This document shows positions 1-64,000 of a stretch of DNA of 64,000 nucleotides, in pieces. Origin of the DNA: a virus. Where the stretch lies: positions 111,956-175,955 of IMG/VR virus record IMGVR_UViG_3300045988_175607; one strand, written 5' to 3'. Below the pieces are notes generated by a model that had not been told where the DNA came from, did no database searches, and was given only the letters and a program-made list of their open reading frames with translations. The translations under genes were made by a program, and so were the position numbers. Within the stretch, counting starts at the first letter, position 1, and each line of letters opens with the position of its first letter.

Positions 1-385
1 AGAGAATTGATATTACTGTGTTTTGGTTTTGAAAAAACTTTGGGACAGGAAGTTGCTCAGGTAAAACGTTTTTTCAAATTTCAAAAAAAATTTTTCCTGA
101 AAATGTACCCCACCTTTTCTTCTCTCAGCTTTCATCAGATAAACACTCATGAACCTTACGGACTTTTTATCTGAGGAACGCGCAACCCTCCAACCCCAGC
201 CCCCATACAGAACAATCTTGTTCATCGTTGACGGCCTTAATTTCAATCAATTTAGACCAACAGAGAAAAATCATTTCATCCGCCGCGGCTTTCTCAACTC
301 AAGCCACATCCTGAAACTCTTGCATTCGCGGCGCTTGCCATCAAACTCACCAACAGCAAATAGAAATAAAGAAAAATAAAAAAAA

Positions 386-415
386 TTTGACAAATTTAAA
401 AAAATACTGTATAAT
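386..415 (+). promoter_or_regulatory. sigma-A type promoter in the non-coding leader (TTGACA-N17/18-TATAAT); no ORF downstream
   Basis: TTGACA at 386-391 and TATAAT about 410-415 with an A-rich upstream tract; no ORF over 60 aa in the next ~1.2 kb. Confidence 0.5.
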
Positions 416-1365
416 ATAATTAATCTATTAAGGAAATATTATTTAATGTACTCTTTTTTATACAAACTAAATTCTTTTCTTAAATTAATATTTGATTTTC
501 TTTTAGTAATTCACTTTGCTTTGACATTACAATAAAGATACAAAATTAAATATTAATTAATACTGGTTTTTGTGACGTTTTTCATTACTCTGTTTTAAAT
601 ACAAAAAAGAAAAAATATTTTTTTCTTTTCTTGACCTCCTTTCTGATGTGGCACAGCAAGCACCACAATATGAGCAAGCTAACCTTGTTAGCAAAGACTT
701 GCATACATACAATTAAATAACTTAGCTTTATTTAATTAACATTCAATCATACTAAATAATATAAATGTTGATGCAGGAAGAGCGCAAGCTTCAAATGCAG
801 CAACAATCTGAGGGGAAGACTTTTATTAAAACAAGTAGGGGGAAAGAGATTATAGCAATTACAATTGTTTGTTTGTTGCACTCGGTGCAACAAACAAAGC
901 TATTCTCTCTTCTGCGGTTCTGACACTAAGTAATGCAGTGGCATTAACGCACTGCTTAATATATTCTGTTTGGCGTGAACCAAGAAAGGCCTTTCCGTAT
1001 TCTTTCTCTCTTGGTTTTATTCCAACAGACAAAAAAGTAAAATGAAAACCGTTTTCCTGTTCTTTAATAGTTATTCATCTTTCATTTCCTTTCTTTAAGC
1101 GATTAATTGCGCGAGCAACCCTTACACTGAGCATTAATAATACAACATCTGCGGCAATCGCTCGCTCTAAGCCGCCGCGGCAATGTCCTCCTTGATAGAT
1201 ACTACTCTGTTACTGTAGCACAGCTTGCTAACCTTGCACAAAGGCTTGTTAAGCTGTGCTATTGTTGTATAGAAGGAATAGTATAGTTACGTTGTTCAGC
1301 GCTGCGTGCGCGGTTGGCACGCAGCGACCTTATGTCAAGCATTTGTTTTGGCAAATTTTTGATAA

Positions 1366-1680
1366 TTTTTTATCATTTGTGATAAAACATTATCAATCCT
1401 GAAATTGGACAAACATTGTTAATTTTTTAACAGAGTTAAAATGCTGTAAATGATTTACAGCTTGTTAAAAAAATAACGAATGGTATTCGGTTTCTTATTG
1501 GGAAACGAGTTTCCGCCGCGGAAACTGAGATTGTTAATTAACTATCAATTCATCAATGCTTGTTAATATTTTATCACAAGCACAAGCGATTGTTAAAAAA
1601 TTATCACTAATGATAAATAACTATCATACATGTTAAAACTTTATCATACATGTTAAAACTTTATCATACTTATAAGATAA
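1366..1680. repeat. Array of TTATCA-containing (DnaA-box-like) repeats, including a 20-bp tandem duplication
   Basis: At least 9 TTATCA motifs (ttatcatttgtgataaaa, attatcaatcc, ttatcacaag, ttatcactaa, tttatcataca x2, tttatcatact); ttatcatacatgttaaaact repeated tandemly at 1622-1641 and 1642-1661. Confidence 0.55.
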
Positions 1681-1694
1681 AAAAAATGGGGCTT

Positions 1695-2012
1695 TTAGCC
1701 CCAAACTTGTACATAATCCACGGTCAACGCATACACTACAAGGAAATTGTGGTCATCCAAATAACTAAATTCCATACAAGTCGGCTGTCCGTAATGGTCG
1801 CGGTTCAAAACGTCAATCGTCTCATTCAGCGCGTGCGCCTCTCCCTTGGCAATTTCTTCTTTCGTCTCAGCATACATCCGCTCGAATAGCTTAATGCCCT
1901 CTGCAACGTCTCTGCTTACTGCAAGCACCCTTTGAGCTTTGCCGGAGCGTTCCTCAGTAATAACCGCGCAAGTATCCATCCAAAACCTTTTTTCCATTTT
2001 TATTAACCTCAT
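1695..2012 (-). CDS. hypothetical protein (105 aa), the only minus-strand early ORF
   Basis: ORF ending in TAA with an RBS-like aggag upstream on the minus strand; no recognizable motif. Confidence 0.4.
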   Translation of the reverse strand: MRLIKMEKRFWMDTCAVITEERSGKAQRVLAVSRDVAEGIKLFERMYAETKEEIAKGEAHALNETIDVLNRDHYGQPTCMEFSYLDDHNFLVVYALTVDYVQVWG

Positions 2013-2125
2013 TTCTCTTTTCTTTCCGTTCCCTCTTGGGAACGTCTATATTCTATCGCATTTCAGAAACATTGTCAATACCTTTTTTTCAAAAAAAATA
2101 AAAAAAAAATTTTGAAAAAAAGGTA

Positions 2126-2154
2126 TTGACAAGGAATCAAGCTTAGTGTATACT
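2126..2154 (+). promoter_or_regulatory. early sigma-A promoter (TTGACA-N17-TATACT) followed by a TTCCCAAGGGGG leader
   Basis: aaaaaaaggtaTTGACA...gtgTATACTgtaatcgttcccaaggggg; A/T UP-element-like tract upstream. Confidence 0.6.
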
Positions 2155-2209
2155 GTAATCGTTCCCAAGGGGGAGCGAAAGAAAAAAAAAGAGACTGGAG
2201 ACTGAAACA

Positions 2210-2434
2210 ATGACTTACACGATTATAGCACATGATAAGGTACTGGAGCGCACGACTAATGAAAAATACGCATACACTCTGTATAGAAACCTTGTATCAA
2301 TGTATAAAAATAACAAATATAGTAACTTTATTAGTGAAAACAACTATTATGTTACTCTTAACAGTTTTGAGGCAATGTTCTTTGATACTTTACTTAAAAA
2401 GAATTTTAGTATACGACTTGTAGAGACAATGTAA
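2210..2434 (+). CDS. hypothetical small protein (74 aa)
   Basis: ATG after ggagactgaaaca; TAA stop followed by terminator hairpin agggcaataagccct plus a T-run. Confidence 0.5.
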   Translation: MTYTIIAHDKVLERTTNEKYAYTLYRNLVSMYKNNKYSNFISENNYYVTLNSFEAMFFDTLLKKNFSIRLVETM

Positions 2435-2458
2435 AGGGCAATAAGCCCTTTTTTTTTG
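2426..2458 (+). terminator. rho-independent terminator
   Basis: agggcaataagccct hairpin followed by ttttttttt. Confidence 0.6.
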
Positions 2459-2838
2459 ACTTAATCACTTTAGCACATTAAAGCGTTAACGCGCTAACGC
2501 GCCTTAGCGCGAAACTGGGCAAACATTGTTAATAAATTGCCAATTCTGCGATAGCCGCACCCCATTCCAGTATACCACACTTGCGCAAGCTTGGCAATAC
2601 CTTTGTGTAAAAAAAAGTTGCTAAAATTAGCAACTTTTTTATTCTTTGGGAAGCGACTTACTGATTCCTTGAGCCTCGATTCGTTGGGCCTTACTGCTCT
2701 TTTGGAGACTTACTGCCTGAACCCCTGCACGGTGTCTACTGACCGCGCTCCCTTGGAACAATTATAGTATACACCAAAGGGGATAAAATGTCAACACTTT
2801 TTTTGAAAAAACTTTTTTTATTTTTTTTGAAAAAGGTA

Positions 2839-2867
2839 TTGACAGAATCTAAGAGTTGTGTTAAACT
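2839..2867 (+). promoter_or_regulatory. early sigma-A promoter with ATAATTGTTCCAAGGG leader
   Basis: ggtaTTGACAgaatctaagagttgtgtTAAACTataattgttccaaggg; same architecture as the 8245 and 9949 promoters. Confidence 0.55.
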
Positions 2868-2913
2868 ATAATTGTTCCAAGGGAACGAAAGAAAGAAAAA
2901 GGAGATTAAAATA

Positions 2914-3174
2914 ATGAAAAAGATGTACATGGTTATTGCGGGCAATAACTGTAAAATAATGACAAGCAAGAACGCCGCCATTGAGTATTATGAACTTTTG
3001 ATGGAGAATCTTGAACTTATACCCAATTTTCATAGCGCAACTGAGGAATGCAAAGTCACAACCGTGACTGACAAACAGGGCAACCACATAGAGCTGTTCA
3101 AGCGCGTTACTACGATTGAATTAACTGATGGACACATGGCAAAAATTCAATATAAAGAATTATCTTTTGACTAA
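2914..3174 (+). CDS. hypothetical protein (86 aa)
   Basis: ATG 2914 eight nt after aaaggag; the ORF-track start at 2872 lacks an RBS. Confidence 0.5.
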   Translation: MKKMYMVIAGNNCKIMTSKNAAIEYYELLMENLELIPNFHSATEECKVTTVTDKQGNHIELFKRVTTIELTDGHMAKIQYKELSFD

Positions 3175-3200
3175 AGGGTGCAAACCCTTTTCTTTTTTTT
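3175..3200 (+). terminator. rho-independent terminator
   Basis: aagggtgcaaaccctt hairpin plus T-run. Confidence 0.55.
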
Positions 3201-3312
3201 CTGCGCTACTTTAGCACATTAAAGTGATAATGCTTTAGCGTAATAAAGTGCCCAATCCCGAAATGGCGCAAACCTCGTTAAAAACTTAACAAGCTTTTTC
3301 AAAAATTCCTTA

Positions 3313-3341
3313 TTGACAAATAAACAAATAAGCATTATAAT
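3313..3341 (+). promoter_or_regulatory. sigma-A promoter TTGACA-N17-TATAAT
   Basis: tTTGACAaataaacaaataagcatTATAATatatac. Confidence 0.55.
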
Positions 3342-3392
3342 ATATACATAAAGAAAAGGGAGCGCGGCTCGGCCGCAGGATAGGAGAATAAA

Positions 3393-3542
3393 ATGTTTGA
3401 GAATGATTTTATCAAGGTTGGCCGCAAGGTCATAAGGCCAAAAAGTATAGCGTGGTTCGCCATTCGTGGGGCGCAGTCAATCGCCGGAGCGGCCTTACTT
3501 TATCTGGCATATTGCATTGCTGTTGGACTTTTTGTGGCATAA
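3393..3542 (+). CDS. small hydrophobic peptide (49 aa, MFENDFIKVGRK...LFVA); below the ORF-track cutoff
   Basis: ATG 8 nt after taggaga; predicted transmembrane C-terminus; promoter upstream and terminator downstream. Confidence 0.45.
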   Translation: MFENDFIKVGRKVIRPKSIAWFAIRGAQSIAGAALLYLAYCIAVGLFVA

Positions 3543-3590
3543 GCCACATACTAATTTTTGAAAGTTTCATAATCTCTTTTTCTTTCCTTT

Positions 3591-3632
3591 GTGGGGCGGC
3601 CTGATGTTACCGCCCCACAAAACTTTTTTTTA
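3591..3632 (+). terminator. rho-independent terminator
   Basis: tgtggggcggcctgatgttaccgccccaca hairpin followed by a long T-run. Confidence 0.6.
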
Positions 3633-3651
3633 TTTTTTTTGCAAAAAAGTA

Positions 3652-3680
3652 TTGACTCCGCGGCGGCTTTGGTGTATAAT
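3652..3680 (+). promoter_or_regulatory. sigma-A promoter TTGACT-N17-TATAAT with ACATAATGTAAAGAGG leader
   Basis: agtaTTGACTccgcggcggctttggtgTATAATacataatgtaaagagg; leader shared with the promoter at 6769. Confidence 0.6.
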
Positions 3681-3740
3681 ACATAATGTAAAGAGGAGCA
3701 GGAAAACCTCTCCTTTCAGTTAAAAGTGAGGTGTTATTAT

Positions 3741-3887
3741 ATGGCATCAAAAGAACAGCAATTTGAAACCCTACGAAAAATAAGAAGAGATTGGGGAGAC
3801 GTTAAACCTTATACAAGAATTGAATTGGATAAAAAAAAGTATCGCAGAAAAAAGAAGCATAAGAAAAAAAGTGATGAAGAAAACTAA
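3741..3887 (+). CDS. small basic protein (48 aa, MASKEQQFETLRK...KKKSDEEN)
   Basis: ATG after agtgaggtg; Lys/Arg-rich C-terminus; below ORF-track cutoff. Confidence 0.4.
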   Translation: MASKEQQFETLRKIRRDWGDVKPYTRIELDKKKYRRKKKHKKKSDEEN

Positions 3888-3920
3888 GGCTTGAAAAATA
3901 AAAACAAGAATTGAATTAAA

Positions 3921-3957
3921 AGGCTGTAAGTAATTTACAGCCAATTTTTTTTATATA
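3921..3957 (+). terminator. rho-independent terminator
   Basis: ggctgtaagtaatttacagcc hairpin plus aatttttttt. Confidence 0.6.
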
Positions 3958-4012
3958 TGGCCTTGACTTTGTTGGCGGCCTGTGCGCGATTGGCACAGGC
4001 CGAGCTTTGTGT

Positions 4013-4103
4013 CAAGCATTTTTTGGTGAAAATTTTGATAATTTTTTATCATTTGTGATAAAAAATTATCAATCCTGAAACCCCCATTGTTAAAAAATTA
4101 TCG
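4013..4103. repeat. ~90-bp regulatory repeat, second copy of 1333-1435 (GC hairpin, TGTCAAGCATTTT, TTGATAATTTTTTATCATTTGTGATAAAA palindrome)
   Basis: About 85% identity to 1333-1435; contains the TGATAA/TTATCA palindrome. Confidence 0.6.
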
Positions 4104-4204
4104 TAGTATTTTTAACAATTGTATAATTATACATAGTGTATTATCGCGGCATAAATAATACATTTTTTGGATTGTGACAAAATTGTGAACACTAAAAAAG
4201 CCTA

Positions 4205-4233
4205 TTGTATTCATTATCCAAAAGTAGTAAAAT
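4205..4233 (+). promoter_or_regulatory. sigma-A-like promoter (TTGTAT-N17-TAAAAT)
   Basis: ctaTTGTATtcattatccaaaagtagTAAAATaagg. Confidence 0.4.
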
Positions 4234-4264
4234 AAGGTACACAATAAAGAAAGGGATTTTGATT

Positions 4265-4726
4265 ATGATTTTTTACTTTGATATGGATGGCACATTGAAT
4301 CATTTTTATTCTGTGCCAAATTGGCTTGAGTACCTTGAAAACGAGGATACAATGCCATACGCCATAGCCCAGCCCGCAATTAACTTCTCACTTTTGGCGC
4401 GGCGTATTCATCAACTTCAACGCCACGGCTATAAAGTCGGCATTATAAGTTGGCTATCAAAAAGCGGAACAGATGAATATAACGCCAATGTAACCGCAAT
4501 AAAAAAGGCATGGCTGAAAAAGCACCTGCCCTCCGTGGAATGGGATGAAATAACGATTATTCCTTATGGCACGCCAAAACACAATCATGCAAATGATAGA
4601 TACGCCATACTTTTTGATGATGAAAAGCGCAATCGCGAAAGCTGGAAAAGCAAAACGCGCCTTGCCTATGATGAAACGTGTATTTTTGAAATTCTTGCGC
4701 ATTTTGCAAAAAAGGCTATTGACTAA
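4265..4726 (+). CDS. HAD-superfamily hydrolase, 5'(3')-deoxyribonucleotidase-like
   Basis: N-terminal FDMDGTL (HAD motif I, DxDGT), downstream FDDE motif; ATG 4265 after aagggattttgatt. Confidence 0.6.
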   Translation: MIFYFDMDGTLNHFYSVPNWLEYLENEDTMPYAIAQPAINFSLLARRIHQLQRHGYKVGIISWLSKSGTDEYNANVTAIKKAWLKKHLPSVEWDEITIIPYGTPKHNHANDRYAILFDDEKRNRESWKSKTRLAYDETCIFEILAHFAKKAID

Positions 4727-4747
4727 AATAACCATTGGTGATAGAAT
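4719..4747 (+). promoter_or_regulatory. sigma-A promoter TTGACT-N17-TAGAAT
   Basis: ggctaTTGACTaaaataaccattggtgaTAGAATagt. Confidence 0.5.
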
Positions 4748-4797
4748 AGTATTTGTAAGGGGGAGCGGAAAAACTCCCCCAAAGGAAGGAAGGAAAA

Positions 4798-5499
4798 ATG
4801 GAAAAGAAAATCGACAAACGCCGCCGCTATTATCTGGTATTGGATACTGAAACGGCAAACACCTACAGAGACAAGGACAACAAGCTGGTAAGCAAAGACG
4901 CGCTTTTTTATGACCTGGGCGCGGCAGTCGTAGACAAGGCTGGAAACGTATATGAAACTTTTAGCTTTATCAACCGCGATATTTATTACGCTGAACGCAA
5001 GCTTATGGAAAGTGCCTATTTCAATTACAAAATAAGCATGTATGATGAACAAATTGCCGCAGGTATGCGCACCGTTGCAAGCTTGTATGAAATTCGCAAA
5101 GCCATTGCAGACGTTATTGCGGAGTATGGTATAACCACAGTAATGGCGCACAATGCTAAATTTGATTATGACGCGCTTAATGCTACGCAAAGATATATAA
5201 CAAAAAGCAAGTACCGCTATTTTTTGCCCAAAGGCGTTGAATGGTATGATACAGTAAGAATGGCGCGGTCAACCATTGCAAAGCAAAAAACTTATAGAAG
5301 GTTTTGCCGCGATAATGGATACTTAACAAAAAATAATCAGCCGCAATGTTCCGCAGAAGTTTTGTACCGATACATTAGCGGTAACAATGATTTTGTTGAA
5401 AGCCATACCGGATTAGAGGACGTTTCAATCGAGGCGCAAATCTTTGCCCATTGTATGCGACAGCATAAGCCCATGAAAAAAAAGTTATTTAAGGATTAA
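4798..5499 (+). CDS. DEDDh 3'-5' exonuclease (DnaQ-like)
   Basis: Exo I VLDTET, Exo II HNAKFDYDAL, Exo III HTGLEDVSIEAQIF. Confidence 0.7.
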   Translation: MEKKIDKRRRYYLVLDTETANTYRDKDNKLVSKDALFYDLGAAVVDKAGNVYETFSFINRDIYYAERKLMESAYFNYKISMYDEQIAAGMRTVASLYEIRKAIADVIAEYGITTVMAHNAKFDYDALNATQRYITKSKYRYFLPKGVEWYDTVRMARSTIAKQKTYRRFCRDNGYLTKNNQPQCSAEVLYRYISGNNDFVESHTGLEDVSIEAQIFAHCMRQHKPMKKKLFKD

Positions 5500-5507
5500 A
5501 AAACCCC

Positions 5508-5536
5508 TTGACAAGAACGAGAATTCATGGTAAAAT
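5508..5536 (+). promoter_or_regulatory. sigma-A promoter TTGACA-N17-TAAAAT followed by a GC hairpin
   Basis: cccTTGACAagaacgagaattcatggTAAAATaag, then gaagggggttaaaaacccccctc. Confidence 0.5.
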
Positions 5537-5624
5537 AAGTCATAACCTGAAGGGGGTTAAAAACCCCCCTCGGATTAAAAAATTGTCAAGGACAGACATT
5601 AAAACCAGAAAGTGAGTTGATACT

Positions 5625-5993
5625 ATGACTAAGAAAGAACTTTTTACCGCCCTGTTGAACATCCCCGCAGTTAAGGCACGTCCCGACTTTGTAGAGAGTT
5701 TGGAACATGAAATTGACCTGCTGAATCGTAAGAACAGTTCATCACGCAAGCCCACGCCCCATCAGGAAGAAGGCGAAGAAATAATTACCCGTGTGATTGA
5801 AATACTGAACGATGGCAAGGGGCGCACAGTCACCGAAATTCTCAAGGTGCTGAACATGGCAGAGTTGAGTCATTCTCGCTTGAACCAGCTTATTAAGAAG
5901 GCCAAGGACGCGGGCACGATTGAGCGTGAAGAAGTCAAGCGCAAAGCGTACTTTTTCGCCGCAGGTGTTGAGCGCAAGCCGATTGAAGATTAA
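5625..5993 (+). CDS. winged-helix-like small protein, paralog of 8342-8716
   Basis: MTKKELFTALLN...EHEIDLLNRKN...SHSRLNQLIKK shared with the 8342 product; leader aaaaccagaaagtgagttgatactatg duplicated. Confidence 0.55.
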   Translation: MTKKELFTALLNIPAVKARPDFVESLEHEIDLLNRKNSSSRKPTPHQEEGEEIITRVIEILNDGKGRTVTEILKVLNMAELSHSRLNQLIKKAKDAGTIEREEVKRKAYFFAAGVERKPIED

Positions 5994-5996
5994 AAC

Positions 5997-6386
5997 ATGG
6001 CTGAGCGCAAAAACGCGGGGGGCTGTGTCCCCCCGCAAATCCAACAGCTAATGAAAACATTACAGATTACAGAAGCAGAAGCGAAGGAAGTGTTAGAATA
6101 TGATAAACGCATAGACGCAGGGGAAAAGCTGGGGGAACTGGACAGCGACAAGAAAAAAGTCGCTAAAGCAATGACCTTAACCGGAACACGCGCCAAAGGC
6201 AATTACAAATTCCAACAGAAGGAAAGAAAAGCTAACGCGGCAAAGCTGGAAATAATTGCGGCAATTGCGCAAATGCTTGAAAGTAAAGGCGCGGAAAAGC
6301 TGGAAATCGCAAACGCTGAAAGAGAATTTTCTTTCTTACTGGACAATGTAAAATATAAAATAACTTTGAGTTGTTCACGAAAATAA
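5997..6386 (+). CDS. hypothetical protein, paralog of 8764-9156
   Basis: Shared LMKTL.I.EAEA.EV..YD..ID.G and KKVAK.MT...T..NYKFQ motifs. Confidence 0.55.
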   Translation: MAERKNAGGCVPPQIQQLMKTLQITEAEAKEVLEYDKRIDAGEKLGELDSDKKKVAKAMTLTGTRAKGNYKFQQKERKANAAKLEIIAAIAQMLESKGAEKLEIANAEREFSFLLDNVKYKITLSCSRK

Positions 6387-6390
6387 AAAT

Positions 6391-6418
6391 AAAAGCCCGC
6401 AAGGGGCTTTTATTTTTT
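6391..6418 (+). terminator. rho-independent terminator
   Basis: aaaagcccgcaaggggctttt plus T-run. Confidence 0.65.
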
Positions 6419-6768
6419 AATTTATTACATGAATTGTTACGAATTTGTAATAATTTGAGTTGAAAACCTTGATAATAATTCTTATTTTATTAAAAAAAGC
6501 ATGATTTTTTATAAAAACAAGGCGGTTTTTGATAATTTTTATTGATTTTTTATAAAAAATCATAATTTTTTTAATAAAACTTTGAGAATTTGTATCAATT
6601 TCTTATAATTGTTACAATTTTGTAACAATTTTGTAATAAATTTACCCCTTGACTTTTGGCGCGCCGGTTAGGAATGTAACCGGCGCGATTTTTGTCAATA
6701 TAGAATCTCTGGTAATTTTTTAACAAAAGATTGTGAAAATTTAGACAATAATTTTTTTCCTAAAAGTA

Positions 6769-6797
6769 TTGACTTTCTAAACGAAATGGTGTATACT
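6769..6797 (+). promoter_or_regulatory. sigma-A promoter TTGACT-N17-TATACT with ACATAATGTCAGGAGG leader
   Basis: agtaTTGACTttctaaacgaaatggtgTATACTacataatgtcaggagg. Confidence 0.6.
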
Positions 6798-6861
6798 ACA
6801 TAATGTCAGGAGGACAAGAGGGTTCTCTAAAAGAAGAAAAAATAAAAGGAGATTGAGAAAA

Positions 6862-7122
6862 ATGAAGGTTACATTGCAGGTTTGTAAAATTGAGAATGTA
6901 GACGTCGAGGTTCCTTACGCGATTCTTGCGCCGCTGATGCTGGACAACTGTAAGGAAAATTGGGACAAGAATGGCATTGCCACTGAAAAAGATTACGAGC
7001 GGGTAAAGGATTACATAAGTAGAAATTATGGCTATGTCCTTAGCTGTGATGTGGATTGTGGTAATTATCAAAGCGCAGAAATTACCAGCGGTGATGAAAC
7101 CATAACTATGTTGGAGGGTTAA
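6862..7122 (+). CDS. hypothetical protein (86 aa)
   Basis: ATG 6862 after aaaggagattgagaaaa. Confidence 0.5.
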   Translation: MKVTLQVCKIENVDVEVPYAILAPLMLDNCKENWDKNGIATEKDYERVKDYISRNYGYVLSCDVDCGNYQSAEITSGDETITMLEG

Positions 7123-7198
7123 TCCCTCCAACCCCCTTTGACAAAAAATATAAAAAAAGATATAATAAATAAAGAAAAAAGAAAAAGGTGATTATTTC

Positions 7199-7660
7199 AT
7201 GGTTTTATTCGCAATTTGTACAATTATCAACGTTATCCTTTCAACGTTGAAAAGCTTGATCACGATAAAAGGTTCTAAACTTGCGGCCGCAGTTGCTAAT
7301 GCAATAACCTATGGCTTTTATACTTACGTTATTATTTTAACAAGCGATGCCGCCCTCAGCACAGAAGGCAAGATGGTTATCACCGCGGCGGCAAATTTTA
7401 TGGGGGTTTATCTTGTTAAACTATTGGAAGAAAAGACGCGCAAAGAAAAGCTATGGAAAATTGAAATGACTATCCCCACAAAGTATCGCGCTGCCGTTGA
7501 TTTTGATTTACGAGAAGTTCCCCATTCATACATTGAAATTAGCGACAAGCATACACTATTCAATTTTTATTGCGCTACGCAAGCAGAGAGCAAAAAGGTT
7601 AAGGACATTGTGGCACAGTATGGCGCGAAATATTTTGTTTCTGAAACTAAAAACCTCTAA
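7199..7660 (+). CDS. membrane protein (153 aa), hydrophobic N-terminal half
   Basis: Two or three predicted TM helices; RBS aaaaggtga. Confidence 0.5.
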   Translation: MVLFAICTIINVILSTLKSLITIKGSKLAAAVANAITYGFYTYVIILTSDAALSTEGKMVITAAANFMGVYLVKLLEEKTRKEKLWKIEMTIPTKYRAAVDFDLREVPHSYIEISDKHTLFNFYCATQAESKKVKDIVAQYGAKYFVSETKNL

Positions 7661-7667
7661 AAAAGTA

Positions 7668-7696
7668 TTGACAGGAATTAGGTTAAGTGATATAAT
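7668..7696 (+). promoter_or_regulatory. sigma-A promoter TTGACA-N17-TATAAT with AGTTCCAAGAGGG leader
   Basis: agtaTTGACAggaattaggttaagtgaTATAATgattacagttccaagaggg. Confidence 0.6.
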
Positions 7697-7738
7697 GATT
7701 ACAGTTCCAAGAGGGAACAAGAAAGGAAGGAAAGAAAA

Positions 7739-8047
7739 ATGTTTGAGGTAAGGCGAATTGATGAGTTGGGGCGCATTGTAATTCCTAAAGAAATACGAAA
7801 GCTAATGGGCATTGAAGCGGGCGCGCCCATGATGGTAACAGATGAAAACAAAAATATGGTAACTTTTACAAAGTATGACCCTGACGCTATTTCACATGAT
7901 ACAAGCCCAAGTGAAATTCTTAAAAACGCAATTTCGGAAATGGCATTTTATGCCGTTGAATCTCAATATGAAACTGAATTTTATGAGATAATGGACGAAG
8001 TTGCAAAGCTAATGGAAGAATGCAAAGAAATCGAAAACAGGGATTAA
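7739..8047 (+). CDS. AbrB/SpoVT/MazE-family DNA-binding protein
   Basis: N-terminus VRRIDELGRIVIPKEIRKLMGI matches the AbrB swapped-hairpin motif (VRKVDELGRVVIPIELRRTLGI). Confidence 0.7.
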   Translation: MFEVRRIDELGRIVIPKEIRKLMGIEAGAPMMVTDENKNMVTFTKYDPDAISHDTSPSEILKNAISEMAFYAVESQYETEFYEIMDEVAKLMEECKEIENRD

Positions 8048-8244
8048 AGAAAATAAGTAACATGGTTTTCAAGGGAAAGTTTGTAAAAAACTTTCTCTTG
8101 ACTTTTTCAGCTCGCCGCTGTCAATCCACAGCGGCGAGAATTTGTCAAGAGGCAATGTTTGTGAATTTTTTATCACAAAAGTATGATAAAAAATTCACAG
8201 ACTAATTTTCCCGATTGTTAAAAAAATAACTTTTCAAAAAGGTA

Positions 8245-8273
8245 TTGCTTTTATGGCGTCCGTGTGGTATACT
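8245..8273 (+). promoter_or_regulatory. early sigma-A promoter (TTGCTT-N17-TATACT) with ATAATTGTTCCAAGGG leader
   Basis: ggtaTTGCTTttatggcgtccgtgtggTATACTataattgttccaaggg. Confidence 0.55.
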
Positions 8274-8341
8274 ATAATTGTTCCAAGGGCATCACTATTA
8301 AGTGAAGGACACACTTAAAAACCAGAAAGTGAGTTGATACT

Positions 8342-8716
8342 ATGACTAAGAGGGAAATGTTTACCGCTCTGTTGAACCTGAATGAAGTTGCCGCTCGTCC
8401 TGACCTTGTTGCAGGCATTGAACACGAGATTGATCTTCTTTCTCGTAAGAACGCCAGCACTCGCAAGCCGACCGCGCATCAGGAAGAAAACGATATGCTT
8501 ATCGAGAAGATTGTAAACGTATTGTTCCGCGCTCCCGAAACTGGAATGACTGTTACCGAAATCGCTAAGGCTCTTAACAATCCTGACTTGACCCATTCCC
8601 GCATAAATCAGCTTGTAAAGAAGCTAAAGGATAATGGCACTGTAATTCGTGAGGAAGTTAAGCGCAGGGCATACTTTAGGCTGAGTGAGGAAGCCATGGA
8701 AGGACTTGCGGAATAA
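8342..8716 (+). CDS. winged-helix-like small protein, paralog of 5625-5993
   Basis: See 5625-5993; second copy of a duplicated two-gene module. Confidence 0.55.
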   Translation: MTKREMFTALLNLNEVAARPDLVAGIEHEIDLLSRKNASTRKPTAHQEENDMLIEKIVNVLFRAPETGMTVTEIAKALNNPDLTHSRINQLVKKLKDNGTVIREEVKRRAYFRLSEEAMEGLAE

Positions 8717-8763
8717 GGGGGGAAATCCCCCCTTTCCAACCTTATAAAGGAGGTTAAACAAGA

Positions 8764-9156
8764 TTGACCAAAGAGCAGGAAAAAACGAAGCTTGAAAATT
8801 TAATGAAAACGCTGGACATAAGCGAAGCAGAGGCCCGCGAAGTTATGGCCTATGATGAAGCAATAGACCACGGCAAGCCCACGGAATTTGACCTAACGCC
8901 AGAGCAAAAGAAAGTTGCTAAGAAGATGACTAATTGCGACCACAAAAAGCAGACCGGAACAAACTACAAATTTCAAAAGCGCGAAAGAAAGAAGAACGAT
9001 GCAAAGGCCGATTTAATAGCTTTCCTTGCGGAAGCACTGGGCGAAAAGGTTGCAGAACTTCAAATTGTGAACGAGGAACGCCAGCTAAGTTTTAATTATG
9101 AGGGCAACGCCTATGAATTAACGCTAATCCAAAAGAGGAAAAAGAAAGGCGCATGA
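8764..9156 (+). CDS. hypothetical protein, paralog of 5997-6386 (TTG start)
   Basis: TTG 10 nt after aaggagg; homologous to the 5997 product. Confidence 0.5.
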   Translation: MTKEQEKTKLENLMKTLDISEAEAREVMAYDEAIDHGKPTEFDLTPEQKKVAKKMTNCDHKKQTGTNYKFQKRERKKNDAKADLIAFLAEALGEKVAELQIVNEERQLSFNYEGNAYELTLIQKRKKKGA

Positions 9157-9506
9157 ACAATGAAAAAGAATTTCTCTATGTAGGCTGTTATCTTGATGAA
9201 AATGACGATTTTATTCTCAAGATAGGCACGACAAATAATTTGGCGCGGCGCAGAGTTGAGCACACAAGGAATTACCGCAAAACAGATAAGCATAAACTAA
9301 CAGGGCATAGGGAATTTGTTTATCTGTGGCATACGCAGTTGAGCAAATACAATGCATTGCGGTTTGAGGATAGAACGCGCCAGCGTTGGCAAGACGAAGG
9401 AATTGGGGAATTTGTGAGGAATGACCGATTTGTGTGTAAACAAATTCCTGAACAGGTGCAAGTTACGATACGAAAAACTTATACAATTAAAATACCAGAA
9501 TTTTAA
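9153..9506 (+). CDS. T5orf172/GIY-YIG-like domain protein
   Basis: YVGCY...ILKIGTTNNLARRRVEH resembles the T5orf172 motif (KIG.T.n...R...h); moderate. Confidence 0.45.
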   Translation: MNNEKEFLYVGCYLDENDDFILKIGTTNNLARRRVEHTRNYRKTDKHKLTGHREFVYLWHTQLSKYNALRFEDRTRQRWQDEGIGEFVRNDRFVCKQIPEQVQVTIRKTYTIKIPEF

Positions 9507-9555
9507 GAAAAGGAAAACGCGGGGGATTTACTCTCCCCCGCAAAGGATTGATATT

Positions 9556-9735
9556 ATGGATTATATTTGTTGTCCTATTTGCGGCACTACAAATGAATTT
9601 GAAGGTTTTGACACGGAGATCAGCCTTGATTATAAGAAGATAAGACAATATTTTCTTTGTGGTGGTTGTGGTAGCCAATTTATGGCAGAATACACTTTAA
9701 CAGGTGTTGTTGCTTTGAAAGAACCGGAGGAATAA
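9556..9735 (+). CDS. zinc-ribbon protein (59 aa; CPICG...CGGCG)
   Basis: Two CxxC pairs; the ORF-track frame starts earlier, but ATG 9556 is the plausible start. Confidence 0.4.
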   Translation: MDYICCPICGTTNEFEGFDTEISLDYKKIRQYFLCGGCGSQFMAEYTLTGVVALKEPEE

Positions 9736-9775
9736 ATTATTTACTGCGTAAATAATTTACAATGTAAAATTTTTT

Positions 9776-9806
9776 GGCTGAAATTTTATTTCAGCCATTT
9801 TTTTTC
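9776..9806 (+). terminator. rho-independent terminator
   Basis: ggctgaaattttatttcagcc plus T-run. Confidence 0.6.
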
Positions 9807-9948
9807 AAAAAAGGCTTGACATTTGAGCTCGCCGGTCTCTATTGAGGCCGGCGAGAGTTTGTCAAGAGGAAATGTTTGTGAATTTTTTATCGCAAAAGTA
9901 TGATAAAAAAATAACGAATCAATTTTCCCGATTTCTTGAAAAAAAGTG

Positions 9949-9977
9949 TTGACATCAGCGGCGTTATGGTGTATACT
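9949..9977 (+). promoter_or_regulatory. early sigma-A promoter TTGACA-N17-TATACT with ATAATTGTTCCGAAGGGG leader
   Basis: gtgTTGACAtcagcggcgttatggtgTATACTataattgttccgaagggg. Confidence 0.6.
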
Positions 9978-10042
9978 ATAATTGTTCCGAAGGGGTGGAA
10001 ACCTCCAAGAGCATAAAGAAAAGGGATTGTGAGGAAAATAAA

Positions 10043-11107
10043 ATGAGCATGATAGAAAAGAACAAGAGCCAGTTTATGGTTACTCTGGAGAGCGGTAAGC
10101 AGACTTATTTTAACTTTGCTGATGGTAATATCTATGGTGTAAGCGGTAAAGTTGTACAAAAATTTAACGCTGAAGCTATGAGAATTTTGAAGTCTAATCA
10201 GAACAGCAATTTTATTGCCATGTATTTCTATGAAAGAACGCTGTCCTATTCCCCTTATATTGATATTAAAGAATGGCCTGTTTCTTTGGTAGAAACCATT
10301 TACAGCTTGTATGCAAGTCGCTATTCTGTTCATGTACTGGGTAGAATTGCTGAGTTCTGCTATAAGAATAGTTTTAAGCTGGACAAGAAGGGGGTTAAGA
10401 TTTTAACAGAAGCTCTTTCCAGCATGGAAGATAATAACGGCAAATTGGCTTGGATAGATAGCTATTTGCTGGAAAATGAAATCGCTAAAATGTCTTATAA
10501 TGATTTACCCGCGAAAATTATTTCCCTTATTTCAAGAGCTACGCTTGAAATGAAAAAATATATTATAGAAGATGCTCAGAAAATTGCTTTTCGATATGAA
10601 CATGAAAATTGGGAATATCTAAGTAAAGTAATACATTCTGCTGATACATACATTTATCCTTATATATCTCGTTATATTCAGCTTTGCAATTTCCTCCATC
10701 ATGAACGCACCTATAAAAACCTGTTTCAGTCCATTTGCATGATGGAAAAAGAAAAAGAGTTGATGGCCGATCAATTCTGTCTTGAATACCAGAAAAAAGC
10801 CCCTTTGTTCTTTGAAGATGAAAATTTTACAGTTCTCATTCCTACAACTGCGGACGAATTTAAGAAAGAAGCCGACTACCAGCAGAATTGTGTTTTTCGT
10901 CTGTACTATCCAAGGGTTAGGGAGTGCGAAACCCATGTAGTTTTTATTCGTAAAAAGTCTGACATTAACACGCCTTATATTACTTGCGAAGTTAATAACG
11001 ATGGTAAGATTGTTCAGTACCTTACAAGATTTAATAATAATGTAACAGATGATAATGCAAAAGCATTTGGGATTGCTTACCAAGAATATTTGCATGAGCA
11101 TTTCTAA
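10043..11107 (+). CDS. hypothetical protein (354 aa)
   Basis: ATG 10043 after aagggattgtgaggaaaataaa; no confident domain call. Confidence 0.5.
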   Translation: MSMIEKNKSQFMVTLESGKQTYFNFADGNIYGVSGKVVQKFNAEAMRILKSNQNSNFIAMYFYERTLSYSPYIDIKEWPVSLVETIYSLYASRYSVHVLGRIAEFCYKNSFKLDKKGVKILTEALSSMEDNNGKLAWIDSYLLENEIAKMSYNDLPAKIISLISRATLEMKKYIIEDAQKIAFRYEHENWEYLSKVIHSADTYIYPYISRYIQLCNFLHHERTYKNLFQSICMMEKEKELMADQFCLEYQKKAPLFFEDENFTVLIPTTADEFKKEADYQQNCVFRLYYPRVRECETHVVFIRKKSDINTPYITCEVNNDGKIVQYLTRFNNNVTDDNAKAFGIAYQEYLHEHF

Positions 11108-11111
11108 AAGC

Positions 11112-11146
11112 CAAAAGGGAGGGAAAAAAATCCCTTCTTTTTTTAT
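11112..11146 (+). terminator. rho-independent terminator
   Basis: gggagggaaaaaaatcccttc plus T-run. Confidence 0.6.
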
Positions 11147-11163
11147 ATTTTTGCGTGCGGGGC

Positions 11164-11192
11164 TTGACAAATAAATTTATTGGTGCTATAAT
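11164..11192 (+). promoter_or_regulatory. sigma-A promoter TTGACA-N17-TATAAT with AATCCAAGAGAGG leader
   Basis: ggcTTGACAaataaatttattggtgcTATAATtaagataatccaagagagg. Confidence 0.6.
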
Positions 11193-11233
11193 TAAGATAA
11201 TCCAAGAGAGGAACAGTAAAGGAGGCAATAACA

Positions 11234-11380
11234 ATGAATGAATTTTTTGGTTATTGCGGTTGGGATTTTGGCGGCGCACTGAATAATAAGTTTCAGAGGG
11301 GCGAACATGTACGCATTGGGCGTACTATGTATCGTGTGATTTTTCGTATCGGCTCTTGGCATTGGTTAAAAAGAATTTGA
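11234..11380 (+). CDS. small protein (48 aa, MNEFFGYCGWDFGG...)
   Basis: ATG after aaaggaggcaataaca; below ORF-track cutoff. Confidence 0.4.
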   Translation: MNEFFGYCGWDFGGALNNKFQRGEHVRIGRTMYRVIFRIGSWHWLKRI

Positions 11381-11389
11381 AAAAAAGAA

Positions 11390-11418
11390 TTGACATAACA
11401 GCTCTTTTGTGCTATAAT
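11390..11418 (+). promoter_or_regulatory. sigma-A promoter TTGACA-N17-TATAAT
   Basis: aaTTGACAtaacagctcttttgtgcTATAATaatatc. Confidence 0.6.
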
Positions 11419-11445
11419 AATATCATCAAAAGGAGGTTTGATAAT

Positions 11446-11610
11446 ATGCAGGTAAATGAAAACAGACTTGATACTGTTTTGCAAAGTTTTGTAGAATCAT
11501 TTAATGATTGCGCTTGTTGCCCTTTGACTTTTGATTGCGAAAAAGACAATGAAGGGATTGACTGTTATGAATGCATAGAACTGTTGAAAAAATGGCTCAT
11601 AGGGGAATAA
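11446..11610 (+). CDS. Cys-rich small protein (54 aa; CACCPLTFDC...CYEC)
   Basis: ATG after aaaggaggtttgataat; the ORF-track version starts upstream without an RBS. Confidence 0.45.
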   Translation: MQVNENRLDTVLQSFVESFNDCACCPLTFDCEKDNEGIDCYECIELLKKWLIGE

Positions 11611-12304
11611 CCCCCTATTTTTTTCAGCTGGTCGCCCTTGGCCATGGCGACCAGAATTTCAGTTTAATTAAGACTTGTAAATTTTTTTCTGCGCAAGTGT
11701 GGTTCAAGTGCCCTAACTAAAAAATCCTGTAATTAAGTCTTGGCGTCCCGGAGCCGGTTGTTAGGCTCCGGTATTTCCCCCGTGAACCCCATATGGCGAT
11801 TTTTTGCTCAATCCAGCGGCCCTGCCCATATGCGCCTGTTCTCCCGAAAAACCTGGGGCGCGCAAGCGCAGCCCCAAATAAAAAATCATATGTTTTTGAT
11901 CCCGCCCCGGCACTACCCAACCTTTTTATTCCTTTTGATTTTTTATAAAAAATATGTTATAATATTAAAAAAAAAGTAAAAATTCCAAAAGGAAACAAAA
12001 TAAAAATTTTGTCAAACCGCGCGCAACCATCCTGTGCGCCACCATCGCACAGTTTATTTTTATAAAAATATATTGTATAATAATATCATAATCAAAAAGG
12101 GAAAAAGGAGAATGCGGCAAGAGTATTAAAAGGTTGGTTCTATATCCAGTTTGCCTATCCTTTTGATTTGCTCCAAGTTTTTAATGCTCCAGTTATAACT
12201 TGCCGCCTCGGCAACTTTGTTAATGAAAATGGTTGGTTTTTATTAGCACTGTGCGGAATGTTGTAGAAGGCGTAATGCCTTCTACAATTTGTCCCGCCAC
12301 GGCA

Positions 12305-13033
12305 TTAGTTTTCTTTTAAAATGGCTTTAAGCTTTTCACGATATGATTCTAAGTATGTTATAAATATTTGGAATCGAGTTGTACGTGCAATGATATGGCC
12401 AGTTTTTTCAAGGAAACGTCTAATACAACTTCTAAAAGACAAATAATCATGTTCATCAGCTTGCATTAATCCAAAAAATTCTTCTGGACTCATTTCACCT
12501 TGATATACTGCATCAGCTAATAATGCAGCTTTTTTAATTATATCAGGACTGCGCGAATAGAAATCTGTAATAATTTGGTCAAATAAAATTACCTCATCTC
12601 CAGTCATAAGACGATAATGATCATAATCATCAAGTTTAATGCCCCAAATATAATCACGACTACCTATTTCACCATAGCTATCATCATCTTTAGTTATACC
12701 AAACAATTTAACTAAAATCTTTGATATTATTCTTTTAGCAGTCCTTTCACTGGTAAAGTAATTCTAAAGCATAAATAAACGTGCCATGCCGCTTATAGTT
12801 CCAAGACTATCATTCTCTTTGGCACAACGCAACACTTCATCAATAATTAATAATTCAGTTCTTGCATCGAAGTTTCTTTCATAAGTATCTTGGTATATTT
12901 CATTTATAATAACGCCACCATAAACTTTCTCATATTCGCAAAAATGAGAAAGCTTTTCATAGAATTTTACTGATGAATTTCTAAAATGACCGAACGACAC
13001 ACCAAACCAAGCAGCCAATTCTTGAGTTTTCAT
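12305..13033 (-). CDS. HTH-containing protein (243 codons), possible replication-initiator-like; one in-frame TAG at 12764-12766 fuses two ORF-track fragments
   Basis: 12764-13033 and 12305-12706 are in one frame across TAG (…ARLFML-TAG-NYFTSERTAKRIISKILVKLFGITKDD…); N-terminus MKTQELAAWFGVS is HTH-like. Confidence 0.5.
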
Positions 13034-13344
13034 TTTTCCCAGCTATAATTTCATAACATAAACATCCTCCTTTCTTTTAAGAGTCAAGAAAAAGTTGTAA
13101 TATTTTTTGGCACATCTATATGTCTTATAGAGAGGCCATTTTTCATTACAACTCTGACAAGATAATTAAACTTGTCATATCTTTCTACTTTATATAAAAA
13201 AAATATTTAATCTGTTTTATCATTCTTGCCCAAAGAAGCATAAAAAAAATGTGGGCCAAGCCCACGGAAATATGATATTTTTTTGACACGGTATGTTCCT
13301 TTCTTCCGGTGTAAAAAAAGGAACAACTATCACAAATGTTTTGT

Positions 13345-13440
13345 TCTGTTTCAAAATGAGAATTTTAAGATGAGATTTTCATTTCATTTTTTGAAATGAG
13401 TTTTCAATTTTAAATTGAGTTTTTGAAATCAAATTTTGGT
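13345..13440. repeat. iteron-like direct repeats (AAATGAGWTTTT x4-5)
   Basis: aaatgagaattttaagatgagattttcatttcattttttgaaatgagttttcaattttaaattgagtttttgaaatc. Confidence 0.45.
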
Positions 13441-13794
13441 TTTCTTTTTCATTATATATATAATAACATATTTTTATCAAATTGTAAAATAAAATATATA
13501 TGTTAATTTAAAGCGGAAACGGTTACGATAAAAAGAATGTGACCCTGAACGCGCGGTCGGCCACCACTCTTCCCCAATTCTAACATTTCTTTTTACTTCA
13601 CTCTACGCTCGTCAATTTTGTAACTATGTTTGTGATATCTAAGAATTTTAATTCCAATCTACAAAATTCAAGCTCTATAACCCCAACTCCACAATCTATT
13701 GTCAAAAAGATTGTCCTACCAGCTATTTTATCAAAACTCAAGCGCTTTATACTTACGTACAAAGCGCCCCTACATTACAATCAATTTTGAATAA

Positions 13795-13838
13795 AACACC
13801 TGCATTTCAAAAGTGTGTGAAAATTGCAGGTGTTTATA
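13795..13838. repeat. inverted repeat AACACCTGCA...GAAAATTGCAGGTGTT; its right arm recurs at 14700-14716
   Basis: aacacctgcatttcaaaagtgtgtgaaaattgcaggtgtt; acts as a terminator-like hairpin for the minus-strand gene. Confidence 0.5.
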
Positions 13839-13885
13839 TAAACTAATTGGACTTTATAGAATTTTATCCTACAAAACTCTACTTT

Positions 13886-14626
13886 TTAATCCTCAAACAC
13901 TAGCTCATCTATCAATTGCGTTCTCTTTTCTGGGAAGAATCCCAACTCTTCCGTTACCAACATCACAAACACATTATAATTATCTTCAGTTGACATAGTT
14001 GAATAACGCAAAGCCTCTTCTCGCTCAACCTTATTAATCTCGCCCTTGTGATAAGCATCATCAATTACAGCAATGCGCTCACTTTGTTCTCCATAAGCCT
14101 TTTCCGCACACTCTCTAATAATCTTCCTCGAATCCGCATCAAGAATATCAGTGCCTTCTTTATTCATCCAAACATACTAACTTCTGCCGCATTCACCATA
14201 ATCATTCTCAATATAATTTCTACCATAAGATTTACGTTTCCATATTCCAACATAAGAACAAACAGTCTTCTCAGAAACTTGTGCGCTTACTTCATTATTT
14301 TTACTATAAATACTTCTACCAACTCTTGTACCAGTATCAATCTTGGCTTTTCCCGCAGGAGTCAACCTATTGTTTTTATCTCTTACATTACCCCACTCTT
14401 TTGGAGCTTCTTTTTCAATCAACTCATAAGCTTTAGAATAAACAGGAATCTTAACTTTATCAATAATAATTCTTGATTTATCATAATGCCAATCTGCAAA
14501 TCCACTCAAAATTTTCATTTTTTTTTCTTTAACACTTGCACGACTTTTACCTAATGTATCTGGTTTTAACCCAAACCATGAAGATAATTCTTTTAAAGAA
14601 ATATAACCTTCTTTAAGTTCAATCAC
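13886..14626 (-). CDS. hypothetical protein (246 codons); in-frame TAG at 14177-14179 fuses ORF-track fragments 14177-14626 and 13886-14167
   Basis: …ENDYGECGRS-TAG-MVWMNKEGTDILD… continuous in one frame. Confidence 0.5.
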
Positions 14627-14646
14627 ATTAACTTTTCTCCTTTACT

Positions 14647-14717
14647 AAAATCTACTTTTAAATAAACACCTGCGATTTTTCAGCTATATTATATATAAGA
14701 GTGAAAATTGCAGGTGT
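14647..14717. repeat. inverted repeat AAACACCTGCGATTTTT...GAAAATTGCAGGTGTT (second copy of the 13795 element) enclosing a promoter-like loop
   Basis: The identical 16-nt arm gaaaattgcaggtgtt occurs at both ends of the two-gene cassette 13886-14626. Confidence 0.5.
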
Positions 14718-14864
14718 TCTATTAAAATGATAGGATAATGTAGGACTTCGTCCTACATTTATATATAAAATTTAATTAAAAATCACTACTCAATTTTGTC
14801 CAAAAATTTGTGCGGCAAAGCCGCACAATGTCCGCAACTTTACTTTGCGGACTAACGTCCGCAA

Positions 14865-14910
14865 CTTTACTTTTTTATATTTTTATTATATAATATATAT
14901 AGAAAAAATA
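14865..14910 (+). promoter_or_regulatory. conserved phage promoter motif (TATAAT-ATATATAGAAAA family)
   Basis: ttttttatatttttattatataatatatatagaaaaaataag; preceded by GTCCGCAACTTTACT direct repeats (14832-14870). Confidence 0.5.
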
Positions 14911-14933
14911 AGAAAAGGAGGTTTGCGCACTTT

Positions 14934-15374
14934 GTGCGCAAAACTACTATGAATATTAATGATTACCTTCTGACTTCCCTGCGCGATGGTCAGTCTGCTG
15001 AAGACCTCGCTAAGGATCTTTCTGCTGCCCTACAAGTCGCTGAAAAGCAAATTACCGAAGAAAAGCGCCTTTGCGAGCAAAGCTCGCAGCTTAAAACTGA
15101 CCTGTGCGATTGCCTGCGTAAGTATGTGGGTGCTGCGCACCCGCAGACTTACGATAAGCTTGTAGATGTCCACGGCAAAGACTTCACCAATGATGAAATC
15201 ATTGAAATAGTTGATAACACCATAAAAAATACCTCACTTGCGCTTAAGCTTTACGAAAGTATTGCCGATTTTTGCGGCGAAGCCGCAACCACACCAAAGA
15301 CTTGCAGTGAAGAGGCCACGACCACAAATTGGGAAAAGCTTTTTGGCGATTTCTTTAATAAGTATAATTTATAA
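14934..15374 (+). CDS. hypothetical acidic protein (146 aa), GTG start
   Basis: GTG 10 nt after aaaggagg; a stable hairpin tttgcgcactttgtgcgcaaa overlaps the start. Confidence 0.5.
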   Translation: MRKTTMNINDYLLTSLRDGQSAEDLAKDLSAALQVAEKQITEEKRLCEQSSQLKTDLCDCLRKYVGAAHPQTYDKLVDVHGKDFTNDEIIEIVDNTIKNTSLALKLYESIADFCGEAATTPKTCSEEATTTNWEKLFGDFFNKYNL

Positions 15375-15432
15375 AAGCTTTAATTTGTAAAAGCGCAGCT
15401 TTTACAAATTAAAATTAAAATTTTAAATAAAA

Positions 15433-15476
15433 AGAGAAGTTATAAATCTATTATAACTTCTCTTTTTTTATTATAT
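15433..15476 (+). terminator. rho-independent terminator (second of two tandem hairpins after 15374)
   Basis: agagaagttataaatctattataacttctct plus ttttttt; preceded by the ttaatttgtaaaagc/gcttttacaaattaa hairpin. Confidence 0.7.
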
Positions 15477-15614
15477 CCTTTGGGGCGACAGCCCCAAAGC
15501 GACGGGATGTTTTATAATTGTTCAAACGCAGTTTGAACAATTAACTAAAACTCACGGCGACAAAATACCATTATAATTAACATTATCATTATCATTATAA
15601 TTATCATTGTGCTT

Positions 15615-15860
15615 GTAAATACTTGTACAAGCTTGTTACAAACATTTCTCCCTCGCCTAATTAAAAAAGCTTGTATTTTTAATTAAAAAAGCTTGTATAC
15701 AAGCCCACTTTCCTTGTACAAAAATTTTAATTAAAAAAGCTTGTACAATTTTATTATTTTCATCTATAATCAAAAATAAAATTCAGCTTTCTTGCGCTCG
15801 ATTTCTGCTTGCTTACCAATTTCAACTTTGGTACCAACTTGTACAAAATTTGTACAAGCA
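15615..15860. repeat. cluster of TTGTACAA palindromes (at least 6) and three AATTAAAAAAGCTTGTA direct repeats
   Basis: cttgtacaagcttg, gcttgtatacaagcc, ccttgtacaaaaa, gcttgtacaatttt, acttgtacaaaatttgtacaagc; ttaattaaaaaagcttgta x3. Confidence 0.55.
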
Positions 15861-16300
15861 TTTTCCTTGTGGGGCGTTGCCCCACTATTCTCACTAAGCA
15901 ATTCCGCAAATTCTTCTCTAATTGTGCGCAATCTATACGAAACTGCTTGCTGCGAAATCCCCAGCTTTACACCAATCTCTTTCTGCGACAATCCTTGATT
16001 ATATAAAGCCGCAATTTCCGCAAGCCTATTTTCAACTTTTTTCTTTTGTCTACTGGATTCAAGCTTTGCATTATATTTTTCTACATTAACATCATTAACA
16101 GCTTTTAAAGTAGTCAACATCGCATCAATCATAGGATTATCACTACTTATCTAATCCGTCAACACTAACTCTATAGCCGATTCTGCAAGCTCTCCCGCCA
16201 AAATTGGATCACTCATATGAACTTTCTTAATCATATCCAATAAACTATTATATATAACCCCTGAACGCCTTGCCGCCGCATCATTAAACTTCTCTATCAT
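15770..16300 (-). CDS. sigma-70 family (ECF-like) sigma factor with one in-frame TAG (~16147-16149)
   Basis: 16298-16300 ATG (MIEKFNDAAARR…LVLTD-TAG-ISSDNPMIDAML…) is in frame with ORF-track 15770-16132; C-terminal region-4 HTH LSQKEIGVKLGISQQAVSYRLRTIREEF. Confidence 0.6.
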
Positions 16301-16490
16301 CTGAATAATCCTCTAACAAACGTTCAATAGCAAAACATATTACTTTTGATCTATTGGACATTTGCGTTTCTTTACAAAATCCATCCAAAAGCTATAATAA
16401 ATCACTTGGAATAGTAAAAGTAACTCTTGAGTTTGCGCTTTTTCTTTCTTTCAACTCTTGGAGCAATTGCGTTTTCATACTTTTTTGCAT
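16284..16490 (-). CDS. ribbon-helix-helix (CopG/Arc family) DNA-binding protein with in-frame TAG at 16392-16394
   Basis: MQKSMKTQLLQELKERKSANSRVTFTIPSDLL-TAG-LLDGFCKETQMSNRSKVICFAIERLLEDYSDDREV; a full RHH fold only if TAG is read through. Confidence 0.55.
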
Positions 16491-16628
16491 ACTACCTTTC
16501 ATATTTTTCGTATGACTAAATTATACCATAAAAAGTATGAAAATGCAAATTTTTTAATACTTGACTTTCTTCAAAAAATATCTTATAATATATTTATAAA
16601 AAATAATAAAGGACTTACAAATTGTACA

Positions 16629-16928
16629 ATGACTGAACTTTATAATTTTAGTTTTGAATTCTGCGCCGAAGGCGCAGAAAGCTCCACAAAAGAAAATACT
16701 CCGCCCCTCCTCTGTAATGGCATAGTTGCGGGAGCTGACTACGCGGACGCAGTAGCCAATATTGTCGGAACGTTCCGCTCCGACAAAAACAAAATCTCTA
16801 AACTCCTTGTCGAAGAAGTAGGCTCTTCCGCAGTCTTGATTGGCAACCCCAAACCAATTAAAGAGCTTTACTCTAACCCCGAAAAAGAAGAAGAACAAGT
16901 TAGTAATGAAACTGCTAACAACGAATAA
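16629..16928 (+). CDS. hypothetical acidic protein (~99 aa)
   Basis: ATG 16629 downstream of a conserved promoter motif; the ORF-track start at 16458 is unlikely. Confidence 0.4.
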   Translation: MTELYNFSFEFCAEGAESSTKENTPPLLCNGIVAGADYADAVANIVGTFRSDKNKISKLLVEEVGSSAVLIGNPKPIKELYSNPEKEEEQVSNETANNE

Positions 16929-16930
16929 AA

Positions 16931-16967
16931 TAAAAGGGAAACATATAGTTTCCCTTTTATTTTTTAT
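16931..16967 (+). terminator. rho-independent terminator
   Basis: aaagggaaacatatagtttccctttt plus T-run. Confidence 0.6.
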
Positions 16968-17174
16968 AAAAAATATACTATAATATATATATAAAGAAAA
17001 GAAAAAAGAAGAAAGGCTTGCGGAATGAAATTCCGCAAAGAAGTGATAAATGTGAAAAGCAATCCAATTCTCACTGCAATAACTAAACTCACCTTGCGCC
17101 ACTACCGCAACCTTCGCCGCAAACCTATAAACCGCACACCATGTTCACTTTAACTATCTCTTGGAGGAACCTTA

Positions 17175-17588
17175 ATGATTAACTTTTATCACAAAGAAAC
17201 CGCCGCAACCACCTTCGCTAACCTTACACCTGGTGACATTTTCCGCAAGCCCGATTCTGAAAAAGGTTTTTGTTATCTAAAAACCTGTACAGGTGATGCA
17301 ATAAACCTTATTACTGGTTATTGCTTCTACTGGAATCCAGAAGATAAAGTAATTCCAATCCCTAATACTATTCCTTATACAAATAGTCTTACAGGTAATT
17401 TCAAAGCCTATTTTGATAATATTAGTCTTGGAGAAACTTTTACTATTGACAACACTTATGCTAGTTTTTATATAAAAACTCCCATAAGCGAAAATAAAGA
17501 AAATGCCATCAATCTTGTTACTGGTGAAGCTTGCCATTTTGATAGTAAACAATCTGTTAAAATTTTGCACATAGATATAGAGGACTAA
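17175..17588 (+). CDS. hypothetical protein, tandem paralog of 17591-18013 (shared GETFTIDN motif)
   Basis: Both products ~138 aa with conserved ...GETFTIDN...Y.K core. Confidence 0.5.
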   Translation: MINFYHKETAATTFANLTPGDIFRKPDSEKGFCYLKTCTGDAINLITGYCFYWNPEDKVIPIPNTIPYTNSLTGNFKAYFDNISLGETFTIDNTYASFYIKTPISENKENAINLVTGEACHFDSKQSVKILHIDIED

Positions 17589-17590
17589 AT

Positions 17591-18013
17591 ATGATTACCT
17601 TTGTTACCAAAAACCCTCCTAAACAAGTTCAAATCTCTGAGCTTAATACAACCGCCATTTTTGTAGAACCTTACTTCACAAAAAACCTTTATTACATGAA
17701 ATTAGGATATGCCGATTTCATTAATCTCGCAAATGGTTACTACGGCACTTGGGATCCTGACGTTCTTGTAACTCCAATAGACGCAAATTGTCCTATTGAC
17801 ATTTTTGTCAATAAAACCGCAGACCGCACTCGTTTTTCTGACATAGACTATGGTGAAACTTTTACTATTGACAATGCGGCATTTCAAAGCTACTATATGA
17901 AAATTGACACAAACATACCAAATTATAACGCTGTCAATTTTATCACTGGTAAATTGTGTTTCTTTGAATCAAACCAGCCCATTCAAATTGCGGCAATCTT
18001 TTATGAGGTGTGA
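17591..18013 (+). CDS. hypothetical protein, tandem paralog of 17175-17588
   Basis: See 17175-17588. Confidence 0.5.
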   Translation: MITFVTKNPPKQVQISELNTTAIFVEPYFTKNLYYMKLGYADFINLANGYYGTWDPDVLVTPIDANCPIDIFVNKTADRTRFSDIDYGETFTIDNAAFQSYYMKIDTNIPNYNAVNFITGKLCFFESNQPIQIAAIFYEV

Positions 18014-18019
18014 GCTTAC

Positions 18020-18214
18020 ATGGAATTTTCAAAAATAACTGATTTCTTTTACTACCATGGTATAACATACCTTAAAATAAAACCGACCCATATTTACGAA
18101 CGTGAAACCAATGCAATATTTATGGCTAATGCCATAAATCTCAAAACTCGCAAACCTGAATTTTTTGCGGATGATGAAATCGTAAACCCCGTAAACCTCA
18201 CATTTACACTATAA
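18020..18214 (+). CDS. hypothetical small protein (64 aa)
   Basis: ORF with RBS-like gaggtgtgagc upstream. Confidence 0.35.
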   Translation: MEFSKITDFFYYHGITYLKIKPTHIYERETNAIFMANAINLKTRKPEFFADDEIVNPVNLTFTL

Positions 18215-18229
18215 AAAAGGAGCTACACT

Positions 18230-18481
18230 ATGAAATCTTTTATCTACACTGCTAAATATATTCTTAAAACCATAGATGACGAATACAAGGAATACTGCGA
18301 CCATGGTATAGTCGTAGGTGACAGTTATGCCGAAGCTATGTCTCAACTCGAAAAATTTTATGATCCAGAAGATCTCTATGAACTTAAAATTGTGTCGCTT
18401 CGCGATGACGGCATAACTCTCCTCCCTAATCTTCCCGATGTAGATCTTGAAAGCGCAATAGTTGCGGAAAACATTTGTTGA
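18230..18481 (+). CDS. hypothetical small protein (83 aa)
   Basis: ATG after aaaaggagctacact. Confidence 0.45.
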   Translation: MKSFIYTAKYILKTIDDEYKEYCDHGIVVGDSYAEAMSQLEKFYDPEDLYELKIVSLRDDGITLLPNLPDVDLESAIVAENIC

Positions 18482-18500
18482 AAGTGAGCAAAACTCACTT

Positions 18501-19112
18501 TCAACAACTTCCAAAAGAAGAAAGTAGCTTAACACCTCGTATTGTTGCAGGTATCAAAAAGCAACCTAATACATTACCAACTGCGGCAATCAATAGCGCA
18601 AATAACATTTTCGTAGTAGCCTGCGCTGTAAGTGCGCTAATCCAAAAGTAGAAAGAGTAAGCTATTGAATGTGTGAACCCCGCAACTAAAAACGCAAACA
18701 CATACATAATTGTCTCAAGCGCAGTTTCAGCTTTAACGCCCGCATAAACCAACACGCCGCAAAATATGCTGCGCACAAACACACTTAATAATTCCTCAAC
18801 TTGCGCACGCGAAATTGCCAATGCGATTTCCGATGAATCCACATTCCACATAAGTAACGCCGCAAGCGCAACCAAAAAAGTGCCAAGCGCATTAAACGCA
18901 AATATTCTCCCTAATTCTATTGCGGCTTTTGGAGCTTTAACTCTTTCTTCAATCATAAGTCCCGCTTTACCCGTTAGAAGACGCAATCCGAACCTTTTAA
19001 CCATAAGCAAGCCAATAGCAAAAAGAATTAAACCCACATAATTGGGCGCGCACAGACTGGCCACGCACCCTAAGGCTATTACTACCCCCGCTAAAATTTC
19101 AAGCAAATACAT
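18501..19112 (-). CDS. multi-pass membrane protein with an FNT-like GF(T)HSIA motif
   Basis: About 6 TM helices; AGFTHSIAYSF resembles the formate/nitrite transporter GFEHSIAN motif; locally GC-richer and on the opposite strand to its neighbours. Confidence 0.45.
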   Translation of the reverse strand: MYLLEILAGVVIALGCVASLCAPNYVGLILFAIGLLMVKRFGLRLLTGKAGLMIEERVKAPKAAIELGRIFAFNALGTFLVALAALLMWNVDSSEIALAISRAQVEELLSVFVRSIFCGVLVYAGVKAETALETIMYVFAFLVAGFTHSIAYSFYFWISALTAQATTKMLFALLIAAVGNVLGCFLIPATIRGVKLLSSFGSC

Positions 19113-19202
19113 TAATTATTTTTACCCCACAGTAAGTCTTTTAATATATTTATTATAACAAAAAATTTTGTTTCCGTCAAGAAAGAGAAAGGAATACCGA
19201 AA

Positions 19203-19529
19203 ATGATGAAACTAATACCTGCAGAAATGTCCGTGAAGCTTACCCTGCGCAAGCGCAATAAAAAGTTTAATCAAACAAGAAAGGCCGCAATAAGAGCTAT
19301 TAAAAGCGCCGCAAATAACGGAAAATATATTACTCTAACAAACATCCCTGATGATTGGACTGACGAAGAATTTCTCGCCTTTTGGACTTATTTTACTACT
19401 CAGGGTTATGCTCTTAAAGCTCTTGGAGTCGGAAACGATTATTGGACAAATTCTAAAGCGGCCATTAATCAATATCAAAAATATCCATTTAGTAGTATTG
19501 TTATATCATGGGAGCCTAAAAATGTCTGA
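19203..19529 (+). CDS. member 1 of a four-gene tandem paralog family (~100 aa, C-terminal ...(I/V)SW)
   Basis: NNGKYITLTNIPDDWTDEEFLAFWTYFTTQGYAL...ISWEPKNV; compare 19522, 20116, 20406. Confidence 0.5.
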   Translation: MMKLIPAEMSVKLTLRKRNKKFNQTRKAAIRAIKSAANNGKYITLTNIPDDWTDEEFLAFWTYFTTQGYALKALGVGNDYWTNSKAAINQYQKYPFSSIVISWEPKNV

Positions 19530-19833
19530 ACTAATAAATGCTAAAACTGCCGCCGAACGCTCTAAGATTGCACGCGCAAAAGCTTTTGAAAGAGCAAAAT
19601 CTGCCGCAGTAGAAAAAATCAATAACGCAATTCAAAATGGAAATTATAGTATTGTTATTGATTTAATTTCCCCCTGGACTAAAGACGAATTCAAAAATTT
19701 CTGGGACTACTTTGCCGCAAAAGGTTATCATCTCCAGCTAGGCGTTTATACTGATCGTGAAGAAGCTACAGAAAAATATATTAATGAATTTGGCAATTGG
19801 TATCTTACCGTCTCTTGGGGTGATGACTCTTGA
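19522..19833 (+). CDS. member 2 of the -SW paralog family
   Basis: QNGNYSIVIDLISPWTKDEFKNFWDYFAAKGYHL...VSWGDDS; ATG overlaps the previous stop (ATGTCTGA). Confidence 0.5.
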   Translation: MSELINAKTAAERSKIARAKAFERAKSAAVEKINNAIQNGNYSIVIDLISPWTKDEFKNFWDYFAAKGYHLQLGVYTDREEATEKYINEFGNWYLTVSWGDDS

Positions 19834-20066
19834 CATTCCAAGAGGCCACTAAATCCGTAGAAAACGCCCTGTCTTGCGCTCGTGAGATGGGGCAATTAGA
19901 GTACCCATTAATGCCAACGGCACTTGACCCTCAATTTGCCGAAGGGTCAGACGCACTCACGCAGTTGCTATTGTGGTTGCGGCAACGTGGCTGTACCTAT
20001 CGGCGCGAGGAGTTTTTCTCACCATTTGCAAATGAGAATAGAATAATATATAATATTAGACAATAA
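19830..20066 (+). CDS. hypothetical protein in a locally GC-rich (~50%) patch; coding status uncertain
   Basis: TTG-initiated ORF; the composition break 19850-20030 could equally be a structured RNA or a recent insertion. Confidence 0.3.
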   Translation: MTFQEATKSVENALSCAREMGQLEYPLMPTALDPQFAEGSDALTQLLLWLRQRGCTYRREEFFSPFANENRIIYNIRQ

Positions 20067-20115
20067 TAAAAAAATATAATATAATATATATATAATAAAA
20101 AAAGGAGAACAAGAT

Positions 20116-20412
20116 ATGTATTATGCTTATGAACTTCAAAATATAATGCACAATAATGCCAGAAATTATCTTAATACAGCTTTACAAGAAATAGATGATA
20201 AAATGCTTGATACTGCTACAAGAGGCGAAGATAGGGTAGAAATATGTCTTAATTTCCTCTGTGATAAAACAAGGATTGCATACTGGTCTGACGAAGATTG
20301 TAATTATATAACTAATACTCTTAGAACTTTTGGATATGAAATAATTAGTGTTCGTAAAGAACATCCTAATAGTTTTAAAGTAACTCTTTATTATGTAACA
20401 ATAAAGTGGTGA
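20116..20412 (+). CDS. member 3 of the -SW paralog family
   Basis: ...YNYITNTLRTFGYEIISVRK...YYVTIKW. Confidence 0.45.
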   Translation: MYYAYELQNIMHNNARNYLNTALQEIDDKMLDTATRGEDRVEICLNFLCDKTRIAYWSDEDCNYITNTLRTFGYEIISVRKEHPNSFKVTLYYVTIKW

Positions 20413-20711
20413 TAAATATGAATATGTTAACTGCCGCAGAAGCTCATAAAATTACAAAAGAAACAAATCTTAATGATTTAAGAAAAGGTCTTGAAAAAGC
20501 CACTAATCAAATAATGAATGCTGCTAAAAAAGGAAAATATAGCACTGATATTTGTATTAACGCCATTACTTATTTTACAATAAATGATAATGATAGTGAA
20601 CTCTTTGTTAAAGCTCTTAACGAACTTGGATATAAGTCTCAAAAAATTCGTAAAAAACTCCTTGAACCAGAAAATAATAAATGCCTTTATTTTGTAACGG
20701 TGAGTTGGTAA
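20406..20711 (+). CDS. member 4 of the -SW paralog family
   Basis: AAKKGKYSTDICINAITYF...ELFVKALNELGYKSQ...YFVTVSW. Confidence 0.45.
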   Translation: MVINMNMLTAAEAHKITKETNLNDLRKGLEKATNQIMNAAKKGKYSTDICINAITYFTINDNDSELFVKALNELGYKSQKIRKKLLEPENNKCLYFVTVSW

Positions 20712-21406
20712 TGATACTAGAAAAACAGTTTGAAAAAATAATTTTTAACCATAACAAATGGTTACAATCTTACGGTGAATTTGGCTCTCCTCTCTATATC
20801 TATGATGAAGAATTTTGCTGTGACATTGATCATGCCAATTTTCATCTTGCCCAATTTGAAAATTGTTGGTTTAGATGTTGCGATTTTACCGATTGTGATT
20901 TTACTAAAACACAATTTTCTAATTGCCGCTTTGTCGAATGCCACTTCAGTGGCGATTTCCGCGACGCTCACTTTTTCCGCACTAATCTTAATGGTCTTGA
21001 TTTGAGCTTCGCTCAAAATCTTGAATGGGCTACATTTAAAGAAGAATGCTCTTACAAGAACATTCAATGCCCTGATACAGGCTCTTTTATAGGCTGGGCT
21101 TTAGCCTATCATTGGGGCGATTTAATGCTTGTCAAACTTGAGATTCCTGAAGATGCTTTGCGCTCAAGCGCCGCCGACCGCGTATGCCGCACCAATAAGG
21201 CTAAAGTCCTAGATATATGTTTATGTAATGGCGCGCACGTTGATTTCGAGAGCGCGGCAGCCGCCCAACTTAACCCTATTATTACTTTCACTGTTGGAGA
21301 AACTATTGAAATAAAAGATTTCAATCAAAACCGTTGGAGAATTGATACTCCTTGTATTCAATTTTTTATAACTAAACAAGATGCGATGGATTATTATTAT
21401 GGGTAA
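20711..21406 (+). CDS. pentapeptide-repeat protein with a C-terminal domain paralogous to 21412-21792
   Basis: ANFHLAQFENCWFRCCDFTDCDFTKTQFSNCRFVECHFSGDFRDAHFFRTNLNGLDLSFA has the A(D/N)LxX periodicity; C-terminal KLEIPEDALRS..ADR.C...KAKVL similar to the next gene. Confidence 0.6.
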   Translation: MILEKQFEKIIFNHNKWLQSYGEFGSPLYIYDEEFCCDIDHANFHLAQFENCWFRCCDFTDCDFTKTQFSNCRFVECHFSGDFRDAHFFRTNLNGLDLSFAQNLEWATFKEECSYKNIQCPDTGSFIGWALAYHWGDLMLVKLEIPEDALRSSAADRVCRTNKAKVLDICLCNGAHVDFESAAAAQLNPIITFTVGETIEIKDFNQNRWRIDTPCIQFFITKQDAMDYYYG

Positions 21407-21411
21407 TATAT

Positions 21412-21792
21412 ATGAGATATTACAATAACCCTTGCCCAGAAAAAGGGCCTTTTATAGCTTATAAACTTGGTTGGTTAGATGTTATAAATCGAGTACCCGC
21501 TATAATTAAATTAGAAATTCCCACAGATGCAATTGTTGATTCCCGGTGCTTCCGCGCCGATAGAGCTAAAGTTATTAAAATTATGACTTTGGATGAAAGG
21601 CCAGCAAAAGAAAAGAAAGCTCGCGCCTTTTGGCTTTGTAATTTTGTTTATCCTTTAGACGAAATAGTTTATGCCGCAGATGGAACAGAAGAGGGTATTT
21701 TTGGCTCTTGGATACATTTCTTTATAGAATTTAGAGATGTTATTAACTATCTTGAAGATCTTAGTGAATTAGGATTAATAAAATATGAATAA
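21412..21792 (+). CDS. hypothetical protein sharing a domain with the 20711-21406 C-terminus
   Basis: IIKLEIPTDAIVDSRCFRADRAKVIKI versus LVKLEIPEDALRSSAADRVCRTNKAKVLDI. Confidence 0.5.
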   Translation: MRYYNNPCPEKGPFIAYKLGWLDVINRVPAIIKLEIPTDAIVDSRCFRADRAKVIKIMTLDERPAKEKKARAFWLCNFVYPLDEIVYAADGTEEGIFGSWIHFFIEFRDVINYLEDLSELGLIKYE

Positions 21793-22039
21793 TAAACGAA
21801 AAAAACTTTATCAAAAATGGATACTTTTAAAAATTGCGTTTTGGGGGTCCACGGTCGGTATGTTCGCCGCAATCTTCGTAGTTCCTGCCATTGTCGCAAT
21901 TCTCAATGTTGCCACCTCATGGTTTCTTCTTATTATACCTTTTTGCGCGATAATTGCAATAAGTTTTTATTGTTTGCGCGAAAACTATGTGGTTGAAGAA
22001 CTTAAAGAAACAGAATTTGAATTGTACTACTTGCGGTGA
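21785..22039 (+). CDS. small membrane protein (84 aa, 2 TM)
   Basis: Hydrophobic segments; followed by terminator cttgcggtgatacctctcaccgcaag plus T-run. Confidence 0.45.
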   Translation: MNNKRKKLYQKWILLKIAFWGSTVGMFAAIFVVPAIVAILNVATSWFLLIIPFCAIIAISFYCLRENYVVEELKETEFELYYLR

Positions 22040-22131
22040 TACCTCTCACCGCAAGTTCTTTTTTTATTTTTTATAAAAAATATAGTATTATATATACATA
22101 AAGAAAAGAAAAAGAAAAGGAGAAAAGCACA

Positions 22132-22488
22132 ATGACTTACAAGACTATGGATACCCCCGTTATAGACTTCAATGACCTTGCTTGCGCTTATCAGGAAGAG
22201 TTTGAGGAAGAACTTCGTGTTGAGGATCTTTTTGTTGATCTGCACGGCGAACCCCTCGATTACATTGATGCTTTTGGAGCCTATCGCTTTTTCCTTGATA
22301 CCAATCGCGATAAGCCTTGGGTAACTCCGACCGTGGAAAAGGCCAGCATAGTAATCTATGAATACTTTAATGTTCCTAAGACTTACACTAACGTCTTGAT
22401 AGACCTCTCCAATGCCAGTCTTAAACAGTTTGGCTATGAAGATCTTGAGTTTGATCCCCATCTTGACGATGACCTTTATGAAGATTAA
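22132..22488 (+). CDS. acidic hypothetical protein (118 aa)
   Basis: RBS aaaaggagaaaagcaca; downstream of a conserved promoter motif. Confidence 0.5.
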   Translation: MTYKTMDTPVIDFNDLACAYQEEFEEELRVEDLFVDLHGEPLDYIDAFGAYRFFLDTNRDKPWVTPTVEKASIVIYEYFNVPKTYTNVLIDLSNASLKQFGYEDLEFDPHLDDDLYED

Positions 22489-22503
22489 GGAGTTGATAAA
22501 GTT

Positions 22504-23238
22504 ATGAGCGCATTAGTGGCAAAATCTTATCAAGGCTTAGAACAGATTTGTGAACCCTACACTGTTAATGGCCGCATGTATGTAAAAATTCGTACCAAGA
22601 GTGGAACAGAAAAACAAGTGCGCGCTTACTCTGAGAAGGAATTTGCGAAGCTTTATCCCACGGCCTTATTTGAAGAGCGCAGCTCTTCAAATAAGAGTCT
22701 TAAAGAAGTTCTTGGCTTTACCAAAGGCTATATAACAATCTTTGCGGGAGAGACCTATGCGGCGCTTGAATGGTTCCGGTATAGTCCCGCGCGATTCCAC
22801 AAACTTTTTGGTTGGTATTTTACTTCAACCGAAGAACTGCCGCAAGATGTTCCTTCTTGTATTGAACCGAAACAACTCCTTTGGGCAAAAGTGGCTAAAG
22901 ATGATAATACACTTTTGCCGGATGCCGCAGTCCTTGCCGCAGTTAATGAGCTGATTTACCCGCCCTCTACTTCTCAGTTTGTTGGCGAAGTGGGCGAACG
23001 CATAGAGCGCGTTTTAACTGTGAAGCGCGCAATCCCCATTGAGGGCAACTATGCACCCAGCACTATGCACGTTATGATTGATGAAGAAGGCAATGAATTT
23101 GTTTGGGTTACAAGCGCGCGCACCCTTGAACAGGGCATGATATACAATGTGCGCGGCACTGTTAAAGCGCACAAAGTCTATCAAAATACTCGGCAAAGTT
23201 ACCTAACGCGCTGCACAGTCACGGAGGTTCCCGCATGA
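22504..23238 (+). CDS. hypothetical protein (244 aa)
   Basis: RBS aaggag 8 nt upstream. Confidence 0.5.
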   Translation: MSALVAKSYQGLEQICEPYTVNGRMYVKIRTKSGTEKQVRAYSEKEFAKLYPTALFEERSSSNKSLKEVLGFTKGYITIFAGETYAALEWFRYSPARFHKLFGWYFTSTEELPQDVPSCIEPKQLLWAKVAKDDNTLLPDAAVLAAVNELIYPPSTSQFVGEVGERIERVLTVKRAIPIEGNYAPSTMHVMIDEEGNEFVWVTSARTLEQGMIYNVRGTVKAHKVYQNTRQSYLTRCTVTEVPA

Positions 23239-23633
23239 TGATAATAACAATACTTTATTCAATAATTATGATTGCGTGCATCGCACAGCACATTCAGGGT
23301 TTTCCTTGTTCTTGGAATGTAACCTTTCCTATGCTTACCGCTTGCTGCATTGCAATGTATGGTACTGCTGAAGATATGTGTTATGAGGATTTGCGTAAGC
23401 TTTGCGCTAACCCCGATAAAGAAGCTGAAATGCCGCAAATGCGCTATTATCTTACTGAACCTGGCCTTTTTTATAGCTGGCTTCTGTTTAATTGGATAGT
23501 TTATGTTGTGGCGCCACAGGCTCAGCAATATTGGTGGCCTATATATATTTCAGCCTTTATAGTAATACTATATTCAATATATAGTCGATTACTTGACCAG
23601 AAGATAACACTTGAAAATCTTTATAATAAATGA
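23235..23633 (+). CDS. membrane protein (132 aa)
   Basis: Three or four hydrophobic helices; start overlaps the previous stop. Confidence 0.45.
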   Translation: MMIITILYSIIMIACIAQHIQGFPCSWNVTFPMLTACCIAMYGTAEDMCYEDLRKLCANPDKEAEMPQMRYYLTEPGLFYSWLLFNWIVYVVAPQAQQYWWPIYISAFIVILYSIYSRLLDQKITLENLYNK

Positions 23634-23669
23634 TATAATAATTATATAAAATTAGAAAGGAGTAGATTT

Positions 23670-23912
23670 ATGAAATTTCATGTTGATGCACCTTGGACAC
23701 GCGATTGCCCCATTGAAACCGTTGCCTGGAATCTTAACATAATAAGGGAGCAGCTTATCGAAGATTTGATAGATGCCCTCGCGGCTGAACCTAATTGGGA
23801 GGATTTTGATGTACAGTGTCAGTGTTATGATAGGGTTGGCATAGATAGTGATACTCTCACTCCTGCCGAGGAAGAGTACATTGTCCGTGAAGTCATGAGT
23901 CGCCACATCTAA
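23670..23912 (+). CDS. acidic small protein (80 aa)
   Basis: RBS aaaggag. Confidence 0.45.
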   Translation: MKFHVDAPWTRDCPIETVAWNLNIIREQLIEDLIDALAAEPNWEDFDVQCQCYDRVGIDSDTLTPAEEEYIVREVMSRHI

Positions 23913-24040
23913 TTTTATTTTATATAGATTATTGTTAGTTCGTATGATTATTTCTTCTAGGTTAATGCGTTCTAACACATCCGTTTAATAGTTTATATAT
24001 AGAAGAAGAAAGAAGGGTAGGGTCTTAGCGCCACTACTCT

Positions 24041-24085
24041 TTTTTTATTTTTTTTAAAAAATATTGTATAATATATATATAAAGT
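24041..24085 (+). promoter_or_regulatory. conserved phage promoter motif
   Basis: ttttttattttttttaaaaaatattgTATAATatatatataaag. Confidence 0.5.
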
Positions 24086-24109
24086 AAGTAAGAAAAAGAG
24101 GTAATAAAA

Positions 24110-25945
24110 ATGCTGTTCAATAAGCTCTCTGATTCTGATAAGGATATGATTTCTAATTACATTAGTTATTATGCTGGTTGCCCCAATGGACAGCATCAGG
24201 CCTCCCTTGAATATATTTTGCGCTATTGGGATACAGAAAAATCAGATTATCTTTATGATTTGATGGGTCATGAGTTCATTCTTGAGAAGAAGATAAATTA
24301 TACTAAGAATAACACTCTTATAGCTGAAAGCATTTCTGATGTCCTCAAGATGGAAGGTCATCAGTTTGAAATGGAGTATCTTAATAAAATCATTCGTCCT
24401 CTGCGCTCAAGTATAAATTGGTTTGGTGGAGCGCGCACTGATAATGAGCAGTACAGAATAATTTGCTATTATGCGCTCGAAAAGCTGATGGATCCTGTAA
24501 CCTTGGCCGCAAATCTCTATGATGGTGTATCCCTTAAGATAGCCAATCCAAAAGATGGAAATCACCCCATTCCTTTGAATCAGGGATGTAAGGTTATACG
24601 AGTCCTTGGCAAGATTGCTGATGCTTACGATCTTGAAGGTTATGAAGAATTTCGTCTTGCGCATTCTCGTGTACTTAATGATAAAAAGATTTCTGGTACT
24701 CTGTGTCTTTCTATACATCCTATGGATTATATGACCATGAGTGATAACAATAGTGATTGGGAAAGCTGCATGAACTGGCAGAATGATGGTTGTTATCGTC
24801 AGGGAACCGTAGAGATGATGAATAGCCCCATGGTAGTAGTAGGCTATCTTAAATCCAAAGATGATATGTATGTTGGTACGGACCATAAGTGGAATAATAA
24901 GCGTTGGCGTTGTCTTTTCCTCGTAACTGCGGATTTCATCACCAGCATTATGGCTTATCCCTATCCGCATGAAAAGCTAACCGTGGCTTGCGTTGATTGG
25001 CTGCGCGATTTGGCTATGCAGAATCTTGGGTGGAGATATGATGATGACAAACCTACCACCTATAAGTCTCAGGGTATAGATGTTGTGCGCTCCGATGGTA
25101 AAATCAATGTTATTACTAAGGGCGATTGGTATGATCATGTAGGGCTTACTCTTCATGGCGAAGATGTTACTGAAGATGAAATATATCATTATATTGAGAA
25201 AAATCCTGATACTTGTGACGCAAAGATAGCACGTTTTTGTTTTGAGACTTATCTGATGTATAATGATTTTAGCCGCACTGATCATTACGCTTATTTTAAC
25301 ACCGCAGGCATTCTTACTGATTATTCAATTAAATGCAGCAGGCCAGATAAATATAGTCCTATTCAAAATTATGTTTATTATTCCGGCAAATCTGAATGCA
25401 TGAATTGCGGCAACATAGATGTAGATTTTGCCGATGAAGGACAGCTTTGTTGCACTAATTGTGATGATTATATAACCTGTGAAAAGTGCGGTGAACGCAT
25501 TTCGCAAAGTGAAGCCTATGTAATGGATGGGTACTATTATTGTGAATGCTGTTACCATGAAGATGTAGGGTGCTGCGACGTTTGTGGTGAAGATAATTAT
25601 AATGATTATTTGAAAAATATTAACTTCATTCCAAAACGTATATATGACGTTCTCATCGAAGAACAGGATCATAGACATTATAATTGGCGTTGGTTAAATA
25701 ATCAGATTGCTTATACAATGACCTTTTGTGAAAGTTGTGCGGACGAACTTAGAAGGACTATCGGGCATGAGGAAATTAGTTATGAATACGATCTTTATAT
25801 GCCTTATAATGATGAGATTCTTGAAAAGATGGCTCACAATTGCACTACCACTTATCTTGCAGATTGTATTAAAAGAGATAAAGATGATACCCAAGAAGAG
25901 CTTTCTGAAAAAGTAATCCGCGAAAATCTTTACCCTACGTTTTAA
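24110..25945 (+). CDS. large protein (611 aa) with a C-terminal cluster of CxxC zinc-ribbon repeats
   Basis: CMNCGN...CCTNCDDYITCEKCGE...CECCYHEDVGCCDVCGE. Confidence 0.5.
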   Translation: MLFNKLSDSDKDMISNYISYYAGCPNGQHQASLEYILRYWDTEKSDYLYDLMGHEFILEKKINYTKNNTLIAESISDVLKMEGHQFEMEYLNKIIRPLRSSINWFGGARTDNEQYRIICYYALEKLMDPVTLAANLYDGVSLKIANPKDGNHPIPLNQGCKVIRVLGKIADAYDLEGYEEFRLAHSRVLNDKKISGTLCLSIHPMDYMTMSDNNSDWESCMNWQNDGCYRQGTVEMMNSPMVVVGYLKSKDDMYVGTDHKWNNKRWRCLFLVTADFITSIMAYPYPHEKLTVACVDWLRDLAMQNLGWRYDDDKPTTYKSQGIDVVRSDGKINVITKGDWYDHVGLTLHGEDVTEDEIYHYIEKNPDTCDAKIARFCFETYLMYNDFSRTDHYAYFNTAGILTDYSIKCSRPDKYSPIQNYVYYSGKSECMNCGNIDVDFADEGQLCCTNCDDYITCEKCGERISQSEAYVMDGYYYCECCYHEDVGCCDVCGEDNYNDYLKNINFIPKRIYDVLIEEQDHRHYNWRWLNNQIAYTMTFCESCADELRRTIGHEEISYEYDLYMPYNDEILEKMAHNCTTTYLADCIKRDKDDTQEELSEKVIRENLYPTF

Positions 25946-25953
25946 GAAAATTT

Positions 25954-25995
25954 TTGATTTTAAATAAAAAAAATAGTATTATATATATACAAAAT
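25954..25995 (+). promoter_or_regulatory. conserved phage promoter motif (TTGATT-N17-TATTAT-ATATATAC)
   Basis: ttTTGATTttaaataaaaaaaatagTATTATatatatacaaaataaagg. Confidence 0.5.
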
Positions 25996-26023
25996 AAAGG
26001 AAACAAGAAAGGAAAAAATAACT

Positions 26024-26437
26024 ATGAAGAACACTTTTGCTAAGGAAACCAAGAAGGATATTTACACTCAGATGATAGACCTCTTTAATCACATAGAGGG
26101 CGCCGATGTTCAGAAGTTTATAGATTTCTGCACCGGTGAGATAGAGCTGCTTGACCGTAAGGCTCAGAAGGCCAAGGAGACCGCTGAGAGGAAGAAGTCT
26201 GAGGGCGATGAGCTGCGTGATGCCGTCGAGAATGTACTGATGGAGAATGATGCGTTCATGTCCATAGATGAGATAATGGCAGCACTGGGTGACAATGAGG
26301 ATATAACTCGCTCCAAGGTTATATACCGTCTGAGTGCTCTGGCTGGTCTTGGCCGAGTAGAGAAGGATGAGCGCAAGACTGAGAATGCTGAAGGCGGTCG
26401 CGCTCGTAAGATGGCAATCTACAAGATAGTAAAGTGA
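26024..26437 (+). CDS. hypothetical acidic protein (137 aa)
   Basis: GC-richer codon usage; terminator gagggctaacgccctc plus T-run downstream. Confidence 0.5.
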   Translation: MKNTFAKETKKDIYTQMIDLFNHIEGADVQKFIDFCTGEIELLDRKAQKAKETAERKKSEGDELRDAVENVLMENDAFMSIDEIMAALGDNEDITRSKVIYRLSALAGLGRVEKDERKTENAEGGRARKMAIYKIVK

Positions 26438-26625
26438 AAAGAGGGCTAACGCCCTCTTTTCTTTTTCTTTTATTTTGGGGCGTAGCTCCCAAAGGCTGCT
26501 CGCGCCGCAGACGCTAGCATAAAACCGCAAGCCCAAAATAAAAAAGGCTTTGGGAAATTTTTGCTTGATATTACTACTTTTTTATGTTATAATATTTATA
26601 TATAGACGTAGAAAGGAAGTAATAT

Positions 26626-27426
26626 ATGCGTTATTGTCTTAAATCCCGCCAAAAGAAAGAATTGCTTGCGGAAGCCGATGAAATACGTGTGGCCGCGCGC
26701 GATTATAAACAAGCAATTGATTTAATGGAAGATTATCCAAAAGCAAGAATAATCGTTGAGATAGATGATTTAGATATAAAATGGAGTATACTCCAAACTC
26801 TTAATAAAAAATATCCTGGCCGCCTTGTGTTATGTTTAGCTATTGGAGATGTATTAGAAGAATTTAAGGAATTTGAATATTTCTTTTCTTTTTATTTGAA
26901 TACTTGGCAAGATCTTAATTCTGCTGTATCTCTTGGTGTAAACGAAGGGTTTATTGGCGCACCTCTTTTTTTCCAACAGGATAGAATAAAAGAACGTTAT
27001 CCTGATTTTAAAGTGCGCGCAATTCCTAATCGCGCAGCAACTGGCAATGTGGCGCGTAAAGACTTCGCTCACGGTACATGGATCAGACCGGAAGATACTG
27101 AATTTTATGAACCATATGTCTGGTGTTTTGAATTTGCATCTTCTGGACCTGATATAGAAGAAGTTCTTTATAAAATATATAGACATAATAAAGAATGGCG
27201 CGGTAATATAAACATTCTAATTCCACAATTAGATTATAATACAAATAATCAATTTATCGCTAAAGAAATAATGCCGACTCGACTTAATTGTAATCAAACT
27301 TGCGAGACACGCGGCTCATGTCATTTGTGTGATACCGCACTTAAGTGGCAGGCAACAATTGAAGAATATCGTCGGCAAAAGGAAGAAAAACGCACAGTTA
27401 AATCGAGTTCAATGGCTACTGATTGA
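26626..27426 (+). CDS. hypothetical protein (266 aa)
   Basis: RBS gaaaggaag. Confidence 0.5.
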   Translation: MRYCLKSRQKKELLAEADEIRVAARDYKQAIDLMEDYPKARIIVEIDDLDIKWSILQTLNKKYPGRLVLCLAIGDVLEEFKEFEYFFSFYLNTWQDLNSAVSLGVNEGFIGAPLFFQQDRIKERYPDFKVRAIPNRAATGNVARKDFAHGTWIRPEDTEFYEPYVWCFEFASSGPDIEEVLYKIYRHNKEWRGNINILIPQLDYNTNNQFIAKEIMPTRLNCNQTCETRGSCHLCDTALKWQATIEEYRRQKEEKRTVKSSSMATD

Positions 27427-27462
27427 TTTTTTATATAAATTATTATATAATATATATAGAAA
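27424..27462 (+). promoter_or_regulatory. conserved phage promoter motif
   Basis: TTGATTttttatataaattattaTATAATatatatagaaaataaaggg. Confidence 0.5.
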
Positions 27463-27480
27463 ATAAAGGGAGGTTTATGA

Positions 27481-28524
27481 ATGAGGATATTTACTCCAAG
27501 CGAGCAAGAGCTATTTGAGCAGTTGGTTTGTTTGAAACAGCCAGTGCTTTTAAAGGCTTGTAAAAACTATTTGCAACGAATAGGCTATAAAAATGTTATA
27601 GTTACAAAGGATTATGTGGTTGCGGAAGGTGAGATTCCCATAGTTCTTTCTGCGCATTTGGATACTGTATTTAGTGAACCTCCCAAGGCACAAGATATTT
27701 TTTATGACCGCAAGAAGAATGTAATGTGGAGTCCTAGCGGTCTTGGTGCTGATGATAGGGCTGGCGTCTTTGCGATTTTCACTTTGTTGCGCCGTGGACT
27801 GCGCCCGCACATTGTTTTCACCACCGATGAGGAACTTGGATGCCTTGGCGCCGAAGCTTTGATAACGCGCGAATGTCCTTTTAAGGATATTAGGTATATT
27901 ATACAGATAGATCGTCGTGGTTCTAATGATTGCGTTTTCTATGATTTGGATTATCCAGAATTTGAAAAATACATAGAAAGTTTTGGTTTTGTAACAGCCC
28001 CAGGCTCTTTCACAGATATTGTTGTACTTTGCCCAGCGTGGAAGGTTGCGGGAGTTAATTTGTCTACTGGATATTATAATGAACATAGTATTGCAGAGAT
28101 TCTGCGCCCCAATCAATTGATGGCTACAATTGATAAAATCGAGAAAATGCTTCGTGCGGAAAACACTGTACATTGGAAATATATAGGCTATAAAAAGACC
28201 CCGCACTCGCTTTGGAATATTGCCTATGGTATGGGGCCTTTGGAAGATGACACTGAAATAGTAAATTGTACAGGTTGCGGCAAAGAATTTTTTGAGGTTG
28301 AAACATACCCCGTAAAAGACTTTGATACTAATACAATAGAACATTTTTGTATTGATTGTTTGTGCCAATATGCGCACTGGTGCAATTGTTGTTCAGAACC
28401 TTATATAGCAACAGCAAATTATAATCATAAAGATATATGTCCGGCATGTTATGCCGTAGAAGGAGAAGAGAATGGCAGCGAGAGGAACAATAGCGAAAGA
28501 CAAGATAACAAAAAAAATTCTTGA
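27481..28524 (+). CDS. Zn-metallopeptidase-like protein (M20/M28/M42-type motifs) with C-terminal Cys-rich zinc-binding tail
   Basis: HLDTV, GADDRAG, TDEELG metal-ligand-like motifs; C-terminal CTGCG...CIDCLC...CNCC...CPAC. Confidence 0.5.
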   Translation: MRIFTPSEQELFEQLVCLKQPVLLKACKNYLQRIGYKNVIVTKDYVVAEGEIPIVLSAHLDTVFSEPPKAQDIFYDRKKNVMWSPSGLGADDRAGVFAIFTLLRRGLRPHIVFTTDEELGCLGAEALITRECPFKDIRYIIQIDRRGSNDCVFYDLDYPEFEKYIESFGFVTAPGSFTDIVVLCPAWKVAGVNLSTGYYNEHSIAEILRPNQLMATIDKIEKMLRAENTVHWKYIGYKKTPHSLWNIAYGMGPLEDDTEIVNCTGCGKEFFEVETYPVKDFDTNTIEHFCIDCLCQYAHWCNCCSEPYIATANYNHKDICPACYAVEGEENGSERNNSERQDNKKNS

Positions 28525-28789
28525 TACTTTTGGAAAAGACGCTTTTGTATATGACAAGAAGCTTTATATTTGGTCAGAGGAAAATGGCGAAAAGGTGCAG
28601 GTTGCACTTACACTCACTTGCCCGAAAGTACCGGCCGGAGAGGTTGTGGCCGTAGACCGCAGTAAGGCGCCTAGTATGTCTGATATGCTTGAATTTGGAG
28701 CTCAGGAACATCGTGAGTCAGTTCAGCAGCAGATAACAACTGATGAGCGCGAAAATATTAGGAAGCTTATGGAATCATTGGGCCTTTGA
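28472..28789 (+). CDS. hypothetical protein (105 aa), overlaps previous gene by 53 nt
   Basis: ORF with internal RBS-like aggagaagaga; start uncertain. Confidence 0.35.
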   Translation: MAARGTIAKDKITKKILDTFGKDAFVYDKKLYIWSEENGEKVQVALTLTCPKVPAGEVVAVDRSKAPSMSDMLEFGAQEHRESVQQQITTDERENIRKLMESLGL

Positions 28790-28818
28790 GAAATTTGCCT
28801 TTGGGCAATTTTTCAAAA

Positions 28819-28860
28819 TTGATTTTTTATAAAAAATATAATATAATATATATAGAAAAT
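28819..28860 (+). promoter_or_regulatory. conserved phage promoter motif (archetype TTGATT-N17-TATAAT-ATATATAGAAAAT)
   Basis: aTTGATTttttataaaaaatataaTATAATatatatagaaaatgagag. Confidence 0.55.
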
Positions 28861-28869
28861 GAGAGAGGG

Positions 28870-29150
28870 AAAGAAACAAGGAGTAGCTACCTTAAAGTAA
28901 GTCCTTTGAACATTTACTCTTTGATGGCTGAGAGTATAATTAGGTAACATCGCTTCGTACAGAAAAGTTGTTCGCGGGTTCCACAGCACTGAGCTTCTGA
29001 GTCGTTATCAGCGCAACAAAGCAAATGAACCGTGGGTAGAGGGGATTGATCTTTCCTTGGGACTACCTTAACACTTTCCCTAAAGAGGAGTCATGACCTC
29101 AACTTCAGAGCTGGGTATCTCTGAAGTAAACCTCAAAACTACCTTTTTTA
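28870..29150 (+). ncRNA. ~280-nt GC-richer untranslated leader, candidate structured RNA (function unknown)
   Basis: No plus-strand ORF between the promoter at 28819 and the ATG at 29170; GC about 45% against ~30% flanks; hairpins such as cttcagagctgggtatctctgaag. Confidence 0.25.
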
Positions 29151-29169
29151 AAAGGAGTAATGAAAGCTT

Positions 29170-29358
29170 ATGTATTTTTGTCCAACTTGTCACAAGTCTT
29201 TTGAAGATGAAGAATCTATAAGAAAACATTTTCTTAATTGTTGGAAAGAGCAGCATCCTTATCATGTGTCGAAACCAGCGCCACAAGGTGAAAATGTTGA
29301 GACTCGACAGATAAGTGATGATATAATGAACTTTTTTAATTCTTTTAAGGAGTATTGA
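29170..29358 (+). CDS. C2H2-like zinc-finger small protein (62 aa)
   Basis: CPTCHKSF...HFLNCW; RBS aaaaggagtaatgaaagctt. Confidence 0.5.
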   Translation: MYFCPTCHKSFEDEESIRKHFLNCWKEQHPYHVSKPAPQGENVETRQISDDIMNFFNSFKEY

Positions 29359-29714
29359 TTATGCGGGAAGTAGCTATCAAGACACATTTGATTATACAGT
29401 CCGTCCATGACGAATATCATATGTCGTGGCAGGGTAAGATTATCAATACAAAACCTAAGTTCAAAGATAACAAACTTATGTTTGCTATTGTTGGCGGCAA
29501 AGGGCGCATGGAAATTAATACTCTTGATATGCAGGAAGTTGAGCGGTGCGCAAAGTTGATGACATTGCCGCGCGGTCGTGAAGCTATAACAAGTGATACT
29601 GCAAGGGTTTATATCATTGAAGAAGATGATAAAGAAACTCTTATGGGACTTATGACGCATAATCATGTAAAAAAGTATGCACCTATGTACGATAAAGTGG
29701 GGTATAGCGATTAA
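29355..29714 (+). CDS. hypothetical protein (119 aa)
   Basis: ATG overlapping the previous stop (ATGA); RBS aaggag. Confidence 0.5.
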   Translation: MIMREVAIKTHLIIQSVHDEYHMSWQGKIINTKPKFKDNKLMFAIVGGKGRMEINTLDMQEVERCAKLMTLPRGREAITSDTARVYIIEEDDKETLMGLMTHNHVKKYAPMYDKVGYSD

Positions 29715-29722
29715 TATAACCT

Positions 29723-29876
29723 GACTCGTTAGCTCAGTTGGTTTAGAGCACTCGACTTTTGGAAATATAGCTTAGTTGGTAAAGCTTGCGGCTGTTAACC
29801 GCACGACCGTAGGTTCAAGTCCTACTATTTCCGCCAAATCGAGTTGTCCTGAGTTCAAATCTCAGACGAGTCACCA
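29723..29876 (+). tRNA. tRNA-Lys(UUU) gene interrupted in its anticodon loop (between nt 36 and 37) by a complete tRNA-Asn gene; exons 29723-29760 and 29837-29876, CCA encoded
   Basis: Exons join to GACTCGTTAGCTCAGTTGGTTTAGAGCACTCGACTTTT|AATCGAGTTGTCCTGAGTTCAAATCTCAGACGAGTCACCA; perfect cloverleaf (acceptor GACTCGT/ACGAGTC, anticodon stem CTCGA/TCGAG, loop CUUUUAA); close to Bacillus tRNA-Lys. Confidence 0.7.
29761..29836 (+). tRNA. tRNA-Asn(GUU), 76 nt with encoded CCA, nested inside the tRNA-Lys anticodon loop
   Basis: GGAAATATAGCTTAGTTGGTAAAGCTTGCGGCTGTTAACCGCACGACCGTAGGTTCAAGTCCTACTATTTCCGCCA; acceptor GGAAATA/TATTTCC, anticodon loop CUGUUAA, T-arm GTAGG/CCTAC, discriminator G. Confidence 0.8.
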
Positions 29877-30199
29877 TACTTAAAGAGTCCTCCTAAGACT
29901 TTCTTTAAGGCTTACTATAAGGGAAGAAATGTCGGATATTATATTGAAGAAAGATATAATATTGTACAGGTTTTTATTTTTTCCTTAGAAAAAATAAATT
30001 GGGCGCAAAGCGCCCAAGCTATAATCTTGCCGTCGTCAGTTCCAAGCCTGAGTGGAAAAAAGAGAGGATAGTTTTTCATTTTTAGAGGTTCAAAATTAAT
30101 CCACAGGAAGTGCAAGTCTTCACACGGGTTCATAGAGGATTAATGGGCGTGGTTACAGATTCCACGGCTGGAAGGCGCCTCCAGTAACTTAAATAACAT

Positions 30200-30275
30200 T
30201 GCGGGGTGGAGCAGTGGTTAGCTCACCGGTCTCATAATCCGGGCGTCGAGGGTCCGAATCCCTTCCCCGCTACCA
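30200..30275 (+). tRNA. tRNA with CAU anticodon (Met, or Ile2 if lysidinylated)
   Basis: tGCGGGGTGGAGCAGTGGTTAGCTCACCGGTCTCATAATCCGGGCGTCGAGGGTCCGAATCCCTTCCCCGCTACCA; mismatch at the 1-72 position and a UCC T-loop noted. Confidence 0.6.
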
Positions 30276-30293
30276 CTTACCGAGGAAAAACTT

Positions 30294-30602
30294 ATGAATA
30301 AAACTGCCATTGCGCAAATTAATAACTTTATAAAACGTCGTTTTCCACTTGATTGTAATTGGATGAATGGAAATTGTTATTGGTTTGCGCGCATACTTGC
30401 TGACGCTTTTCCAGAATATGAGCCAATTATATGTTATTGGCCAAAAGATGGACATTTTACTTGTTGCTTTTGGAAATTAAACAAAACCCATTTTGACTAT
30501 TCTGGGGAAGTTACTGAATTAGATAATTTCTTTAGTCTTGATGCTATTGCAGATTTAGATCCTGAGTGGTATCAAAGACTTAAACGGGATTGTATTATTT
30601 GA
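30294..30602 (+). CDS. hypothetical Cys/Trp-rich protein (102 aa)
   Basis: ATG 9 nt after gaggaaaaac; follows the tRNAs directly. Confidence 0.45.
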   Translation: MNKTAIAQINNFIKRRFPLDCNWMNGNCYWFARILADAFPEYEPIICYWPKDGHFTCCFWKLNKTHFDYSGEVTELDNFFSLDAIADLDPEWYQRLKRDCII

Positions 30603-30640
30603 TATTTTTTAAAAAATATTGTATAATACATATATAAGAA
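30599..30640 (+). promoter_or_regulatory. conserved phage promoter motif
   Basis: TTGATAttttttaaaaaatattgTATAATacatatataagaaag. Confidence 0.5.
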
Positions 30641-30886
30641 AGAAAGAATATACTCTCCTTCCTTTTATTTATTTATTTCAAACACATACTTTTTTTTCTT
30701 TCTTTCTTTTTTTTGGGGGTGTATTTTGAGTAAAAAGGGTTACGCGAATACACTAAAAATATCCCCAAAGGGAGTCAACTGTTATGGACTCCATCTTATC
30801 TTTTTTTCTTTTCTTTTGTTGCTTCCTTTCATGTAACAAAAACTTTTCCTGATGAGTTTTTAAATTTTTAGATTCAGGTTTTTATA

Positions 30887-30925
30887 AGCAGAAGTTTTTT
30901 GACTTCTGCTATTTTTTTTGTTATA
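30887..30925 (+). terminator. rho-independent terminator
   Basis: aagcagaagttttttgacttctgct plus attttttttg. Confidence 0.6.
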
Positions 30926-31012
30926 ATTAATATAGGCCAAAAGTGAATAAAAACTAACCACGAAATTTTATATTTTATAGATATAAGATTAAGAGAAAGG
31001 AGTTTTATATTT

Positions 31013-31603
31013 ATGGCTTAGAAAAACTATCCTAATCGAGATTATAATTTCGACGCTGATAATTTTAATGATATATTTAAAAGGCTTGAAAAACTGCGCG
31101 CGGCGCATTATGCGGGCAATGACGCTGGGTCTACCGCCCGAGCACAATTAGCTGATTCTTTTAAAACAAATATAGTTTCAGATAATACCCGTGGCGAAGG
31201 TGAAAATGCTAGCGATACAAGTAGTCCACATAATTTATTAAAAAACTATTTGCTTAAATTATAGACAAGTGCTTTTTTATCTGATAAAGTAAGTAAAGAT
31301 GATATATATAATTTAGAAATCCCCCTTGCCGATGATTTAATTAATGCTAATGAATATGATAATGTCATTGATATAATAAGTAAAATGGAAGGAGAGCCTT
31401 CTACTTATACTAATCATCATGCAGGATATAGTCCAGTTTATAAATGTAATGCGCATGATAATAGCGCGAATTATAATGATGAACGTTATCAAAATAATCA
31501 AAATATAAGAAATACAGAATGTGTTGGCACTGGAAAATGGTATTCAGATTTTCTTTTTCCTAATGGAAAACATAGTTGTACTTGGGGAGTAGATTACTCA
31601 TAA
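31013..31603 (+). CDS. precursor-like protein A1 (197 codons) upstream of two radical-SAM genes; in-frame TAG at codons 3 and 84
   Basis: ATG 31013 after agagaaaggag; MA-TAG-KNYPNRDYNFDADNFNDIFKRLEKLRAAHYAGNDAG... continuous with ORF-track 31385-31603; N-terminal region homologous to 37693-38316. Confidence 0.6.
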
Positions 31604-32866
31604 ATGATTTTAAGTTTAATTACATCTAATTCATGCAATCAAAAATGTTCATATTGTTATTTGCATAAAAATCCTGCTTATCAAGAACAAGATAAAAAGC
31701 TTTTACAGGCATTAGATGATGGTAGTTTTTTCAATAATATTATGAATACCATTCACTCTTTACACTATGACGTAAAAGATTTTGATACACTTGATTTTTG
31801 GGGTGGTGAGCCTACCCTATATTTTGATCAAGAAGATTATTTTGTTGACCAAATATTATATAATTTTCCTAATATAAATAAAATCGCATATTCGACAAAT
31901 TTTTCTACAATAGATCAACAGATAGATTTTATTAAGTATTTTAATAACTACATTCGTCATCTGGATTTATCCATTCAAATTTCTTATGATGGAATATTTA
32001 ATAAAATTACCCGTGGGGTTGATCCAAAAGAAATAAAGGAAAAATTAAAGCAATTTGTTTTCTTTTTAAATAAAGTTTATTTTAATAATTTAACTGTAAC
32101 AATTAATTTAAAAGCAACACTGCCTTGGGCTTTTTACCTTCAGCTTTGCACTGATGTAGAAAAATATCAAGAGTATTTAAAACACATTCAAGAATTACAA
32201 AAATATTTTGAAGCTCTTTCTTTGAATAAAAATGTTTTTTTGCGTATTAGTGATTCTATGATTTATCCTACCACAACCTCTCCTACTCATTACACTCAAG
32301 AAGATGGTAGACAATTTGCGCTTGGGGCTTATAATTTATATTTACATAATTTGCCCAATATACCTTTGCGCTTGGTAGAAAAATCTTTTAATGAGCCTTC
32401 TGATTATTGCGGACATATGACAAGGCAACTTTTATTTAAATACGATGGCACTCTGTCTCCTTGCCCCGCAGGGTTTATGGATGATAATGAGGCCAATCTT
32501 AAATGGTTAAAAGAAAATGACCCAGAAGAATATAAACAATTATTAAAAAGTAAATATCTTAGTAAAGAACACGATTATATTATTAGATATGTGGCGCAAG
32601 ACCTTAGAACGTCAGAGCTAACTTTTGTTATGAGTCAAATGTATGATTTGGCGCAAGCCGGCCTAATTTCTCCAGTGTATAAAGATAATGAGGCCGTGAG
32701 GTTCCGACATGCGCAATATTTAATTAACCTTCATTCCTGTTATTACTGGAATTTGCGCACTTCCGGCAGTTTATTCACCTTTTGGAATGATAATATAAAA
32801 TTATTCTGCAATGGATTGTTTGAATTTTATGATTGGATGAAAAATAATGGAACAGTATCAAATTGA
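31604..32866 (+). CDS. radical SAM enzyme (CX3CX2C, GGEP motif), cassette 1 first maturase-like gene
   Basis: SCNQKCSYCYLHK then FWGGEPTLYF; homolog of 38321-39667. Confidence 0.75.
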   Translation: MILSLITSNSCNQKCSYCYLHKNPAYQEQDKKLLQALDDGSFFNNIMNTIHSLHYDVKDFDTLDFWGGEPTLYFDQEDYFVDQILYNFPNINKIAYSTNFSTIDQQIDFIKYFNNYIRHLDLSIQISYDGIFNKITRGVDPKEIKEKLKQFVFFLNKVYFNNLTVTINLKATLPWAFYLQLCTDVEKYQEYLKHIQELQKYFEALSLNKNVFLRISDSMIYPTTTSPTHYTQEDGRQFALGAYNLYLHNLPNIPLRLVEKSFNEPSDYCGHMTRQLLFKYDGTLSPCPAGFMDDNEANLKWLKENDPEEYKQLLKSKYLSKEHDYIIRYVAQDLRTSELTFVMSQMYDLAQAGLISPVYKDNEAVRFRHAQYLINLHSCYYWNLRTSGSLFTFWNDNIKLFCNGLFEFYDWMKNNGTVSN

Positions 32867-34244
32867 AAATAATAAATTATTAACTTCTTTTATAGAAAGA
32901 CATTATTACAATGATCCAAATAAAGGAATTGAATTGTTCGTGCGCGCAAAATGTCCATCTAATTGTGTTTATTGTTATTTTAAAAAGTATGGTTGTGAAT
33001 TATATCCAGAAGATAAGCAAACTGATGAACAAATATTAAACAATTTAAATATATTTTTAGATTATTATATTAAAAAACAATTTACTAAAGATATTTCCTT
33101 ATTCTCTGGCGAGTTTATTATTGATGGATTATTTGGGCAAATTATGCAAATCTTTTATGATAAATTTACTAATCAATATTATAAACCTCGTGCAATAATA
33201 ATTTCTGATGATGGAGACTTTATTTCATATCCAGAAAAAATCCAAGAGGTAGAAGATTGGATTGCGCGACTGGCTTCAATAGGCATAGGTTTACATTTTA
33301 GTTTATCAGTTGATGGTAAATATATGGATATGAATCGTTCGCGGTCTCAGCGCACCGATGAGTATTACAAAACTCTTATTGATTTTTGTGATAAACACTT
33401 TTTTGCATTTCACCCAATGGTAAGTGCTTTCAATATCGACAAATGGATTGAAAATTATGATTGGTGGAAAAGTGTCCTTGATGATTTTCAATTTTCGCGA
33501 CTTATGTTACTTGAAGTGCGCGATGATAATTGGACAAATGATAAGATTCAAGAATACCTAAAATTCTTAAATTATGTTATTGAGGATAATTTTAAAAATC
33601 GTTATCATGGTAATCGCGAATTAATGGCGCAAAGAATTACTAATCAATTGTATTATACTACAGCTTCATATGATCCGCTTACCATTCCTTGCTTCTTAGA
33701 TGAAGATGGTCGCGATTATTTTGGTATGTGTTGTACTATAAAAACTAATTTGTGCGTGCGCTTAGGTGACCTTGCGATTGTACCTTGTCACCGCACCGCC
33801 TATCCGCAATTTGTCAATGGACATTTTGAAGTAATAGATGGAAAAATAAAAGGTATAGTTTGTGAAAACTACGAAATTCTTTCAGCTATTGGATCGTGGA
33901 ATCGTAATAGCGCACCTCGATGTAATTCCTGCAAAATAAAACAATGGTGTAGTGGAGGATGCCTTGGTTCTAATTTTGAATCAACTCATGAATTATTTAT
34001 TCCTCCTAAAACTGTATGTAATTTTATGCAGGCTAAATATAAATTTTTAATAATGAAATATGAAGATATGGGGTTGATGCCTTATATCAAAAACCATTTA
34101 TCTGAATTTCAATATAAATATATAGAAGATTATATGGATGTTTTATCCAAGGAGATTTTAATATATGGACGAGTTTTATCAGATAGAATCAATGATGCGC
34201 AAAATCAAGGAAAGTCTATCAGCCAATTCGTCAACCTTAGTTGA
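32847..34244 (+). CDS. radical SAM / SPASM-domain enzyme, cassette 1 second maturase-like gene
   Basis: KCPSNCVYCYF (CX3CX2C), FSGEF; C-terminal SPASM Cys cluster CCTIKTNLCVRLGDLAIVPCHRT...CNSCKIKQWCSGGC; homolog of 39633-41114. Confidence 0.75.
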   Translation: MEQYQIENNKLLTSFIERHYYNDPNKGIELFVRAKCPSNCVYCYFKKYGCELYPEDKQTDEQILNNLNIFLDYYIKKQFTKDISLFSGEFIIDGLFGQIMQIFYDKFTNQYYKPRAIIISDDGDFISYPEKIQEVEDWIARLASIGIGLHFSLSVDGKYMDMNRSRSQRTDEYYKTLIDFCDKHFFAFHPMVSAFNIDKWIENYDWWKSVLDDFQFSRLMLLEVRDDNWTNDKIQEYLKFLNYVIEDNFKNRYHGNRELMAQRITNQLYYTTASYDPLTIPCFLDEDGRDYFGMCCTIKTNLCVRLGDLAIVPCHRTAYPQFVNGHFEVIDGKIKGIVCENYEILSAIGSWNRNSAPRCNSCKIKQWCSGGCLGSNFESTHELFIPPKTVCNFMQAKYKFLIMKYEDMGLMPYIKNHLSEFQYKYIEDYMDVLSKEILIYGRVLSDRINDAQNQGKSISQFVNLS

Positions 34245-34410
34245 TTTCGTAGAATTGAGCAAAGCTTATTGGCTGACTAGAAAATATTGTGATGATAGCT
34301 TTCTTTCAGAAAGCATTGAAAGATTATTTTTTGATATTATTCAGTTACAATATGAATATGACCTTTTCCACGATGAAGAAATTCGTAAGGCCATATTAAG
34401 TTTTTATTGA
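34165..34410 (+). CDS. small protein (~80 aa) after the rSAM pair, homolog of 41086-41325; candidate partner or chaperone protein
   Basis: Shared (R/K)KYC(D/S)(D/S)S..E.IE.L motif; start uncertain (overlaps upstream gene by 80 nt). Confidence 0.4.
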   Translation: MDEFYQIESMMRKIKESLSANSSTLVDFVELSKAYWLTRKYCDDSFLSESIERLFFDIIQLQYEYDLFHDEEIRKAILSFY

Positions 34411-34484
34411 TTTTTTATAAAATTTATTATATAATATAATATGAAGAAAGAAGTTGAAAAGAAACTTTTTTCTTCATAATTTTT

Positions 34485-34574
34485 GTGGGGTTGGCAGAGT
34501 TTGGTTTAATGCATCGGCCTTGAAATCCGACGAGCGTAAAAGCTCCGCTAGTTCGAATCTAGCACCCCGCGCCA
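34485..34574 (+). tRNA. tRNA-Ser(UGA), type II with long variable arm
   Basis: GTGGGGTTGGCAGAGTTTGGTTTAATGCATCGGCCTTGAAATCCGACGAGCGTAAAAGCTCCGCTAGTTCGAATCTAGCACCCCGCGCCA; anticodon loop CUUGAAA. Confidence 0.65.
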
Positions 34575-34590
34575 CAGGGAGGATATTTAT

Positions 34591-35133
34591 ATGAAAATTG
34601 AGAATATATTCAAGCATCTACATCTTATTAATAAACACAGATGGTTTGTTTTTAAACGATGTTGTAAAGCGGGAATTTTATTGCAGGGGTTAACTCATGA
34701 TTTGTCTAAATATTCTCCCGTTGAATTTTGGGAATCGGTAAAATATTATAATGGAACTAAAAGCCCAATAAGTCAGTGCAAGGAAGAAAATGGCTGGAGC
34801 GCGGCTTGGCAGCATCATAAAGGTCGCAATAAACATCATTATCAATATTGGATAGATACTCCTGCGGTCGATGGCACTTTTAATTTTATAAAGATGCCGT
34901 ATAAATATGCGCTTGAGCTTATTTGTGACTATCTTGGTGCAGCGCAAGCTTATTTGGGAGATAAGTTTTCTTATGAAGCTGAATACGAATGGTGGATTAA
35001 TGAAAATTCTCTTGCTATGCATCCAGATACTTATAGTTTTATTAATACTATGCTGTTTACTATGAAAATGTCAAACAGTGACGATTGTTTACAAAGAGAC
35101 AAAAGTCTTCAAATTTATAATAGTATTTCCTAA
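34591..35133 (+). CDS. His-rich hypothetical protein (180 aa)
   Basis: THDLSKYSP...WQHHKGRNKHHYQYW; RBS gggaggata. Confidence 0.5.
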   Translation: MKIENIFKHLHLINKHRWFVFKRCCKAGILLQGLTHDLSKYSPVEFWESVKYYNGTKSPISQCKEENGWSAAWQHHKGRNKHHYQYWIDTPAVDGTFNFIKMPYKYALELICDYLGAAQAYLGDKFSYEAEYEWWINENSLAMHPDTYSFINTMLFTMKMSNSDDCLQRDKSLQIYNSIS

Positions 35134-35560
35134 AAATAATGAATATCCTTGGCCTAAGCCTTTTAAATTTATTATAGCCTTTTTAAAACTTAATAGGATT
35201 ATAGGGTTAAGGAGGATTATTAAAATGGCAGTGTCTCTTTATTAGCAAAATAATAAAATTTCATATGGCGTCAGCCGGTTTGTTTGTGATACAGAAGAAG
35301 ATTTAAAAAAGATTCGTGCGCCCAAACCCGGCAGCACCGCATATGTAATTGAAAAAAAAGAAGTTTATATAATGGGCAATAAAAATGTTTGGCATAGTAT
35401 GACTGGCAATGGTTCTTGTGATTGTAATTGTGTCAGTGAACTTACCATATGGGATGATATTAAAGCTTAATTGTTACAAAAGTTTGACATTTTTGTAATA
35501 ATTTGGTAATATATTTTATATAAAATAAAATTTTATTTTGAAAGGATTTTTAAGTTTAAT

Positions 35561-36418
35561 ATGAAGAAAATCTTTAGTGCAATTCTTTGCGTAATTATGA
35601 TTCTTGGTTGTACCTCCGTTGCCTTTGCTACTGGTTGGGGCAAGCTGGAGGAAAATGATACTACTTGTGAAAATTATAATATAAATCTTTATAAGCTTGA
35701 GCGAGTTGTTGGTGTAATGGGCGAGGCCTTTAAGGTTGTGCCTGATGCAACTGCCAAGGTTGGCGATGTAGTTTACTTTACTGGCTATGCTCTTGGTGAA
35801 AATGCTATTAATGCTATGATTCTTGCTTTTACTGAGGAAGATTATGTACTGACTGATCTTGCTAATATTAAGGCCGAAGGTTCTATCACTACTGATGACC
35901 TTGGTGGTGTTATGCTACCCGTGTTCTCAGCTCGTGTAACTGGTAACAATCCTAATGTTTCTGTTACTATTAAGTCTGGTAATGATGTTATGAAGTGCTT
36001 CTATAAGGGCCAGCCGGTTGTTGCTTCTAAGGATGCTCGTGAGGTTACTCTTGGTGAGTATAAATTTATTCGTGATGAGCTGAATGTTGTAACTGAGGTT
36101 TGGTATAATGGCGTTCAGATTACTCCTGTGATGAGCAAGGAAGAGTGGGATAAGTCCACCGCTGGTCTTGTTGAGCTTGGCATAACCATGGATGCAGTTA
36201 AGGCTCGTCAGATTTATATGAGCAATGAACATCTTGTAAGGAACTTTAGTAATTACAAGGAAATTACTAAGATTATAACTTGGGGCGCCAATACTGCCGT
36301 AGTGCCTGTAAATCCTGCACTGCCCCAGACTGGTGATATGTCCACTCTGAGCATTGCGCTCATGGCTATATTTGCTGCGATTGTAATTATTGGTGTTCGT
36401 AAGATTAACGTTCATTAA
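35561..36418 (+). CDS. secreted LPXTG-type cell-wall-anchored protein (sortase substrate)
   Basis: N-terminal signal peptide MKKIFSAILCVIMILGCTSVAFA; C-terminal LPQTG, hydrophobic stretch, then RKINVH positive tail. Confidence 0.7.
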   Translation: MKKIFSAILCVIMILGCTSVAFATGWGKLEENDTTCENYNINLYKLERVVGVMGEAFKVVPDATAKVGDVVYFTGYALGENAINAMILAFTEEDYVLTDLANIKAEGSITTDDLGGVMLPVFSARVTGNNPNVSVTIKSGNDVMKCFYKGQPVVASKDAREVTLGEYKFIRDELNVVTEVWYNGVQITPVMSKEEWDKSTAGLVELGITMDAVKARQIYMSNEHLVRNFSNYKEITKIITWGANTAVVPVNPALPQTGDMSTLSIALMAIFAAIVIIGVRKINVH

Positions 36419-36572
36419 TTTTATAAAATAAATAAAAAGCGATAAGATTTTTATCTTATCGCTTTTTTTGTGTTTATAAAGAAAAAATGGTATAATATTA
36501 ATATATAAAGGCCCAATTGCTTGAATTGGCTTTAAATAAAAGACTTATAGAATAGGAAGAAGTATTTTTACC

Positions 36573-37295
36573 ATGAGTAAAGTATTAAGCATAGATTTGG
36601 ATTGGATATTGGGAGATTGTATATCATTATATAATGATTTAGTAAGAGGAAATATCCCAATGTTAGAATTATGGGAAGAAATAGAAAAAGAGCGGCATTG
36701 CGAATCATTCTTGTCATATGACAAGGCGCATTTTGAGCAATTAAAAAAACTTGTTGTTAAATTAAAACCTAAACAAGTTTATTGGGGGAATGATCATAGT
36801 TCTATTATTTTAGCTATTAAGGATGCAATGGATAAAAAAATAATATCAGCGCCTTTTGTTTTATATAATATAGATCATCACCATGATATTAATTATTCAC
36901 CACAGCAGGAAGAGGCAGTTGATAAATATGATGTAGCTAATTGCGGGTCTTGGATTGCTTATTTAAACAAATATGAATTGATTGATGAATATTTTTGGAT
37001 TAAAAATAAATATTCAACAGATTATCATGGTCAAAAGCAATTTTCACCAAAACGACAAGAAATTGAATTAAAAAAACAAGACACTTTAAATTTTTTATTT
37101 AATGAAGATTTTGATATTATTTATATCACTTCTTCTGACTGTTATATTCCCCCTAAGTTCTATAATATATTAGATGATTTTAAAAAAATGGTTTTATATT
37201 ATTATCCAAATCTAATTGATTATGAAAATCAAACTTCTCATGGTACAATGGTTTATACTTCAAATTATTTTAATAATTGTAAAGGAGTAAAATAA
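36573..37295 (+). CDS. hypothetical protein (240 aa)
   Basis: ORF after a conserved promoter-like element at ~36480. Confidence 0.5.
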   Translation: MSKVLSIDLDWILGDCISLYNDLVRGNIPMLELWEEIEKERHCESFLSYDKAHFEQLKKLVVKLKPKQVYWGNDHSSIILAIKDAMDKKIISAPFVLYNIDHHHDINYSPQQEEAVDKYDVANCGSWIAYLNKYELIDEYFWIKNKYSTDYHGQKQFSPKRQEIELKKQDTLNFLFNEDFDIIYITSSDCYIPPKFYNILDDFKKMVLYYYPNLIDYENQTSHGTMVYTSNYFNNCKGVK

Positions 37296-37300
37296 ATATA

Positions 37301-37690
37301 ATGAATACTCTTAATGTTATTTTAAAAGACCCTGAAAGTGGCGAAATTTTAAAAACTTTTGATCTTGAAGGAGACAATTATTTTTTACGTGCCGACGTTT
37401 ATTCAACAGGCGTTGAAGGAGTAAATTTAAGTCATGTTATTTCAAAAGATGCTGATTTAAGCCAAGAACAAGGGCTGATTTTAAAAATATATGAATACTA
37501 TATGCATCAAATTAGACAAGGTAAGCCAGATATGATGATGGAAATTCAGCTTAATAATACGCTTACGCTTTATTCTTCAACTTATGTTAGAAAGATGATT
37601 TACTTTGTAACCACACCTGGCAATCCTGCTGATGCAGCTACAGCTTTACGTGTTGAGAATATTGACATTGATGGAGGAAGGATTAATTAA
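37301..37690 (+). CDS. hypothetical protein (129 aa)
   Basis: RBS aaaggagtaaaataaatata. Confidence 0.5.
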   Translation: MNTLNVILKDPESGEILKTFDLEGDNYFLRADVYSTGVEGVNLSHVISKDADLSQEQGLILKIYEYYMHQIRQGKPDMMMEIQLNNTLTLYSSTYVRKMIYFVTTPGNPADAATALRVENIDIDGGRIN

Positions 37691-37692
37691 TT

Positions 37693-38316
37693 ATGGCTGG
37701 ACGCTATACTTTAGCCCAAGCTTCTGATATAAATAGTGTTTTTTCTAGACTTGAACAGCTAAGACGAGCTCATTATGAAGGCGCAGGCCAGACAGCAGAA
37801 GGAAAAAATGCCTTAGCTTCTACTTTTTAGACTGCTCCTGTGGTTCAAACATCTACTATTGAAGAGCCATATACTTTAATGAAATCTTACTTGAACGCTT
37901 TACGAAAAAGCGTCTTTTTAACTACTGTGACAGAAGAGCAAATTAATGAAGTCACAGTTCCAGAAGCTGGAGCATTAATTGAGTTTGCAAATTTAAATGT
38001 TGCAGAAAATTTAGTAACAACTTTAGAAAGTAAACCCTCAAGCTATACAACAAATTTTAGTGGACACCATACAACAAATTTTAGTGGCCACAATTCCTCA
38101 GATTTTGGAACAGATTTTTCTTGTTTTATGCATAATGGTTCAGATTTTTCCCCTGAACCAACTTTTTCATCATCTTTTAGAGTATGTACAAAATGCTTTA
38201 AACCTTTCCAAGATTGTTTTAGTAGTCATAGAACTTCAGCATTTGGCAATTCATCTTCATTTGATATATCAGATGGAATACAACATTCTAGGGTGTCATT
38301 CGGTATAGGATTTTAA
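37693..38316 (+). CDS. precursor-like protein A2 (208 codons) with in-frame TAG at 37828-37830; Ser/Phe-rich repetitive C-terminus
   Basis: MAGRYTLAQASDINSVFSRLEQLRRAHYEGAG...STF-TAG-TAPVVQ...; C-terminus TTNFSGHHTTNFSGHNSSDFGTDFSCF...SDFSPEPTFSSSF; N-terminal region homologous to A1. Confidence 0.6.
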
Positions 38317-38320
38317 TAAA

Positions 38321-39667
38321 ATGGAACAAAAAAAAGTTTTAGGTATTATAAGTGCAGCAAAATGCAATTTAAATTGTAGTTATTGTTATTTACATAAGAA
38401 TCAATCTTATATTGAAGAAGATAAAAAAATTATTGCAGCAATGCAAGATGGTTCATTTTTAGCAAATATTAAGCGCAGTCTTTACGCTTTAAATGAATCT
38501 TATAATAATTTTTATCGATTAGAATTTTGGGGAGCAGAGACTTCATTACATTTTATTGATGGGTCAGATTTTTTTAAAGATTTAATATTAACTTTTCCAA
38601 AGTTAGAAGAAATAGCTTATTCCACTAACTTTCGGACGGGCAATGAGCAACACTTACATTTAATTGATTTGATAGAACAATATGCAGAGCAACGTGTTAT
38701 ACTTGAAATGCAAATCTCTGTAGATGGGCCAACAGCAATATTACAAAAAACTCGTCATTATAATTATGAAGATTTAGAGAAAGATGTAATTGACTTTATT
38801 GATATTCTTAATAAAAAGAAATTAAAGAAAACAAAAGTTGTAATTTCTTATAAATCAACCCTTCCTTGGAGCCTTTATCATGAGATATGTTCTTCTACTT
38901 CTGGATTAGTTGATTATTTAGATTTTTGGTCAAATACTGAAAATATGATGTGGGATAATGTAATTAATAAAAATGTTGCTTTCAGTACTGGTTCTTGTTT
39001 TGGGCCAGCTCTTGAATATCCTTATAGCTATACAATTCAAGATGGATTAGATTTTTCAGCTTTTGCGCAAAAAATTGATCGATTAAAATTAGACGAAAGA
39101 TATAATCGACCATCTAATATGCCTTTGCTAACAAGTGGTTTTGTAAAAGAACGTGAACTTCAAATTTATGAATTTTCTGGTTTTCAATGCGGTCAAATGA
39201 ATTCTAATCTTTTGTTTAGATATGATGGGACTCTTTCTCCTTGTTCAAATGGTTTTTTAGATCGATCAATAGACAATTTAAATTGGCTTAAAGAAAATGA
39301 TCCAGTAGAATACACTCATGTTTTAAATACTCGTAAATTAAGCACTACTGTCGATGAGAATGGTCAGGCTGATTTAGATGATTTAATAAAAAAAGTGCGG
39401 CATCGTAAAGAGTTTTGGAAATATCATGCTGATACTGTTGTAAGTATTACAAATTCTGAAATGTATGAATTAGCTATGGCACGACAAATTTCACCTATTT
39501 ATGCGAAAGATTCAGCTTTACGTTTTAAACATAGTCTTTTTATTGTAAAAAAGAATGCTTGTTATTTTAGTAATTTGCGAGAAACAGGCAGCCCCTATAC
39601 GCCTCCAGAAAGCTTAATAAAATTATATTGTAATGGATTGGGAGAATACCATGAATTCAGAAGATAA
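38321..39667 (+). CDS. radical SAM enzyme, cassette 2 first maturase-like gene (paralog of 31604-32866)
   Basis: AAKCNLNCSYCYLHK; shared AYSTNF, LLFRYDGTLSPC, NLNWLKENDP blocks. Confidence 0.75.
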   Translation: MEQKKVLGIISAAKCNLNCSYCYLHKNQSYIEEDKKIIAAMQDGSFLANIKRSLYALNESYNNFYRLEFWGAETSLHFIDGSDFFKDLILTFPKLEEIAYSTNFRTGNEQHLHLIDLIEQYAEQRVILEMQISVDGPTAILQKTRHYNYEDLEKDVIDFIDILNKKKLKKTKVVISYKSTLPWSLYHEICSSTSGLVDYLDFWSNTENMMWDNVINKNVAFSTGSCFGPALEYPYSYTIQDGLDFSAFAQKIDRLKLDERYNRPSNMPLLTSGFVKERELQIYEFSGFQCGQMNSNLLFRYDGTLSPCSNGFLDRSIDNLNWLKENDPVEYTHVLNTRKLSTTVDENGQADLDDLIKKVRHRKEFWKYHADTVVSITNSEMYELAMARQISPIYAKDSALRFKHSLFIVKKNACYFSNLRETGSPYTPPESLIKLYCNGLGEYHEFRR

Positions 39668-41114
39668 AATATTGACTTATTTAGATTCAAACCAACAGGA
39701 AAGAAATGCTTTATTAAATAGCTTTCTTGAAAGATATTTTTATCAAAATTTTCGTGAAGGGGAAAAGCCAGCCGCTTATCGTGCCGTTGAACTTTTTATT
39801 AAAGGCAATTGTCCAAATAATTGCGCTTACTGTTATTTAAAACGGCATGGTAAAGAATTATATCCAATTAATGAACAGTCTAATGAACAAATATTAAAGA
39901 ATATTAAAATCTTTTTAGATTTTTATAAAAAACAACATTTTAGAACAGAATTTTCTTTATTTTCATCAGATTTATTTAAAGATGGTTTTATTTATGATGT
40001 ATTAGATGTTTTTTATGAAGAATTTAAAGACAAATATAATCCTTATCGTCCCATTAGTATTATGATTCCAGACCATGGAAATTTTCTTTATTCTCAAGAA
40101 GAAACTGATAAATTACAGGGCTATATTGATAAATTCTTTGATATTAACTTACGCATTATAATAAGTTTATCAATAGATGGAAAATTTATGGATCAAAATC
40201 GCGGTGATGCTTCGCGCACTGATGAATTTTATCAACGAGCCATAGAATTTGCTTCTAAGAATTTTTATGCATTTCACCCGATGGTAAGCGCCATTAATAT
40301 TGATAAATGGATTGATAATTATGATTGGTGGCATAGTAATGAAGTTCCTGCTCATCTTGCTGATCGCTTAATGATGTTAGAAGTACGTGATGATAATTGG
40401 ACTCCAAAAGCGCTTAAAGATTATCTTAATTTTTTAAATCATGTTATTGATGAAGAATTTGCGCGTACAAATTATGATAAAGCTTTATTTGCAAAACGTG
40501 TTGTAGGTAGCGATAAATATCCTGGAAAAGGATATGATAATATTCTTCTTATACATACTCTTAATCCAGTAACAGAGTGCGATTTCGCAAGTACAGGATG
40601 TTCTGTCGCAAAAAATTTATGTGTAAGAGCTGGGGATTTAGCTATTGTACCTTGTCATAGAACTTCTTATGAACAATATGTGATAGGTAATTATGTAGTA
40701 GAAAATAACGAAATTGTTGATGTAAAATGTAAAAATTGGGAAATTGCTTCAGCGGTTTATTCTTGGAATCGCAATAGTTTTCCTCAATGTCCCGATTGCG
40801 CAATTCGATATTGGTGTGTTGGGCCTTGTTTTGGTTCAAATTTTGAGTCTACTGGAGACTTGTTCTGGACACCAATTTCAGTTTGTAATTTGTTTAAAGC
40901 AAAAACTCATTTTCAATTTATAAAATATGAAGAAATGGGCTTAATGCCGTATATTGAAAAAGAATTGGATGACGCAAACGCTTGGGACAAAATTAAAAAA
41001 CATATGGAAAAAATGAAAGGACAATTTGATAATTGTGGAGAATTGCTCATAGATAAAATCTCAGATACAATCAGACATCAAAAGAATGCAGGAGACGTTA
41101 AGTTATTCTCCTAA
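39633..41114 (+). CDS. radical SAM / SPASM enzyme, cassette 2 second maturase-like gene (paralog of 32847-34244)
   Basis: GNCPNNCAYCYLKR; AFHPMVSAINIDKWIDNYDWW; SPASM cluster CVRAGDLAIVPCHRT...CPDCAIRYWCVGPC. Confidence 0.75.
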   Translation: MDWENTMNSEDKILTYLDSNQQERNALLNSFLERYFYQNFREGEKPAAYRAVELFIKGNCPNNCAYCYLKRHGKELYPINEQSNEQILKNIKIFLDFYKKQHFRTEFSLFSSDLFKDGFIYDVLDVFYEEFKDKYNPYRPISIMIPDHGNFLYSQEETDKLQGYIDKFFDINLRIIISLSIDGKFMDQNRGDASRTDEFYQRAIEFASKNFYAFHPMVSAINIDKWIDNYDWWHSNEVPAHLADRLMMLEVRDDNWTPKALKDYLNFLNHVIDEEFARTNYDKALFAKRVVGSDKYPGKGYDNILLIHTLNPVTECDFASTGCSVAKNLCVRAGDLAIVPCHRTSYEQYVIGNYVVENNEIVDVKCKNWEIASAVYSWNRNSFPQCPDCAIRYWCVGPCFGSNFESTGDLFWTPISVCNLFKAKTHFQFIKYEEMGLMPYIEKELDDANAWDKIKKHMEKMKGQFDNCGELLIDKISDTIRHQKNAGDVKLFS

Positions 41115-41325
41115 TTTTGAAGAAAATATTGCAATGATTTATGCATTAAAAAAATATTGTTCTTCTGATAGCGAAATAGAAAAATTAATTGATTGTTATA
41201 TAAATATAGTATATAATAATTATATAGAAAAAAAGAAACTTGAAGCAACTCATTGCCCTTCCTTTTATTATATATCAGATTCTCAATATAATGAAGGAAT
41301 AATGAATAAACTATTGAAAATGTAA
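41086..41325 (+). CDS. small protein after cassette 2 (homolog of 34165-34410)
   Basis: LKKYCSSDSEIEKLIDCY versus TRKYCDDSFLSESIERLF. Confidence 0.4.
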   Translation: MQETLSYSPNFEENIAMIYALKKYCSSDSEIEKLIDCYINIVYNNYIEKKKLEATHCPSFYYISDSQYNEGIMNKLLKM

Positions 41326-41337
41326 GGATTAATAATT

Positions 41338-42243
41338 ATGATTAAAACACCTATTTGGAATATCGGTGGCGGAATAAGACATGGCCAAAATTTAATAAAT
41401 TATTTTATTGATCAAAAGCAGTTTTATGATACAACTCATAAGCTTTTTAATTATGTTTATGATTCTATTTTTGGATTAAAATGGAATGGTGGACGTGTTT
41501 GTATGCCTGAGCATACAAAAACTTTAAAAGATCTTTTTGCAGAAATTAGCACTTATAATGATTTAGGAGTTGGTTTTAATTGGAGTTTTACAAATCTTCT
41601 TTTAACTCCAGAGGATTTAAATGATGAATATTGTAATTTAGTTCTTGAAGCTACCAATAATTCTTTAAATGGTGTAATTTTAACAAGCGATATTTTGCGC
41701 GAACATGTGCGGAAAAATTATCCTAATATGCGCATTATTTATTCTGTATGTAATGGTTTAAAAACTATTGAACAGTATAAAAAAGCGTTGGATGAAAATG
41801 ATATTGTCGTGTTACATCCAGATTTTAATCATAATTATCCTTTTCTTACTGAACTTGCAAACGTAGGTGGCGCCAATAGAATAGAAGTAATGGTCAATGA
41901 TGTTTGTTCTTTTGGATGCCCCTTCAGAGAACAACATTATAAAAATCTTAGTATTTATAATAAAGTCCAATCTACATGTCCTATTATTCATGATAAAACT
42001 GAACTTGATTATGGTTCAGGTTTAGGATGTTTAGCGGTTCGTAATGGTTATAATAAAGATCATAGGAATAAGCTTTCTTTTACTGATTTAGATTATATGC
42101 TTGATTTGGGTTTTCAACATTTTAAACTTATTGGTCGAGAACATGAATGGCAATATTATTATGATGTTGATTTGCGGCCAAATCTTGAACAATATTGGGC
42201 AAGAAAGCTTGTCAAAGAATGCGGGCAACATTTACATATATGA
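41338..42243 (+). CDS. Cys-rich hypothetical protein (301 aa) downstream of cassette 2
   Basis: RBS aaggattaataatt; CSFGCPF...STCPIIHD...LGCLAV. Confidence 0.5.
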   Translation: MIKTPIWNIGGGIRHGQNLINYFIDQKQFYDTTHKLFNYVYDSIFGLKWNGGRVCMPEHTKTLKDLFAEISTYNDLGVGFNWSFTNLLLTPEDLNDEYCNLVLEATNNSLNGVILTSDILREHVRKNYPNMRIIYSVCNGLKTIEQYKKALDENDIVVLHPDFNHNYPFLTELANVGGANRIEVMVNDVCSFGCPFREQHYKNLSIYNKVQSTCPIIHDKTELDYGSGLGCLAVRNGYNKDHRNKLSFTDLDYMLDLGFQHFKLIGREHEWQYYYDVDLRPNLEQYWARKLVKECGQHLHI

Positions 42244-42446
42244 TGATTTTAAATTTTCATAATTGGGATTTTTCTTAGTCAAGAGAAATCCCAATTAAAA
42301 TTGAAGGATATACCTATATTCTTAATAGTGATTTAGAATCTGATTTTGATTTAATTAATAATAATACTTCTAAATTACTTTTTACAGAATTATTCCAAGA
42401 AATAAAAACAGTAGATTTAGCAATTTATCCTTATCTTTCAATAAAA

Positions 42447-42791
42447 TTGTTTGAAAATAGTGATTATATAGATTTGGGTAAAGTGCGCGAAAGCACTTGT
42501 CGTGTTATAGGATACATGGGCAGTACAAAAGATTATCATGAACAAGAGCGATTAAGTATTAAATTTGAATTTAAAAATCGTTTTATTATTGATAACGGCG
42601 GTTTAATTTATTGTGATACTCAAGAATGTCCTTTTTATGATAATGAATACTGTTTACGATATAAAACTGTATTGAAATTAAAAAATAATGAACCTATTGT
42701 ATGTAAACAATGTTTTATAAATATACAACCTTCAGTTTTTAATCAGTTGCAAAATGTAGCTTATCAAAATATGATAAAGAATAGGGAATAA
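42447..42791 (+). CDS. hypothetical protein (114 aa)
   Basis: ORF followed by terminator gggaataaaaaattccc plus T-run. Confidence 0.45.
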   Translation: MFENSDYIDLGKVRESTCRVIGYMGSTKDYHEQERLSIKFEFKNRFIIDNGGLIYCDTQECPFYDNEYCLRYKTVLKLKNNEPIVCKQCFINIQPSVFNQLQNVAYQNMIKNRE

Positions 42792-42903
42792 AAAATTCCC
42801 TTTTATTTTTTTACATTTTTATAGCGTTATTTTTCCTTTTTTATTTTTATTAAAAAATATCGTATAATATATATAAAATAAAGGAAGGAATAAGAAGGAA
42901 AAT

Positions 42904-43179
42904 ATGAGTAAAATAGTAACAAAATATTTTCAACAATGCGATATGTGCAATCAAGAATTTCAGCTTAAAGGAATAAAAGACGAATTGAGCAAGGCTATAT
43001 TACCCGGCCGATTTATCCCATGCGATGGTAGTGGACCAACATCAACGTTAATTACTGTAAATCTCTGTCCTACGTGCTTGCAAGAAATGTCTGAATACTT
43101 GCGGGATAAATATATATTGAATGATGTTGATTATGCAGGAATCCAAATTAGTAAAATGCCACCGAAAGAGGAAAATTAA
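42904..43179 (+). CDS. hypothetical protein (91 aa) with CxxC pairs
   Basis: RBS aaaggaaggaataagaaggaaaat; QCDMCNQ...CPTC. Confidence 0.5.
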   Translation: MSKIVTKYFQQCDMCNQEFQLKGIKDELSKAILPGRFIPCDGSGPTSTLITVNLCPTCLQEMSEYLRDKYILNDVDYAGIQISKMPPKEEN

Positions 43180-43231
43180 TGACTAAGTTTTGTAATTAAG
43201 GTAAAAAGAGAGAAAACATGGAGGCAACAAT

Positions 43232-43549
43232 ATGACCCAATACGCAGATGCAGACAAGCTACTTTCACTATTTTCATTTGATGATGATGATGAACTAAAA
43301 CATCTCAATGAACATGGCCGTGTTCCTATACCTTTAATAAAAGATAGTATAAAGACATATATCGTAAAAGACGTTGTCCCAATTAAACACGGTCATTGGG
43401 TTAATCCGCATTGGAAAAATAATAATTTTGCTTACGATTGTTCTAAATGTAAACAGGAAGCAATGCATGAAAAGTACCAGTGGGCTAAAGAAGGAATATA
43501 TCCCATTTGTCCTAATTGCGGAGCGAGGATGTATGAGGAAGATGCGTAA
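43232..43549 (+). CDS. zinc-ribbon protein (105 aa)
   Basis: RBS catggaggcaacaat; CSKCKQ...CPNCG. Confidence 0.5.
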   Translation: MTQYADADKLLSLFSFDDDDELKHLNEHGRVPIPLIKDSIKTYIVKDVVPIKHGHWVNPHWKNNNFAYDCSKCKQEAMHEKYQWAKEGIYPICPNCGARMYEEDA

Positions 43550-43694
43550 GAGTACAAAATGTGTAGATATACTTATGGGATTTGCGGCAAGTCGATTGGA
43601 ACTTCTTAACGAAAAGACAAAAGATTCGTAAAAGTCATTTTTAAACAATAAAATTAAGATTATTTTCTCTTTAAAATAGAAAGAAAAAACGTTT

Positions 43695-43740
43695 TTGATT
43701 TTTTTAAAAAAATATTATATAATATATATACAAAATAAAG
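43695..43740 (+). promoter_or_regulatory. conserved phage promoter motif upstream of the tRNA cluster
   Basis: TTGATTtttttaaaaaaatattaTATAATatatatacaaaataaag. Confidence 0.5.
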
Positions 43741-43770
43741 AAAGGAAAAAAATAAAAACTTTTTTCCAAT

Positions 43771-43852
43771 GGGGATGTAGCTCAGCTGGTCTAAGAGCGC
43801 TACTCTGATAAAGTAGAGGTTTTCGTTGGTTCGATCCCAACCATCCCTACCA
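43771..43852 (+). tRNA. tRNA-Ile(GAU) with an unusual 8-nt variable loop
   Basis: GGGGATGTAGCTCAGCTGGTCTAAGAGCGCTACTCTGATAAAGTAGAGGTTTTCGTTGGTTCGATCCCAACCATCCCTACCA. Confidence 0.6.
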
Positions 43853-43860
43853 CTTAATAT

Positions 43861-43934
43861 TGGGGAGTAGTTTAATGGTAGAACTTTCGGCTTTGACCCG
43901 AAGAGCGAAGGATCGTAACCTTCCTTCCCAGCCA
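43861..43934 (+). tRNA. tRNA-Gln(UUG)
   Basis: TGGGGAGTAGTTTAATGGTAGAACTTTCGGCTTTGACCCGAAGAGCGAAGGATCGTAACCTTCCTTCCCAGCCA; T-loop AUCGUAA is atypical. Confidence 0.6.
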
Positions 43935-44006
43935 GCTTCAAGGCGCTTGCAGCCAATATTTATATTCTTAATTTTTTCTATTGAATTTAATGCGTCTTGT
44001 ATTTTT

Positions 44007-44080
44007 GCCATTGTAACTCAGTTGGCCAGAGTTCCGCTCTTGTAAAGCGGGAGTCGTCAGTTCGAATCTGACCAATGGCT
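44007..44080 (+). tRNA. tRNA-Thr(UGU), CCA not encoded
   Basis: GCCATTGTAACTCAGTTGGCCAGAGTTCCGCTCTTGTAAAGCGGGAGTCGTCAGTTCGAATCTGACCAATGGCT. Confidence 0.65.
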
Positions 44081-44155
44081 CGACCGCATAAGCAAGCCTT
44101 CTCGTGGCGCGGTTGTTTTTAACTAATTGCTTATCCAAAAGAAAAGAAAAAATAA

Positions 44156-44542
44156 ATGAAAGGATTTGCGAGCAAAGCTCGCAAAAAGAAAATGAAGAAC
44201 TATCCTCTTTCTAAGTATCGTTTTTACCATGCAACGCGCGGAGGTCAGAAGCAGGTAATTGCTGTTTCTACTTATGCAGGAAAGACAGTGCGCGGTCGTG
44301 CGACTTGCGCTCCTGAAGATTCTTATGATGAACAGGCAGGTCGTGAGATTGCGGCAGCTCGTTGTAATCAGGAAATTGCGCGACGTCGTTATTTGAGAGC
44401 TTGTGCTCGTTATAATGAAGCGCAGCGGAAATATGAAGAAGCCATGGTATTTCTCAATCGTATGGGCGAATATCTTGATGATTCTCAGGCGGCATTTGTC
44501 GATGCTAAGATTTTGATGGATAATCTTCTTAACAAGTATTAA
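44156..44542 (+). CDS. Arg-rich hypothetical protein (128 aa) between tRNA genes
   Basis: GC-richer ORF; no motif recognized. Confidence 0.45.
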   Translation: MKGFASKARKKKMKNYPLSKYRFYHATRGGQKQVIAVSTYAGKTVRGRATCAPEDSYDEQAGREIAAARCNQEIARRRYLRACARYNEAQRKYEEAMVFLNRMGEYLDDSQAAFVDAKILMDNLLNKY

Positions 44543-44545
44543 AAA

Positions 44546-44590
44546 TTGATTTTTTAAAAAATTTATTATATAATATATATATAAAGTAAA
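44546..44590 (+). promoter_or_regulatory. conserved phage promoter motif
   Basis: TTGATTttttaaaaaatttattaTATAATatatatataaagtaaag. Confidence 0.5.
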
Positions 44591-44730
44591 GAAAAGATAA
44601 AAACAAATTGCGCAATGAGCGTTTGCGCGCATAAAGACGATCACAGCAAATTATGAAGCATTTAATTAGGGATTAAAAAAGCAAATATCGTCTTGTCGTT
44701 TAAATGTGCGGTTGCACATTTAAACTTCGT

Positions 44731-44807
44731 GCTCCGGTATTCCAACGGCAGAGAAAGTTGACTTAAAATCAACCAAGTGTGGGTTCGAATCCCACCCGGA
44801 GTACCAG
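44731..44807 (+). tRNA. type-I (short variable arm) tRNA with UAA anticodon (Leu-type anticodon, non-canonical architecture)
   Basis: GCTCCGGTATTCCAACGGCAGAGAAAGTTGACTTAAAATCAACCAAGTGTGGGTTCGAATCCCACCCGGAGTACCA; anticodon stem GTTGA/TCAAC, loop CUUAAAA, 5-nt variable region. Confidence 0.5.
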
Positions 44808-44946
44808 GCCTTTCGGCCAACAGAGACAGTATAAATTAAACATTAAGGCTTAACATTTTATGTTAAGTCTTTTTTTTTAATATTTGATTTTTAATAAAAA
44901 ATATTTTATAATATATATAGTAAATAGAAGCGAAACTTCTACTTAA

Positions 44947-45023
44947 CAGAGTGTGGCGCAGTTTGGTAGCGCGCTCGGTTTGGGTCCGAGAGGATTTCGT
45001 GAGTTCGAGTCTCACCACTCTGA
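44947..45023 (+). tRNA. tRNA-Pro(UGG), 8-nt variable loop, CCA not encoded
   Basis: CAGAGTGTGGCGCAGTTTGGTAGCGCGCTCGGTTTGGGTCCGAGAGGATTTCGTGAGTTCGAGTCTCACCACTCTGA. Confidence 0.6.
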
Positions 45024-45084
45024 GTCTTTCATGATATAAGCCTCCACGCGGCGAAAGATGGGTAATACTAATTATATCAATTAT

Positions 45085-45130
45085 TTGATTTTTTTATAAA
45101 AATATAATATAATATATTTATAGAAAGTAA
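45085..45130 (+). promoter_or_regulatory. conserved phage promoter motif
   Basis: TTGATTtttttataaaaatataaTATAATatatttatagaaagtaagg. Confidence 0.5.
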
Positions 45131-45144
45131 GGAGGTTAAAAGTA

Positions 45145-45411
45145 ATGGCACGTTCATACAAAAAACATCCTTATTGCGGCGCTCGCAAAAGCCGCTTCTA
45201 TAAAAATTATGCAAACCGACGTCTTAGACGACTTCCAGTAGAAGAAGAAATCCCAAGTGGCAAAGAGTATAAAAGATATAATTACAGTTGGAAGATTTGC
45301 GACTATTGGAGTTATCACCCTGGGCCTTTTCTTTATTTGCGCTGGCGCACTGAAGAAGAGGATGAAGAAATTGCATTTTGGCGTTGGTATAAAAATTGTA
45401 AAATGAAATAA
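45145..45411 (+). CDS. hypothetical basic protein (88 aa)
   Basis: RBS aaggaggttaaaagta. Confidence 0.5.
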   Translation: MARSYKKHPYCGARKSRFYKNYANRRLRRLPVEEEIPSGKEYKRYNYSWKICDYWSYHPGPFLYLRWRTEEEDEEIAFWRWYKNCKMK

Positions 45412-45886
45412 TTTTTGACTTTTTAAAAATTATTTGTTATAATATATATAAAGAAAAGGTAAAAAACCTTTCTTTAAAAGACGTCCCCGAAGATTGTTTT
45501 GCAAGGTATTCAACTTTATAAAGAAACTCTTGCTTTAACTTGTTGGGGATAGGGTCGGCCCCTATTACTAACTCCGGATTTAATTATAAAGGCATAATCA
45601 GCAAATTCTTATATAATAGCACATTTTTGTGGAGAAAAAATCATTTATGCCTTGTATCTTTTAATAAGAGCCATACAGCAAATTATTAATTAATAAGAAT
45701 TATTAATCAGGCTCTTGAAATATTCATTTTTTTTTATTTTTAAAAGCGCGTCAACTGCAAATTTTTTTTATGATTTACATTTAATTGGAGAGATTAATAA
45801 TTATCAAAATCGTCATAGCACATCGCGTTTTGTTTTTCCTTGATTTAATTATGTTAAATCGAGGATTTTTTTATAGGAGTAAAAAT

Positions 45887-46438
45887 ATGCCAATTAATAA
45901 AGGTTACTTATAGGCAAAAACAAATAAAGCATCAGATGAAGTTTATACTCCAGCTTATGCTATTGAACCTTTAGTAAAATATATTAAATAGTTTGAAAGC
46001 AGATTGAATAAAAAAATTACTATTTGGTGTCCTTTTGATTTAAAAAATTCTTGGTATGTAAAACTTTTTACAAGAGAAGGTTTTAATGTATTACATTCTC
46101 ATATTGATGAAGGAAAAAATTTCTTTTTTTATGAACCTTCTGAGAATTACGATATAATTATATCTAATCCACCTTTTTCACAAAAAGATGATGTTTTAAA
46201 AAGATTATATGAATTAAATAAACCTTATGCAATGCTATTACCAATTCCTGCCCTTTAGGGCCAAGCAAGATTTCCTTATATAAAGGATAATCTGCAATAT
46301 TTGGGATTTGATAAACGCATTAATTATTATACAAATCAAGATTTAACTCAGGTACAAAAGGGTGTTTCTTTCGGCTCTTGCTATCTTTGTAAAGGCTTTT
46401 TGCCCAAAGATTTAATTATTGAAGAACTGTTAATTTGA
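45887..46438 (+). CDS. N6-adenine DNA methyltransferase (DPPY/NPPF class) with three in-frame TAG codons
   Basis: DIIISNPPF catalytic motif and N-terminal EVYTPAYAIEPLVKYI; TAG at ~45911, ~45986, ~46256 (MPINKGYL-TAG-AKTN..., ...KYIK-TAG-FESRL..., ...IPAL-TAG-GQARF...); the ORF track shows only the 46004-46258 fragment. Confidence 0.65.
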
Positions 46439-46480
46439 TTTTTATTTAAAAATATATTATAATATATATATAAAATATTT
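46435..46480 (+). promoter_or_regulatory. conserved phage promoter motif; its -35 overlaps the methyltransferase stop codon
   Basis: TTGATTtttatttaaaaatatatTATAATatatatataaaatatttc. Confidence 0.5.
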
Positions 46481-46525
46481 CTTCTGTCCAGAAGAAATCA
46501 AAGAGAAAAAGGAGATTAAAATATT

Positions 46526-48013
46526 ATGAGTAATGCTTTCATAAATGGCCTGCGCGAAATGAGCAATTATACCTATACTGAGAATGGCGCTGTAAGCTTG
46601 CGGAGTACTCTTGATGCAGTTTACGATCTGTTTGCACTGGGTGCGGCGTATCGTCAGCGTAGCGAAGAAGATATTATAAATCTTTTTAAGAAAGCTTATA
46701 GGGAAAATGCGGAACTGGCTATGAAGTGCCTGTTCTATATTCGTGATGCGCGTGAAGGTCAGGGCGAGAGGCGCTTCTTCCGTGTATGCATGAATTGGCT
46801 GGCTAAGTCTGATGACCGTGAAGCTGCAAAGCGCAATCTTCAGTATGTATCTGAATTTGGCCGATACGATGATTTGTATTGTTTCATTGATACTCCTCTT
46901 CAGAATGATGCTCTTGAAATAATGCGTCAGCAGATAGCTCTGGATATGTCTTGTAAGACTCCTTCTTTGCTTGCAAAGTGGTTAAAGTCTATTAATACTT
47001 CCAGCGCAGAATCCCGTAAACTTGCTAACATTACTCGTGAATATTTTGGTATGACTCATAAGCAGTATCGCCGCACTCTGTCTATACTGCGTGAGCGTAT
47101 TAACGTACTTGAAAAACTTATGTCTGCCGGTGAGTGGGATAAGATTGAATTTGATAAAATACCTTCTCGCGCGGGACTTATATATCGCAATGCTTTTGCT
47201 CATCGAGATGTATTGCGTGAACGCTATGAAAAGTTTATAATGGATAAGAATACTAAGGTTAATGCTAAGGTGCTTTATCCTTATGAATGTGTTAAGAGCG
47301 CGCTCGATCATATAGACCACAAAATTTATGGTTGTGCAGATAAGCTTGAACGCGCCGCAATTAATAAGTATTGGGATAATCTCAGAGATTATTTCGATGG
47401 CGCCGCGTTTAATGGTATGGCTTTGGTTGATACGTCCGGTTCAATGACTATAAAGCGCAATTCCATAGCTCCTATCAATATTTCTATTGCTCTTGGACTT
47501 TATTGTGCTGAAAAGTGTTCTGGACCTTATGCTGGACATTTTATTACCTTTGAGTCCAATCCTCATTTTATCGAAGTGGAAGGTAAGGATTTTGTTGAAA
47601 AGGTTGAAAATATAAGCAATGCACCTTGGGGCAACAGCACCAATGTTGAAAAGGCTTTCGACTTGATGCTTGAAACAGCAATAAGGAATAATCTTTCTCA
47701 GAAAGATATACCTGAAAATCTTATCGTTATTTCTGATCAAGAATTTGATCAAACGGGCTACAATAATCGTATTTTTAATACTTTATGTGATGGTATCAAA
47801 AATAGGTGGAAGGCTGTTGGATATGAGATGCCGCATTTGGTATTTTGGAATTGTAATGCTCGACATGATCTGATTCCTATGAAAGATGATGGTAATGTTA
47901 CTTTTGTTTCTGGTGCAAGCCCCGTTATCTTTGAAATGATTATGTCTGGTAAAAAGGGCATTGAAGTAATGAAAGAGACGCTTGAATGCGAGCGTTACTC
48001 TTGCATTCATTGA
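46526..48013 (+). CDS. von Willebrand factor A (vWA) domain protein, DUF2828/TROVE-like (495 aa)
   Basis: MIDAS motif in MALVDTSGSM; ...VISDQEFDQ; N-terminal FGRYDDLYCF. Confidence 0.6.
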   Translation: MSNAFINGLREMSNYTYTENGAVSLRSTLDAVYDLFALGAAYRQRSEEDIINLFKKAYRENAELAMKCLFYIRDAREGQGERRFFRVCMNWLAKSDDREAAKRNLQYVSEFGRYDDLYCFIDTPLQNDALEIMRQQIALDMSCKTPSLLAKWLKSINTSSAESRKLANITREYFGMTHKQYRRTLSILRERINVLEKLMSAGEWDKIEFDKIPSRAGLIYRNAFAHRDVLRERYEKFIMDKNTKVNAKVLYPYECVKSALDHIDHKIYGCADKLERAAINKYWDNLRDYFDGAAFNGMALVDTSGSMTIKRNSIAPINISIALGLYCAEKCSGPYAGHFITFESNPHFIEVEGKDFVEKVENISNAPWGNSTNVEKAFDLMLETAIRNNLSQKDIPENLIVISDQEFDQTGYNNRIFNTLCDGIKNRWKAVGYEMPHLVFWNCNARHDLIPMKDDGNVTFVSGASPVIFEMIMSGKKGIEVMKETLECERYSCIH

Positions 48014-48079
48014 CAAAAATAAAAATTTTTGTTATAATATATATGTTAAATAAATGGGAATGAAAAATTCCCATTTTGA

Positions 48080-48153
48080 TGCGGGCTGGTGAAATGGTAG
48101 CCACAGCGCTCTCTAAAAGCGCCTTTTTCTGAGTTCAAGTCTCAGGCCCGCCG
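48080..48153 (+). tRNA. suppressor tRNA with CUA anticodon (reads UAG)
   Basis: tGCGGGCTGGTGAAATGGTAGCCACAGCGCTCTCTAAAAGCGCCTTTTTCTGAGTTCAAGTCTCAGGCCCGCCG; anticodon stem GCGCT/AGCGC, loop CUCUAAA, T-arm CTGAG/CTCAG; acceptor pairing imperfect in my hand fold. Confidence 0.6.
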
Positions 48154-48270
48154 CGGTATCATGTAGGGGCCTTTTCGTGGCGATACTATTTAAACTAATT
48201 CTACTAAACTCTCAGTATTTTGCTGAGAGTTTTTTTTTATTAAAAATTTATGATATAATATTTATAGAAA

Positions 48271-48513
48271 ATGAAAAAGGAGTTATATAAAAATATGGCC
48301 GTTAATTCTACTCTTGCAAAAGAAACTATAATTAAGGTTCTTACTCACTATCCTGTTTGTACGACTAAAGAAATTGCAAAATTTGCTTGGCAGGCATATG
48401 GCGTTGATATGACTCCCGCTTCAGTCAGTAGTCAATTGCGCTCGATGCGTAGCACTGCAAAAATTGGTAGCTCTAAAAACGAATATGGCGCAACAGTTTA
48501 TTGGCTTAATTAA
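48271..48513 (+). CDS. hypothetical protein (80 aa)
   Basis: RBS aaaaggagttatataaaaat. Confidence 0.5.
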   Translation: MKKELYKNMAVNSTLAKETIIKVLTHYPVCTTKEIAKFAWQAYGVDMTPASVSSQLRSMRSTAKIGSSKNEYGATVYWLN

Positions 48514-48525
48514 GGAGAATTAAAA

Positions 48526-48675
48526 ATGTCCAAGAGAAAACACAACGTAATAACTGTTTGTCCTCTATGTCATAAAAGTTTTGTTTACAGTAAATCTGAG
48601 ATTGAAATAATTGATGGATTTCATCTTATAAAGTGTCCTCATTGCGGCGAACATTTGGAGGTAAACCATGACTGA
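48526..48675 (+). CDS. zinc-ribbon small protein (49 aa; CPLCH...CPHCG)
   Basis: ATG 8 nt after aaggagaat; below ORF-track cutoff. Confidence 0.45.
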   Translation: MSKRKHNVITVCPLCHKSFVYSKSEIEIIDGFHLIKCPHCGEHLEVNHD

Positions 48676-49471
48676 AAAACATTTAAATATAATGACTGGT
48701 TTGGTAGGCCATTATAAAGATGCGCTTGAACATTTTTCAGAAAATCAGATTATTGGCTTATGGCTTCAAGGAAGTCAGAATTACGGTCTTGATGATGAAG
48801 CTTCAGATATAGACACCAAACTTTTGGTAACTCCCTCTTTTGCAGACTTGGCTTATGATAATGCGCCTATTAGTCGCACTCATGTGCGTAAAAACAATGA
48901 ACATATAGATTTTAAAGATATTCGTCTTTATATGGATATGTTCCGTAAACAGAATATAAATTTTGTAGAAATTTTGTTTACTGATTATTATATTATCAAT
49001 CCTAAATATAAGCATTATTGGCAACAGCTTATTGATAATCGTGAAGCGATAGGGCGATATAATCCTTATGTAGCAATAATGTGTATGGCAGGTCATGCTC
49101 TGGAGAAGTACAAACGACTTTCTTGGGCTTATCCCAGCAGGGCGGAAATTGTTCAGAAATATGGATATGATCCAAAACAGCTTACTCATTTACTGCGGAT
49201 TGAAGATTTTCTTGAAAGATATATTGCGGAAGAACCTTATGAAGATTGTATAATACCTGAAAACCTTAATGTATTGCGTGAAGTTAAAAAGGGCATTTAT
49301 TCTCTTGATGAAGCTACTAAAGTAGCTGATGCGGCATTCATGCATATAACTAAAATGCGTGATGATTATTGTTTGACACATAAAAACAAATATAATCCCT
49401 TGGTTGAAGATTTGTTTCGATCAGTACAATATGAAATAATAAAGATAGCAATAAAGGAGGAGTTGGATTAA
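48668..49471 (+). CDS. nucleotidyltransferase (pol-beta superfamily)
   Basis: GSQNYGLDDEASDIDTKLLV matches the GS-x(9-13)-DxD NTase motif. Confidence 0.6.
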   Translation: MTEKHLNIMTGLVGHYKDALEHFSENQIIGLWLQGSQNYGLDDEASDIDTKLLVTPSFADLAYDNAPISRTHVRKNNEHIDFKDIRLYMDMFRKQNINFVEILFTDYYIINPKYKHYWQQLIDNREAIGRYNPYVAIMCMAGHALEKYKRLSWAYPSRAEIVQKYGYDPKQLTHLLRIEDFLERYIAEEPYEDCIIPENLNVLREVKKGIYSLDEATKVADAAFMHITKMRDDYCLTHKNKYNPLVEDLFRSVQYEIIKIAIKEELD

Positions 49472-50268
49472 TGATAAAGAAGTATATGATTACAGGTGAC
49501 ACTCATGCTAATTTTTCTCGTTTCTATCCCCTTTTTAATAATGATTGGGGCATACAAGCTGATTATCCGCCTGATGAGACTGGTATTATTGTTCTTGGAG
49601 ATGCCGCACTTAATTATTTACTTAATGAAAATGATAAATTTCTAAAAAGGAAGCTCCAAGATAGCGGATACACTTGGTATCTTGTGCGTGGCAATCATGA
49701 AGAGCGTCCACAAAATGTAAGTGGAGTTATCCAAGAGTATGATAATGAAACTGATGGACTTATTTGGGTAGAAAAGGACTATCCTAAAATAAAGTATTTT
49801 CAAGATGGTGGCACGTATAATCTTGGTCCTTGGCGCACTCTTGTAATTGGTGGAGCATATTCTGTTGATAAATATTACCGACTTGCGCGCGCAGGTTTTG
49901 ATGCTCAATCTGTTACCCCTGAGAATCGTAATTTTATTCAAACCCTTGCTCATTGGTTTTATGATGAGCAGCTCAGTACTCAGGAACAGCATGAAATTTT
50001 TAATGCGGTAAAGGGTGAGGATTTTGATATTGTACTATCTCATACCTGTCCTGTGCAATGGGAGCCTACTGATTTGTTTTTGCCAAATGTTAATCAGGCT
50101 ACAGTAGATAAAACCATGGAAATTTTCCTAAGCGAAATTGAGGCAAACATTAGTTATCGTATGTGGTTTTGCGGCCACTATCATGCCGAACGTCGGTTAA
50201 GTTCCAACGCACAAATGATATATGAGGACATATATGATTTGGCTGATTTTATGGAGGATGACTCCTAA
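49471..50268 (+). CDS. calcineurin-like metallophosphoesterase
   Basis: GDTHAN, VLGDAA, GNHEER motifs. Confidence 0.65.
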   Translation: MIKKYMITGDTHANFSRFYPLFNNDWGIQADYPPDETGIIVLGDAALNYLLNENDKFLKRKLQDSGYTWYLVRGNHEERPQNVSGVIQEYDNETDGLIWVEKDYPKIKYFQDGGTYNLGPWRTLVIGGAYSVDKYYRLARAGFDAQSVTPENRNFIQTLAHWFYDEQLSTQEQHEIFNAVKGEDFDIVLSHTCPVQWEPTDLFLPNVNQATVDKTMEIFLSEIEANISYRMWFCGHYHAERRLSSNAQMIYEDIYDLADFMEDDS

Positions 50269-50331
50269 GTATTGTCCTAATTGTGGAGCTAAAGTTGAAG
50301 TAACTTATGGCTTTAGAATTAGAAAACGAAG

Positions 50332-50360
50332 TTGACTTTAATACCTTTTTATGCTATAAT
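50332..50360 (+). promoter_or_regulatory. sigma-A promoter TTGACT-N17-TATAAT upstream of SHMT
   Basis: gTTGACTttaatacctttttatgcTATAATaatttc. Confidence 0.55.
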
Positions 50361-50398
50361 AATTTCTGAACGGAAAAAAGCATAAAGAGGTATTTTTT

Positions 50399-51607
50399 TT
50401 GAATATTTTTGATATAATAGCAAAGGAAGAATAGCATCAAAAAGATACCATTGAGCTTATTGCTAGCGAAAATTTTGTTAGTGACAATGTAAAGAAAGCT
50501 CTTGGCTCTTGTTTGACAAATAAATATTGTGAAGGTTATCCAGCAGAGAGACATGATGGTTGCGGCCTTAGCGGACGTTATTATGGCGGTTGTAATAATT
50601 ATGATGAAATAGAAGAATATTGTTGTGACATTTATCGTAAAGTATTTAATACTAATTATCATGTAAATGTTCAACCTCATTCCGGTTCTCATGCTAACAT
50701 GTGCGCTTATTATGCTTTCTTACAACCGGGCGATACACTTCTCTCAATGTCACTTGATGCTGGAGGTCATCTCACTCACAGCTCAGCCGTATCATTTGTA
50801 AGCCGATTTTATAATGTAAAACAATATGGGCTGGACAAAAATGGTTATATTGATTATAATGAAATTGAATCAATGCTTCTTGCTCATATGCCTAAATTAA
50901 TTGTAGTTGGCGCAAGTGCCTATTCGCGCGAAATAGATTTCAAACGCATTGCTGACATTATTGCAGAAGTTTCAGACCATCTTTTGGCTCGTGATAATAT
51001 TCATTATGAACCTATTTATATGGTTGATATGGCTCATATCGCAGGACTTATTGCGGCAGGTGATCATCAGTCTCCCTTTGGTATAGCTGATGTGATTACA
51101 ACAACTAGCCAAAAAACTCTTAGGGGCCCAAGGGGTGGTATCATTTTCTGCAGACCTGAATATGCAAAGTTCATTGATAGGGCCGTATTCCCAGGTAATT
51201 CTGGCGGTCCACATATGAATACAATCGCCGCAAAAGCAGTTGCAGGGGAAGAAGCTTTAACTGATGAATATCGTAATTATATTCATCAAGTGGTTAAAAA
51301 TTCTAAAGCAATGGCGAATGAATTTATTAAAATGGGATATGAAATTATCAGCGGTGGTACAGATAATCATATGTTCTTACTTTCTTTAGCTATAGCTAAT
51401 TGCAGTGGAGCACAGTTACAAGAAAAACTGGAAGAGGAAGCCCATATTATTGTAAATAAGAACATGATTCCAGGAGACAAGCGTAAACCTAAAGAGACAA
51501 GTGGCGTGCGCATAGGCACTGCGGCAATGACTACTAAAGGCTATACAGAAGATGATTTCATAGATATTGCACATACAATTGATTATTATATAAAATCTTT
51601 TAATTAA
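50399..51607 (+). CDS. glyA: serine hydroxymethyltransferase (GlyA/SHMT) with TTG start and an in-frame TAG at 50432-50434
   Basis: IELIASENFVS, VQPHSGSHAN, TTTSQKTLRGPRGG (PLP-lysine motif), GGTDNHM; TTG 8 nt after aaagagg; MNIFDIIAKEE-TAG-HQKDTIELIASENF; the ORF track starts at 50513. Confidence 0.75.
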
Positions 51608-51611
51608 TATA

Positions 51612-51650
51612 AAATAAAGGTTGCATATAAAAATGCAACCTTTATTTTTA
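51612..51650 (+). terminator. rho-independent terminator
   Basis: aaaggttgcatataaaaatgcaaccttt plus T-run. Confidence 0.65.
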
Positions 51651-51701
51651 TTAAAATTTATAGTATAATATTTATAGAAAATAGAAGTAGGTGATTAATA
51701 A

Positions 51702-52517
51702 ATGAAATATTTCATAGACTTTGAAGCAACGCAATTTACAAATGAAATTATAGAAATAGGTTGTATTAATGAATATGGCGATACGTTTCATAGTTATATA
51801 AAAGCTAAAAAGAAACTCACTTCTTTTATTACTGGTTTAACGGGTATTACCCAAGATATTATTAGTGAGGCGCCCTCAACTGATGAGGTTTTTGAAAATT
51901 TTTTTGAATGGCTTAACAAATTTAATAATGAAGAAGAAATGTGCTTCTTTTGTTATGGCGATACTGATTTAACTTTTATAAAGAAAAATCTTCAAAACAC
52001 TAAGAGCTATAAGGCTCGCACCGCACTTAGCCTTCTTGGTATGAATCTCTTTAATTACGCCGCAAAAGTACAAGAAGAATTGGAGTTGTCAAAGCCTATA
52101 AGCTTAATTAAACTTTATCGATATTATATAGATGCTGAAGCAGAACAAAAGCATTGCGCACTTGATGATGCCATCTATCTTAGAGAGGTTTTCTTAGCTA
52201 TTGGAAATGATGACCATAAAGAACGTATATTCAATAATTATCCAGAGTATCAAATTGGGTATGATTCCTCTAATAAAAATCATAAACTTACCAATGATGA
52301 TGTTGATAAACTAATAGGTGTTTATTATAATAAAAAAATTAAATCTGGAAAGCAAAGGTTTGATAATTTCCTTGTAGCAGTTGATTATATTTATGCGGAC
52401 TGTTTTCCGCCAATGCAACGTTCGCAAACTAATAAAATAACAGTAGCTAAGCATTTGCGCACCGCACTTAATTTAGATAAGAATTATTTTGGAAGAAAAT
52501 GGAGGTATATCGATTAA
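51702..52517 (+). CDS. DEDDh 3'-5' exonuclease domain protein (second copy in window)
   Basis: FIDFEAT (Exo I), CFFCYGDTD (Exo II), HCALDDAIYL (Exo III). Confidence 0.6.
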   Translation: MKYFIDFEATQFTNEIIEIGCINEYGDTFHSYIKAKKKLTSFITGLTGITQDIISEAPSTDEVFENFFEWLNKFNNEEEMCFFCYGDTDLTFIKKNLQNTKSYKARTALSLLGMNLFNYAAKVQEELELSKPISLIKLYRYYIDAEAEQKHCALDDAIYLREVFLAIGNDDHKERIFNNYPEYQIGYDSSNKNHKLTNDDVDKLIGVYYNKKIKSGKQRFDNFLVAVDYIYADCFPPMQRSQTNKITVAKHLRTALNLDKNYFGRKWRYID

Positions 52518-52518
52518 A

Positions 52519-52911
52519 ATGAGTAATGAATATAGAGATTGGTTGTATGATAGTGCAGAAGAAGAAAAGATATATCCCTATTTTAAAATTTCTTCTGATG
52601 GTAGCTCTTGGATGGATCTTATACCAATAGGATGGCAAGATAGGGTTTATAAGCTTTTTGATGATATAAACATAATACTTGGAGATAGAATTAATCATTT
52701 TCATATTCTTGATGTTATAGGGAAATGTGGTGAGTTTAGACTTTATTGGACGATTGATGATGGTATAGCCACTAATGCTGAAAAAGCAAAAATTGAAGAG
52801 CTTGCACAACAAACGTATCTTGATTTATTTTCAATTTGTATACTTTGTGGCAACCATGCGAAGGGGTTTTCACTTTGTGAAGACTGTGCAAATAGTTTTT
52901 TAAAAGTTTGA
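52519..52911 (+). CDS. hypothetical protein with C-terminal CxxC...CxxC
   Basis: ATG 52519 ten nt after ggaggtat; the ORF-track start at 52489 overlaps the upstream gene. Confidence 0.45.
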   Translation: MSNEYRDWLYDSAEEEKIYPYFKISSDGSSWMDLIPIGWQDRVYKLFDDINIILGDRINHFHILDVIGKCGEFRLYWTIDDGIATNAEKAKIEELAQQTYLDLFSICILCGNHAKGFSLCEDCANSFLKV

Positions 52912-52969
52912 TTAAAAAAAATCAAATTTTTTCTCTACTTATAATTGAATAAAATAAAGAAAAAAAATT

Positions 52970-53695
52970 ATGGCATTGATAGATATAACAAATCAAAAAT
53001 TTGGACGACTTGTTGTTTTGTATAGAGATAGAGAAGCAGAAATAAAAAGAAAAAGTAGAAACGCAATGTGGCGATGTCGTTGTGAATGTGGTAATGAAGT
53101 GAGTGTTGTGGGTAAGGATTTACGCTCAGGAAAAACTTTATCTTGTGGATGTTTACAAAAAGAAAGAGCTTCACAAGCAAATAGTAGTAATTTAATTGGA
53201 CAACGTTTTGGTAAATTAGTAGTAATAAAACAAGTTGTTTCTGAAAAGCATCGCTCAAGATGGTTATGTAAGTGTGATTGTGGTAATATGGTTGAAGTAA
53301 AAGCCCGCGAATTATAGAGGGGGGATACTCAATCTTGTGGATGTTTGTTTTCTGCTGGAGAAGCAAAGATATCTCAAATATTGGCAGAACTACAATTGGA
53401 ATATAAAAAAGAATATATTTTTAAAGATTATCCAACTGCCAGATTTGATTTTGCTCTATTAAAAAATAAACAGGTATATTGTCTTATTGAATATGACGGT
53501 CCTCAACACTTTATTAATACTGCTAATTCTGGTGGATGGAATACTATTGAAAGATATAAAACAATTACCCATCCTAAAGATTTAGAAAAAAATAAGTATT
53601 GTCAAGATAACAATATCCCTCTTATTAGAATTCCTTATAATGACTATAACAATTTAACGAAAGAATGGCTTGAAAGGAAAATAAATAATGTATAA
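52970..53695 (+). CDS. putative endonuclease: N-terminal zinc-binding repeats plus C-terminal Vsr/DUF559-like PD-(D/E)xK domain; one in-frame TAG at 53315-53317
   Basis: ORF-track 52970-53317 and 53345-53695 are in one frame across TAG (…KAREL-TAG-RGDTQSCGCLFSAGEAK…); repeats W.C.C.CGN and C-terminal LIEYDGPQHF. Confidence 0.5.
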
Positions 53696-55085
53696 AGCTT
53701 ATATAACTTATGTAAAAAATATTCGTCCTGCGGAAAACTCTGATTTTCTTAATGCTTGTGAAGTATTTGGTAATACAACTATTATTGATAAAACCATCAC
53801 TGAAGATACTCTTGTTCTTTATTTTCCTTCAGATGGTCAAATTTCTATAGAATTTGGTGAGAAAAATAATCTTTTTAGAAAGAAAGATGATGCTGGTAAC
53901 AATATTGGTGGTTTTGTTGACCCCGTTAAAAGAAATATTACCGCAATTCGTTTAAGGGGTAATCGTTCAGATGGTTTAGTATTACCCATTTCGTGTTTAA
54001 ATTATTGCTATACTCATGATAATGCTTCTGCTGAATTACATGCTGGCGATATAATTAATGGAACTCTTAATGGCCATGAAATATGCTGTAAGTATATTCC
54101 GGTTGTAAAAAATAAAGCTTCCAATAAAGCTAAGAAGTGTAATAAAGTGCGCAAGCACATAGCTCCTATTGCTCCCTTGTTTATAGAACATGCAGATACT
54201 GAACAGTTGAATTATAACCTTGATGCGTTTAAGTCTGGCGATCAAATAGAGATAACTCTCAAGATGCATGGCACTTCAAATCGAGTGGCATATGTTCCAG
54301 TTCTTAAGAGATTTAAGCGAACTCTGTTTGACCGTATATTTGGTCGCGAAGGCAAACCTATATATGAATATGACTATATAAGCGGAACTCGTAGAACTGT
54401 ACTTGATAACTTTGATGGTGGCTTTTATGGAAGTAATGCTTTCCGCAAGCAGTTTGAAGATCGACTGCGCGGCAAGCTCTATAAAGGCGAAGAGGTTTAC
54501 TTTGAAATCGTGGGGTTCACTGATGCGGGCATACCGATTATGCCAATAGGGGATAATAATAAGGTCGGTAAGGATTTTGTAAAACAGTATGGTGAAAAAA
54601 CTGTATTTAGTTACGGTTGTGAAGTGCCGCAGTCTGAAATGTATGTCTATCGCATGACTATGACTAATGAGGATGGCGATGTAGTAGAATATTCTCCTGA
54701 CTTTATGCGCTATCGCTGCGAGCAAATAGGTGTAAAGACTGTGCCAGTTTTTTACAAGGGCTATATACCGGAAGAATATACTGAAATAAATACTCGACTC
54801 GATAATCATATTGTAAAAATAGCTAATTATATTACTCCTGGCGAATGGGTAAAAGATTTAGCTGAGGAATATTATAACGGCCCCGATCCGATAGGTAAGA
54901 CTCATGTGCGCGAAGGTGTGGTAGTTCGTATCGTCAATAGGCCTAAGTTCTGCGCGTATAAAACTAAGAATTTCTCATTTAAGCTGGTCGAAGGAATCGT
55001 GAAGGAGAGTGCACAAGCGCCAGATATGGAAGAAGCGCAAGATTTATTGATTGAAAATGAGGAGGAAATACAAAATGACGAGTGA
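53688..55085 (+). CDS. ATP-dependent RNA ligase (Rnl2-like, KxHG motif I)
   Basis: Motif I ITLKMHGTSNR (compare T4 Rnl2 KIHGTN), motif III YFEIVGF, motif IV REGVVVRIV, motif V CAYKTKNF. Confidence 0.65.
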   Translation: MYKAYITYVKNIRPAENSDFLNACEVFGNTTIIDKTITEDTLVLYFPSDGQISIEFGEKNNLFRKKDDAGNNIGGFVDPVKRNITAIRLRGNRSDGLVLPISCLNYCYTHDNASAELHAGDIINGTLNGHEICCKYIPVVKNKASNKAKKCNKVRKHIAPIAPLFIEHADTEQLNYNLDAFKSGDQIEITLKMHGTSNRVAYVPVLKRFKRTLFDRIFGREGKPIYEYDYISGTRRTVLDNFDGGFYGSNAFRKQFEDRLRGKLYKGEEVYFEIVGFTDAGIPIMPIGDNNKVGKDFVKQYGEKTVFSYGCEVPQSEMYVYRMTMTNEDGDVVEYSPDFMRYRCEQIGVKTVPVFYKGYIPEEYTEINTRLDNHIVKIANYITPGEWVKDLAEEYYNGPDPIGKTHVREGVVVRIVNRPKFCAYKTKNFSFKLVEGIVKESAQAPDMEEAQDLLIENEEEIQNDE

Positions 55086-55224
55086 TGATTTGATTGAACG
55101 CCTTAAGCTTGACCTTGAATGGGCTGAGGCAAATGAATGGGAGACTCCAATATGTCTTTCAGATGATTTGCTTGAGGCAATTGAATATATTAAATGGGCT
55201 AATGATGTAATTAAGGGAATATAA
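55075..55224 (+). CDS. small acidic protein (49 aa), overlaps the ligase 3' end
   Basis: ATG within caaaATGacgagtg; followed by terminator aaactgggataaaaaatcccagttt. Confidence 0.35.
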   Translation: MTSDDLIERLKLDLEWAEANEWETPICLSDDLLEAIEYIKWANDVIKGI

Positions 55225-55312
55225 AATAAACTGGGATAAAAAATCCCAGTTTATTTTTTTATAAAAATGTAATATAATATATATAAAGAAAAGGAAAAAG
55301 GAGAAAAGAAAA

Positions 55313-64000: not shown

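Follow-up and report, generated by a model that had tools for sequence, protein, structure and literature searches.

What does a phage keep in a gap of 2.1 kb without called genes, when that gap separates a block of sigma-like, YonG and YonD genes on the minus strand from early cassettes on the plus strand? The question is raised by a window of 64,000 nucleotides, the whole stretch of viral DNA that was analysed, to which all positions refer. To our knowledge, no large recoded gut phage of this kind has been cultured, and neither the replication origins nor the early regulatory circuits of these phages are known. The earlier note on this DNA drew attention to the locus as a long non-coding region with a promoter, hairpins and arrays of a short motif. 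This observation is real and non-random, and it has been confirmed in part; the motif was misread, its reading as a DnaA box is wrong, and the interpretation is supported in part. The best-supported anatomy, as predicted from sequence, consists of an early transcription unit that is untranslated and has conserved hairpins, and of a cluster of predicted regulator-binding dyads behind it (Table 1).

The phage genome has been assembled twice, independently, from human gut metagenomes, with lengths of 176,020 bp (k=119) and 176,028 bp (k=127). When the k-mer overlap is subtracted, both assemblies come to 175,901 bp, and from this we infer that the assembly is circular. Genes to the left of the region contain the YonG_N and YonD_N Pfam domains, which also occur in SPbeta. 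The immediate left neighbour is a 317-aa, sigma-like gene on the minus strand, the counterparts of which are annotated as sigma factor in Enterococcus phages VRE9 as well as in phiCD211 and Sundance. This gene has TAG in frame and a tRNA with anticodon CTA is encoded at 48080, so that TAG is probably read as sense. The best explanation of the source is a TAG-recoded, SPbeta-like phage of about 176 kb from gut Clostridia. To the right of the region, short early cassettes run rightward, each with its own sigma-A-type promoter, and their products include a deoxyribonucleotidase and a DnaQ-like exonuclease. Two small genes, of 46 and 100 aa, lie within or beside the 2.1-kb gap. The former, a basic ORF immediately to the left of the window that ends at window position 10, has changed mostly synonymously among relatives and is genuine.

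The region itself is non-coding. That no credible ORF occurs at 380-1690, as had been claimed, is borne out: with ORFs counted from 60 aa upward in the standard code, no stretch of the 64 kb without an ORF is longer than 380-1649. The gene-free stretch is larger than the size first reported, since the ORF at 149-379 is also rejected as a gene. Its substitutions are distributed as 24, 19 and 20 over the three codon positions, i.e., without codon-position bias, it has an internal stop in one relative (L048), and its ATG is replaced by GTG in two (L043 and L050). Gene callers placed nothing in the homologous 2.1 kb of L001 and L002, two assemblies that do not differ from the window in this part. 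When TAG is read as sense, there are ORFs of 83-89 aa, and in the alignment of ten relatives these are crossed by indels of 1, 5, 7, 10 and 13 nt. A 29-aa ORF at 446-535, behind the promoter P386, is frameshifted by a change in a T-run in L003 and L011; it is not conserved and was rejected as a gene. A tblastn search of 2,818 ORFs, from the related loci and the window, against the region revealed no protein remnant, and the sole matches were self-matches from the homologous non-coding DNA of L011.

Conservation was judged from ten aligned homologues, the window included. Five belong to clade A (the window, L003, L041, L049 and L007), where they are 92-97% identical, and five to clade B (L043, L044, L050, L048 and L011), which is about 80% identical to clade A. 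A four-sequence profile, run with nhmmer against 28 loci of more distant relatives, gave no significant match outside the contig of L011, and no match to the region was obtained by blastn among 50,697 phage records. Four loci from a metagenome and genome scan (L042, L045, L046 and L051) were dismissed as chance. Relatives whose sigma-like proteins are 44-68% identical have no homologous region, and several of them are without any large gap. At the same junction, L021 has unrelated CTAAAG-type repeats over about 700 bp, and Enterococcus phage VRE9_3 has ATAACAnnTGTTAT palindromes within about 1.2 kb of non-coding DNA.

Table 1. Features of the region, with positions in the 64-kb window
Feature	Position	Strand	Basis
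A-rich upstream tract and P386 (A-rich tract 364-386; TTGACA 387-392; 17-nt spacer; TATAAT 410-415)	364-415	plus	12/12 consensus match, conservation
AT-rich tract, untranslated, without conserved fold	416-629	plus	base composition, column-shuffle z about 0
GC-richer folded segment	630-1339	plus	fold z, alignment column-shuffle z, compensatory pairs
Hairpins	647-667, 711-737, 780-791, 868-898, 934-954	plus	comparative folding
Hairpins	978-1016, 1042-1078, 1171-1181, 1215-1262	plus	comparative folding
GC-rich hairpin, 10 bp, loop GCGGTTG	1300-1326	plus	compensatory changes, paralogue
Three perfect 16-bp palindromes	1360-1375, 1380-1395, 1417-1432 (block 1360-1432)	none	motif scan
Terminator-like hairpin	1443-1461 (within 1443-1525)	none	kept in clade B
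Degenerate dyad, two mismatches	1463-1478	none	motif scan
Palindrome GTTTCCGCCGCGGAAAC	1509-1525	none	conserved in clade B (block 1443-1525)
Six more palindromes	starts 1532, 1561, 1591, 1611, 1631, 1651 (1532-1666)	none	motif scan
Candidate regulator-site duplex, dyad sequence TGATAATTTTTTATCA			
Intrinsic terminator belonging to the convergent 100-aa gene; the region ends here on the right	1687-1703	minus	terminator prediction, gene calls
100-aa gene, convergent	1695-2012	minus	gene calls

The promoter and the folded segment

The consensus sigma-A promoter that had been pointed out at the left end of the region is indeed there: P386 reads TTGACA-17-TATAAT at 387-415 and agrees with the consensus in all 12 of its 12 positions. 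Ten related contigs have this promoter without any change. The P386 region is 98% identical in the relatives checked, clade B included, and the approximately 100 nt directly 3' of it are 87-99% identical across both clades; the gap as a whole is only 77-80% identical between clade A and clade B. Within the 64 kb, no 200 bp are richer in AT than 358-557 (14% GC), which are located at this promoter. In a distant relative (L020), a similar promoter directly drives a folD-like gene, and from this follows that P386 is the first early promoter of the rightward block. In the clade of the window, the cargo of this promoter is non-coding. Another promoter-like site, TTGGCA-17-TATCAT at 1348-1376, was dropped because it is not kept in clade B.

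Some 200 nt further on begins the folded segment, which is bounded by CTTGAC (630-635) and GTCAAG (1334-1339). The same two motifs occur in a recurrent module of the early region, where CTTGAC is followed by a GC-rich hairpin whose sequence varies, by a spacer rich in T and by GTCAAG, and where two or three palindromes then lead to the next promoter. Copies of this module start at 3962, 6648, 8097 and 9815. Here, hairpin and GTCAAG occupy 1300-1339, with the matching CTTGAC far off at 630, so that about 660 nt of folded sequence stand where the other modules have about 10 nt. When the module is read as the end of a cassette, 420-1340 takes the place of the "gene" of the first early cassette. 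The hairpin of the module, at 1300-1326, has two pairs that are changed on both sides among the relatives, one from C-G to G-C and one from C-G to U-A, and it has a paralogue at 3976-4002 with another stem sequence and the loop GCGATTG. There is no U-run directly after the stem, and the hairpin would therefore be a weak terminator. This hairpin and that at 868-898 are the two that had been noticed at about 1292 and 869, respectively, and both hold up.

Several blocks of the segment do not vary. ACCTCCTTTCT at 634-644 is invariant across the relatives; at these positions, ACCUCCUUUCU may be read as a copy of the anti-Shine-Dalgarno tail of 16S rRNA. Purine tracts at 811-819 and 837-849 are likewise invariant. 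The small hairpin at 780-791, as we read it on the plus strand, is capped by a GCAA loop and includes G-U pairs.

How strong is the evidence for a conserved fold? As a single sequence, 630-1345 has a folding z of -5.9 on the plus and -7.1 on the minus strand, but when the same quantity is calculated in a sliding window, other palindrome-rich intergenic regions score as strongly, so that single-sequence z is not specific. For the alignment, RNAalifold gives the plus strand an energy of -109.6 kcal/mol with a covariation term of -6.0, and the minus strand one of -121.4 kcal/mol with a term of -5.3. When the alignment columns are shuffled as a control, z for 630-1345 is -9.0 (plus) and -9.8 (minus) in a test that scores plain DNA palindromes too (1345-1545 gives z of -6 to -7), and z for the flanking controls 30-380 and 416-630 is about 0 to -2.5. 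Of the cells in the plus-strand structure, 98.7% pair, and changes on both sides are seen in nine pairs, two of them in the 1300-1326 hairpin and several in the 868-898 hairpin, which is hypervariable among the relatives; the structures were tested on the same sequences from which they were derived, and with only two clades the independent changes are few. The larger indels between clade A and clade B fall within hairpin loops or tips. The hairpin at 934-954 is misaligned between the clades by MAFFT.

The plus and the minus strand fold equally well. In helices common to both strands, G-U stands against A-C by 7 to 2 in four sequences and by 11 to 8 in ten. The conserved consensus promoter is on the plus strand only, and it is solely from this promoter that we infer transcription of the folded segment in the plus direction. 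With this qualification, a putative non-coding RNA from P386 is supported by comparative structure. The segment evolves faster than its neighbour, with about 80% nucleotide identity against 96% amino-acid identity for the sigma-like gene. A search of Rfam 15, which includes ROOL, GOLLD, introns and riboswitches, gave no match at the gathering score, and at E values up to 10 there were only chance-level matches with E above 1. No paralogue of 420-1290 was found within the window.

The dyads and the early promoters

The repeat unit of the array had been given as TTATCA(C/T)A, but the true unit is a 16-bp dyad, TGWTAA-N4-TTAWCA. Perfect dyads occur nine times in the window where 0.08 are expected; seven are at 1360-1666 and two at 4036-4071. 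When one or two mismatches are allowed, 1360-1666 contains ten sites within 307 bp. Four of these, starting at 1591, 1611, 1631 and 1651, are at exact 20-bp spacing, and the 20-bp tandem repeat reported before is recovered by TRF at 1591-1669 with period 20 and 4.0 copies. The palindrome block and its second copy are recovered as well, the former at 1359-1387 and the latter at 3982-4080, with 86% identity over 100 nt. The array contains pieces that are found again in the early region: 1360-1432 is duplicated at 4036-4103, and 1433-1461 is 86% identical to the terminator region 3913-3941.

Further dyads are located at 3276, at 4036, 4056 and 4088, at 6710, at 8160, 8184 and 8216, and at 9877 and 9901. 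Those outside the region sit 20-90 bp upstream of the early promoters at 3313, about 4100, 6769, about 8250 and 9949. When a dyad recurs upstream of at least five early promoters, it is most likely the binding site of a phage regulator, and an operator array is therefore the best supported of the readings first offered for the repeats. The 100-aa neighbour was considered as the DNA-binding partner of the dyads and dropped: it matches no Pfam or PHROG family, and its sequence is, in our own reading, rich in acidic residues. An IMG/VR scan with this protein gave no match. Other candidates for the regulator among the early products are the weakly MarR-like product of 5625-5993 and the basic 46-aa peptide at the left edge of the window.

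The array is not the same in all relatives. Clade B is without the window sequence from about 1545 on, and six of the ten dyads and the 100-aa gene are absent there. Instead, clade B continues with sequence that resembles 2520-2640 of the window, with the junction at ATTGTTAAT repeats. Since the phased sites are missing from clade B, the large array is not essential to the conserved core. An IMG/VR scan with the 29-mer palindrome gave no match, and the two loci returned by a scan with a 17-mer (L038 and L040) were dismissed as chance.

Readings of the region's function

We assign a probability of roughly one half to the reading that the region is a non-coding control hub between the leftward sigma-like and structural block and the rightward early cassettes. 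In such a hub, host RNA polymerase would initiate at P386 and make an untranslated RNA of about 0.9 kb, with an AT-rich 5' part (about 420-630) followed by a folded part (630-1290). The transcription unit would end at the hairpin module at 1300-1339, a type of module found between other early cassettes. The ten dyads downstream would be bound by a dimeric, phage-encoded regulator, the sites of which would also precede other early promoters.

The most attractive function for the hub, and the role we prefer, is that of a replication origin activated by transcription, as in lactococcal c2-type phages; the RNA would open or prime AT-rich DNA for replication. This role is drawn by analogy and is put forward tentatively, at clearly less than even odds; otherwise, the RNA would be a stand-alone regulatory or structural RNA. 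An origin is made plausible by the position of the region between divergent blocks and by the AT-richest tract at a strong promoter, and in its favour count the invariant purine runs in the predicted RNA, the unrelated repeat arrays at the same junction in L021 and VRE9_3, and the layout shared with the c2-type origin (PMC7150918). Against it count the GC skew, the missing gap in several relatives and the lack of an adjacent initiator gene. GC skew, which in cumulative form had been proposed earlier as a check, was calculated over 72 kb; it follows the gene strand, and its two local minima, located near 2 kb and near 19.7 kb, track gene orientation.

A bolder reading, which we regard as doubtful, is that 420-1340 would be transcribed from the first early promoter into a structured non-coding RNA of about 0.9 kb, which would represent a new class of large RNAs specific to the clade of TAG-recoded gut Clostridia phages of about 175 kb. 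Such an RNA, carrying the invariant ACCUCCUUUCU and the two purine tracts, might prime replication through an R-loop or act in trans while the host is being taken over.

Other explanations shift the weight to the repeats. In an iteron-type origin as in phage lambda, the dyads would bind a phage initiator, the phased array would bend or open the DNA so that replication starts nearby, and the folded segment would be incidental. Ten dyads within 307 bp, four of them in exact 20-bp register, would suit this mechanism, as would an AT-rich tract in the same gap and unrelated repeat arrays at the same junction in relatives. We nevertheless consider it unlikely, since the dyads, like operators, precede early promoters, at least five of them, clade B is without the phased part of the array, the AT-richest tract (358-557) is more than 700 bp from the array, and no initiator-like gene is adjacent, the neighbouring genes being without initiator signature. 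Recruitment of the host initiator by a cluster of DnaA boxes, the leading idea of the earlier note, is contradicted at the sequence level and hardly credible. A DnaA box is an asymmetric 9-mer, unlike the symmetric 16-mer that is the true unit here, and in favour of the idea are five bases common to TTATCA and TTATCCACA and an AT-rich tract nearby. With at most one mismatch, TTATCCACA has no match in 380-1700, and over the whole 64-kb window it has 16 where 19 are expected, i.e., chance level.

Two further explanations make the region either a physical landmark or a relic. Packaging sites, pac or cos, are commonly found in non-coding DNA beside the head of the structural block, and in several annotated relatives the sigma-like gene is within a few kb of the record end. 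That the region is a packaging site or a physical genome terminus is nonetheless very improbable: no terminase gene was identified adjoining the gap, and the two assemblies of the same 175,901-bp circle end elsewhere, at about 18.4 kb and 5.04 kb, although contig ends are weak evidence. As a relic, the region would be a functionless remainder of duplicated early cassettes, with old terminators, promoters and operators in decay. This would be in line with an early region made of shuffled, repeated modules, with parts of 1433-1478 that copy elements found elsewhere, with a segment that diverges faster than the neighbouring gene, and with the absence of the region from more distant relatives. Decay is improbable when invariant blocks alternate with compensating stems and the larger indels are confined to loops, when P386 and the first 100 nt or so behind it are almost invariant, and when 420-1290 has no paralogue in the window and no trace of protein similarity.

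The analysis of this candidate control hub leaves three starting points for experiments, namely a defined operator motif, early cassettes with a modular architecture, and a candidate for either a transcribed origin or a large non-coding RNA. It could thereby become possible to identify the master regulator, to build a minimal replicon, and to test whether c2-like, transcription-primed origins exist in much larger phages. If the RNA proves to be structured and to stand on its own, the small number of large RNAs known from phages would grow.

Comparison with known systems

The folded segment may be compared with ROOL and GOLLD, which, like it, are untranslated, folded sequences several hundred nucleotides long in large phages that carry tRNA genes. 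It differs from these in having no Rfam match and in a covariation support that is much thinner. The dyads, in turn, recall the iterons of lambda, which are phased dyad repeats inside the initiator gene, beside an AT-rich region, and confined to the origin. In both cases, repeats of about 16-19 bp with dyad symmetry stand in phase, at least four to an array, but the dyads here are also spread among promoters and have no adjacent initiator gene.

For the distribution of the dyads, the closest described case is the SPBRE of Bacillus phage SPbeta, a 15-bp motif bound by the master repressor MrpR (YopR) (PMC10516654). Both the SPBRE, as there described, and the dyad are short conserved repeats in intergenic DNA before early promoters of SPbeta-like phages (PMC10516654). 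The SPBRE are described in that text as single sites at promoters, whereas the region has a cluster of ten sites away from any promoter (PMC10516654).

For the region as a whole, the c2-type origin of Lactococcus phages (Ceduovirus) is the system of reference. As described, this origin is non-coding, lies between divergent early and late blocks, and begins with the first early promoter, with no RBS or ORF behind it; its transcript, PE1-T, is non-coding and needed for replication (PMC7150918). The origin types of c2, bIL67 and 923 have no sequence relation to the region (blastn, 50,697 phage records), which makes the region an analogue of these origins and not a member of their class. Phage c2 is a siphovirus of 22 kb and the phage studied here an SPbeta-like phage of 176 kb. 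The region is two to three times longer than the c2-type origin as reported there, and behind it comes a cluster of predicted regulator sites, which the description of c2 does not mention (PMC7150918). In the layout, as described there, the two agree: both lie between divergent early and late blocks, here in a 2.1-kb gap without called genes, and both open with the first early promoter, without RBS or ORF downstream. In both, sequence types are kept within a group and unrelated between groups. For the c2 transcript it is length, sequence or structure that is described as mattering, and the predicted RNA of the region, with its conserved hairpins, may by analogy be likened to it.

Flanking ORFs and the reading of TAG

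The 46-aa ORF that ends at the left edge of the window has a GRP core resembling an AT-hook, and its changes between relatives are mostly synonymous; it is absent from the gene-caller predictions. The 76-aa ORF at window 149-379, where the plus strand is C-rich, is probably not a gene: its changes are distributed 24/19/20 over the three codon positions, with no third-position bias, and among the relatives L048 has an internal stop while L043 and L050 have GTG in place of ATG.

From the sequence, TAG is probably a sense codon in at least some genes of the phage, since a tRNA with anticodon CTA is encoded in the window and, to its left, the sigma-like gene (12443-13396 of L001, a gut-metagenome assembly of the same phage) has TAG in frame. 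A folD-like gene in the more distant relative L020 (2290-2570, minus strand) has a TAG codon in frame; the residue that FolD proteins generally have at this position is hydrophobic. In window 11700-19700, the GC skew is strongly negative, with a minimum of -0.43, and long ORFs in the standard code are few; the genes of this interval are probably on the minus strand and may contain TAG codons. Around 20.0 kb the strand switches a second time, and a promoter region rich in AT lies there too.

Coordinates of features in and beside the window
Feature	Position	Remark
46-aa basic ORF, MRKPRGILGSYAANMKRK...KPKRGRPKKKKEN	L001 ~11988-12130	end = window position 10
Perfect 23-bp inverted repeat	window 2072-2132	with two divergent promoters
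Repeated element TTTAGCACATTAAAG(C/T)G...GAAA(C)TGG(G/C)CAAAC(A/C)T(T/C)GTTAA	window 2449-2533, 3190-3282	
Recurrent early-region module	window 3962-4103, 6648-6725, 8097-8231, 9815-9916	
tRNA, anticodon CTA	window 48080-48154	ARAGORN label: Pyl

Repeats of the early region

The recurrent module sits after the terminator of one gene and before the next promoter, and begins with CTTGAC and a GC-rich hairpin whose sequence varies, followed by GTCAAG and 2-3 palindromes. Both copies of the repeated element are placed after early genes (n = 2), and the element is similar to the CTAAAGCGTTAAAG repeats with which the corresponding gap of the relative L021 is filled. The divergent promoters in the inverted repeat serve a 100-aa gene and a 74-aa gene. 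Only one stretch of the window is richer in AT than 6430-6600 (15.5% GC), which contains a long A/T palindrome and has fold z values of -6 to -9 on both strands.

Three short Logan contigs (L004, L005 and L009) stop at window position 1358, which falls within a block duplicated at 3982-4080; this duplication breaks short-read assemblies.

A match to the 16S rRNA tail

In the folded segment, ACCTCCTTTCT at window 634-644 is invariant in 10 of 10 relatives. Folding predicts that it pairs with CAGGAAG/CAGGAGG at 774-780, and it has the same sequence as the Firmicutes 16S rRNA anti-Shine-Dalgarno tail.

What the first reader, a model, noticed from the sequence alone, without database searches (positions are those of the whole stretch)
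15600..16490. ECF-like sigma factor and RHH gene pair (both TAG-recoded) beside a field of TTGTACAA palindromes
On the minus strand a CopG-type RHH gene (16284-16490) is followed by, and overlaps, a sigma-70-family gene (15770-16300) with a region-4 HTH. Just beyond the sigma gene 3' end and overlapping its last codons, within 250 bp, are at least 6 copies of the perfect palindrome TTGTACAA and three AATTAAAAAAGCTTGTA direct repeats, plus two strong convergent terminators (15375-15476). A phage-encoded sigma with an upstream small DNA-binding protein suggests a late-gene switch; the palindrome field could be the RHH operator array, a recombination site or an origin. Both genes need TAG read-through, so their expression depends on the suppressor tRNA, a possible timing device.
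Basis: partly seen in the sequence, partly recalled or inferred. Interest (0 to 1): 0.55.

Follow-up and report, generated by a model that had tools for sequence, protein, structure and literature searches.

The report
Likely phage replication origin and initiator
The supposed phage sigma factor is really an uncharacterised DNA-binding protein (DUF6291 family plus a helix-turn-helix) whose gene runs into an array of its probable binding sites and a conserved six-base repeat tract, an arrangement that most resembles a replication origin sitting in or beside its initiator gene.

Summary
Both minus-strand genes are real and both need TAG read-through. 16284-16490 is a ribbon-helix-helix protein. 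15770-16300 is not a sigma factor: it has no region 2, only a generic sigma-r4/LuxR/DeoR-type HTH behind a DUF6291 domain, and a disordered tail ending F-x-F.

The repeat field is real. There are five (not six) perfect TTGTACAA within 235 bp, further variants and three exact 17-mers. It is followed by a unique (AATGAT/AATTAT)n hexamer tract (15566-15613) and two hairpins.

The same order, gene, then short repeats, hexamer tract and hairpins, recurs in every relative examined, including 55% GC Coriobacteriia prophages. The stop codon floats, so the element is coding in some relatives and non-coding in others.

In reverse, 37 of 42 phage ORFs that carry an exact (AATGTA)n tract are Pfam DUF6291 proteins. 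A DnaB-type helicase or primase-helicase is the first downstream ORF in at least 13 of 33 such loci.

Best reading (about 0.55): an iteron-type origin with its initiator, lambda O/ori or SPP1 G38P/oriL style, with the RHH as operon repressor. GC skew gives no support, no replication gene lies next to it in this window, and nothing is tested experimentally.

The parts
16520..16549 (-). sigma-70-like promoter of the RHH/DUF6291-HTH operon: TTTGCA, 18 nt, TG-TATAAT
   Evidence: 10 of 12 positions match, with an extended -10. It lies back to back with the + strand promoter. A consensus match only.
16561..16589 (+). divergent sigma-70-like promoter: TTGACT, 17 nt, TATAAT
   Evidence: 11 of 12 positions match. 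It drives gene 16629-16928 and the genes after it.
16473..16542 (.). three copies of TTTCATAYTTTT (16473-16484, 16497-16508, and inverted 16531-16542) around the operon's -10 and start; candidate operator for the RHH
   Evidence: Assigning them to the RHH is inference only.
16284..16490 (-). ribbon-helix-helix protein gene (68 aa; alternative start 16502), in-frame TAG at 16392-16394
   Evidence: RHH_3 is above its cut-off. A small RHH-type gene (RHH_1/DUF6290; only weak or faint RHH matches in L007/L008) precedes the DUF6291-HTH gene in L003, L006, L007, L008 and L015. In L001 an RHH-like ORF was read by eye, untested. L010 has a DUF5659 gene there instead.
15770..16300 (-). DUF6291 + HTH protein gene (176 aa), in-frame TAG at 16151-16153. 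DUF6291 domain about aa 5-91, HTH about aa 93-130 (nt about 15911-16024), disordered tail aa 139-176 ending F-Y-F
15839..15857 (.). two TTGTACAA palindromes inside the last third of the coding sequence (encoding ..ACTNFVQ..)
   Evidence: ENACT (GAAAATGCTTGTACA) is kept in relatives.
15611..15748 (.). repeat field after the stop codon: TTGTACAA at 15623, 15714 and 15741; TTGTATACAA at 15693; TTGTTACAA at 15633; three 21-nt direct repeats at 15655-15675, 15677-15697 and 15725-15745
15566..15613 (-). hexamer tract (AATGAT/AATTAT/AATGTT)n on the gene strand; proposed unwinding element
   Evidence: this is the only match in the 64 kb, with 0.04 expected. It is among the 1.3% least stable 40-nt windows. 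The equivalent tract is present in all relatives.
15515..15543 (.). perfect 13-bp inverted repeat: TAATTGTTCAAAC, gca, GTTTGAACAATTA
   Evidence: I16. Hairpins follow the tract in the relatives read: L001, L003, L006, L007, L008, L015 and L016.
15478..15499 (.). G+C-rich hairpin: CTTTGGGGC, gaca, GCCCCAAAG, with no T-run
   Evidence: Comparable GC hairpins occur in L001, L006, L007, L015 and L016.
15378..15467 (.). two crossed terminator-like hairpins that end the minus-strand operon and the plus-strand gene 14934-15374
16622..16629 (.). isolated TTGTACAA overlapping the ATG of divergent gene 16629-16928; possible auxiliary site
   Evidence: Conserved in the close relatives L011 and L013 but absent at that place in L003.
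14934..15374 (+). conserved convergent partner gene (141-146 aa, helical), function unknown
   Evidence: It is homologous and syntenic in L001, L003, L006, L007, L011 and L013. The weak Rsd_AlgQ hit is not borne out by fold.
48080..48154 (+). tRNA with anticodon CTA (amber suppressor), needed to read both genes

Best explanation
The locus is a replication-origin module of a roughly 176-kb TAG-recoded phage. Its parts are a small operon (RHH protein, then a DUF6291+HTH DNA-binding protein) and, starting inside the 3' end of the second gene, a cis element. That element consists of about nine TTGTACAA-type sites, then a roughly 45-bp hexamer tract (AATGAT/AATTAT)n, then two hairpins.

Proposed mechanism (inferred):
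- The DUF6291-HTH protein oligomerises through its helical N-terminal domain and binds the palindromic sites through its HTH.
- The resulting nucleoprotein complex destabilises the adjacent A+T-rich hexamer tract.
- The disordered C-terminal tail, ending in the conserved F-x-F, recruits a helicase or loader.
- The RHH protein represses the operon promoter and so sets initiator dosage, as CopG does for RepB.
- Transcription from the operon promoter runs through the element before terminating at 15378-15467.

What is shown: the anatomy, its conservation both in and out of reading frame, the family membership, and the location of canonical family members in replication modules.

What is inferred: binding, melting, recruitment and origin activity.
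For: 1. The protein is a site-specific-type DNA binder, not a sigma factor.
   - It carries DUF6291 (hhalign 95.3%, E 2.2e-8) plus a generic HTH.
   - The AF2 model is confident for aa 12-134 and disordered for aa 139-176.

2. The sites are concentrated at one place. Five of the 9 TTGTACAA in the window fall within 235 bp.

3. The same order recurs in every relative examined: HTH-coding part, then short repeats, then hexamer tract, then hairpins.
   - Relatives read: L001, L003, L006, L007, L008, L015 and L016; L010 is cut short.
   - The repeat word differs between lineages: TTGTACAA/TACAACC, TTTACCAAAA/TACAAACA, TTGTCCAAC.
   - The stop codon floats. The element is wholly coding in L003, L008, L015 and L016 (translated NYNYNY, DNDNDN, YEYEYD..ENEN, TDTDTD) and mostly non-coding in the window, L001, L006 and L007. 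The constraint is therefore on the DNA.

4. In close relatives the non-coding element is 98.3% identical, against 87.5% at third codon positions of the gene.

5. The hexamer pattern occurs once in 64 kb (0.04 expected). A stricter form of the pattern occurs exactly once, on the gene strand, in six of the ten other loci scanned; L003, L007, L010 and L016 carry variant or truncated tracts.

6. Reverse test. An exact (AATGTA)3.7 scan of IMG/VR gave at least 120 loci.
   - In 75 of the 120 the tract lies inside an ORF of at least 90 aa.
   - 37 of 42 non-redundant phage-like ORFs among these are Pfam DUF6291. One more is Lin1244_N + Phg_2220_C.
   - In 23 of 35 loci the 160 nt 5' of the tract are unusually self-repetitive.

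7. Those canonical DUF6291 genes sit in replication modules.
   - Flanking ORFs include DnaB_C (9), DnaB N-terminal (7), Toprim (4), SSB (3), ERF (2) and Bac_DnaA_C (2).
   - A helicase or primase-helicase is the first downstream ORF in at least 13 of 33 loci.

8. In the Olsenella prophage-like element the RHH and DUF6291-HTH genes are the only recognisable DNA-transaction genes between the integrase and terS/terL/portal.

9. Precedent: SPP1 oriL consists of iterons plus an AT-rich DUE embedded in the replisome-organiser gene 38 (PMC5737612).
Against: - GC skew shows no switch at 15.6 kb. The cumulative maximum is near 11.5 kb and the minimum near 20 kb. The most A+T-rich, least stable stretch of the window is at about 20043-20110, not here.
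- No helicase, primase, loader or polymerase gene was recognised among the ORFs tested in the window, which were the ten nearest the pair and a sample of the larger ORFs elsewhere.
- The hexamer tract is in the least-stable 1.3% of 40-nt windows but is not extreme.
- (AATGTA)n also occurs in unrelated contexts, for example giant-virus contigs, so on its own it does not identify an origin.
- The co-variation between HTH recognition helix and repeat word is confounded by relatedness.
- No member of DUF6291 has any published function.
- No binding or replication assay exists.
Confidence: 0.55

Rival explanations
1. A transcriptional control pair. The RHH and the HTH protein are repressors or activators of the early region (a switch between the divergent promoters), and the palindromes are an operator array, perhaps a sink or roadblock at the end of the operon.
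For: - Back-to-back sigma-70-like promoters lie at 16520-16589.
- One TTGTACAA sits over the start codon of the divergent gene and is kept in close relatives.
- The HTH resembles DeoR, LuxR and sigma-r4 DNA-binding domains of regulators.
- In prophage-like L015 the pair lies just after the integrase, where switch genes usually lie.
Against: - Nearly all sites lie at the 3' end of the gene or beyond it, not at promoters.
- The other three TTGTACAA copies in the window are inside unrelated coding sequence.
- L003 has 8 sites in the gene and none at the divergent promoter.
- An operator model does not explain the conserved hexamer tract and hairpins, nor why canonical DUF6291 genes with the same tract sit directly upstream of helicase or primase genes.
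Confidence: 0.2
2. A DNA-segregation or packaging site. The field would be a centromere bound by the RHH and/or HTH protein (as with omega or ParG on tandem short repeats), or a pac site recognised by a small-terminase-like HTH protein encoded over its own site.
For: - RHH centromere-binding proteins that bind tandem 7-11 bp repeats are known (own knowledge).
- pac sites inside the terS gene are known, for example P22 and P1 (own knowledge).
Against: - No partition ATPase or terminase was recognised among the ORFs tested in the window.
- L015 has its own separate TerS next to TerL.
- Canonical relatives sit in replication modules, not in packaging or partition modules.
Confidence: 0.08
3. One reading: a divergent phage sigma factor that redirects host RNA polymerase to late promoters, regulated by the RHH protein and by suppressor-tRNA availability.
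For: - There are borderline Sigma70_r4 and Sigma70_ECF matches confined to the HTH.
- Some database annotators call relatives 'sigma factor-like HTH'.
- The convergent neighbour gives a weak Rsd_AlgQ hit.
Against: - There is no region 2 by sequence or by fold.
- TIGR02937 scored 23 bits against a cut-off of 42.9.
- The N-terminus is DUF6291.
- The Rsd-like hint fails at the level of family profile and fold.
- A sigma factor has no need for an array of palindromes in its own gene.
Confidence: 0.04
4. The repeats have no function as DNA. They would be the footprint of a low-complexity, fast-evolving protein linker (slippage-prone microsatellite) plus ordinary terminator hairpins.
For: - The tail is predicted disordered.
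- Tails vary greatly in length across the family.
- (AATGTA)n also occurs in unrelated ORFs.
Against: - The tract and repeats persist, on the same strand and in the same order, where they are not translated: the window, L001, L006 and L007.
- The amino acids encoded change (NV, ND, NY, YE, EN, TD) while the 6-nt period and the T-G core stay.
- The non-coding element is better conserved than synonymous positions.
Confidence: 0.06

Closest known systems
Bacteriophage lambda O protein with ori-lambda (own knowledge of the classical system)
   Same: - The origin lies inside the initiator gene, in the part encoding the flexible linker between the DNA-binding N-terminal part and the partner-binding C-terminal part.
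- The order is repeated binding sites with internal symmetry, then an A+T-rich stretch, then a palindrome.
- The iteron sequence differs between related phages.
- The next gene in canonical relatives is often a helicase or loader.
   Different: - No sequence or fold relationship to lambda O was found or tested.
- The DNA binder here is DUF6291 plus a tetra-helical HTH.
- The A+T-rich part is a regular hexamer microsatellite.
- In this window most of the element lies after the stop codon, and no helicase or loader gene is adjacent.
Bacillus phage SPP1 replisome organiser G38P with oriL (PMC5737612)
   Same: - oriL (AB-box iterons plus an adjacent AT-rich DUE) is embedded in gene 38.
- The organiser binds the boxes and hands over to loader G39P and helicase G40P, which are encoded downstream.
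   Different: - It is a different protein family.
- SPP1 has a second binding region (oriR); no second copy of the field exists in this 64-kb window.
- SPP1's activity is demonstrated in vitro; nothing is demonstrated here.
Pfam PF19808 (DUF6291), family of unknown function
   Same: - The N-terminal domain aa 5-77 aligns to canonical DUF6291 at 95.3% probability.
- Canonical members carry the same repeats-then-hexamer-tract insert.
   Different: - The window protein scores below Pfam's gathering cut-off on its own (22.6 against 27.2 bits).
- It has an HTH where canonical members have a basic ..NGKKGGRPK.. segment and other C-terminal domains.
- No function is published for the family.
CopG-RepB operon of plasmid pMV158 (own knowledge)
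   Same: A small ribbon-helix-helix protein is encoded first and co-transcribed with the replication initiator, whose dosage it controls by repressing the common promoter.
   Different: - RepB is an HUH nuclease for rolling-circle replication; the protein here has no nuclease domain.
- Repression by the RHH is inferred, not shown.
ECF / sigma-70 family sigma factors
   Different: - There is no region 2.
- All whole-protein sigma models score far below their cut-offs.
- The N-terminal domain is DUF6291.

Membership tests
Sigma-70 / ECF sigma factors | Region 2 (core binding, -10 recognition) | tested here: not met
Sigma-70 / ECF sigma factors | Region 4 HTH scoring above the family thresholds | tested here: inconclusive
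   Sigma70_r4 23.0 against 24.1 bits. Sigma70_ECF 21.2 against 21.1 bits, but covering only profile positions 136-181 of 185. TIGR02937 23 against 42.9 bits. MarR_2, HTH_24 and GerE score equally well.
Ribbon-helix-helix (CopG/Arc/MetJ) proteins | Beta-strand, helix, helix motif recognised by the family profile | tested here: met
   RHH_3 24.3 bits, above the 21.6 cut-off, aa 26-66; RHH_1 17.8 bits. PHROG Arc-like and CopG-like repressors also match. It aligns with the RHH genes of relatives.
Pfam DUF6291 (PF19808) | N-terminal helical domain matching the family profile | tested here: met
   The single sequence scores 22.6 bits, below the gathering score of 27.2, over profile positions 3-76 of 79. 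Family against family by hhalign gives 95.3%, E 2.2e-8, 70 columns. Relatives P0036 and P0037 carry precomputed PF19808 hits.
Iteron-type (theta) replication origin with cis-encoded initiator | Cluster of at least 3 repeated sites for a DNA-binding protein encoded in cis | tested here: met
   Five perfect and about four variant TTGTACAA sites plus three 17-21-nt direct repeats lie in 15611-15857. Equivalent clusters occur in all relatives. This holds at sequence level only.
Iteron-type (theta) replication origin with cis-encoded initiator | Adjacent A+T-rich unwinding element | tested here: inconclusive
   The hexamer tract 15566-15613 directly abuts the sites and lies in the 1.3% least stable 40-nt windows. 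It is not the least stable stretch of the window.
Iteron-type (theta) replication origin with cis-encoded initiator | Strand-composition (GC-skew) switch at the origin | tested here: not met
   The cumulative skew maximum is near 11.5 kb and the minimum near 20 kb, with no inflection at 15.6 kb. Only 64 of about 176 kb were seen, and phage skew often follows transcription.
Iteron-type (theta) replication origin with cis-encoded initiator | Linkage to helicase, loader or primase genes | tested here: inconclusive
   Not met in the window. Met for canonical DUF6291 genes carrying the tract: DnaB_C in 9 and Toprim in 4 of 70 flanking ORFs, and a helicase as first downstream ORF in at least 13 of 33 loci.
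Iteron-type (theta) replication origin with cis-encoded initiator | Initiator binds the repeats; the fragment supports autonomous replication | not testable with these tools
   Needs EMSA or footprinting and a replication assay.
TAG-to-Gln recoded phage (genetic code 15) | Suppressor tRNA, and in-frame TAG at sense positions of conserved proteins | tested here: met
   tRNA-CTA lies at 48080-48154. TAG codon 50 aligns with genuine CAA/CAG Gln in L001 and L007, and with Glu or Asp elsewhere. Pfam matches span both TAGs. The public gene call P0001 is the 176-aa read-through product.

The most novel reading that the evidence does not exclude
DUF6291 proteins, including this HTH-bearing branch, are a widespread and so far unrecognised class of phage replication initiators whose origins are written into or just behind their own genes. 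Within these origins the conserved hexamer microsatellite (AATGTA/AATGAT/TATGAG)n would be a specific functional element, not merely A+T-rich DNA. It could be a single-strand binding track for the initiator, analogous to DnaA-trios. It is conserved from 35% GC gut phages to 55% GC Coriobacteriia prophages. If so, the pair 'DUF6291 gene + hexamer tract' would locate origins in thousands of uncultivated phage genomes.
Probability: 0.35. Interest if true: 0.72.

Novelty: new variant of a known kind. Interest (0 to 1): 0.58.

Why it matters
- Origins and initiators of most uncultivated phages, including large TAG-recoded gut phages, are unknown, and GC skew is often uninformative for them.
- This work offers a sequence signature found here in both directions (family gene to tract, and tract to family gene). 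It ties a domain of unknown function that has no literature to replication modules.
- The signature yields a cheap, testable origin predictor.
- It also gives a concrete fragment (window 15.35-16.56 kb) for building replicons or studying initiation in Clostridia-type hosts.
- It removes a false 'phage sigma factor' annotation that is already spreading in databases.

Tried and rejected
- **Known cultured relatives.** No DNA or protein match in 50,697 GenBank phages, and no relative in IMG/VR by peptide patterns. The single plasmid hit (Selenomonas pSRC3) shares only the HTH and has no repeat field, so it was dropped.
- **GC skew and duplex stability as support for an origin.** Neither points to 15.6 kb.
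- **Co-variation of the recognition helix (QQA against QQT) with the repeat word.** The direction is consistent, but the result is dominated by near-identical sequences, so it was not used as evidence.
- **First HMM for the reverse test.** It was too narrow and found 1 of 120. A broader HMM and then Pfam were needed.
- **Rsd/AlgQ-like anti-sigma reading of the convergent gene 14934-15374.** The Pfam hit is below cut-off and confined to the window lineage. There was no PDB profile hit. The AF2 model matches only coiled coils. Rejected.
- **Known RNA family in the 3' region.** None found.
- **Identity of the suppressor tRNA by similarity to the phage's own tRNAs.** Uninformative.
- **Crude ORF-length statistics for recoding.** Uninformative.
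Full report
**Observation**

On the minus strand, ORF 16284-16490 (an earlier ATG lies at 16502) overlaps ORF 15770-16300 by 17 nt. Each ORF contains one in-frame TAG, at 16392-16394 and 16151-16153.

TTGTACAA occurs 9 times in the window against 1.8 expected. Five copies lie between 15623 and 15857, and a sixth sits at 16622 over the ATG of the divergent gene. The 17-mer AATTAAAAAAGCTTGTA occurs three times exactly. The field also contains TTGTATACAA, TTGTTACAA and four GCTTGTA half-sites. Two terminator-like hairpins lie at 15378-15414 and 15429-15467.

The observation therefore holds apart from the count (five, not six) and the family label of the larger gene.

**The two proteins**

The small protein is a ribbon-helix-helix protein: RHH_3 24.3 bits against a cut-off of 21.6, with Arc/CopG-type PHROGs also matching.

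The larger protein is not a sigma factor.
- No region-2 match appears at E<=1.
- The sigma-related matches cover only aa 89-133. They lie at or below the cut-offs and are no better than MarR_2, HTH_24 or GerE.
- NCBIfam's general sigma-70 model scores 23 bits against 42.9 required.
- The N-terminal 90 residues match Pfam DUF6291 across nearly the whole profile, just below its threshold.
- A profile of this protein's relatives aligns to a profile of canonical DUF6291 proteins with 95.3% probability (E 2.2e-8).
- The AlphaFold model is confident for aa 12-134: three N-terminal helices, one of them 35 residues long, then a compact HTH. It is disordered for aa 139-176.

**TAG read-through**

- A tRNA with anticodon CTA lies at 48080-48154.
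- Both Pfam matches run across the TAGs.
- The public gene call on 176-kb contigs is exactly the 176-aa read-through product (P0001).
- In relatives the column of TAG codon 50 holds Gln, Glu or Asp. In L001 and L007 it is a genuine CAA/CAG codon.
- TAG positions differ between relatives. L006 has five, L001 one near the C-terminus, and L008 and L010 use TAG as their stop.

Recoding is thus a property of the genomes, not a conserved feature of this gene. The 'timing device' idea fits the published model of early standard-code and later recoded expression (bioRxiv 10.1101/2021.08.26.457843), but nothing here tests it.

**Anatomy of the DNA, read in the direction of the genes**

1. The last third of the coding sequence holds two palindromes (15839-15857).
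2. The stop codon is at 15770.
3. A field of palindromes follows, with three 21-nt direct repeats each ending in a half-site (15611-15748).
4. Directly abutting it is a tract of hexamers: AATGAT AATTAT AATGAT AATGAT AATGTT AATTAT (15566-15613).
5. Next comes a perfect 13-bp inverted repeat (15515-15543).
6. Then a G+C-rich hairpin without a T-run (15478-15499).
7. Only then come the terminators.

The hexamer pattern occurs nowhere else in the 64 kb (0.04 expected). It lies among the 1.3% least stable 40-nt windows. No Rfam family matches the region.

**Relatives**

The protein family is large: 1016 clusters at 50% identity with E<=1e-3, and 110 below 1e-30. It is almost entirely metagenomic. 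I read the DNA of relatives at 45-58% identity (L001, L003, L006, L007, L008, L010). I also read two Coriobacteriia genomes found by a genome scan, Olsenella uli (L015) and Collinsella provencensis (L016).

All show the same order after the HTH-coding part: a dense array of short words, a hexamer tract, then one or two hairpins.

- The words differ by lineage.
  - L003: eight TTGTACAA plus many TACAACC/GGTTGTA.
  - L001, L006, L007 and L008: TTTACCAAAA and TACAAACA.
  - L015 and L016: TTGTCCAAC.
- The tract keeps its 6-nt period and its T-G core: AATGTA, AATGAT, AATTAT, TATGAG/AATGAG, ACTGAT.
- The stop codon floats.
  - In L003, L008, L015 and L016 the whole element is translated, as NYNYNYNYN, DNDNDNDN, YEYEYDYEYDNEND..., VTDTDTVTDTE...
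  - In the window, L001, L006 and L007 most of it is untranslated.

What is conserved is therefore the DNA, not a peptide.

Among close relatives (L013, L011), the non-coding element is 98.3% identical to the window where third codon positions are 87.5%. Across the protein family, 41 of 146 tails carry runs of x-Asn dipeptides, which are the translated tract, and 77 of 146 end in F-x-F.

A small RHH-type gene precedes the gene in most relatives whose upstream DNA was held (L003, L006, L007, L008, L015). In L010 that place is taken by a DUF5659 gene. A conserved helical protein of 133-159 aa is encoded convergently just beyond the element in L001, L003, L006 and L007, as in the window and its close relatives L011 and L013.

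**Reverse test**

A scan of IMG/VR for an exact AATGTAAATGTAAATGTAAATG returned at least 120 loci.

- In 75 of them the tract lies inside an ORF of at least 90 aa.
- After I removed duplicates, obvious giant-virus ORFs and very long ORFs, 42 ORFs remained. Of these, 37 are Pfam DUF6291 proteins (best E 1.2e-27). One more is a Lin1244_N + Phg_2220_C protein, a domain pair of phage replication-organiser-type proteins.
- Their architecture is: DUF6291 domain, a linker made of repeated peptides (DNA iterons, for example AAAAACCTATGGTTTC four times in L021), NVNVNVNDNVN, then a variable C-terminal domain.
- In 23 of 35 such loci the 160 nt before the tract are more self-repetitive than at least 95% of control windows.

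The ORFs flanking these genes are typical of replication modules. Of 70 ORFs, DnaB_C matched in 9, DnaB N-terminal in 7, Toprim in 4, SSB in 3, ERF in 2 and Bac_DnaA_C in 2. A helicase or primase-helicase is the first downstream ORF in at least 13 of 33 loci.

In the Olsenella element the order is guaA, integrase, a 197-aa ORF, RHH, DUF6291-HTH with the embedded element, three small ORFs, TerS, TerL, portal. The pair is the only recognisable DNA-transaction function between integration and packaging.

**Mechanism proposed**

The arrangement is that of an iteron-type origin lying in or behind the gene of its initiator. It parallels lambda O/ori (own knowledge) and SPP1 G38P/oriL, where AB boxes and an AT-rich DUE are embedded in gene 38 (PMC5737612).

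I propose the following.
- The DUF6291-HTH protein binds the palindromes as an oligomer.
- This opens the hexamer tract.
- The protein uses its F-x-F tail to recruit a helicase or loader.
- The RHH protein represses the operon promoter. Three TTTCATAYTTTT copies around the -10 are a candidate operator.

Binding, melting, recruitment and repression are all inferences.

**Limits and contrary evidence**

- GC skew has no inflection at 15.6 kb. The block from 11 to 20 kb has negative skew, and the cumulative minimum, near 20 kb, coincides with the most A+T-rich stretch of the window.
- No replication gene was recognised among the ORFs I tested in the window. These were the ten nearest the pair and a sample of the larger ORFs elsewhere, which proved largely auxiliary: radical-SAM proteins, an RNA ligase, a PHROG 'RNA-binding protein'. 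The window also holds nine tRNA genes.
- (AATGTA)n also occurs in unrelated contexts.
- The selection of 42 ORFs for the Pfam test was mine.
- No DUF6291 protein has been studied.

**Rivals**

- An operator array of a transcriptional switch remains possible. One site lies over the divergent gene's start codon and is conserved in close relatives. This reading does not explain the location of the sites, the tract, or the linkage to helicases.
- Centromere and pac-site readings lack the partner ATPase or terminase. L015 also has a separate TerS.
- The sigma reading fails on region 2. The weak Rsd_AlgQ hint in the convergent gene fails at profile and fold level.
- A purely protein-level explanation fails because the element persists untranslated.

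**Verdict**

This is a new variant of a known kind: an origin-in-initiator-gene module built on an uncharacterised protein family, with a conserved hexamer microsatellite. The window's copy is an HTH-bearing branch of that family. Confidence in the origin/initiator reading is about 0.55.

Noticed in passing
window 11000-20000 and 20043-20110: A 9-kb block has strongly negative GC skew (-0.19 to -0.29 over about 12-19 kb). It includes plus-strand genes (17175-18481) and is flanked by positive skew. The cumulative skew minimum, near 20 kb, coincides with the least stable, most A+T-rich stretch of the window, just upstream of gene 20116-20412. This could be an inverted or acquired block, or an alternative origin candidate.
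   Followed up: partly
window 14934-15374 (+); L001 7831-8271, L003 8076-8477, L006 2185-2640, L007 2196-2675: A conserved helical protein of 133-159 aa is encoded convergently just beyond the element, from the window to distant relatives. It has N-terminal D.L..LQNGESAE.IA..L..ALNAA and C-terminal ..DFF.K.NL. A weak Rsd_AlgQ hit appears only in the window lineage, and no Rsd-like fold was found. Its function is unknown, but it looks like a third member of the module.
   Followed up: yes
window 12305-13087 (-) and 13886-14626 (-): Two minus-strand genes with in-frame TAGs share an N-terminal motif (..ELAAWFGVS.. / ..ELSSWFGLK..). They look like paralogues with a possible HTH. They have no Pfam or PHROG match.
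   Followed up: no
window 17175-17588 and 17591-18013 (+): Tandem paralogous genes. Each is built of two copies of a small domain matching PHROGs 6570 and 7431 (unknown function). They are the first sizeable genes of the operon divergent from the RHH gene.
   Followed up: no
window 18501-19112 (-); L001 2670-3251, L011 732-1343, L013 89-700: A formate/nitrite-transporter-like membrane protein (Form_Nir_trans, E 2.8e-17) is kept in synteny near the module in relatives. This is an unusual gene for a phage.
   Followed up: no
window 31604-34244 and 38060-41114 (+): Two pairs of paralogous large genes. The first of each pair has a radical-SAM-like CxxxCxxC start (phrog_1802 for 31604-32866). The pairs are separated by about 4 kb and a tRNA-Ser gene.
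   Followed up: no
window 43771-48154 and 53688-55085: A cluster of five tRNA genes (43771-45023) lies upstream of a 495-aa protein matching a PHROG 'RNA-binding protein' (phrog_850, E 3.6e-126), which I read as Ro/TROVE-like from memory (46526-48013). The suppressor tRNA-CTA follows immediately after it (48080-48154). An RNA ligase is at 53688-55085. Together these suggest a tRNA repair or maintenance module next to the code-change machinery.
   Followed up: no
IMG/VR loci L017-L136 (e.g. L019 4133-5950, L062 1865-3634, L079 4507-6339): Several helicase, primase-helicase and SSB ORFs next to canonical DUF6291 genes end in ..PF (for example DDVPF, IAPF, DNLPF). The window's DUF6291-HTH family ends in F-x-F. 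Short aromatic C-terminal tails may be the common currency of contacts in these replisomes.
   Followed up: no
IMG/VR loci such as L031, L055, L066, L088 (GVMAG contigs), L064, L105: The same (AATGTA)n microsatellite also occurs in giant-virus and other contigs, inside unrelated low-complexity ORFs. The tract is therefore informative only together with a DUF6291-type gene.
   Followed up: partly
protein P0225: A homologue of the convergent partner gene lies on a 175,779-bp contig that NCBI files as a MAG of Clostridium sp. This is the only host hint obtained for this phage lineage.
   Followed up: no

Follow-up and report, generated by a model that had tools for sequence, protein, structure and literature searches.

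The 64-kb stretch of DNA analyzed here (the window) is part of an ~176-kb phage genome that is seen in gut-type metagenomes. ARAGORN called nine tRNAs in the window, and the top-scoring one (73.5 bits against Rfam RF00005, gathering score 29) is a tRNA-Asn(GUU) that intervenes in a gene for tRNA-Lys(UUU) (Table 1). ARAGORN reported this inner gene as Asn(gtt) with G73 and the tail GCCA, in agreement with the initial annotation. Upstream of it, the 5' part of the Lys gene comprises the 5' strand of the acceptor stem, the D arm, the 5' strand of the anticodon stem (CTCGA) and the loop nucleotides CUUUU. Downstream, the 3' part comprises AA, the 3' strand of the anticodon stem (TCGAG), the variable loop, the T arm, the 3' strand of the acceptor stem and A73-CCA. 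Once the insert is taken out, the two halves form a full cloverleaf, and ARAGORN called the joined sequence as tRNA-Lys(ttt) with a length of 78 nt; the coordinates first annotated for the two halves and the inner gene were exact, but the length of the joined tRNA had been given as 76 nt. All 21 stem pairs are Watson-Crick, with perfect acceptor, D, anticodon, and T stems, and the 7-nt loop CUUUUAA presents a UUU anticodon in a tRNA that ends in A73-CCA. The insertion point lies exactly between U36 and A37 of tRNA-Lys, as had been claimed, and the flanking bases permit no alternative placement.

The minimum free energy fold of the 154-nt region, a check that the initial annotation had called for, is one cloverleaf nested in another (–49.1 kcal/mol, z = –3.7). 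ARAGORN run with intron and related options (-i, -i0,200, -io and -ps), another of the checks suggested at the outset, never called the outer Lys in place and did so only after deletion of the Asn. A strict split-tRNA scanner, applied to both strands of the window and 46 loci, returned only true interrupted tRNAs, with the window's tRNA-Lys among them. The exon junction, GCACTCGACTTTT joined to AATCGAGTTG, was missing from the DNA of all alleles seen, and the exon-exon junction k-mer GAGCACTCGACTTTTAATCGAGTTGTCC occurred in none of them. A separate intact tRNA-Lys gene, which had been named in advance as a sign of decay, was not found by ARAGORN in the 64-kb window, itself a part of the ~176-kb genome. 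The nested arrangement is confirmed and is far beyond chance.

Table 1. Features of the window, forms of the Lys interval, and nests at other loci. Within a loop sequence, a slash marks the insertion point.
Feature	Position in the window, or locus	Strand	Description
tRNA-Lys(UUU), 5' part	29723..29760 (38 nt)	+	nt 1-36; GACTCGTTAGCTCAGTTGGTTTAGAGCACTCGACTTTT
tRNA-Asn(GUU)	29761..29836 (76 nt)	+	complete, G73 and encoded CCA; intervenes in the Lys gene; ARAGORN, RF00005
tRNA-Lys(UUU), 3' part	29837..29876 (40 nt)	+	nt 37-76; AATCGAGTTGTCCTGAGTTCAAATCTCAGACGAGTCACCA
ATP-dependent RNA ligase	53688..55085	+	candidate exon-sealing enzyme (putative role); PF09414, E 8e-9
P-loop polynucleotide-kinase-like protein	59351..59893	+	PF13671 AAA_33, E 2e-18
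YfcE-like metallophosphoesterase	59878..60447	+	TIGR00040, E 3e-5, below cut-off
Interval type A	L006, L007, L011, L016, L032, L036-38		intact tRNA-Lys
Interval type B	window, L008, L035		Lys[Asn] nest; 5 contigs share the window neighborhood
Interval type C	L005, L009, L010, L012, L013		17-nt Lys 5'-end remnant, 191-aa HNH ORF, different intact Lys
Interval type D	L014		Lys[Asn[ORF]], 464-nt insert after U36 of the inner Asn
Interval type E	L034		Lys with unrelated 67-nt tRNA-like insert
Nest in Gly(UCC)	L070		loop CTTC/CAA, U73, 158-nt frame
Nest in Asn(GUU)	L071		loop CTGT/TAA, 735-nt frame with HNH ORF
Nest in Glu(UUC)	L108, L117		loop CTTT/CAC, 862-nt frame with GIY-YIG ORF
Nest in Glu(UUC)	L113		loop CTTT/CAA, ORF-less 74-nt version of a homologous frame
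Nest in Glu(UUC)	L116		loop CTTTC/AA, 844-nt frame
Nest in CUA suppressor	L109		loop CTCT/AAA, 45-nt minihelix
Nest in Leu(UAA) (probably)	L120		loop C/TTAAAA, 47-nt minihelix

The nest was present on at least seven contigs from at least four samples. Over 21 kb, ENA ERZ28573464 matches the window without a difference, an identical 579-nt interval is shared by ERZ28573464 and ENA ERZ27250529, and five contigs carry the nest in the window's own neighborhood. Logan SRR31228250 (L035) has the same nest in a recombinant background, where the next tRNA is tRNA-Asp and not tRNA-Met, and Logan SRR29133565 (L014) has the same nest with an extra ORF; the backgrounds of the nest thus number three, marked by tRNA-Met, tRNA-Asp, or an endonuclease ORF. 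An assembly or sequencing artefact, the other finding that the initial annotation had held to be fatal, is next to inconceivable, given the identical sequence in independent assemblies from different pipelines and samples and the existence of the variants L014 and L035. Among 50,697 phage records searched with megablast and blastn, we found no related locus and no match that spans the nest, only ordinary tRNA similarities. In IMG/VR, the exact junction pattern had no match, the first 25 nt of the Asn matched unrelated tRNA-Ile genes only, and a gapped pattern for the Lys lineage with the CTCGA stem gave two chance matches that are not tRNAs; the Lys 3' half had no match in JGI metagenomes. Across ENA, Logan, IMG/VR and the JGI metagenomes, this Lys lineage was found essentially in ENA and Logan only.

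Next, we compared alleles of the locus, which was recovered from ~30 contigs with the flanking genes as anchors (a 117-aa gene ending 8 nt upstream of Lys and, beyond the next tRNA, a YunG-like gene). Strains whose flanking proteins are identical carry five forms of the interval (types A to E), hence the site is a hot spot of endonuclease-driven DNA exchange. An 82%-related IMG/VR contig (L001) has an intact Lys at the same site, as in type A, and relative to L001 the nest is, on sequence comparison, the derived state. Presence/absence polymorphism at one site among close relatives, as observed here, is the mark of a mobile insertion driven by homing endonucleases. The additional insert in the type D allele is almost wholly a PDDEXK_5 ORF, the closest solved relative of which is I-Ssp6803I (2OST, E 5e-6), an endonuclease whose target is the anticodon region of tRNA-fMet genes. 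I-Ssp6803I recognizes a pseudo-palindromic 23-bp sequence (PMC3384342). PDDEXK_5 was absent from the window by tblastn, and the window's copy of the nest is without an endonuclease ORF. The initial annotation had overlooked this context, and it is the intact Lys of close relatives together with the endonuclease hot spot that makes a mobile-element origin central.

The type E allele (L034) holds another insert, of independent origin, in the same Lys lineage. Its Lys has the D arm GCGC/GCGC and the anticodon stem CTCGA/TCGAG, as in the nested Lys, and is interrupted after U34 by an element of the form GGCTAGT...ACTAGCC-GCCG. This element scores 44.4 bits as a tRNA in Rfam; it has perfect acceptor, D, and T arms and a GCCG tail, but the whole anticodon loop has been deleted and the anticodon arm is missing. 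The L034 precursor also folds as nested structures. We noted that all three interrupted Lys alleles have the CTCGA/TCGAG stem, whereas the stem is ATTGA/TCAAT in every intact allele of the close group, so that nested and intact stems differ by two compensatory pairs. The T arm of L014 looks recombinant.

The nested Lys alleles are confined to a narrow sublineage and are nearly identical, with almost no divergence, which leaves no time depth over which purifying selection on the Lys halves would show. Their perfect pairing could derive from an ancestor that was intact until recently, or could have been restored through gene conversion with intact alleles. This bears on the possibility that a selfish tRNA-Asn cassette, with or without an endonuclease, entered a Lys gene that is now dead, in which case only the Asn would be functional and the Lys halves would be a young pseudogene that looks perfect through recency or through refreshing recombination with intact alleles. 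Besides the lack of divergence, the presence of an intact Lys in near-identical strains speaks for such a history, as does the endonuclease activity at the site, where an HNH cassette replaced Lys and left the 17-nt remnant of type C. Moreover, phage tRNAs are often dispensable, and a disrupted Lys could for that reason persist. On balance we regard a dead Lys as improbable, yet it is a serious contender.

What a dead Lys does not readily accommodate is the recurrence of the architecture. We screened 67 IMG/VR loci with ORFs related to that of PDDEXK_5, first using a split-tRNA finder and thereafter a nest test: removal of the insert has to leave a 7-nt outer loop, and the insert has to open with the 5' strand of a 7-bp acceptor, complementary to bases –11 to –5 as counted from the insert end, which a T arm has to precede. 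This test returned 14 nests in the real 571 kb and none in reversed copies. The nest types total nine, namely that of the window, that of L034, and seven more in unrelated IMG/VR phage contigs (Table 1); a search of related phages, as had been recommended, thus yielded both the same nest on other contigs and similar nests in unrelated gut-phage contigs. Each of the nine types of insert has G as its first base, a 7-bp acceptor, and a T arm, and without it the outer tRNA has a loop of exactly seven nucleotides with an anticodon that suits this tRNA. The outer anticodon also fits the discriminator (for example, U73 for Gly or CUUUCAC for Glu). The insert ends in NCCA in eight of the nine types, the exception being the GCCG of L034, and the base preceding the insert is U in six. 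The window insert has all the features of the proposed family (G start, 7-bp acceptor, T arm, NCCA-type tail, 7-nt outer loop).

Two inserts are reduced to acceptor/T-arm minihelices (45 and 47 nt) with ACCA, and other frames have GIY-YIG, HNH or PD-(D/E)XK ORFs in place of the anticodon arm. ORF-less and ORF-bearing versions of one frame exist in two cases (L070/L071 and L113/L108), and such pairs form, as judged from their sequences, a homing-cycle pattern. In the first case, the Gly frame of L070 holds a GIY-YIG ORF in L071, and L072 has an intact Gly allele at the same site, which differs from the nested Gly by compensatory pairs in the anticodon stem. Many PD-(D/E)XK ORFs interrupt the anticodon loop after nt 36 with no tRNA-like frame around them; most of these bare ORFs are in Asn, and others are in Lys, Pro, and a type II tRNA. 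Since such bare ORFs are many, these phages evidently tolerate interrupted tRNA genes, a point that again suits a dead Lys. A search of GTDB with the T-arm pattern of the frames returned mostly ~343-nt elements with tRNA-like ends from uncultured Bacilli, which are probably tmRNA genes rather than nests.

The initial annotation knew of no precedent, and full-text literature searches found no description of a tRNA or tRNA-like frame inside the anticodon loop of another tRNA. The window's nest belongs to a recurrent and apparently undescribed architecture. In our best explanation, the inserts would constitute a so far undescribed family of tRNA-like or minihelix-framed elements in the anticodon loops of gut-phage tRNA genes.

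How might such genes remain useful? For the window, we judge the chances to be even that the tRNA-Asn is a tRNA-shaped intervening sequence, which RNase P and 3' processing would excise and after which a phage ligase would seal the Lys exons. The 154-nt region would be transcribed whole as a double cloverleaf. Cleavage by RNase P would separate U36 of Lys from G1 of Asn, so that the 5' part of Lys would end in a 3'-OH, and a 3'-end-processing endonuclease would cleave directly after the CCA of Asn, leaving a 5'-phosphate on A37. The two cuts would free a mature tRNA-Asn, the Lys stems would hold the nicked anticodon loop together, and the ATP-dependent RNA ligase of the phage would seal the nick, such that a single locus would yield both tRNA-Asn and tRNA-Lys. 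We infer every enzymatic step here, and the production of mature tRNA-Lys. Even so, excision and ligation, as already put forward in the initial annotation, is the best mechanism available for what would be a splicing reaction, and it gains indirect support by comparison because the nine nest types share the +1 G and position-76 ends and the 7-nt loop.

This boundary rule is what one would expect if tRNA end-processing enzymes set the cuts. RNase P recognizes the acceptor/T-arm stack and the 3' NCCA and prefers U at –1; a minihelix suffices, and an acceptor/T-arm minihelix with ACCA is the minimal RNase P substrate. The strongest functional argument is that the ORF-less relics keep exactly this, a perfect acceptor/T-arm minihelix with NCCA, and lose all else, which argues that processing is under selection. 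What counts against excision and ligation is that many bacteria do not ordinarily mature 3' ends through a precise endonucleolytic cut behind an encoded CCA. A dead Lys, for its part, leaves unexplained both the +1 and position-76 ends and exact 7-nt loops of nine independent nests and the retention of minihelix and NCCA in ORF-less relics. Exact ends would be possible if the cassette had arrived via RNA, with a mature tRNA ligated into a cut loop and reverse-transcribed; this route requires the same enzymes in reverse and a reverse transcriptase as well.

Taking excision and ligation as the working model, the inserts would spread as DNA, together with homing endonucleases. An endonuclease ORF would first invade the anticodon loop of a tRNA X, and X with its ORF would then invade a tRNA Y. 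With X excised by processing and Y resealed, the element would be tolerated, X would decay to a frame, and the ORF would come and go. The window would represent an early stage, at which X is still a fully competent tRNA-Asn. More broadly, and with a probability that we place slightly short of even, the inserts may be a new class of mobile intron in gut phages, in which end-processing enzymes would excise a tRNA-shaped frame and a ligase would rejoin the exons. This class would span functional tRNAs down to the 45-nt minihelix, often with a homing-endonuclease ORF, and neither a ribozyme nor a splicing endonuclease would take part in its removal; in the window, one transcript would give both Asn and Lys.

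Profile searches (Pfam, NCBIfam) covered 18 ORFs of the window, among them the putative sealing enzyme. Described initially as Rnl2-like, it is an RNA ligase by its PF09414 match, but not clearly an Rnl2: its N-terminal part matches the DRB0094 (DraRnl) family model TIGR02306 weakly (E 5e-12, short of the model's curated cut-off). Gut-phage contigs encode at least 8000 relatives, to one of which JGI has given the name 'tRNA-binding EMAP/Myf-like protein'. In gut phages that are recoded and rich in tRNAs, ligases of the DRB0094 type are reported to be enriched 140-fold (PMC10879173). Being a core gene, with a 75% identical copy on a relative that has an intact tRNA-Lys, the ligase provides no nest-specific evidence, which is once more in keeping with a dead Lys. 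Of the 111 ligase loci, the best 80 included none of the IMG/VR contigs that bear nests.

Two further genes, for a polynucleotide-kinase-like protein, which weakly matches the bacterial Pnkp kinase domain (TIGR04075), and for a metallophosphoesterase, provide an RNA-repair context, and the initial annotation had counted them among the parts needed to mend the Lys. With RNase P the upstream piece ends in a 3'-OH, and after cleavage by RNase Z/BN-type enzymes the trailer begins with a 5'-phosphate. The proposed pathway needs neither kinase nor phosphatase, because the predicted 3'-OH and 5'-phosphate ends would be joined directly by an Rnl-type ligase. The same gene set would also suit another use of the Lys halves, as a decoy for a host anticodon nuclease or as a ligase-dependent timing switch, and anticodon nucleases commonly attack Lys and Asn tRNAs. 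We consider such a use quite improbable: it has no specific support, Gly, Glu, Leu, and suppressor tRNAs harbor nests as well, and the position of the break is unlike known nuclease sites. PrrC cuts 5' of the wobble base (33/34), and a PrrC/RloC break, whether at that bond or by excision of the wobble base, has 2',3'-cyclic phosphate and 5'-OH ends. The parallel first drawn with PrrC/RloC thus holds for the loop and fails for the bond, and with its interruption at 36/37 the Lys was rejected as a substrate for T4-type repair. In phage T4, where PrrC cuts, Pnkp heals, and Rnl1 seals, a phage ligase likewise acts at an anticodon-loop break in tRNA-Lys; in our model, by contrast, the break would be set by gene architecture, at 36/37 rather than 33/34, and its ends would need no healing.

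Among known introns, the group I introns of tRNA genes (e.g., that of Synechocystis tRNA-fMet, which encodes I-Ssp6803I) come close in several respects. They also lie in the anticodon loop, usually after U, and are likewise mobile through homing endonucleases that target anticodon stem-loop DNA; the site after U36 and the I-Ssp6803I-family PD-(D/E)XK endonuclease in the sister allele L014 would fit such an intron. However, the inserts here lack a ribozyme core and a terminal G, being tRNAs or tRNA-like frames themselves. Group I introns in bacterial tRNAs measure 184-894 nt (PMC13011429), as against 76 nt for the tRNA in the window and 45-160 nt for the ORF-less inserts, below the 184-nt minimum. 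The group I model RF00028 (Intron_gpI) had no match at E<=5 in positions 29600-30400 of the window, and none at E<=1 in L014, L021, and L005. A group I intron was rejected on this core and on the last base of the insert, which is A76 and not G, although U36 precedes it.

The introns of archaea and eukaryotes that are spliced by proteins (EndA with RtcB or Trl1) follow the same logic as proposed here, two cuts and a ligase, and some archaeal introns likewise carry functional RNAs. The bulge-helix-bulge motif consists of two 3-nt bulges around a 4-bp helix, whereas the fold of the nest has a 5x6-nt internal loop beside a 7-bp helix, between the Lys anticodon stem and the Asn acceptor, and this reading was also rejected. 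The nests further differ in their site (36/37 and not 37/38), in their bacterial and phage setting, and in the enzymes and ends proposed (RNase P and a 3'-end nuclease with 3'-OH/5'-P, rather than 2',3'-cyclic phosphate/5'-OH). We hold a known intron type, whether self-splicing group I or bulge-helix-bulge with a splicing endonuclease, to be extremely improbable, and the known intron types and an artefact together retain very little likelihood.

Other systems share single elements with the nests. In mitochondrial tRNA punctuation, MALAT1 mascRNA, tmRNA, engineered tRNA scaffolds, and tRNA-gRNA arrays, an embedded tRNA shape is likewise excised by RNase P and 3' processing, and in tmRNA and tRNA scaffolds an ORF or cargo replaces the anticodon arm, like the endonuclease-bearing frames here. 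None of these signals, however, lies inside the anticodon loop of another tRNA, and none needs its flanks rejoined. Split and permuted tRNAs (Nanoarchaeum, Caldivirga, Cyanidioschyzon) are likewise encoded as two pieces, with the break in the anticodon loop or close to it. By contrast, the Lys pieces are contiguous and co-oriented, with only a tRNA between them and with neither complementary leaders nor a bulge-helix-bulge, and a split or permuted tRNA was rejected for Lys. Finally, free-standing homing endonucleases (T4 SegB, T5 tRNA region) likewise make tRNA clusters hot spots with cassette replacement, and the type C allele, with its HNH ORF, new Lys, and remnant, is of this kind; the T4 SegB and T5 elements sit between genes, and not within a tRNA-shaped frame in an anticodon loop.

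Standard tRNA finders overlook the outer genes, as ARAGORN did with Lys despite its intron options, and therefore phage tRNA repertoires, and the inferences on codon supply drawn from them, are incomplete. Even with a dead Lys, the recurrence of this architecture and its exact boundaries mark a hitherto undescribed family of mobile elements framed by tRNA shapes. Should the Lys halves be rejoined, cells and viruses would have a further route of intron removal, built from housekeeping tRNA-processing enzymes and a repair ligase, and the abundant DRB0094/Rnl-type ligases of tRNA-rich gut phages would gain a routine job beyond damage repair. Homing endonucleases could then invade tRNA genes without a ribozyme, and a tRNA could be an intron.

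The intergenic stretch of about 180 nt between tRNA-Lys and the next tRNA gene shows stronger conservation than the genes on either side, and we noted within it an element resembling a type-P1 twister ribozyme. At 38.9 bits (E = 2e-7 on 221 nt), the match falls short of the gathering score of 67.2. Conserved blocks of the element are UAA, GCC, GUUCCAAGCCUG and GAGG, and 1 nt is all that is left of the optional hairpin; the cut site is predicted to lie at U30022|A30023. The second tRNA of the locus was compared between the window and four related loci, and is tRNA-Met(CAT) or tRNA-Asp(GTC) depending on the strain, despite identical flanking proteins. Such exchanged tRNA cassettes take along an upstream hairpin of ~40 nt. 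The T loop of several tRNAs in this phage group reads UCCGAAU or UCCGAGU, position 55 being C rather than U. A pair of radical-SAM-like ORFs is kept in all related loci.

Coordinates of features in the window and in the loci fetched for comparison (L-numbers)
Feature	Location	Strand	Remarks
Type-P1 twister ribozyme-like match	window 30018-30072	+	sub-threshold, full-length
Same, other loci	L005 4270-4324; L014 1654-1708; L034 2220-2274		
Second tRNA of the locus	window 30200-30275; L006 3769-3845; L032, L034, L035		
C55 T loops	window 30200-30275; L005 4051-4125; L014 Lys 3' part		
Two adjoining radical-SAM-like ORFs	window 31604-34244	+	420 and 465 aa; between Lys/Met tRNAs and tRNA-Ser
tRNA with CUA anticodon (amber suppressor type)	window 48080-48154	+	ARAGORN
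813-aa ORF, major-vault-protein shoulder and repeat domains	window 56367-58808	+	PF11978, E 8e-20; PF17795, E 2e-10
HNH endonuclease cassette	L005 3355-4544; also L009, L010, L012, L013, L015		
Bare PDDEXK_5 ORFs (examples)	L099 1440-1976; L104 1435-1969; L115 1431-1970; L110 1433-1973; L057 445-1000; L021 3357-3883		
Short anticodon-loop inserts, other phage tRNAs	L105-L107 2870-2974; L062/L064 1018-1156; L065-L067 972-1125		

In the related locus L005, an HNH endonuclease cassette comprises, in order, a 17-nt remnant from the 5' end of the old tRNA-Lys, an HNH ORF of 191 aa that contains four TAG codons in frame, and another tRNA-Lys, which is intact and differs from the old one. In the window, the N-terminal region of that HNH ORF has two weak matches (52979-53338), immediately upstream of the ATP-dependent RNA ligase ORF. 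TAG must be read as a sense codon in the endonuclease ORFs of L005, L071 and L108, the latter two being loci with inserts framed as a tRNA-like structure. In the window itself ARAGORN calls a tRNA with a CUA anticodon, at a site that stays below the threshold of the Rfam tRNA model, and a crude test of ORF lengths across the window did not make TAG recoding apparent. Separately, the major-vault-protein domains of the 813-aa ORF are uncommon in phage.

I-Ssp6803I-like PDDEXK_5 ORFs also lie bare within the anticodon loops of phage tRNAs (L049-L115), without a tRNA-like frame and with too little space for a ribozyme. The host tRNA is mostly tRNA-Asn, interrupted after U36; the 3' junction (...AAGC|AA) is conserved, and a short helix closes the insert. 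ARAGORN wrongly labels these interrupted genes as tRNA-Asp with an intron. Shorter inserts of 31 nt (L105-L107), 52 nt (L062/L064) and 67 nt (L065-L067) may represent a different kind of interruption: none is a minihelix with a CCA tail, and the 31-nt insert prolongs the anticodon stem, giving a long hairpin.

The frames of L108, L113 and L116 share a 17-nt T arm (ATGAGTGCAAWTCTCAT). With a 7-nt acceptor strand and then ACCA after it, this arm is also present in GTDB MAGs (L121-L138), mostly of uncultured Bacilli. There it forms the 3' end of elements of ~343 nt whose 5' end pairs with the 3' end. These elements are probably tmRNA genes, and the phage frames may be derived from, or mimic, a tRNA-like domain of the tmRNA type.

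Follow-up and report, generated by a model that had tools for sequence, protein, structure and literature searches.

A phage-encoded cassette of two radical-SAM enzymes and a putative substrate protein with a variable C-terminal core

The four-gene cassette at positions 31013-34410 of the window (the whole stretch of DNA analyzed here, 64,000 nucleotides of the virus record IMGVR_UViG_3300045988_175607) belongs to a large, uncurated family built on an obligate pair of radical-SAM enzymes, denoted A and B. It is one of three paralogous copies in a ~175-kb TAG-recoded phage, the host of which is a Gram-positive gut anaerobe. We put at about even the chances that the cassette is a maturation system in which A and B modify the core of the adjacent precursor protein into a crosslinked product that acts at the envelope in biological conflict.

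The cassette and its putative substrate

As the first-pass annotation had described, the four co-directional genes are tightly packed, each abutting or overlapping the next (Table 1): the TAA of precursor 1 directly precedes the ATG of A1, A1 and B1 overlap by 20 nt, and B1 and S1 by 80 nt. The cassette is bracketed by a promoter-like site and hairpin/T-run sites, all called from consensus scans alone and given as predictions with no function implied, and the tRNA-Ser gene reported after it is recovered. The precursor 1 open reading frame is not a chance one, given that a TAA/TGA-free run of 196 codons at ~32% GC has a probability of roughly 1e-5 (a rough estimate) and that the protein is conserved in relatives. 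The paralogous cassette 2 spans 37693-42791, and a third cassette starts just past the end of the window.

Table 1. Features of the window discussed in the text (all + strand; promoter-like and terminator-like sites are predictions)
Feature	Position	Strand	Size and remarks
Terminator-like hairpin	30887-30910	+	Upstream of cassette 1; hairpin/T-run consensus scan
Promoter-like TTGACT-17-TATAAT	30899-30927	+	Overlaps the preceding hairpin; consensus scan
Precursor/substrate protein 1	31013..31603	+	196 codons + TAA; AAAGGAG ribosome-binding site upstream
Radical-SAM enzyme A1	31604..32866	+	420 aa; CNQKCSYC; WGGEP
Radical-SAM/SPASM enzyme B1	32847..34244	+	465 aa; CPSNCVYC
Small protein S1	34165..34410	+	81 aa; own AAGGAG ribosome-binding site
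Terminator-like hairpin closing cassette 1	34440..34478	+	Hairpin/T-run consensus scan
tRNA-Ser(UGA)	34485-34574	+	Directly after the terminator-like hairpin of cassette 1
Precursor/substrate protein 2	37693..38316	+	207 aa; in-frame TAG at codon 46
Radical-SAM enzyme A2	38321..39667	+	448 aa
Radical-SAM/SPASM enzyme B2	39633..41114	+	493 aa
Small protein S2	41086..41325	+	79 aa counted from ATG 41086
Accessory protein D6	41338..42243	+	301 aa; within the window's cassettes, cassette 2 only
Accessory Cys-rich protein D7	42195..42791	+	~183-198 aa, start uncertain; one TAG
tRNA with anticodon CUA (suppressor)	48080..48154	+	Needed for reading the in-frame TAGs of both precursors

Precursor 1 consists of a conserved N-terminal domain (N-domain; residues 1 to ~130, extending to ~150) and a variable core (residues ~128-196) rich in aromatic residues, Asn, Ser and Cys, of which the hypervariable part comprises about 45-70 residues. 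The conservation between precursors 1 and 2, initially placed in the N-terminal ~45 residues, is confirmed but extends much further, over ~128 residues (34% identity, E 7e-20). A profile search started with the N-domain against 1.84 billion representatives yields no more than 90 proteins at E<=1e-3; the majority are 140-230 aa long and match at the N-terminus. The N-domain occurs almost only in the architecture of a substrate followed by A and B, and thus is no ordinary domain that pairs with other proteins, the outcome that the first-pass annotation had named as adverse to its reading. Scans of Pfam, NCBIfam, PHROGs and PADLOC reveal no family match for the precursor, S or D6. The AlphaFold2 model of precursor 1, built from an 8-sequence alignment, has a pLDDT of 40, so that the N-domain is predicted to be helical with low confidence and its description as a helical docking domain is tentative; the core is predicted to be disordered.

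Comparison with a sister phage (L123) indicates how the precursor varies. In this phage, A and B are 98.6% and 98.5% identical to those of the source phage, and the flanks 96-98%, whereas identity of the precursor is 96-100% up to residue ~125 and 88% over residues 126-150, before dropping to 36% and 4%. The tail past residue ~150 is thus replaced outright between near-identical phages, next to nearly unchanged enzymes, in agreement with the proposed combination of a conserved leader and a variable core.

The cores themselves are diverse. The core of precursor 1 contains four Cys and is not repetitive; that of precursor 2 contains aromatic-Ser motifs of the NFSGH/DFS/CFS type. Among 71 family cores, the unit [S/G][N/D]-aromatic-[S/T][S/T] is enriched with z-scores of 11-17 against shuffled sequences; Ser or Thr at position +2 from the aromatic residue has z=11, and positions -2, -1 and +1 are patterned equally. 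For the two cores of the window itself, the aromatic-x-Ser/Thr register does not exceed the expectation from composition (z about -1 and 0.7). Family cores contain 18% Ser and 3% Cys (few Cys in most); some have no aromatic residues (e.g., NGTKS repeats), some relatives possess CxxxC-rich cores (L015), and cores of relatives reach hundreds of residues.

The reported presence of two in-frame TAG codons in the precursor 1 gene holds, at codons 3 and 84. That TAG encodes Gln is indicated by the tRNA with the CUA anticodon, by reciprocal swaps in close relatives (TAG and CAA at codon 84 of precursor 1, CAG and TAG at codon 33 of precursor 2), and by the lengthening of ORFs under TAG read-through. 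The TAG at codon 3 is kept in all four relatives, suggesting that full-length precursor would be made only once the phage suppressor tRNA is active, and that stop-codon recoding may gate the maturation substrate. The A and B genes of the source phage contain no TAG codons, and these enzymes could be ready before the precursor. TAG-free enzymes with a TAG-bearing substrate do not constitute a general rule: the A and B genes of other recoded phages contain as many as 10-11 TAGs.

The enzyme pair and its distribution

Both A and B belong to the radical SAM superfamily. In A, the three cysteines of the SAM cluster (C11, C15 and C18 in A1) and the W66-G67-E69 motif are invariant in 98 sequences, and the score against PF04055 is 38.6 bits, above the cutoff of 29.5, which bears out the initial assignment from the CNQKCSYC and GGEP motifs. 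Only three additional cysteines (C269, C287 and C379) are invariant in these sequences, so that A is a twitch-like enzyme with one 3-Cys auxiliary site rather than a SPASM enzyme. B scores only 19.6 bits against PF04055 (cutoff 29.5), and its AlphaFold model (pLDDT 90) matches radical-SAM structures with the Foldseek probability of 1.0; the SAM-cluster cysteines C36, C40 and C43 of B1 are invariant in 34 sequences, as are seven further ones (C296, C314, C359, C362, C368, C372 and C391). These seven form the motif C...C, CX2CX5CX3C, C, which binds two auxiliary 4Fe-4S clusters, and together with the fold match to CteB, anSME and ChlB they establish B as the SPASM-domain enzyme it had been taken for; against TIGR04085 (SPASM), B1 and B2 score 25.2 and 26.5 bits, just missing the cutoff of 27. 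The paralogs from the two cassettes show 37% (A1/A2) and 44% (B1/B2) identity.

The best structural matches of the B model are CteB (the best Foldseek match, E 9e-9), anSME, ChlB and SuiB. Profile searches against the PDB identify 8vpo, CteB and ChlB for B, and ChlB, CteB, anSME and SkfB for A. The best NCBIfam matches of both enzymes are peptide maturases without exception, PapB being the top one for B and cyclophane-forming families recurring; no curated family cutoff of peptide- or protein-modifying maturases is reached. Thus, the nearest relatives are CteB, ChlB, anSME and PapB and the candidate substrate is adjacent, which speaks against the alternative of cofactor or sulfatase maturases with a substrate encoded elsewhere. 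RRE or PqqD-like domains have no match in S, A or B, and the N-termini of A and B, where CX3CX2C starts at residues 11 and 36, respectively, are too short for a fused RRE. Nor do the scanned cassette proteins match any protease or transporter/exporter.

About 115 related loci, contributed by large uncultivated phages and by CPR/DPANN genomes, contain the A-B pair, which is essentially obligate: in essentially every locus, A immediately precedes B. The upstream proteins of most loci have a low-complexity C-terminus rich in Ser, Asn, Gly and aromatic residues (and in some cases Cys), and 71 of the 95 non-redundant A-B pairs follow an ORF rich in S/T/N/G/D/Y/H/C; the window's own clade misses this crude composition threshold and is tied to the family by profile searches. 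The CPR-type N-termini (“MAFSWTEDI...”) have no supported homology to the phage-type N-domain (hhalign probability 0.4%). In 8 CPR/DPANN loci, TatC and TatA adjoin the system. Searches of INPHARED with A and of PLSDB with B give no match; the only INPHARED matches of B, radical-SAM genes of Campylobacter phages (21% identity), are not the same system because they stand alone in a different context. The A-B family is not covered by Pfam 2025, NCBIfam 20, PHROGs v4 or PADLOC v2, and no description of the pair in phages or CPR was found in the literature.

The remaining proteins are less widely conserved. S1 is conserved only within a close clade; an iterated search recovers the small ~80-aa protein in both cassettes, as initially noticed, but the similarity of S1 and S2 is weak (18% identity in the alignment). 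In other loci, a ~180-aa partner protein C follows B, or is fused to A (L057) or B (L013); an interpretation of S as a truncated version of this protein was rejected (hhalign probability 1.4%). D6, with invariant C190 and C194 and nearly invariant C231, recurs, often in tandem, in gut-phage-type loci, and D7 co-occurs with it in close clades. A U32-like identity of D6 is unsupported, the sole match being 5d88 at E=0.42.

Relation to known systems and alternative readings

Two known types of system come closest to the cassette, the antiphage system HXS and the cyclophane-forming triceptide systems. In HXS (HxsD-HxsB-HxsC-HxsA), which acts at the envelope in phage-host conflict, two radical-SAM enzymes and a small protein mature a 214-aa HxS-repeat effector, and the product is a modified protein carrying a +8 Da change, not -2 Da (Li et al., Nat Commun 2026, PMC13128918). 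The same combination of a pair of neighboring radical-SAM enzymes that includes one of the SPASM type with a small partner protein and a ~200-aa substrate is found in the window and across the related loci, a resemblance rather than homology; the HXS substrate motifs are short and of the aromatic/His-x-Ser type, and an HxsD-like gene adjoins one A-B locus (L006). By the Hxs family models, however, the cassette is not a member of HXS: A scores 24.6 bits against HxsB (TIGR03978, cutoff 370) and 14.3 against HxsC (TIGR03977, cutoff 268), the precursor and S do not match HxsA or HxsD (PF27806), and PADLOC identifies no system in the cassette. Unlike in HXS, the substrate gene comes first, the non-SPASM enzyme precedes the SPASM enzyme, a peptidoglycan-binding domain is not detected in the cassette, and the system is phage-encoded; HXS is 99.7% from Pseudomonadota, whereas members of the A-B family come from uncultivated phages and from CPR/DPANN.

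The triceptide, or 3-residue cyclophane, RiPP systems (3-CyFEs) include XyeB, GrrM/OscB, FxsB, YhhB and ChlB (PMC11499958). The A-B family shares with them a radical-SAM/SPASM enzyme; triceptide cores carry repeated aromatic-X-X motifs, and the family cores show the +2 enrichment of Ser/Thr described above, with the nearby positions patterned just as strongly. ChlB is among the best solved-structure matches of both A and B. However, A and B score 12-30 bits against cutoffs of 310-450 (XyeB, GrrM, FxsB, YhhB, AmcB and others), 10- to 20-fold below, and do not qualify as cyclophane synthases of these families; furthermore, two enzymes take the place of a single one, the leader has ~130 aa, cores 1 and 2 of the window lack a significant register, and some family cores lack aromatic residues. 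The triceptide aromatic-to-C-beta crosslink corresponds to -2 Da per motif. CteB and PapB at the top of the B matches, and the twitch-domain enzyme SkfB among those of A, recall the SCIFF/ranthipeptide and sactipeptide maturases, as do the cysteines of core 1 and of the CxxxC-rich core mentioned above; unlike in those systems, there is no N-terminal RRE domain, most family cores contain few Cys, and scores are far under the cutoffs. B also shares the SPASM fold class with anSME, which acts on a full-length protein, but neither a C/S-x-P/A-x-R motif nor a sulfatase is found and TIGR03942 scores are 10-29 bits (cutoff 349), so that the enzymes do not qualify as anaerobic sulfatase maturases. In general terms, the cassette has the organization of a RiPP locus, in that the gene beside the enzymes encodes both a recognition region that is conserved and a core that varies, and the RiPP-like architecture originally proposed gains support from the confinement of the N-domain, the core swap, the peptide-maturase-like enzymes and the adjacent substrate; a leader-binding RRE and a leader protease/exporter were not found.

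The same system could perform a different chemistry, such as formylglycine formation from Ser or Cys by an anSME-like mechanism, epimerization, or addition of an HXS-type +8 Da adduct at a few sites. We consider this rather doubtful: both enzymes have anSME among their best matches in structure and sequence, the family cores are Ser-rich and in some members aromatic-free, and HXS, the closest architectural analogue, shows +8 rather than -2 Da, but the sulfatase motif is missing, no sulfatase gene is seen in the neighborhood, and the crosslinking enzymes CteB, ChlB, SuiB and PapB match equally well. An improbable reading takes the precursor for a part of the virion or fibre, with its N-terminus on the particle, the variable C-terminus touching the host, and the radical-SAM enzymes hardening or shaping the tip. 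Receptor-binding proteins likewise pair a conserved N-terminus with a swapped C-terminus, TAG codons are present also in fibre-like genes of the window (e.g., 60992-62110), a relative (L118) contains a Laminin_G_3 domain fused ahead of the leader-plus-repeat module, and cassette 3 adjoins lysis-like genes (judged from translations by eye). Against this, the system is also encoded in cellular CPR/DPANN contigs close to TatAC, RNase Y and rpoB, no PHROG structural match is detected, the predicted core is disordered, and the cassettes lie amid tRNA and auxiliary genes.

It also appears unlikely that the cassette encodes a classical small RiPP, in which the ~130-aa leader is removed by cleavage and lysis frees a short modified peptide, e.g., a bacteriocin. 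The leader/core logic with its hypervariable core, the RiPP maturases that make up all the nearest enzyme families, and, in some relatives, a Hint-like self-cleaving domain at the C-terminus, a sign that at least some family members undergo processing, are compatible with such a product; however, no protease or transporter is detected in the cassette, the leader is far beyond the length of known RiPP leaders, relatives have very long cores, and a modified-protein product has a precedent in HXS. Finally, the upstream ORF might be unrelated and the enzymes might act on a nucleotide, sugar or cofactor, as could be suggested by the fusion of A to a glycosyltransferase in two CPR loci and by the generic viperin-like matches of the radical-SAM core. 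This is very improbable given that the synteny with a low-complexity protein persists over very divergent lineages, the nearest relatives all modify peptides or proteins, and the core is swapped while the enzymes remain unchanged.

Proposed function and implications

Under the preferred maturation model, A, B and possibly S would dock on the conserved N-domain of the precursor, and 5'-deoxyadenosyl radicals from A and B would modify the core. The likeliest chemistry would be the formation of intramolecular crosslinks, namely aromatic-to-side-chain C-C cyclophanes of the triceptide type and/or Cys thioethers, yielding a rigid, protease-resistant C-terminal module that is diverse in sequence. 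The end product, perhaps a modified protein instead of a small peptide, would be likeliest to function at or outside the cell envelope, in superinfection exclusion or inhibition of competitors. Conflict at the envelope is the most likely biological role, as judged from the parallel with HXS defence and from the dedicated linkage to TatAC in CPR/DPANN loci; a metabolic role is unlikely.

More tentatively, these loci could represent an unrecognized, widespread class, with very long (~130 aa) recognition domains, hypervariable crosslinked tails and an obligate twitch-type and SPASM-type pair, distributed over huge gut phages and CPR/DPANN episymbionts, the latter with their own TatAC exporter. 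The phage versions would then be a viral counterpart of the HXS “DNA-entry gatekeeper”, that is, late, TAG-gated envelope effectors against competing phages or neighboring cells, and the three copies would reflect an arms race; this is possible, if on balance doubtful.

Radical-SAM maturation of whole proteins, as opposed to short peptides, was reportedly tied to phage-host conflict only recently, through HXS (2026). The A-B pair, separate from HXS and much more widespread, might do something analogous, and is carried both by ultra-small symbiotic bacteria and archaea and by phages, the present one having three diversified copies. The cassette provides a defined set of substrate and enzymes that is testable for new radical chemistry on aromatic/Ser/Asn-rich sequences, and the natural swapping of cores under unchanged enzymes is useful for engineering. 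It may also serve as an example of a recoded stop codon gating the substrate of a maturation pathway.

Layout and surroundings of the cassettes

All four cassette 1 genes called in the first-pass annotation are confirmed at their positions: the putative substrate (precursor 1), the radical SAM enzyme A1, the radical SAM/SPASM enzyme B1, and the small protein S1. An AAAGGAG ribosome-binding site is located 5' of the precursor ORF.

Features of the window
Feature	Position	Strand	Remarks
Hairpin/T-run sites	30887-30910 and 34440-34478		flank cassette 1 on both sides; consensus matches only
Promoter-like site	30899-30927		5' of cassette 1; consensus match only
Precursor 1	31013-31603	+	196 sense codons; TAG at codons 3 and 84; ends with TAA
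Enzyme A1	31604-32866	+	first base directly adjoins the precursor 1 TAA
Enzyme B1	32847-34244	+	20-nt overlap with A1
S1	34165-34410	+	81 aa; own AAGGAG; 80-nt overlap with B1
tRNA-Ser(UGA)	34485-34574		3' of S1
DUF5662 gene	34591-35133	+	between cassettes 1 and 2; match at 5.6e-32
Small TAG-containing genes	35228-35470 and 60556-60984	+	common N-terminal module
Sortase-motif gene	35561-36418	+	
UPF0489-like gene	36573-37295	+	between cassettes 1 and 2; weak match (1.5e-5), slightly below cutoff
Cassette 2	37693-42791	+	adds accessory genes D6 and D7
D6 and D7	41338-42791	+	conserved extras in cassette 2
RNA/translation island	43771-55085		includes the tRNA with anticodon CUA
Five tRNAs	43771-45023		
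DUF2828+DUF7788 protein	46526-48013		
tRNA with anticodon CUA (suppressor)	48080-48154		
Presumed serine hydroxymethyltransferase	50399-51607		judged from sequence alone
RNA ligase	53688-55085		
Vault-like gene	56367-58808	+	813 aa
Fibre-like gene	60992-62110		3 TAGs; follows 60556-60984

Cassette 2 is paralogous to cassette 1, with 37% identity between A1 and A2 and 44% between B1 and B2. The two precursors align across ~128 residues (34% identity, E 7e-20), so that their common part comprises ~130 aa rather than the N-terminal ~45 residues initially proposed. The small protein described as common to both cassettes is indeed alike in the two, but the likeness is weak. As for the accessory genes, D6 encodes a 301-aa protein with invariant C190 and C194 and a nearly invariant C231, and has 51 homologous ORFs, often in tandem, in related gut-phage loci; D7 is Cys-rich. 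Searches against protein families and the PDB gave no hit. A third A-B pair is present in a near-identical 175-kb contig (JALFQD010000409.1) and in one IMG/VR contig. In this third, paralogous cassette (locus L112, 1709-6380; also L051), just past the end of the window, the precursor begins directly 3' of a gene homologous to the last gene of the window, 62996-63838, and is followed by small ORFs, A, a 96-aa ORF, and B; it is a 210-aa protein with S/T/N/Y repeats. Judged from their translated sequences, the genes after cassette 3 resemble those for an endolysin and a holin.

Several other genes in the window deserve mention. The vault-like gene matches Pfam MVP_shoulder (7.6e-20) and the Vault_3 repeat (2.4e-10); the phage thus carries a gene like that for the major vault protein. 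The sortase-motif protein, for which no family match was found, combines a signal-like segment at its N-terminus with a C-terminal LPQTG motif and, beyond the motif, a membrane anchor; a phage-encoded protein of this type points to a Gram-positive host. The two small TAG-containing genes share the module F(V/I)CDTE.DLK.I...GS.A.V.E, and the product of the fibre-like gene is presumably beta-helical. The DUF5662 and UPF0489-like genes are both conserved in sister phages.

The enzyme pair and its distribution

In 98 non-redundant A sequences, C11/C15/C18 and a WGxE motif are invariant along with exactly three more cysteines (C269, C287, and C379), which indicates a single, twitch-like auxiliary site. 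B combines C36/C40/C43 with seven invariant cysteines in a SPASM pattern, and its predicted model (pLDDT 90) has CteB, anSME, ChlB, and SuiB as the best structural matches. PDB profile searches identify 8vpo, CteB, and ChlB for B, and ChlB, CteB, anSME, and SkfB for A. Nearly every NCBIfam match of A and B is to a peptide maturase (PapB, GggB, YhhB, XyeB, GrrM, HxsB, QhpD, SCIFF), with scores of 10-57 bits, far under the cutoffs of 170-855, and for the two enzymes Pfam, PHROGs, and PADLOC yield nothing beyond generic radical SAM matches. The A-B pair therefore represents an uncurated family of peptide/protein-modifying radical SAM enzymes.

B has more than 330 homologues, and pattern-based scans identify 79 viral and 35 genome loci, with A directly upstream of B in essentially all of them and frequent overlap. 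Among the hosts or bins are large uncultivated phages (100-200 kb), Clostridia MAGs, CPR (Saccharibacteria, Parcubacteria), and DPANN or other archaea; some A-B contigs are plainly cellular, with RNase Y, two-component genes, or rpoB. The pair was not found in 50,697 deposited phage records, where the sole matches to B are distant lone genes of Campylobacter phages, and a search of 72,556 plasmids with B gave no match either. In a Colwellbacteria contig (L006, JAQTUL010000007.1), the pair lies within a run of at least nine radical SAM genes, which is adjoined by an HxsD-family gene (PF27806).

Precursors, variable cores and recoding

For 71 of 95 non-redundant pairs, S/T/N/G/D/Y/H/C make up at least 55% of the C-terminal two-thirds of the ORF just upstream of A-B; this crude cut misses the Phe-rich clade of the window itself. 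Tandem repeats (for example SSYD, HLSG, NGTKS, CxxxC, WSQGANGNG) are common in such ORFs. A set of 71 family cores contains 18% S, 12% N, 10% G, 10% F, and 9% Y, with a unit [S/G][N/D]-Ar-[S/T][S/T] around the aromatics (z-scores 11-17); the window's own cores have the composition of the family but no significant register. Iterated profile searches link the N-domain of the window clade to upstream ORFs at many other phage loci, and when 1.84 billion representatives were searched exhaustively by profile, only 90 proteins with this domain emerged, most of them 140-230 aa long with an N-terminal match. No link could be made between CPR-type leaders and the phage-type N-domain, and structure prediction for precursor 1 gave a poor model.

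Comparison with the related locus L123 reveals replacement of the core. A, B, and the flanking genes are 96-99% identical to those of the window, and the precursor is 96-100% identical up to residue ~125 and 88% over 126-150, but thereafter identity falls to 36% and 4%, and the L123 tail is 30 residues longer. A replaced core beside constant enzymes is the signature that would be expected of leader-guided, core-tolerant maturation. In four precursor relatives (P0152, P0160, P0175, P0195), a C-terminal Hint/intein-like domain with a C[FL]xxGTxIL-type onset directly follows Tyr/Ser repeats; this placement suggests that the modified part might be released or transferred by autoproteolysis.

The assignment of TAG to Gln in this phage is well supported by the CUA tRNA, the longer ORFs obtained in the window by read-through, and reciprocal codon swaps among close relatives. 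At codon 84 of precursor 1, the window and L123 have TAG but L001 and L087 have CAA; at codon 33 of precursor 2, the window has CAG but L001 has TAG. The codon-3 TAG of precursor 1 is retained in all four relatives. The freedom of A and B from TAG is peculiar to this phage.

Partners and relation to known systems

Downstream of B, 66 ORFs of environmental loci encode protein C (~180 aa), which forms a single protein with A in L057 and with B in L013. S is found at the corresponding place but has no detectable homology to C. Two CPR loci (L002 and L090) encode a fusion of A with a glycosyltransferase. The tatC and tatA genes adjoin the precursor-A-B-C genes in eight CPR/DPANN loci (L002, L088, L090, L094, L095, L096, L109, L126), an association that hints at export of the product after folding or modification.

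Two known systems come close to the A-B cassettes. Triceptide synthases, which act on aromatic-X-X motifs (PMC11499958), are among the enzymes nearest to A and B, but the membership test places A and B outside this group. In the antiphage system HXS, two radical SAM enzymes and the small HxsD mature HxsA, a 214-aa HxS-repeat protein that blocks phage DNA entry (PMC13128918). The A-B cassettes share this logic; however, their proteins match no Hxs model, and the cassette is therefore an analogue of HXS rather than a member. The modification itself may consist of crosslinks or, alternatively, of oxidation, epimerisation, or an adduct, and the product may function as an envelope effector, a toxin, or a virion part.
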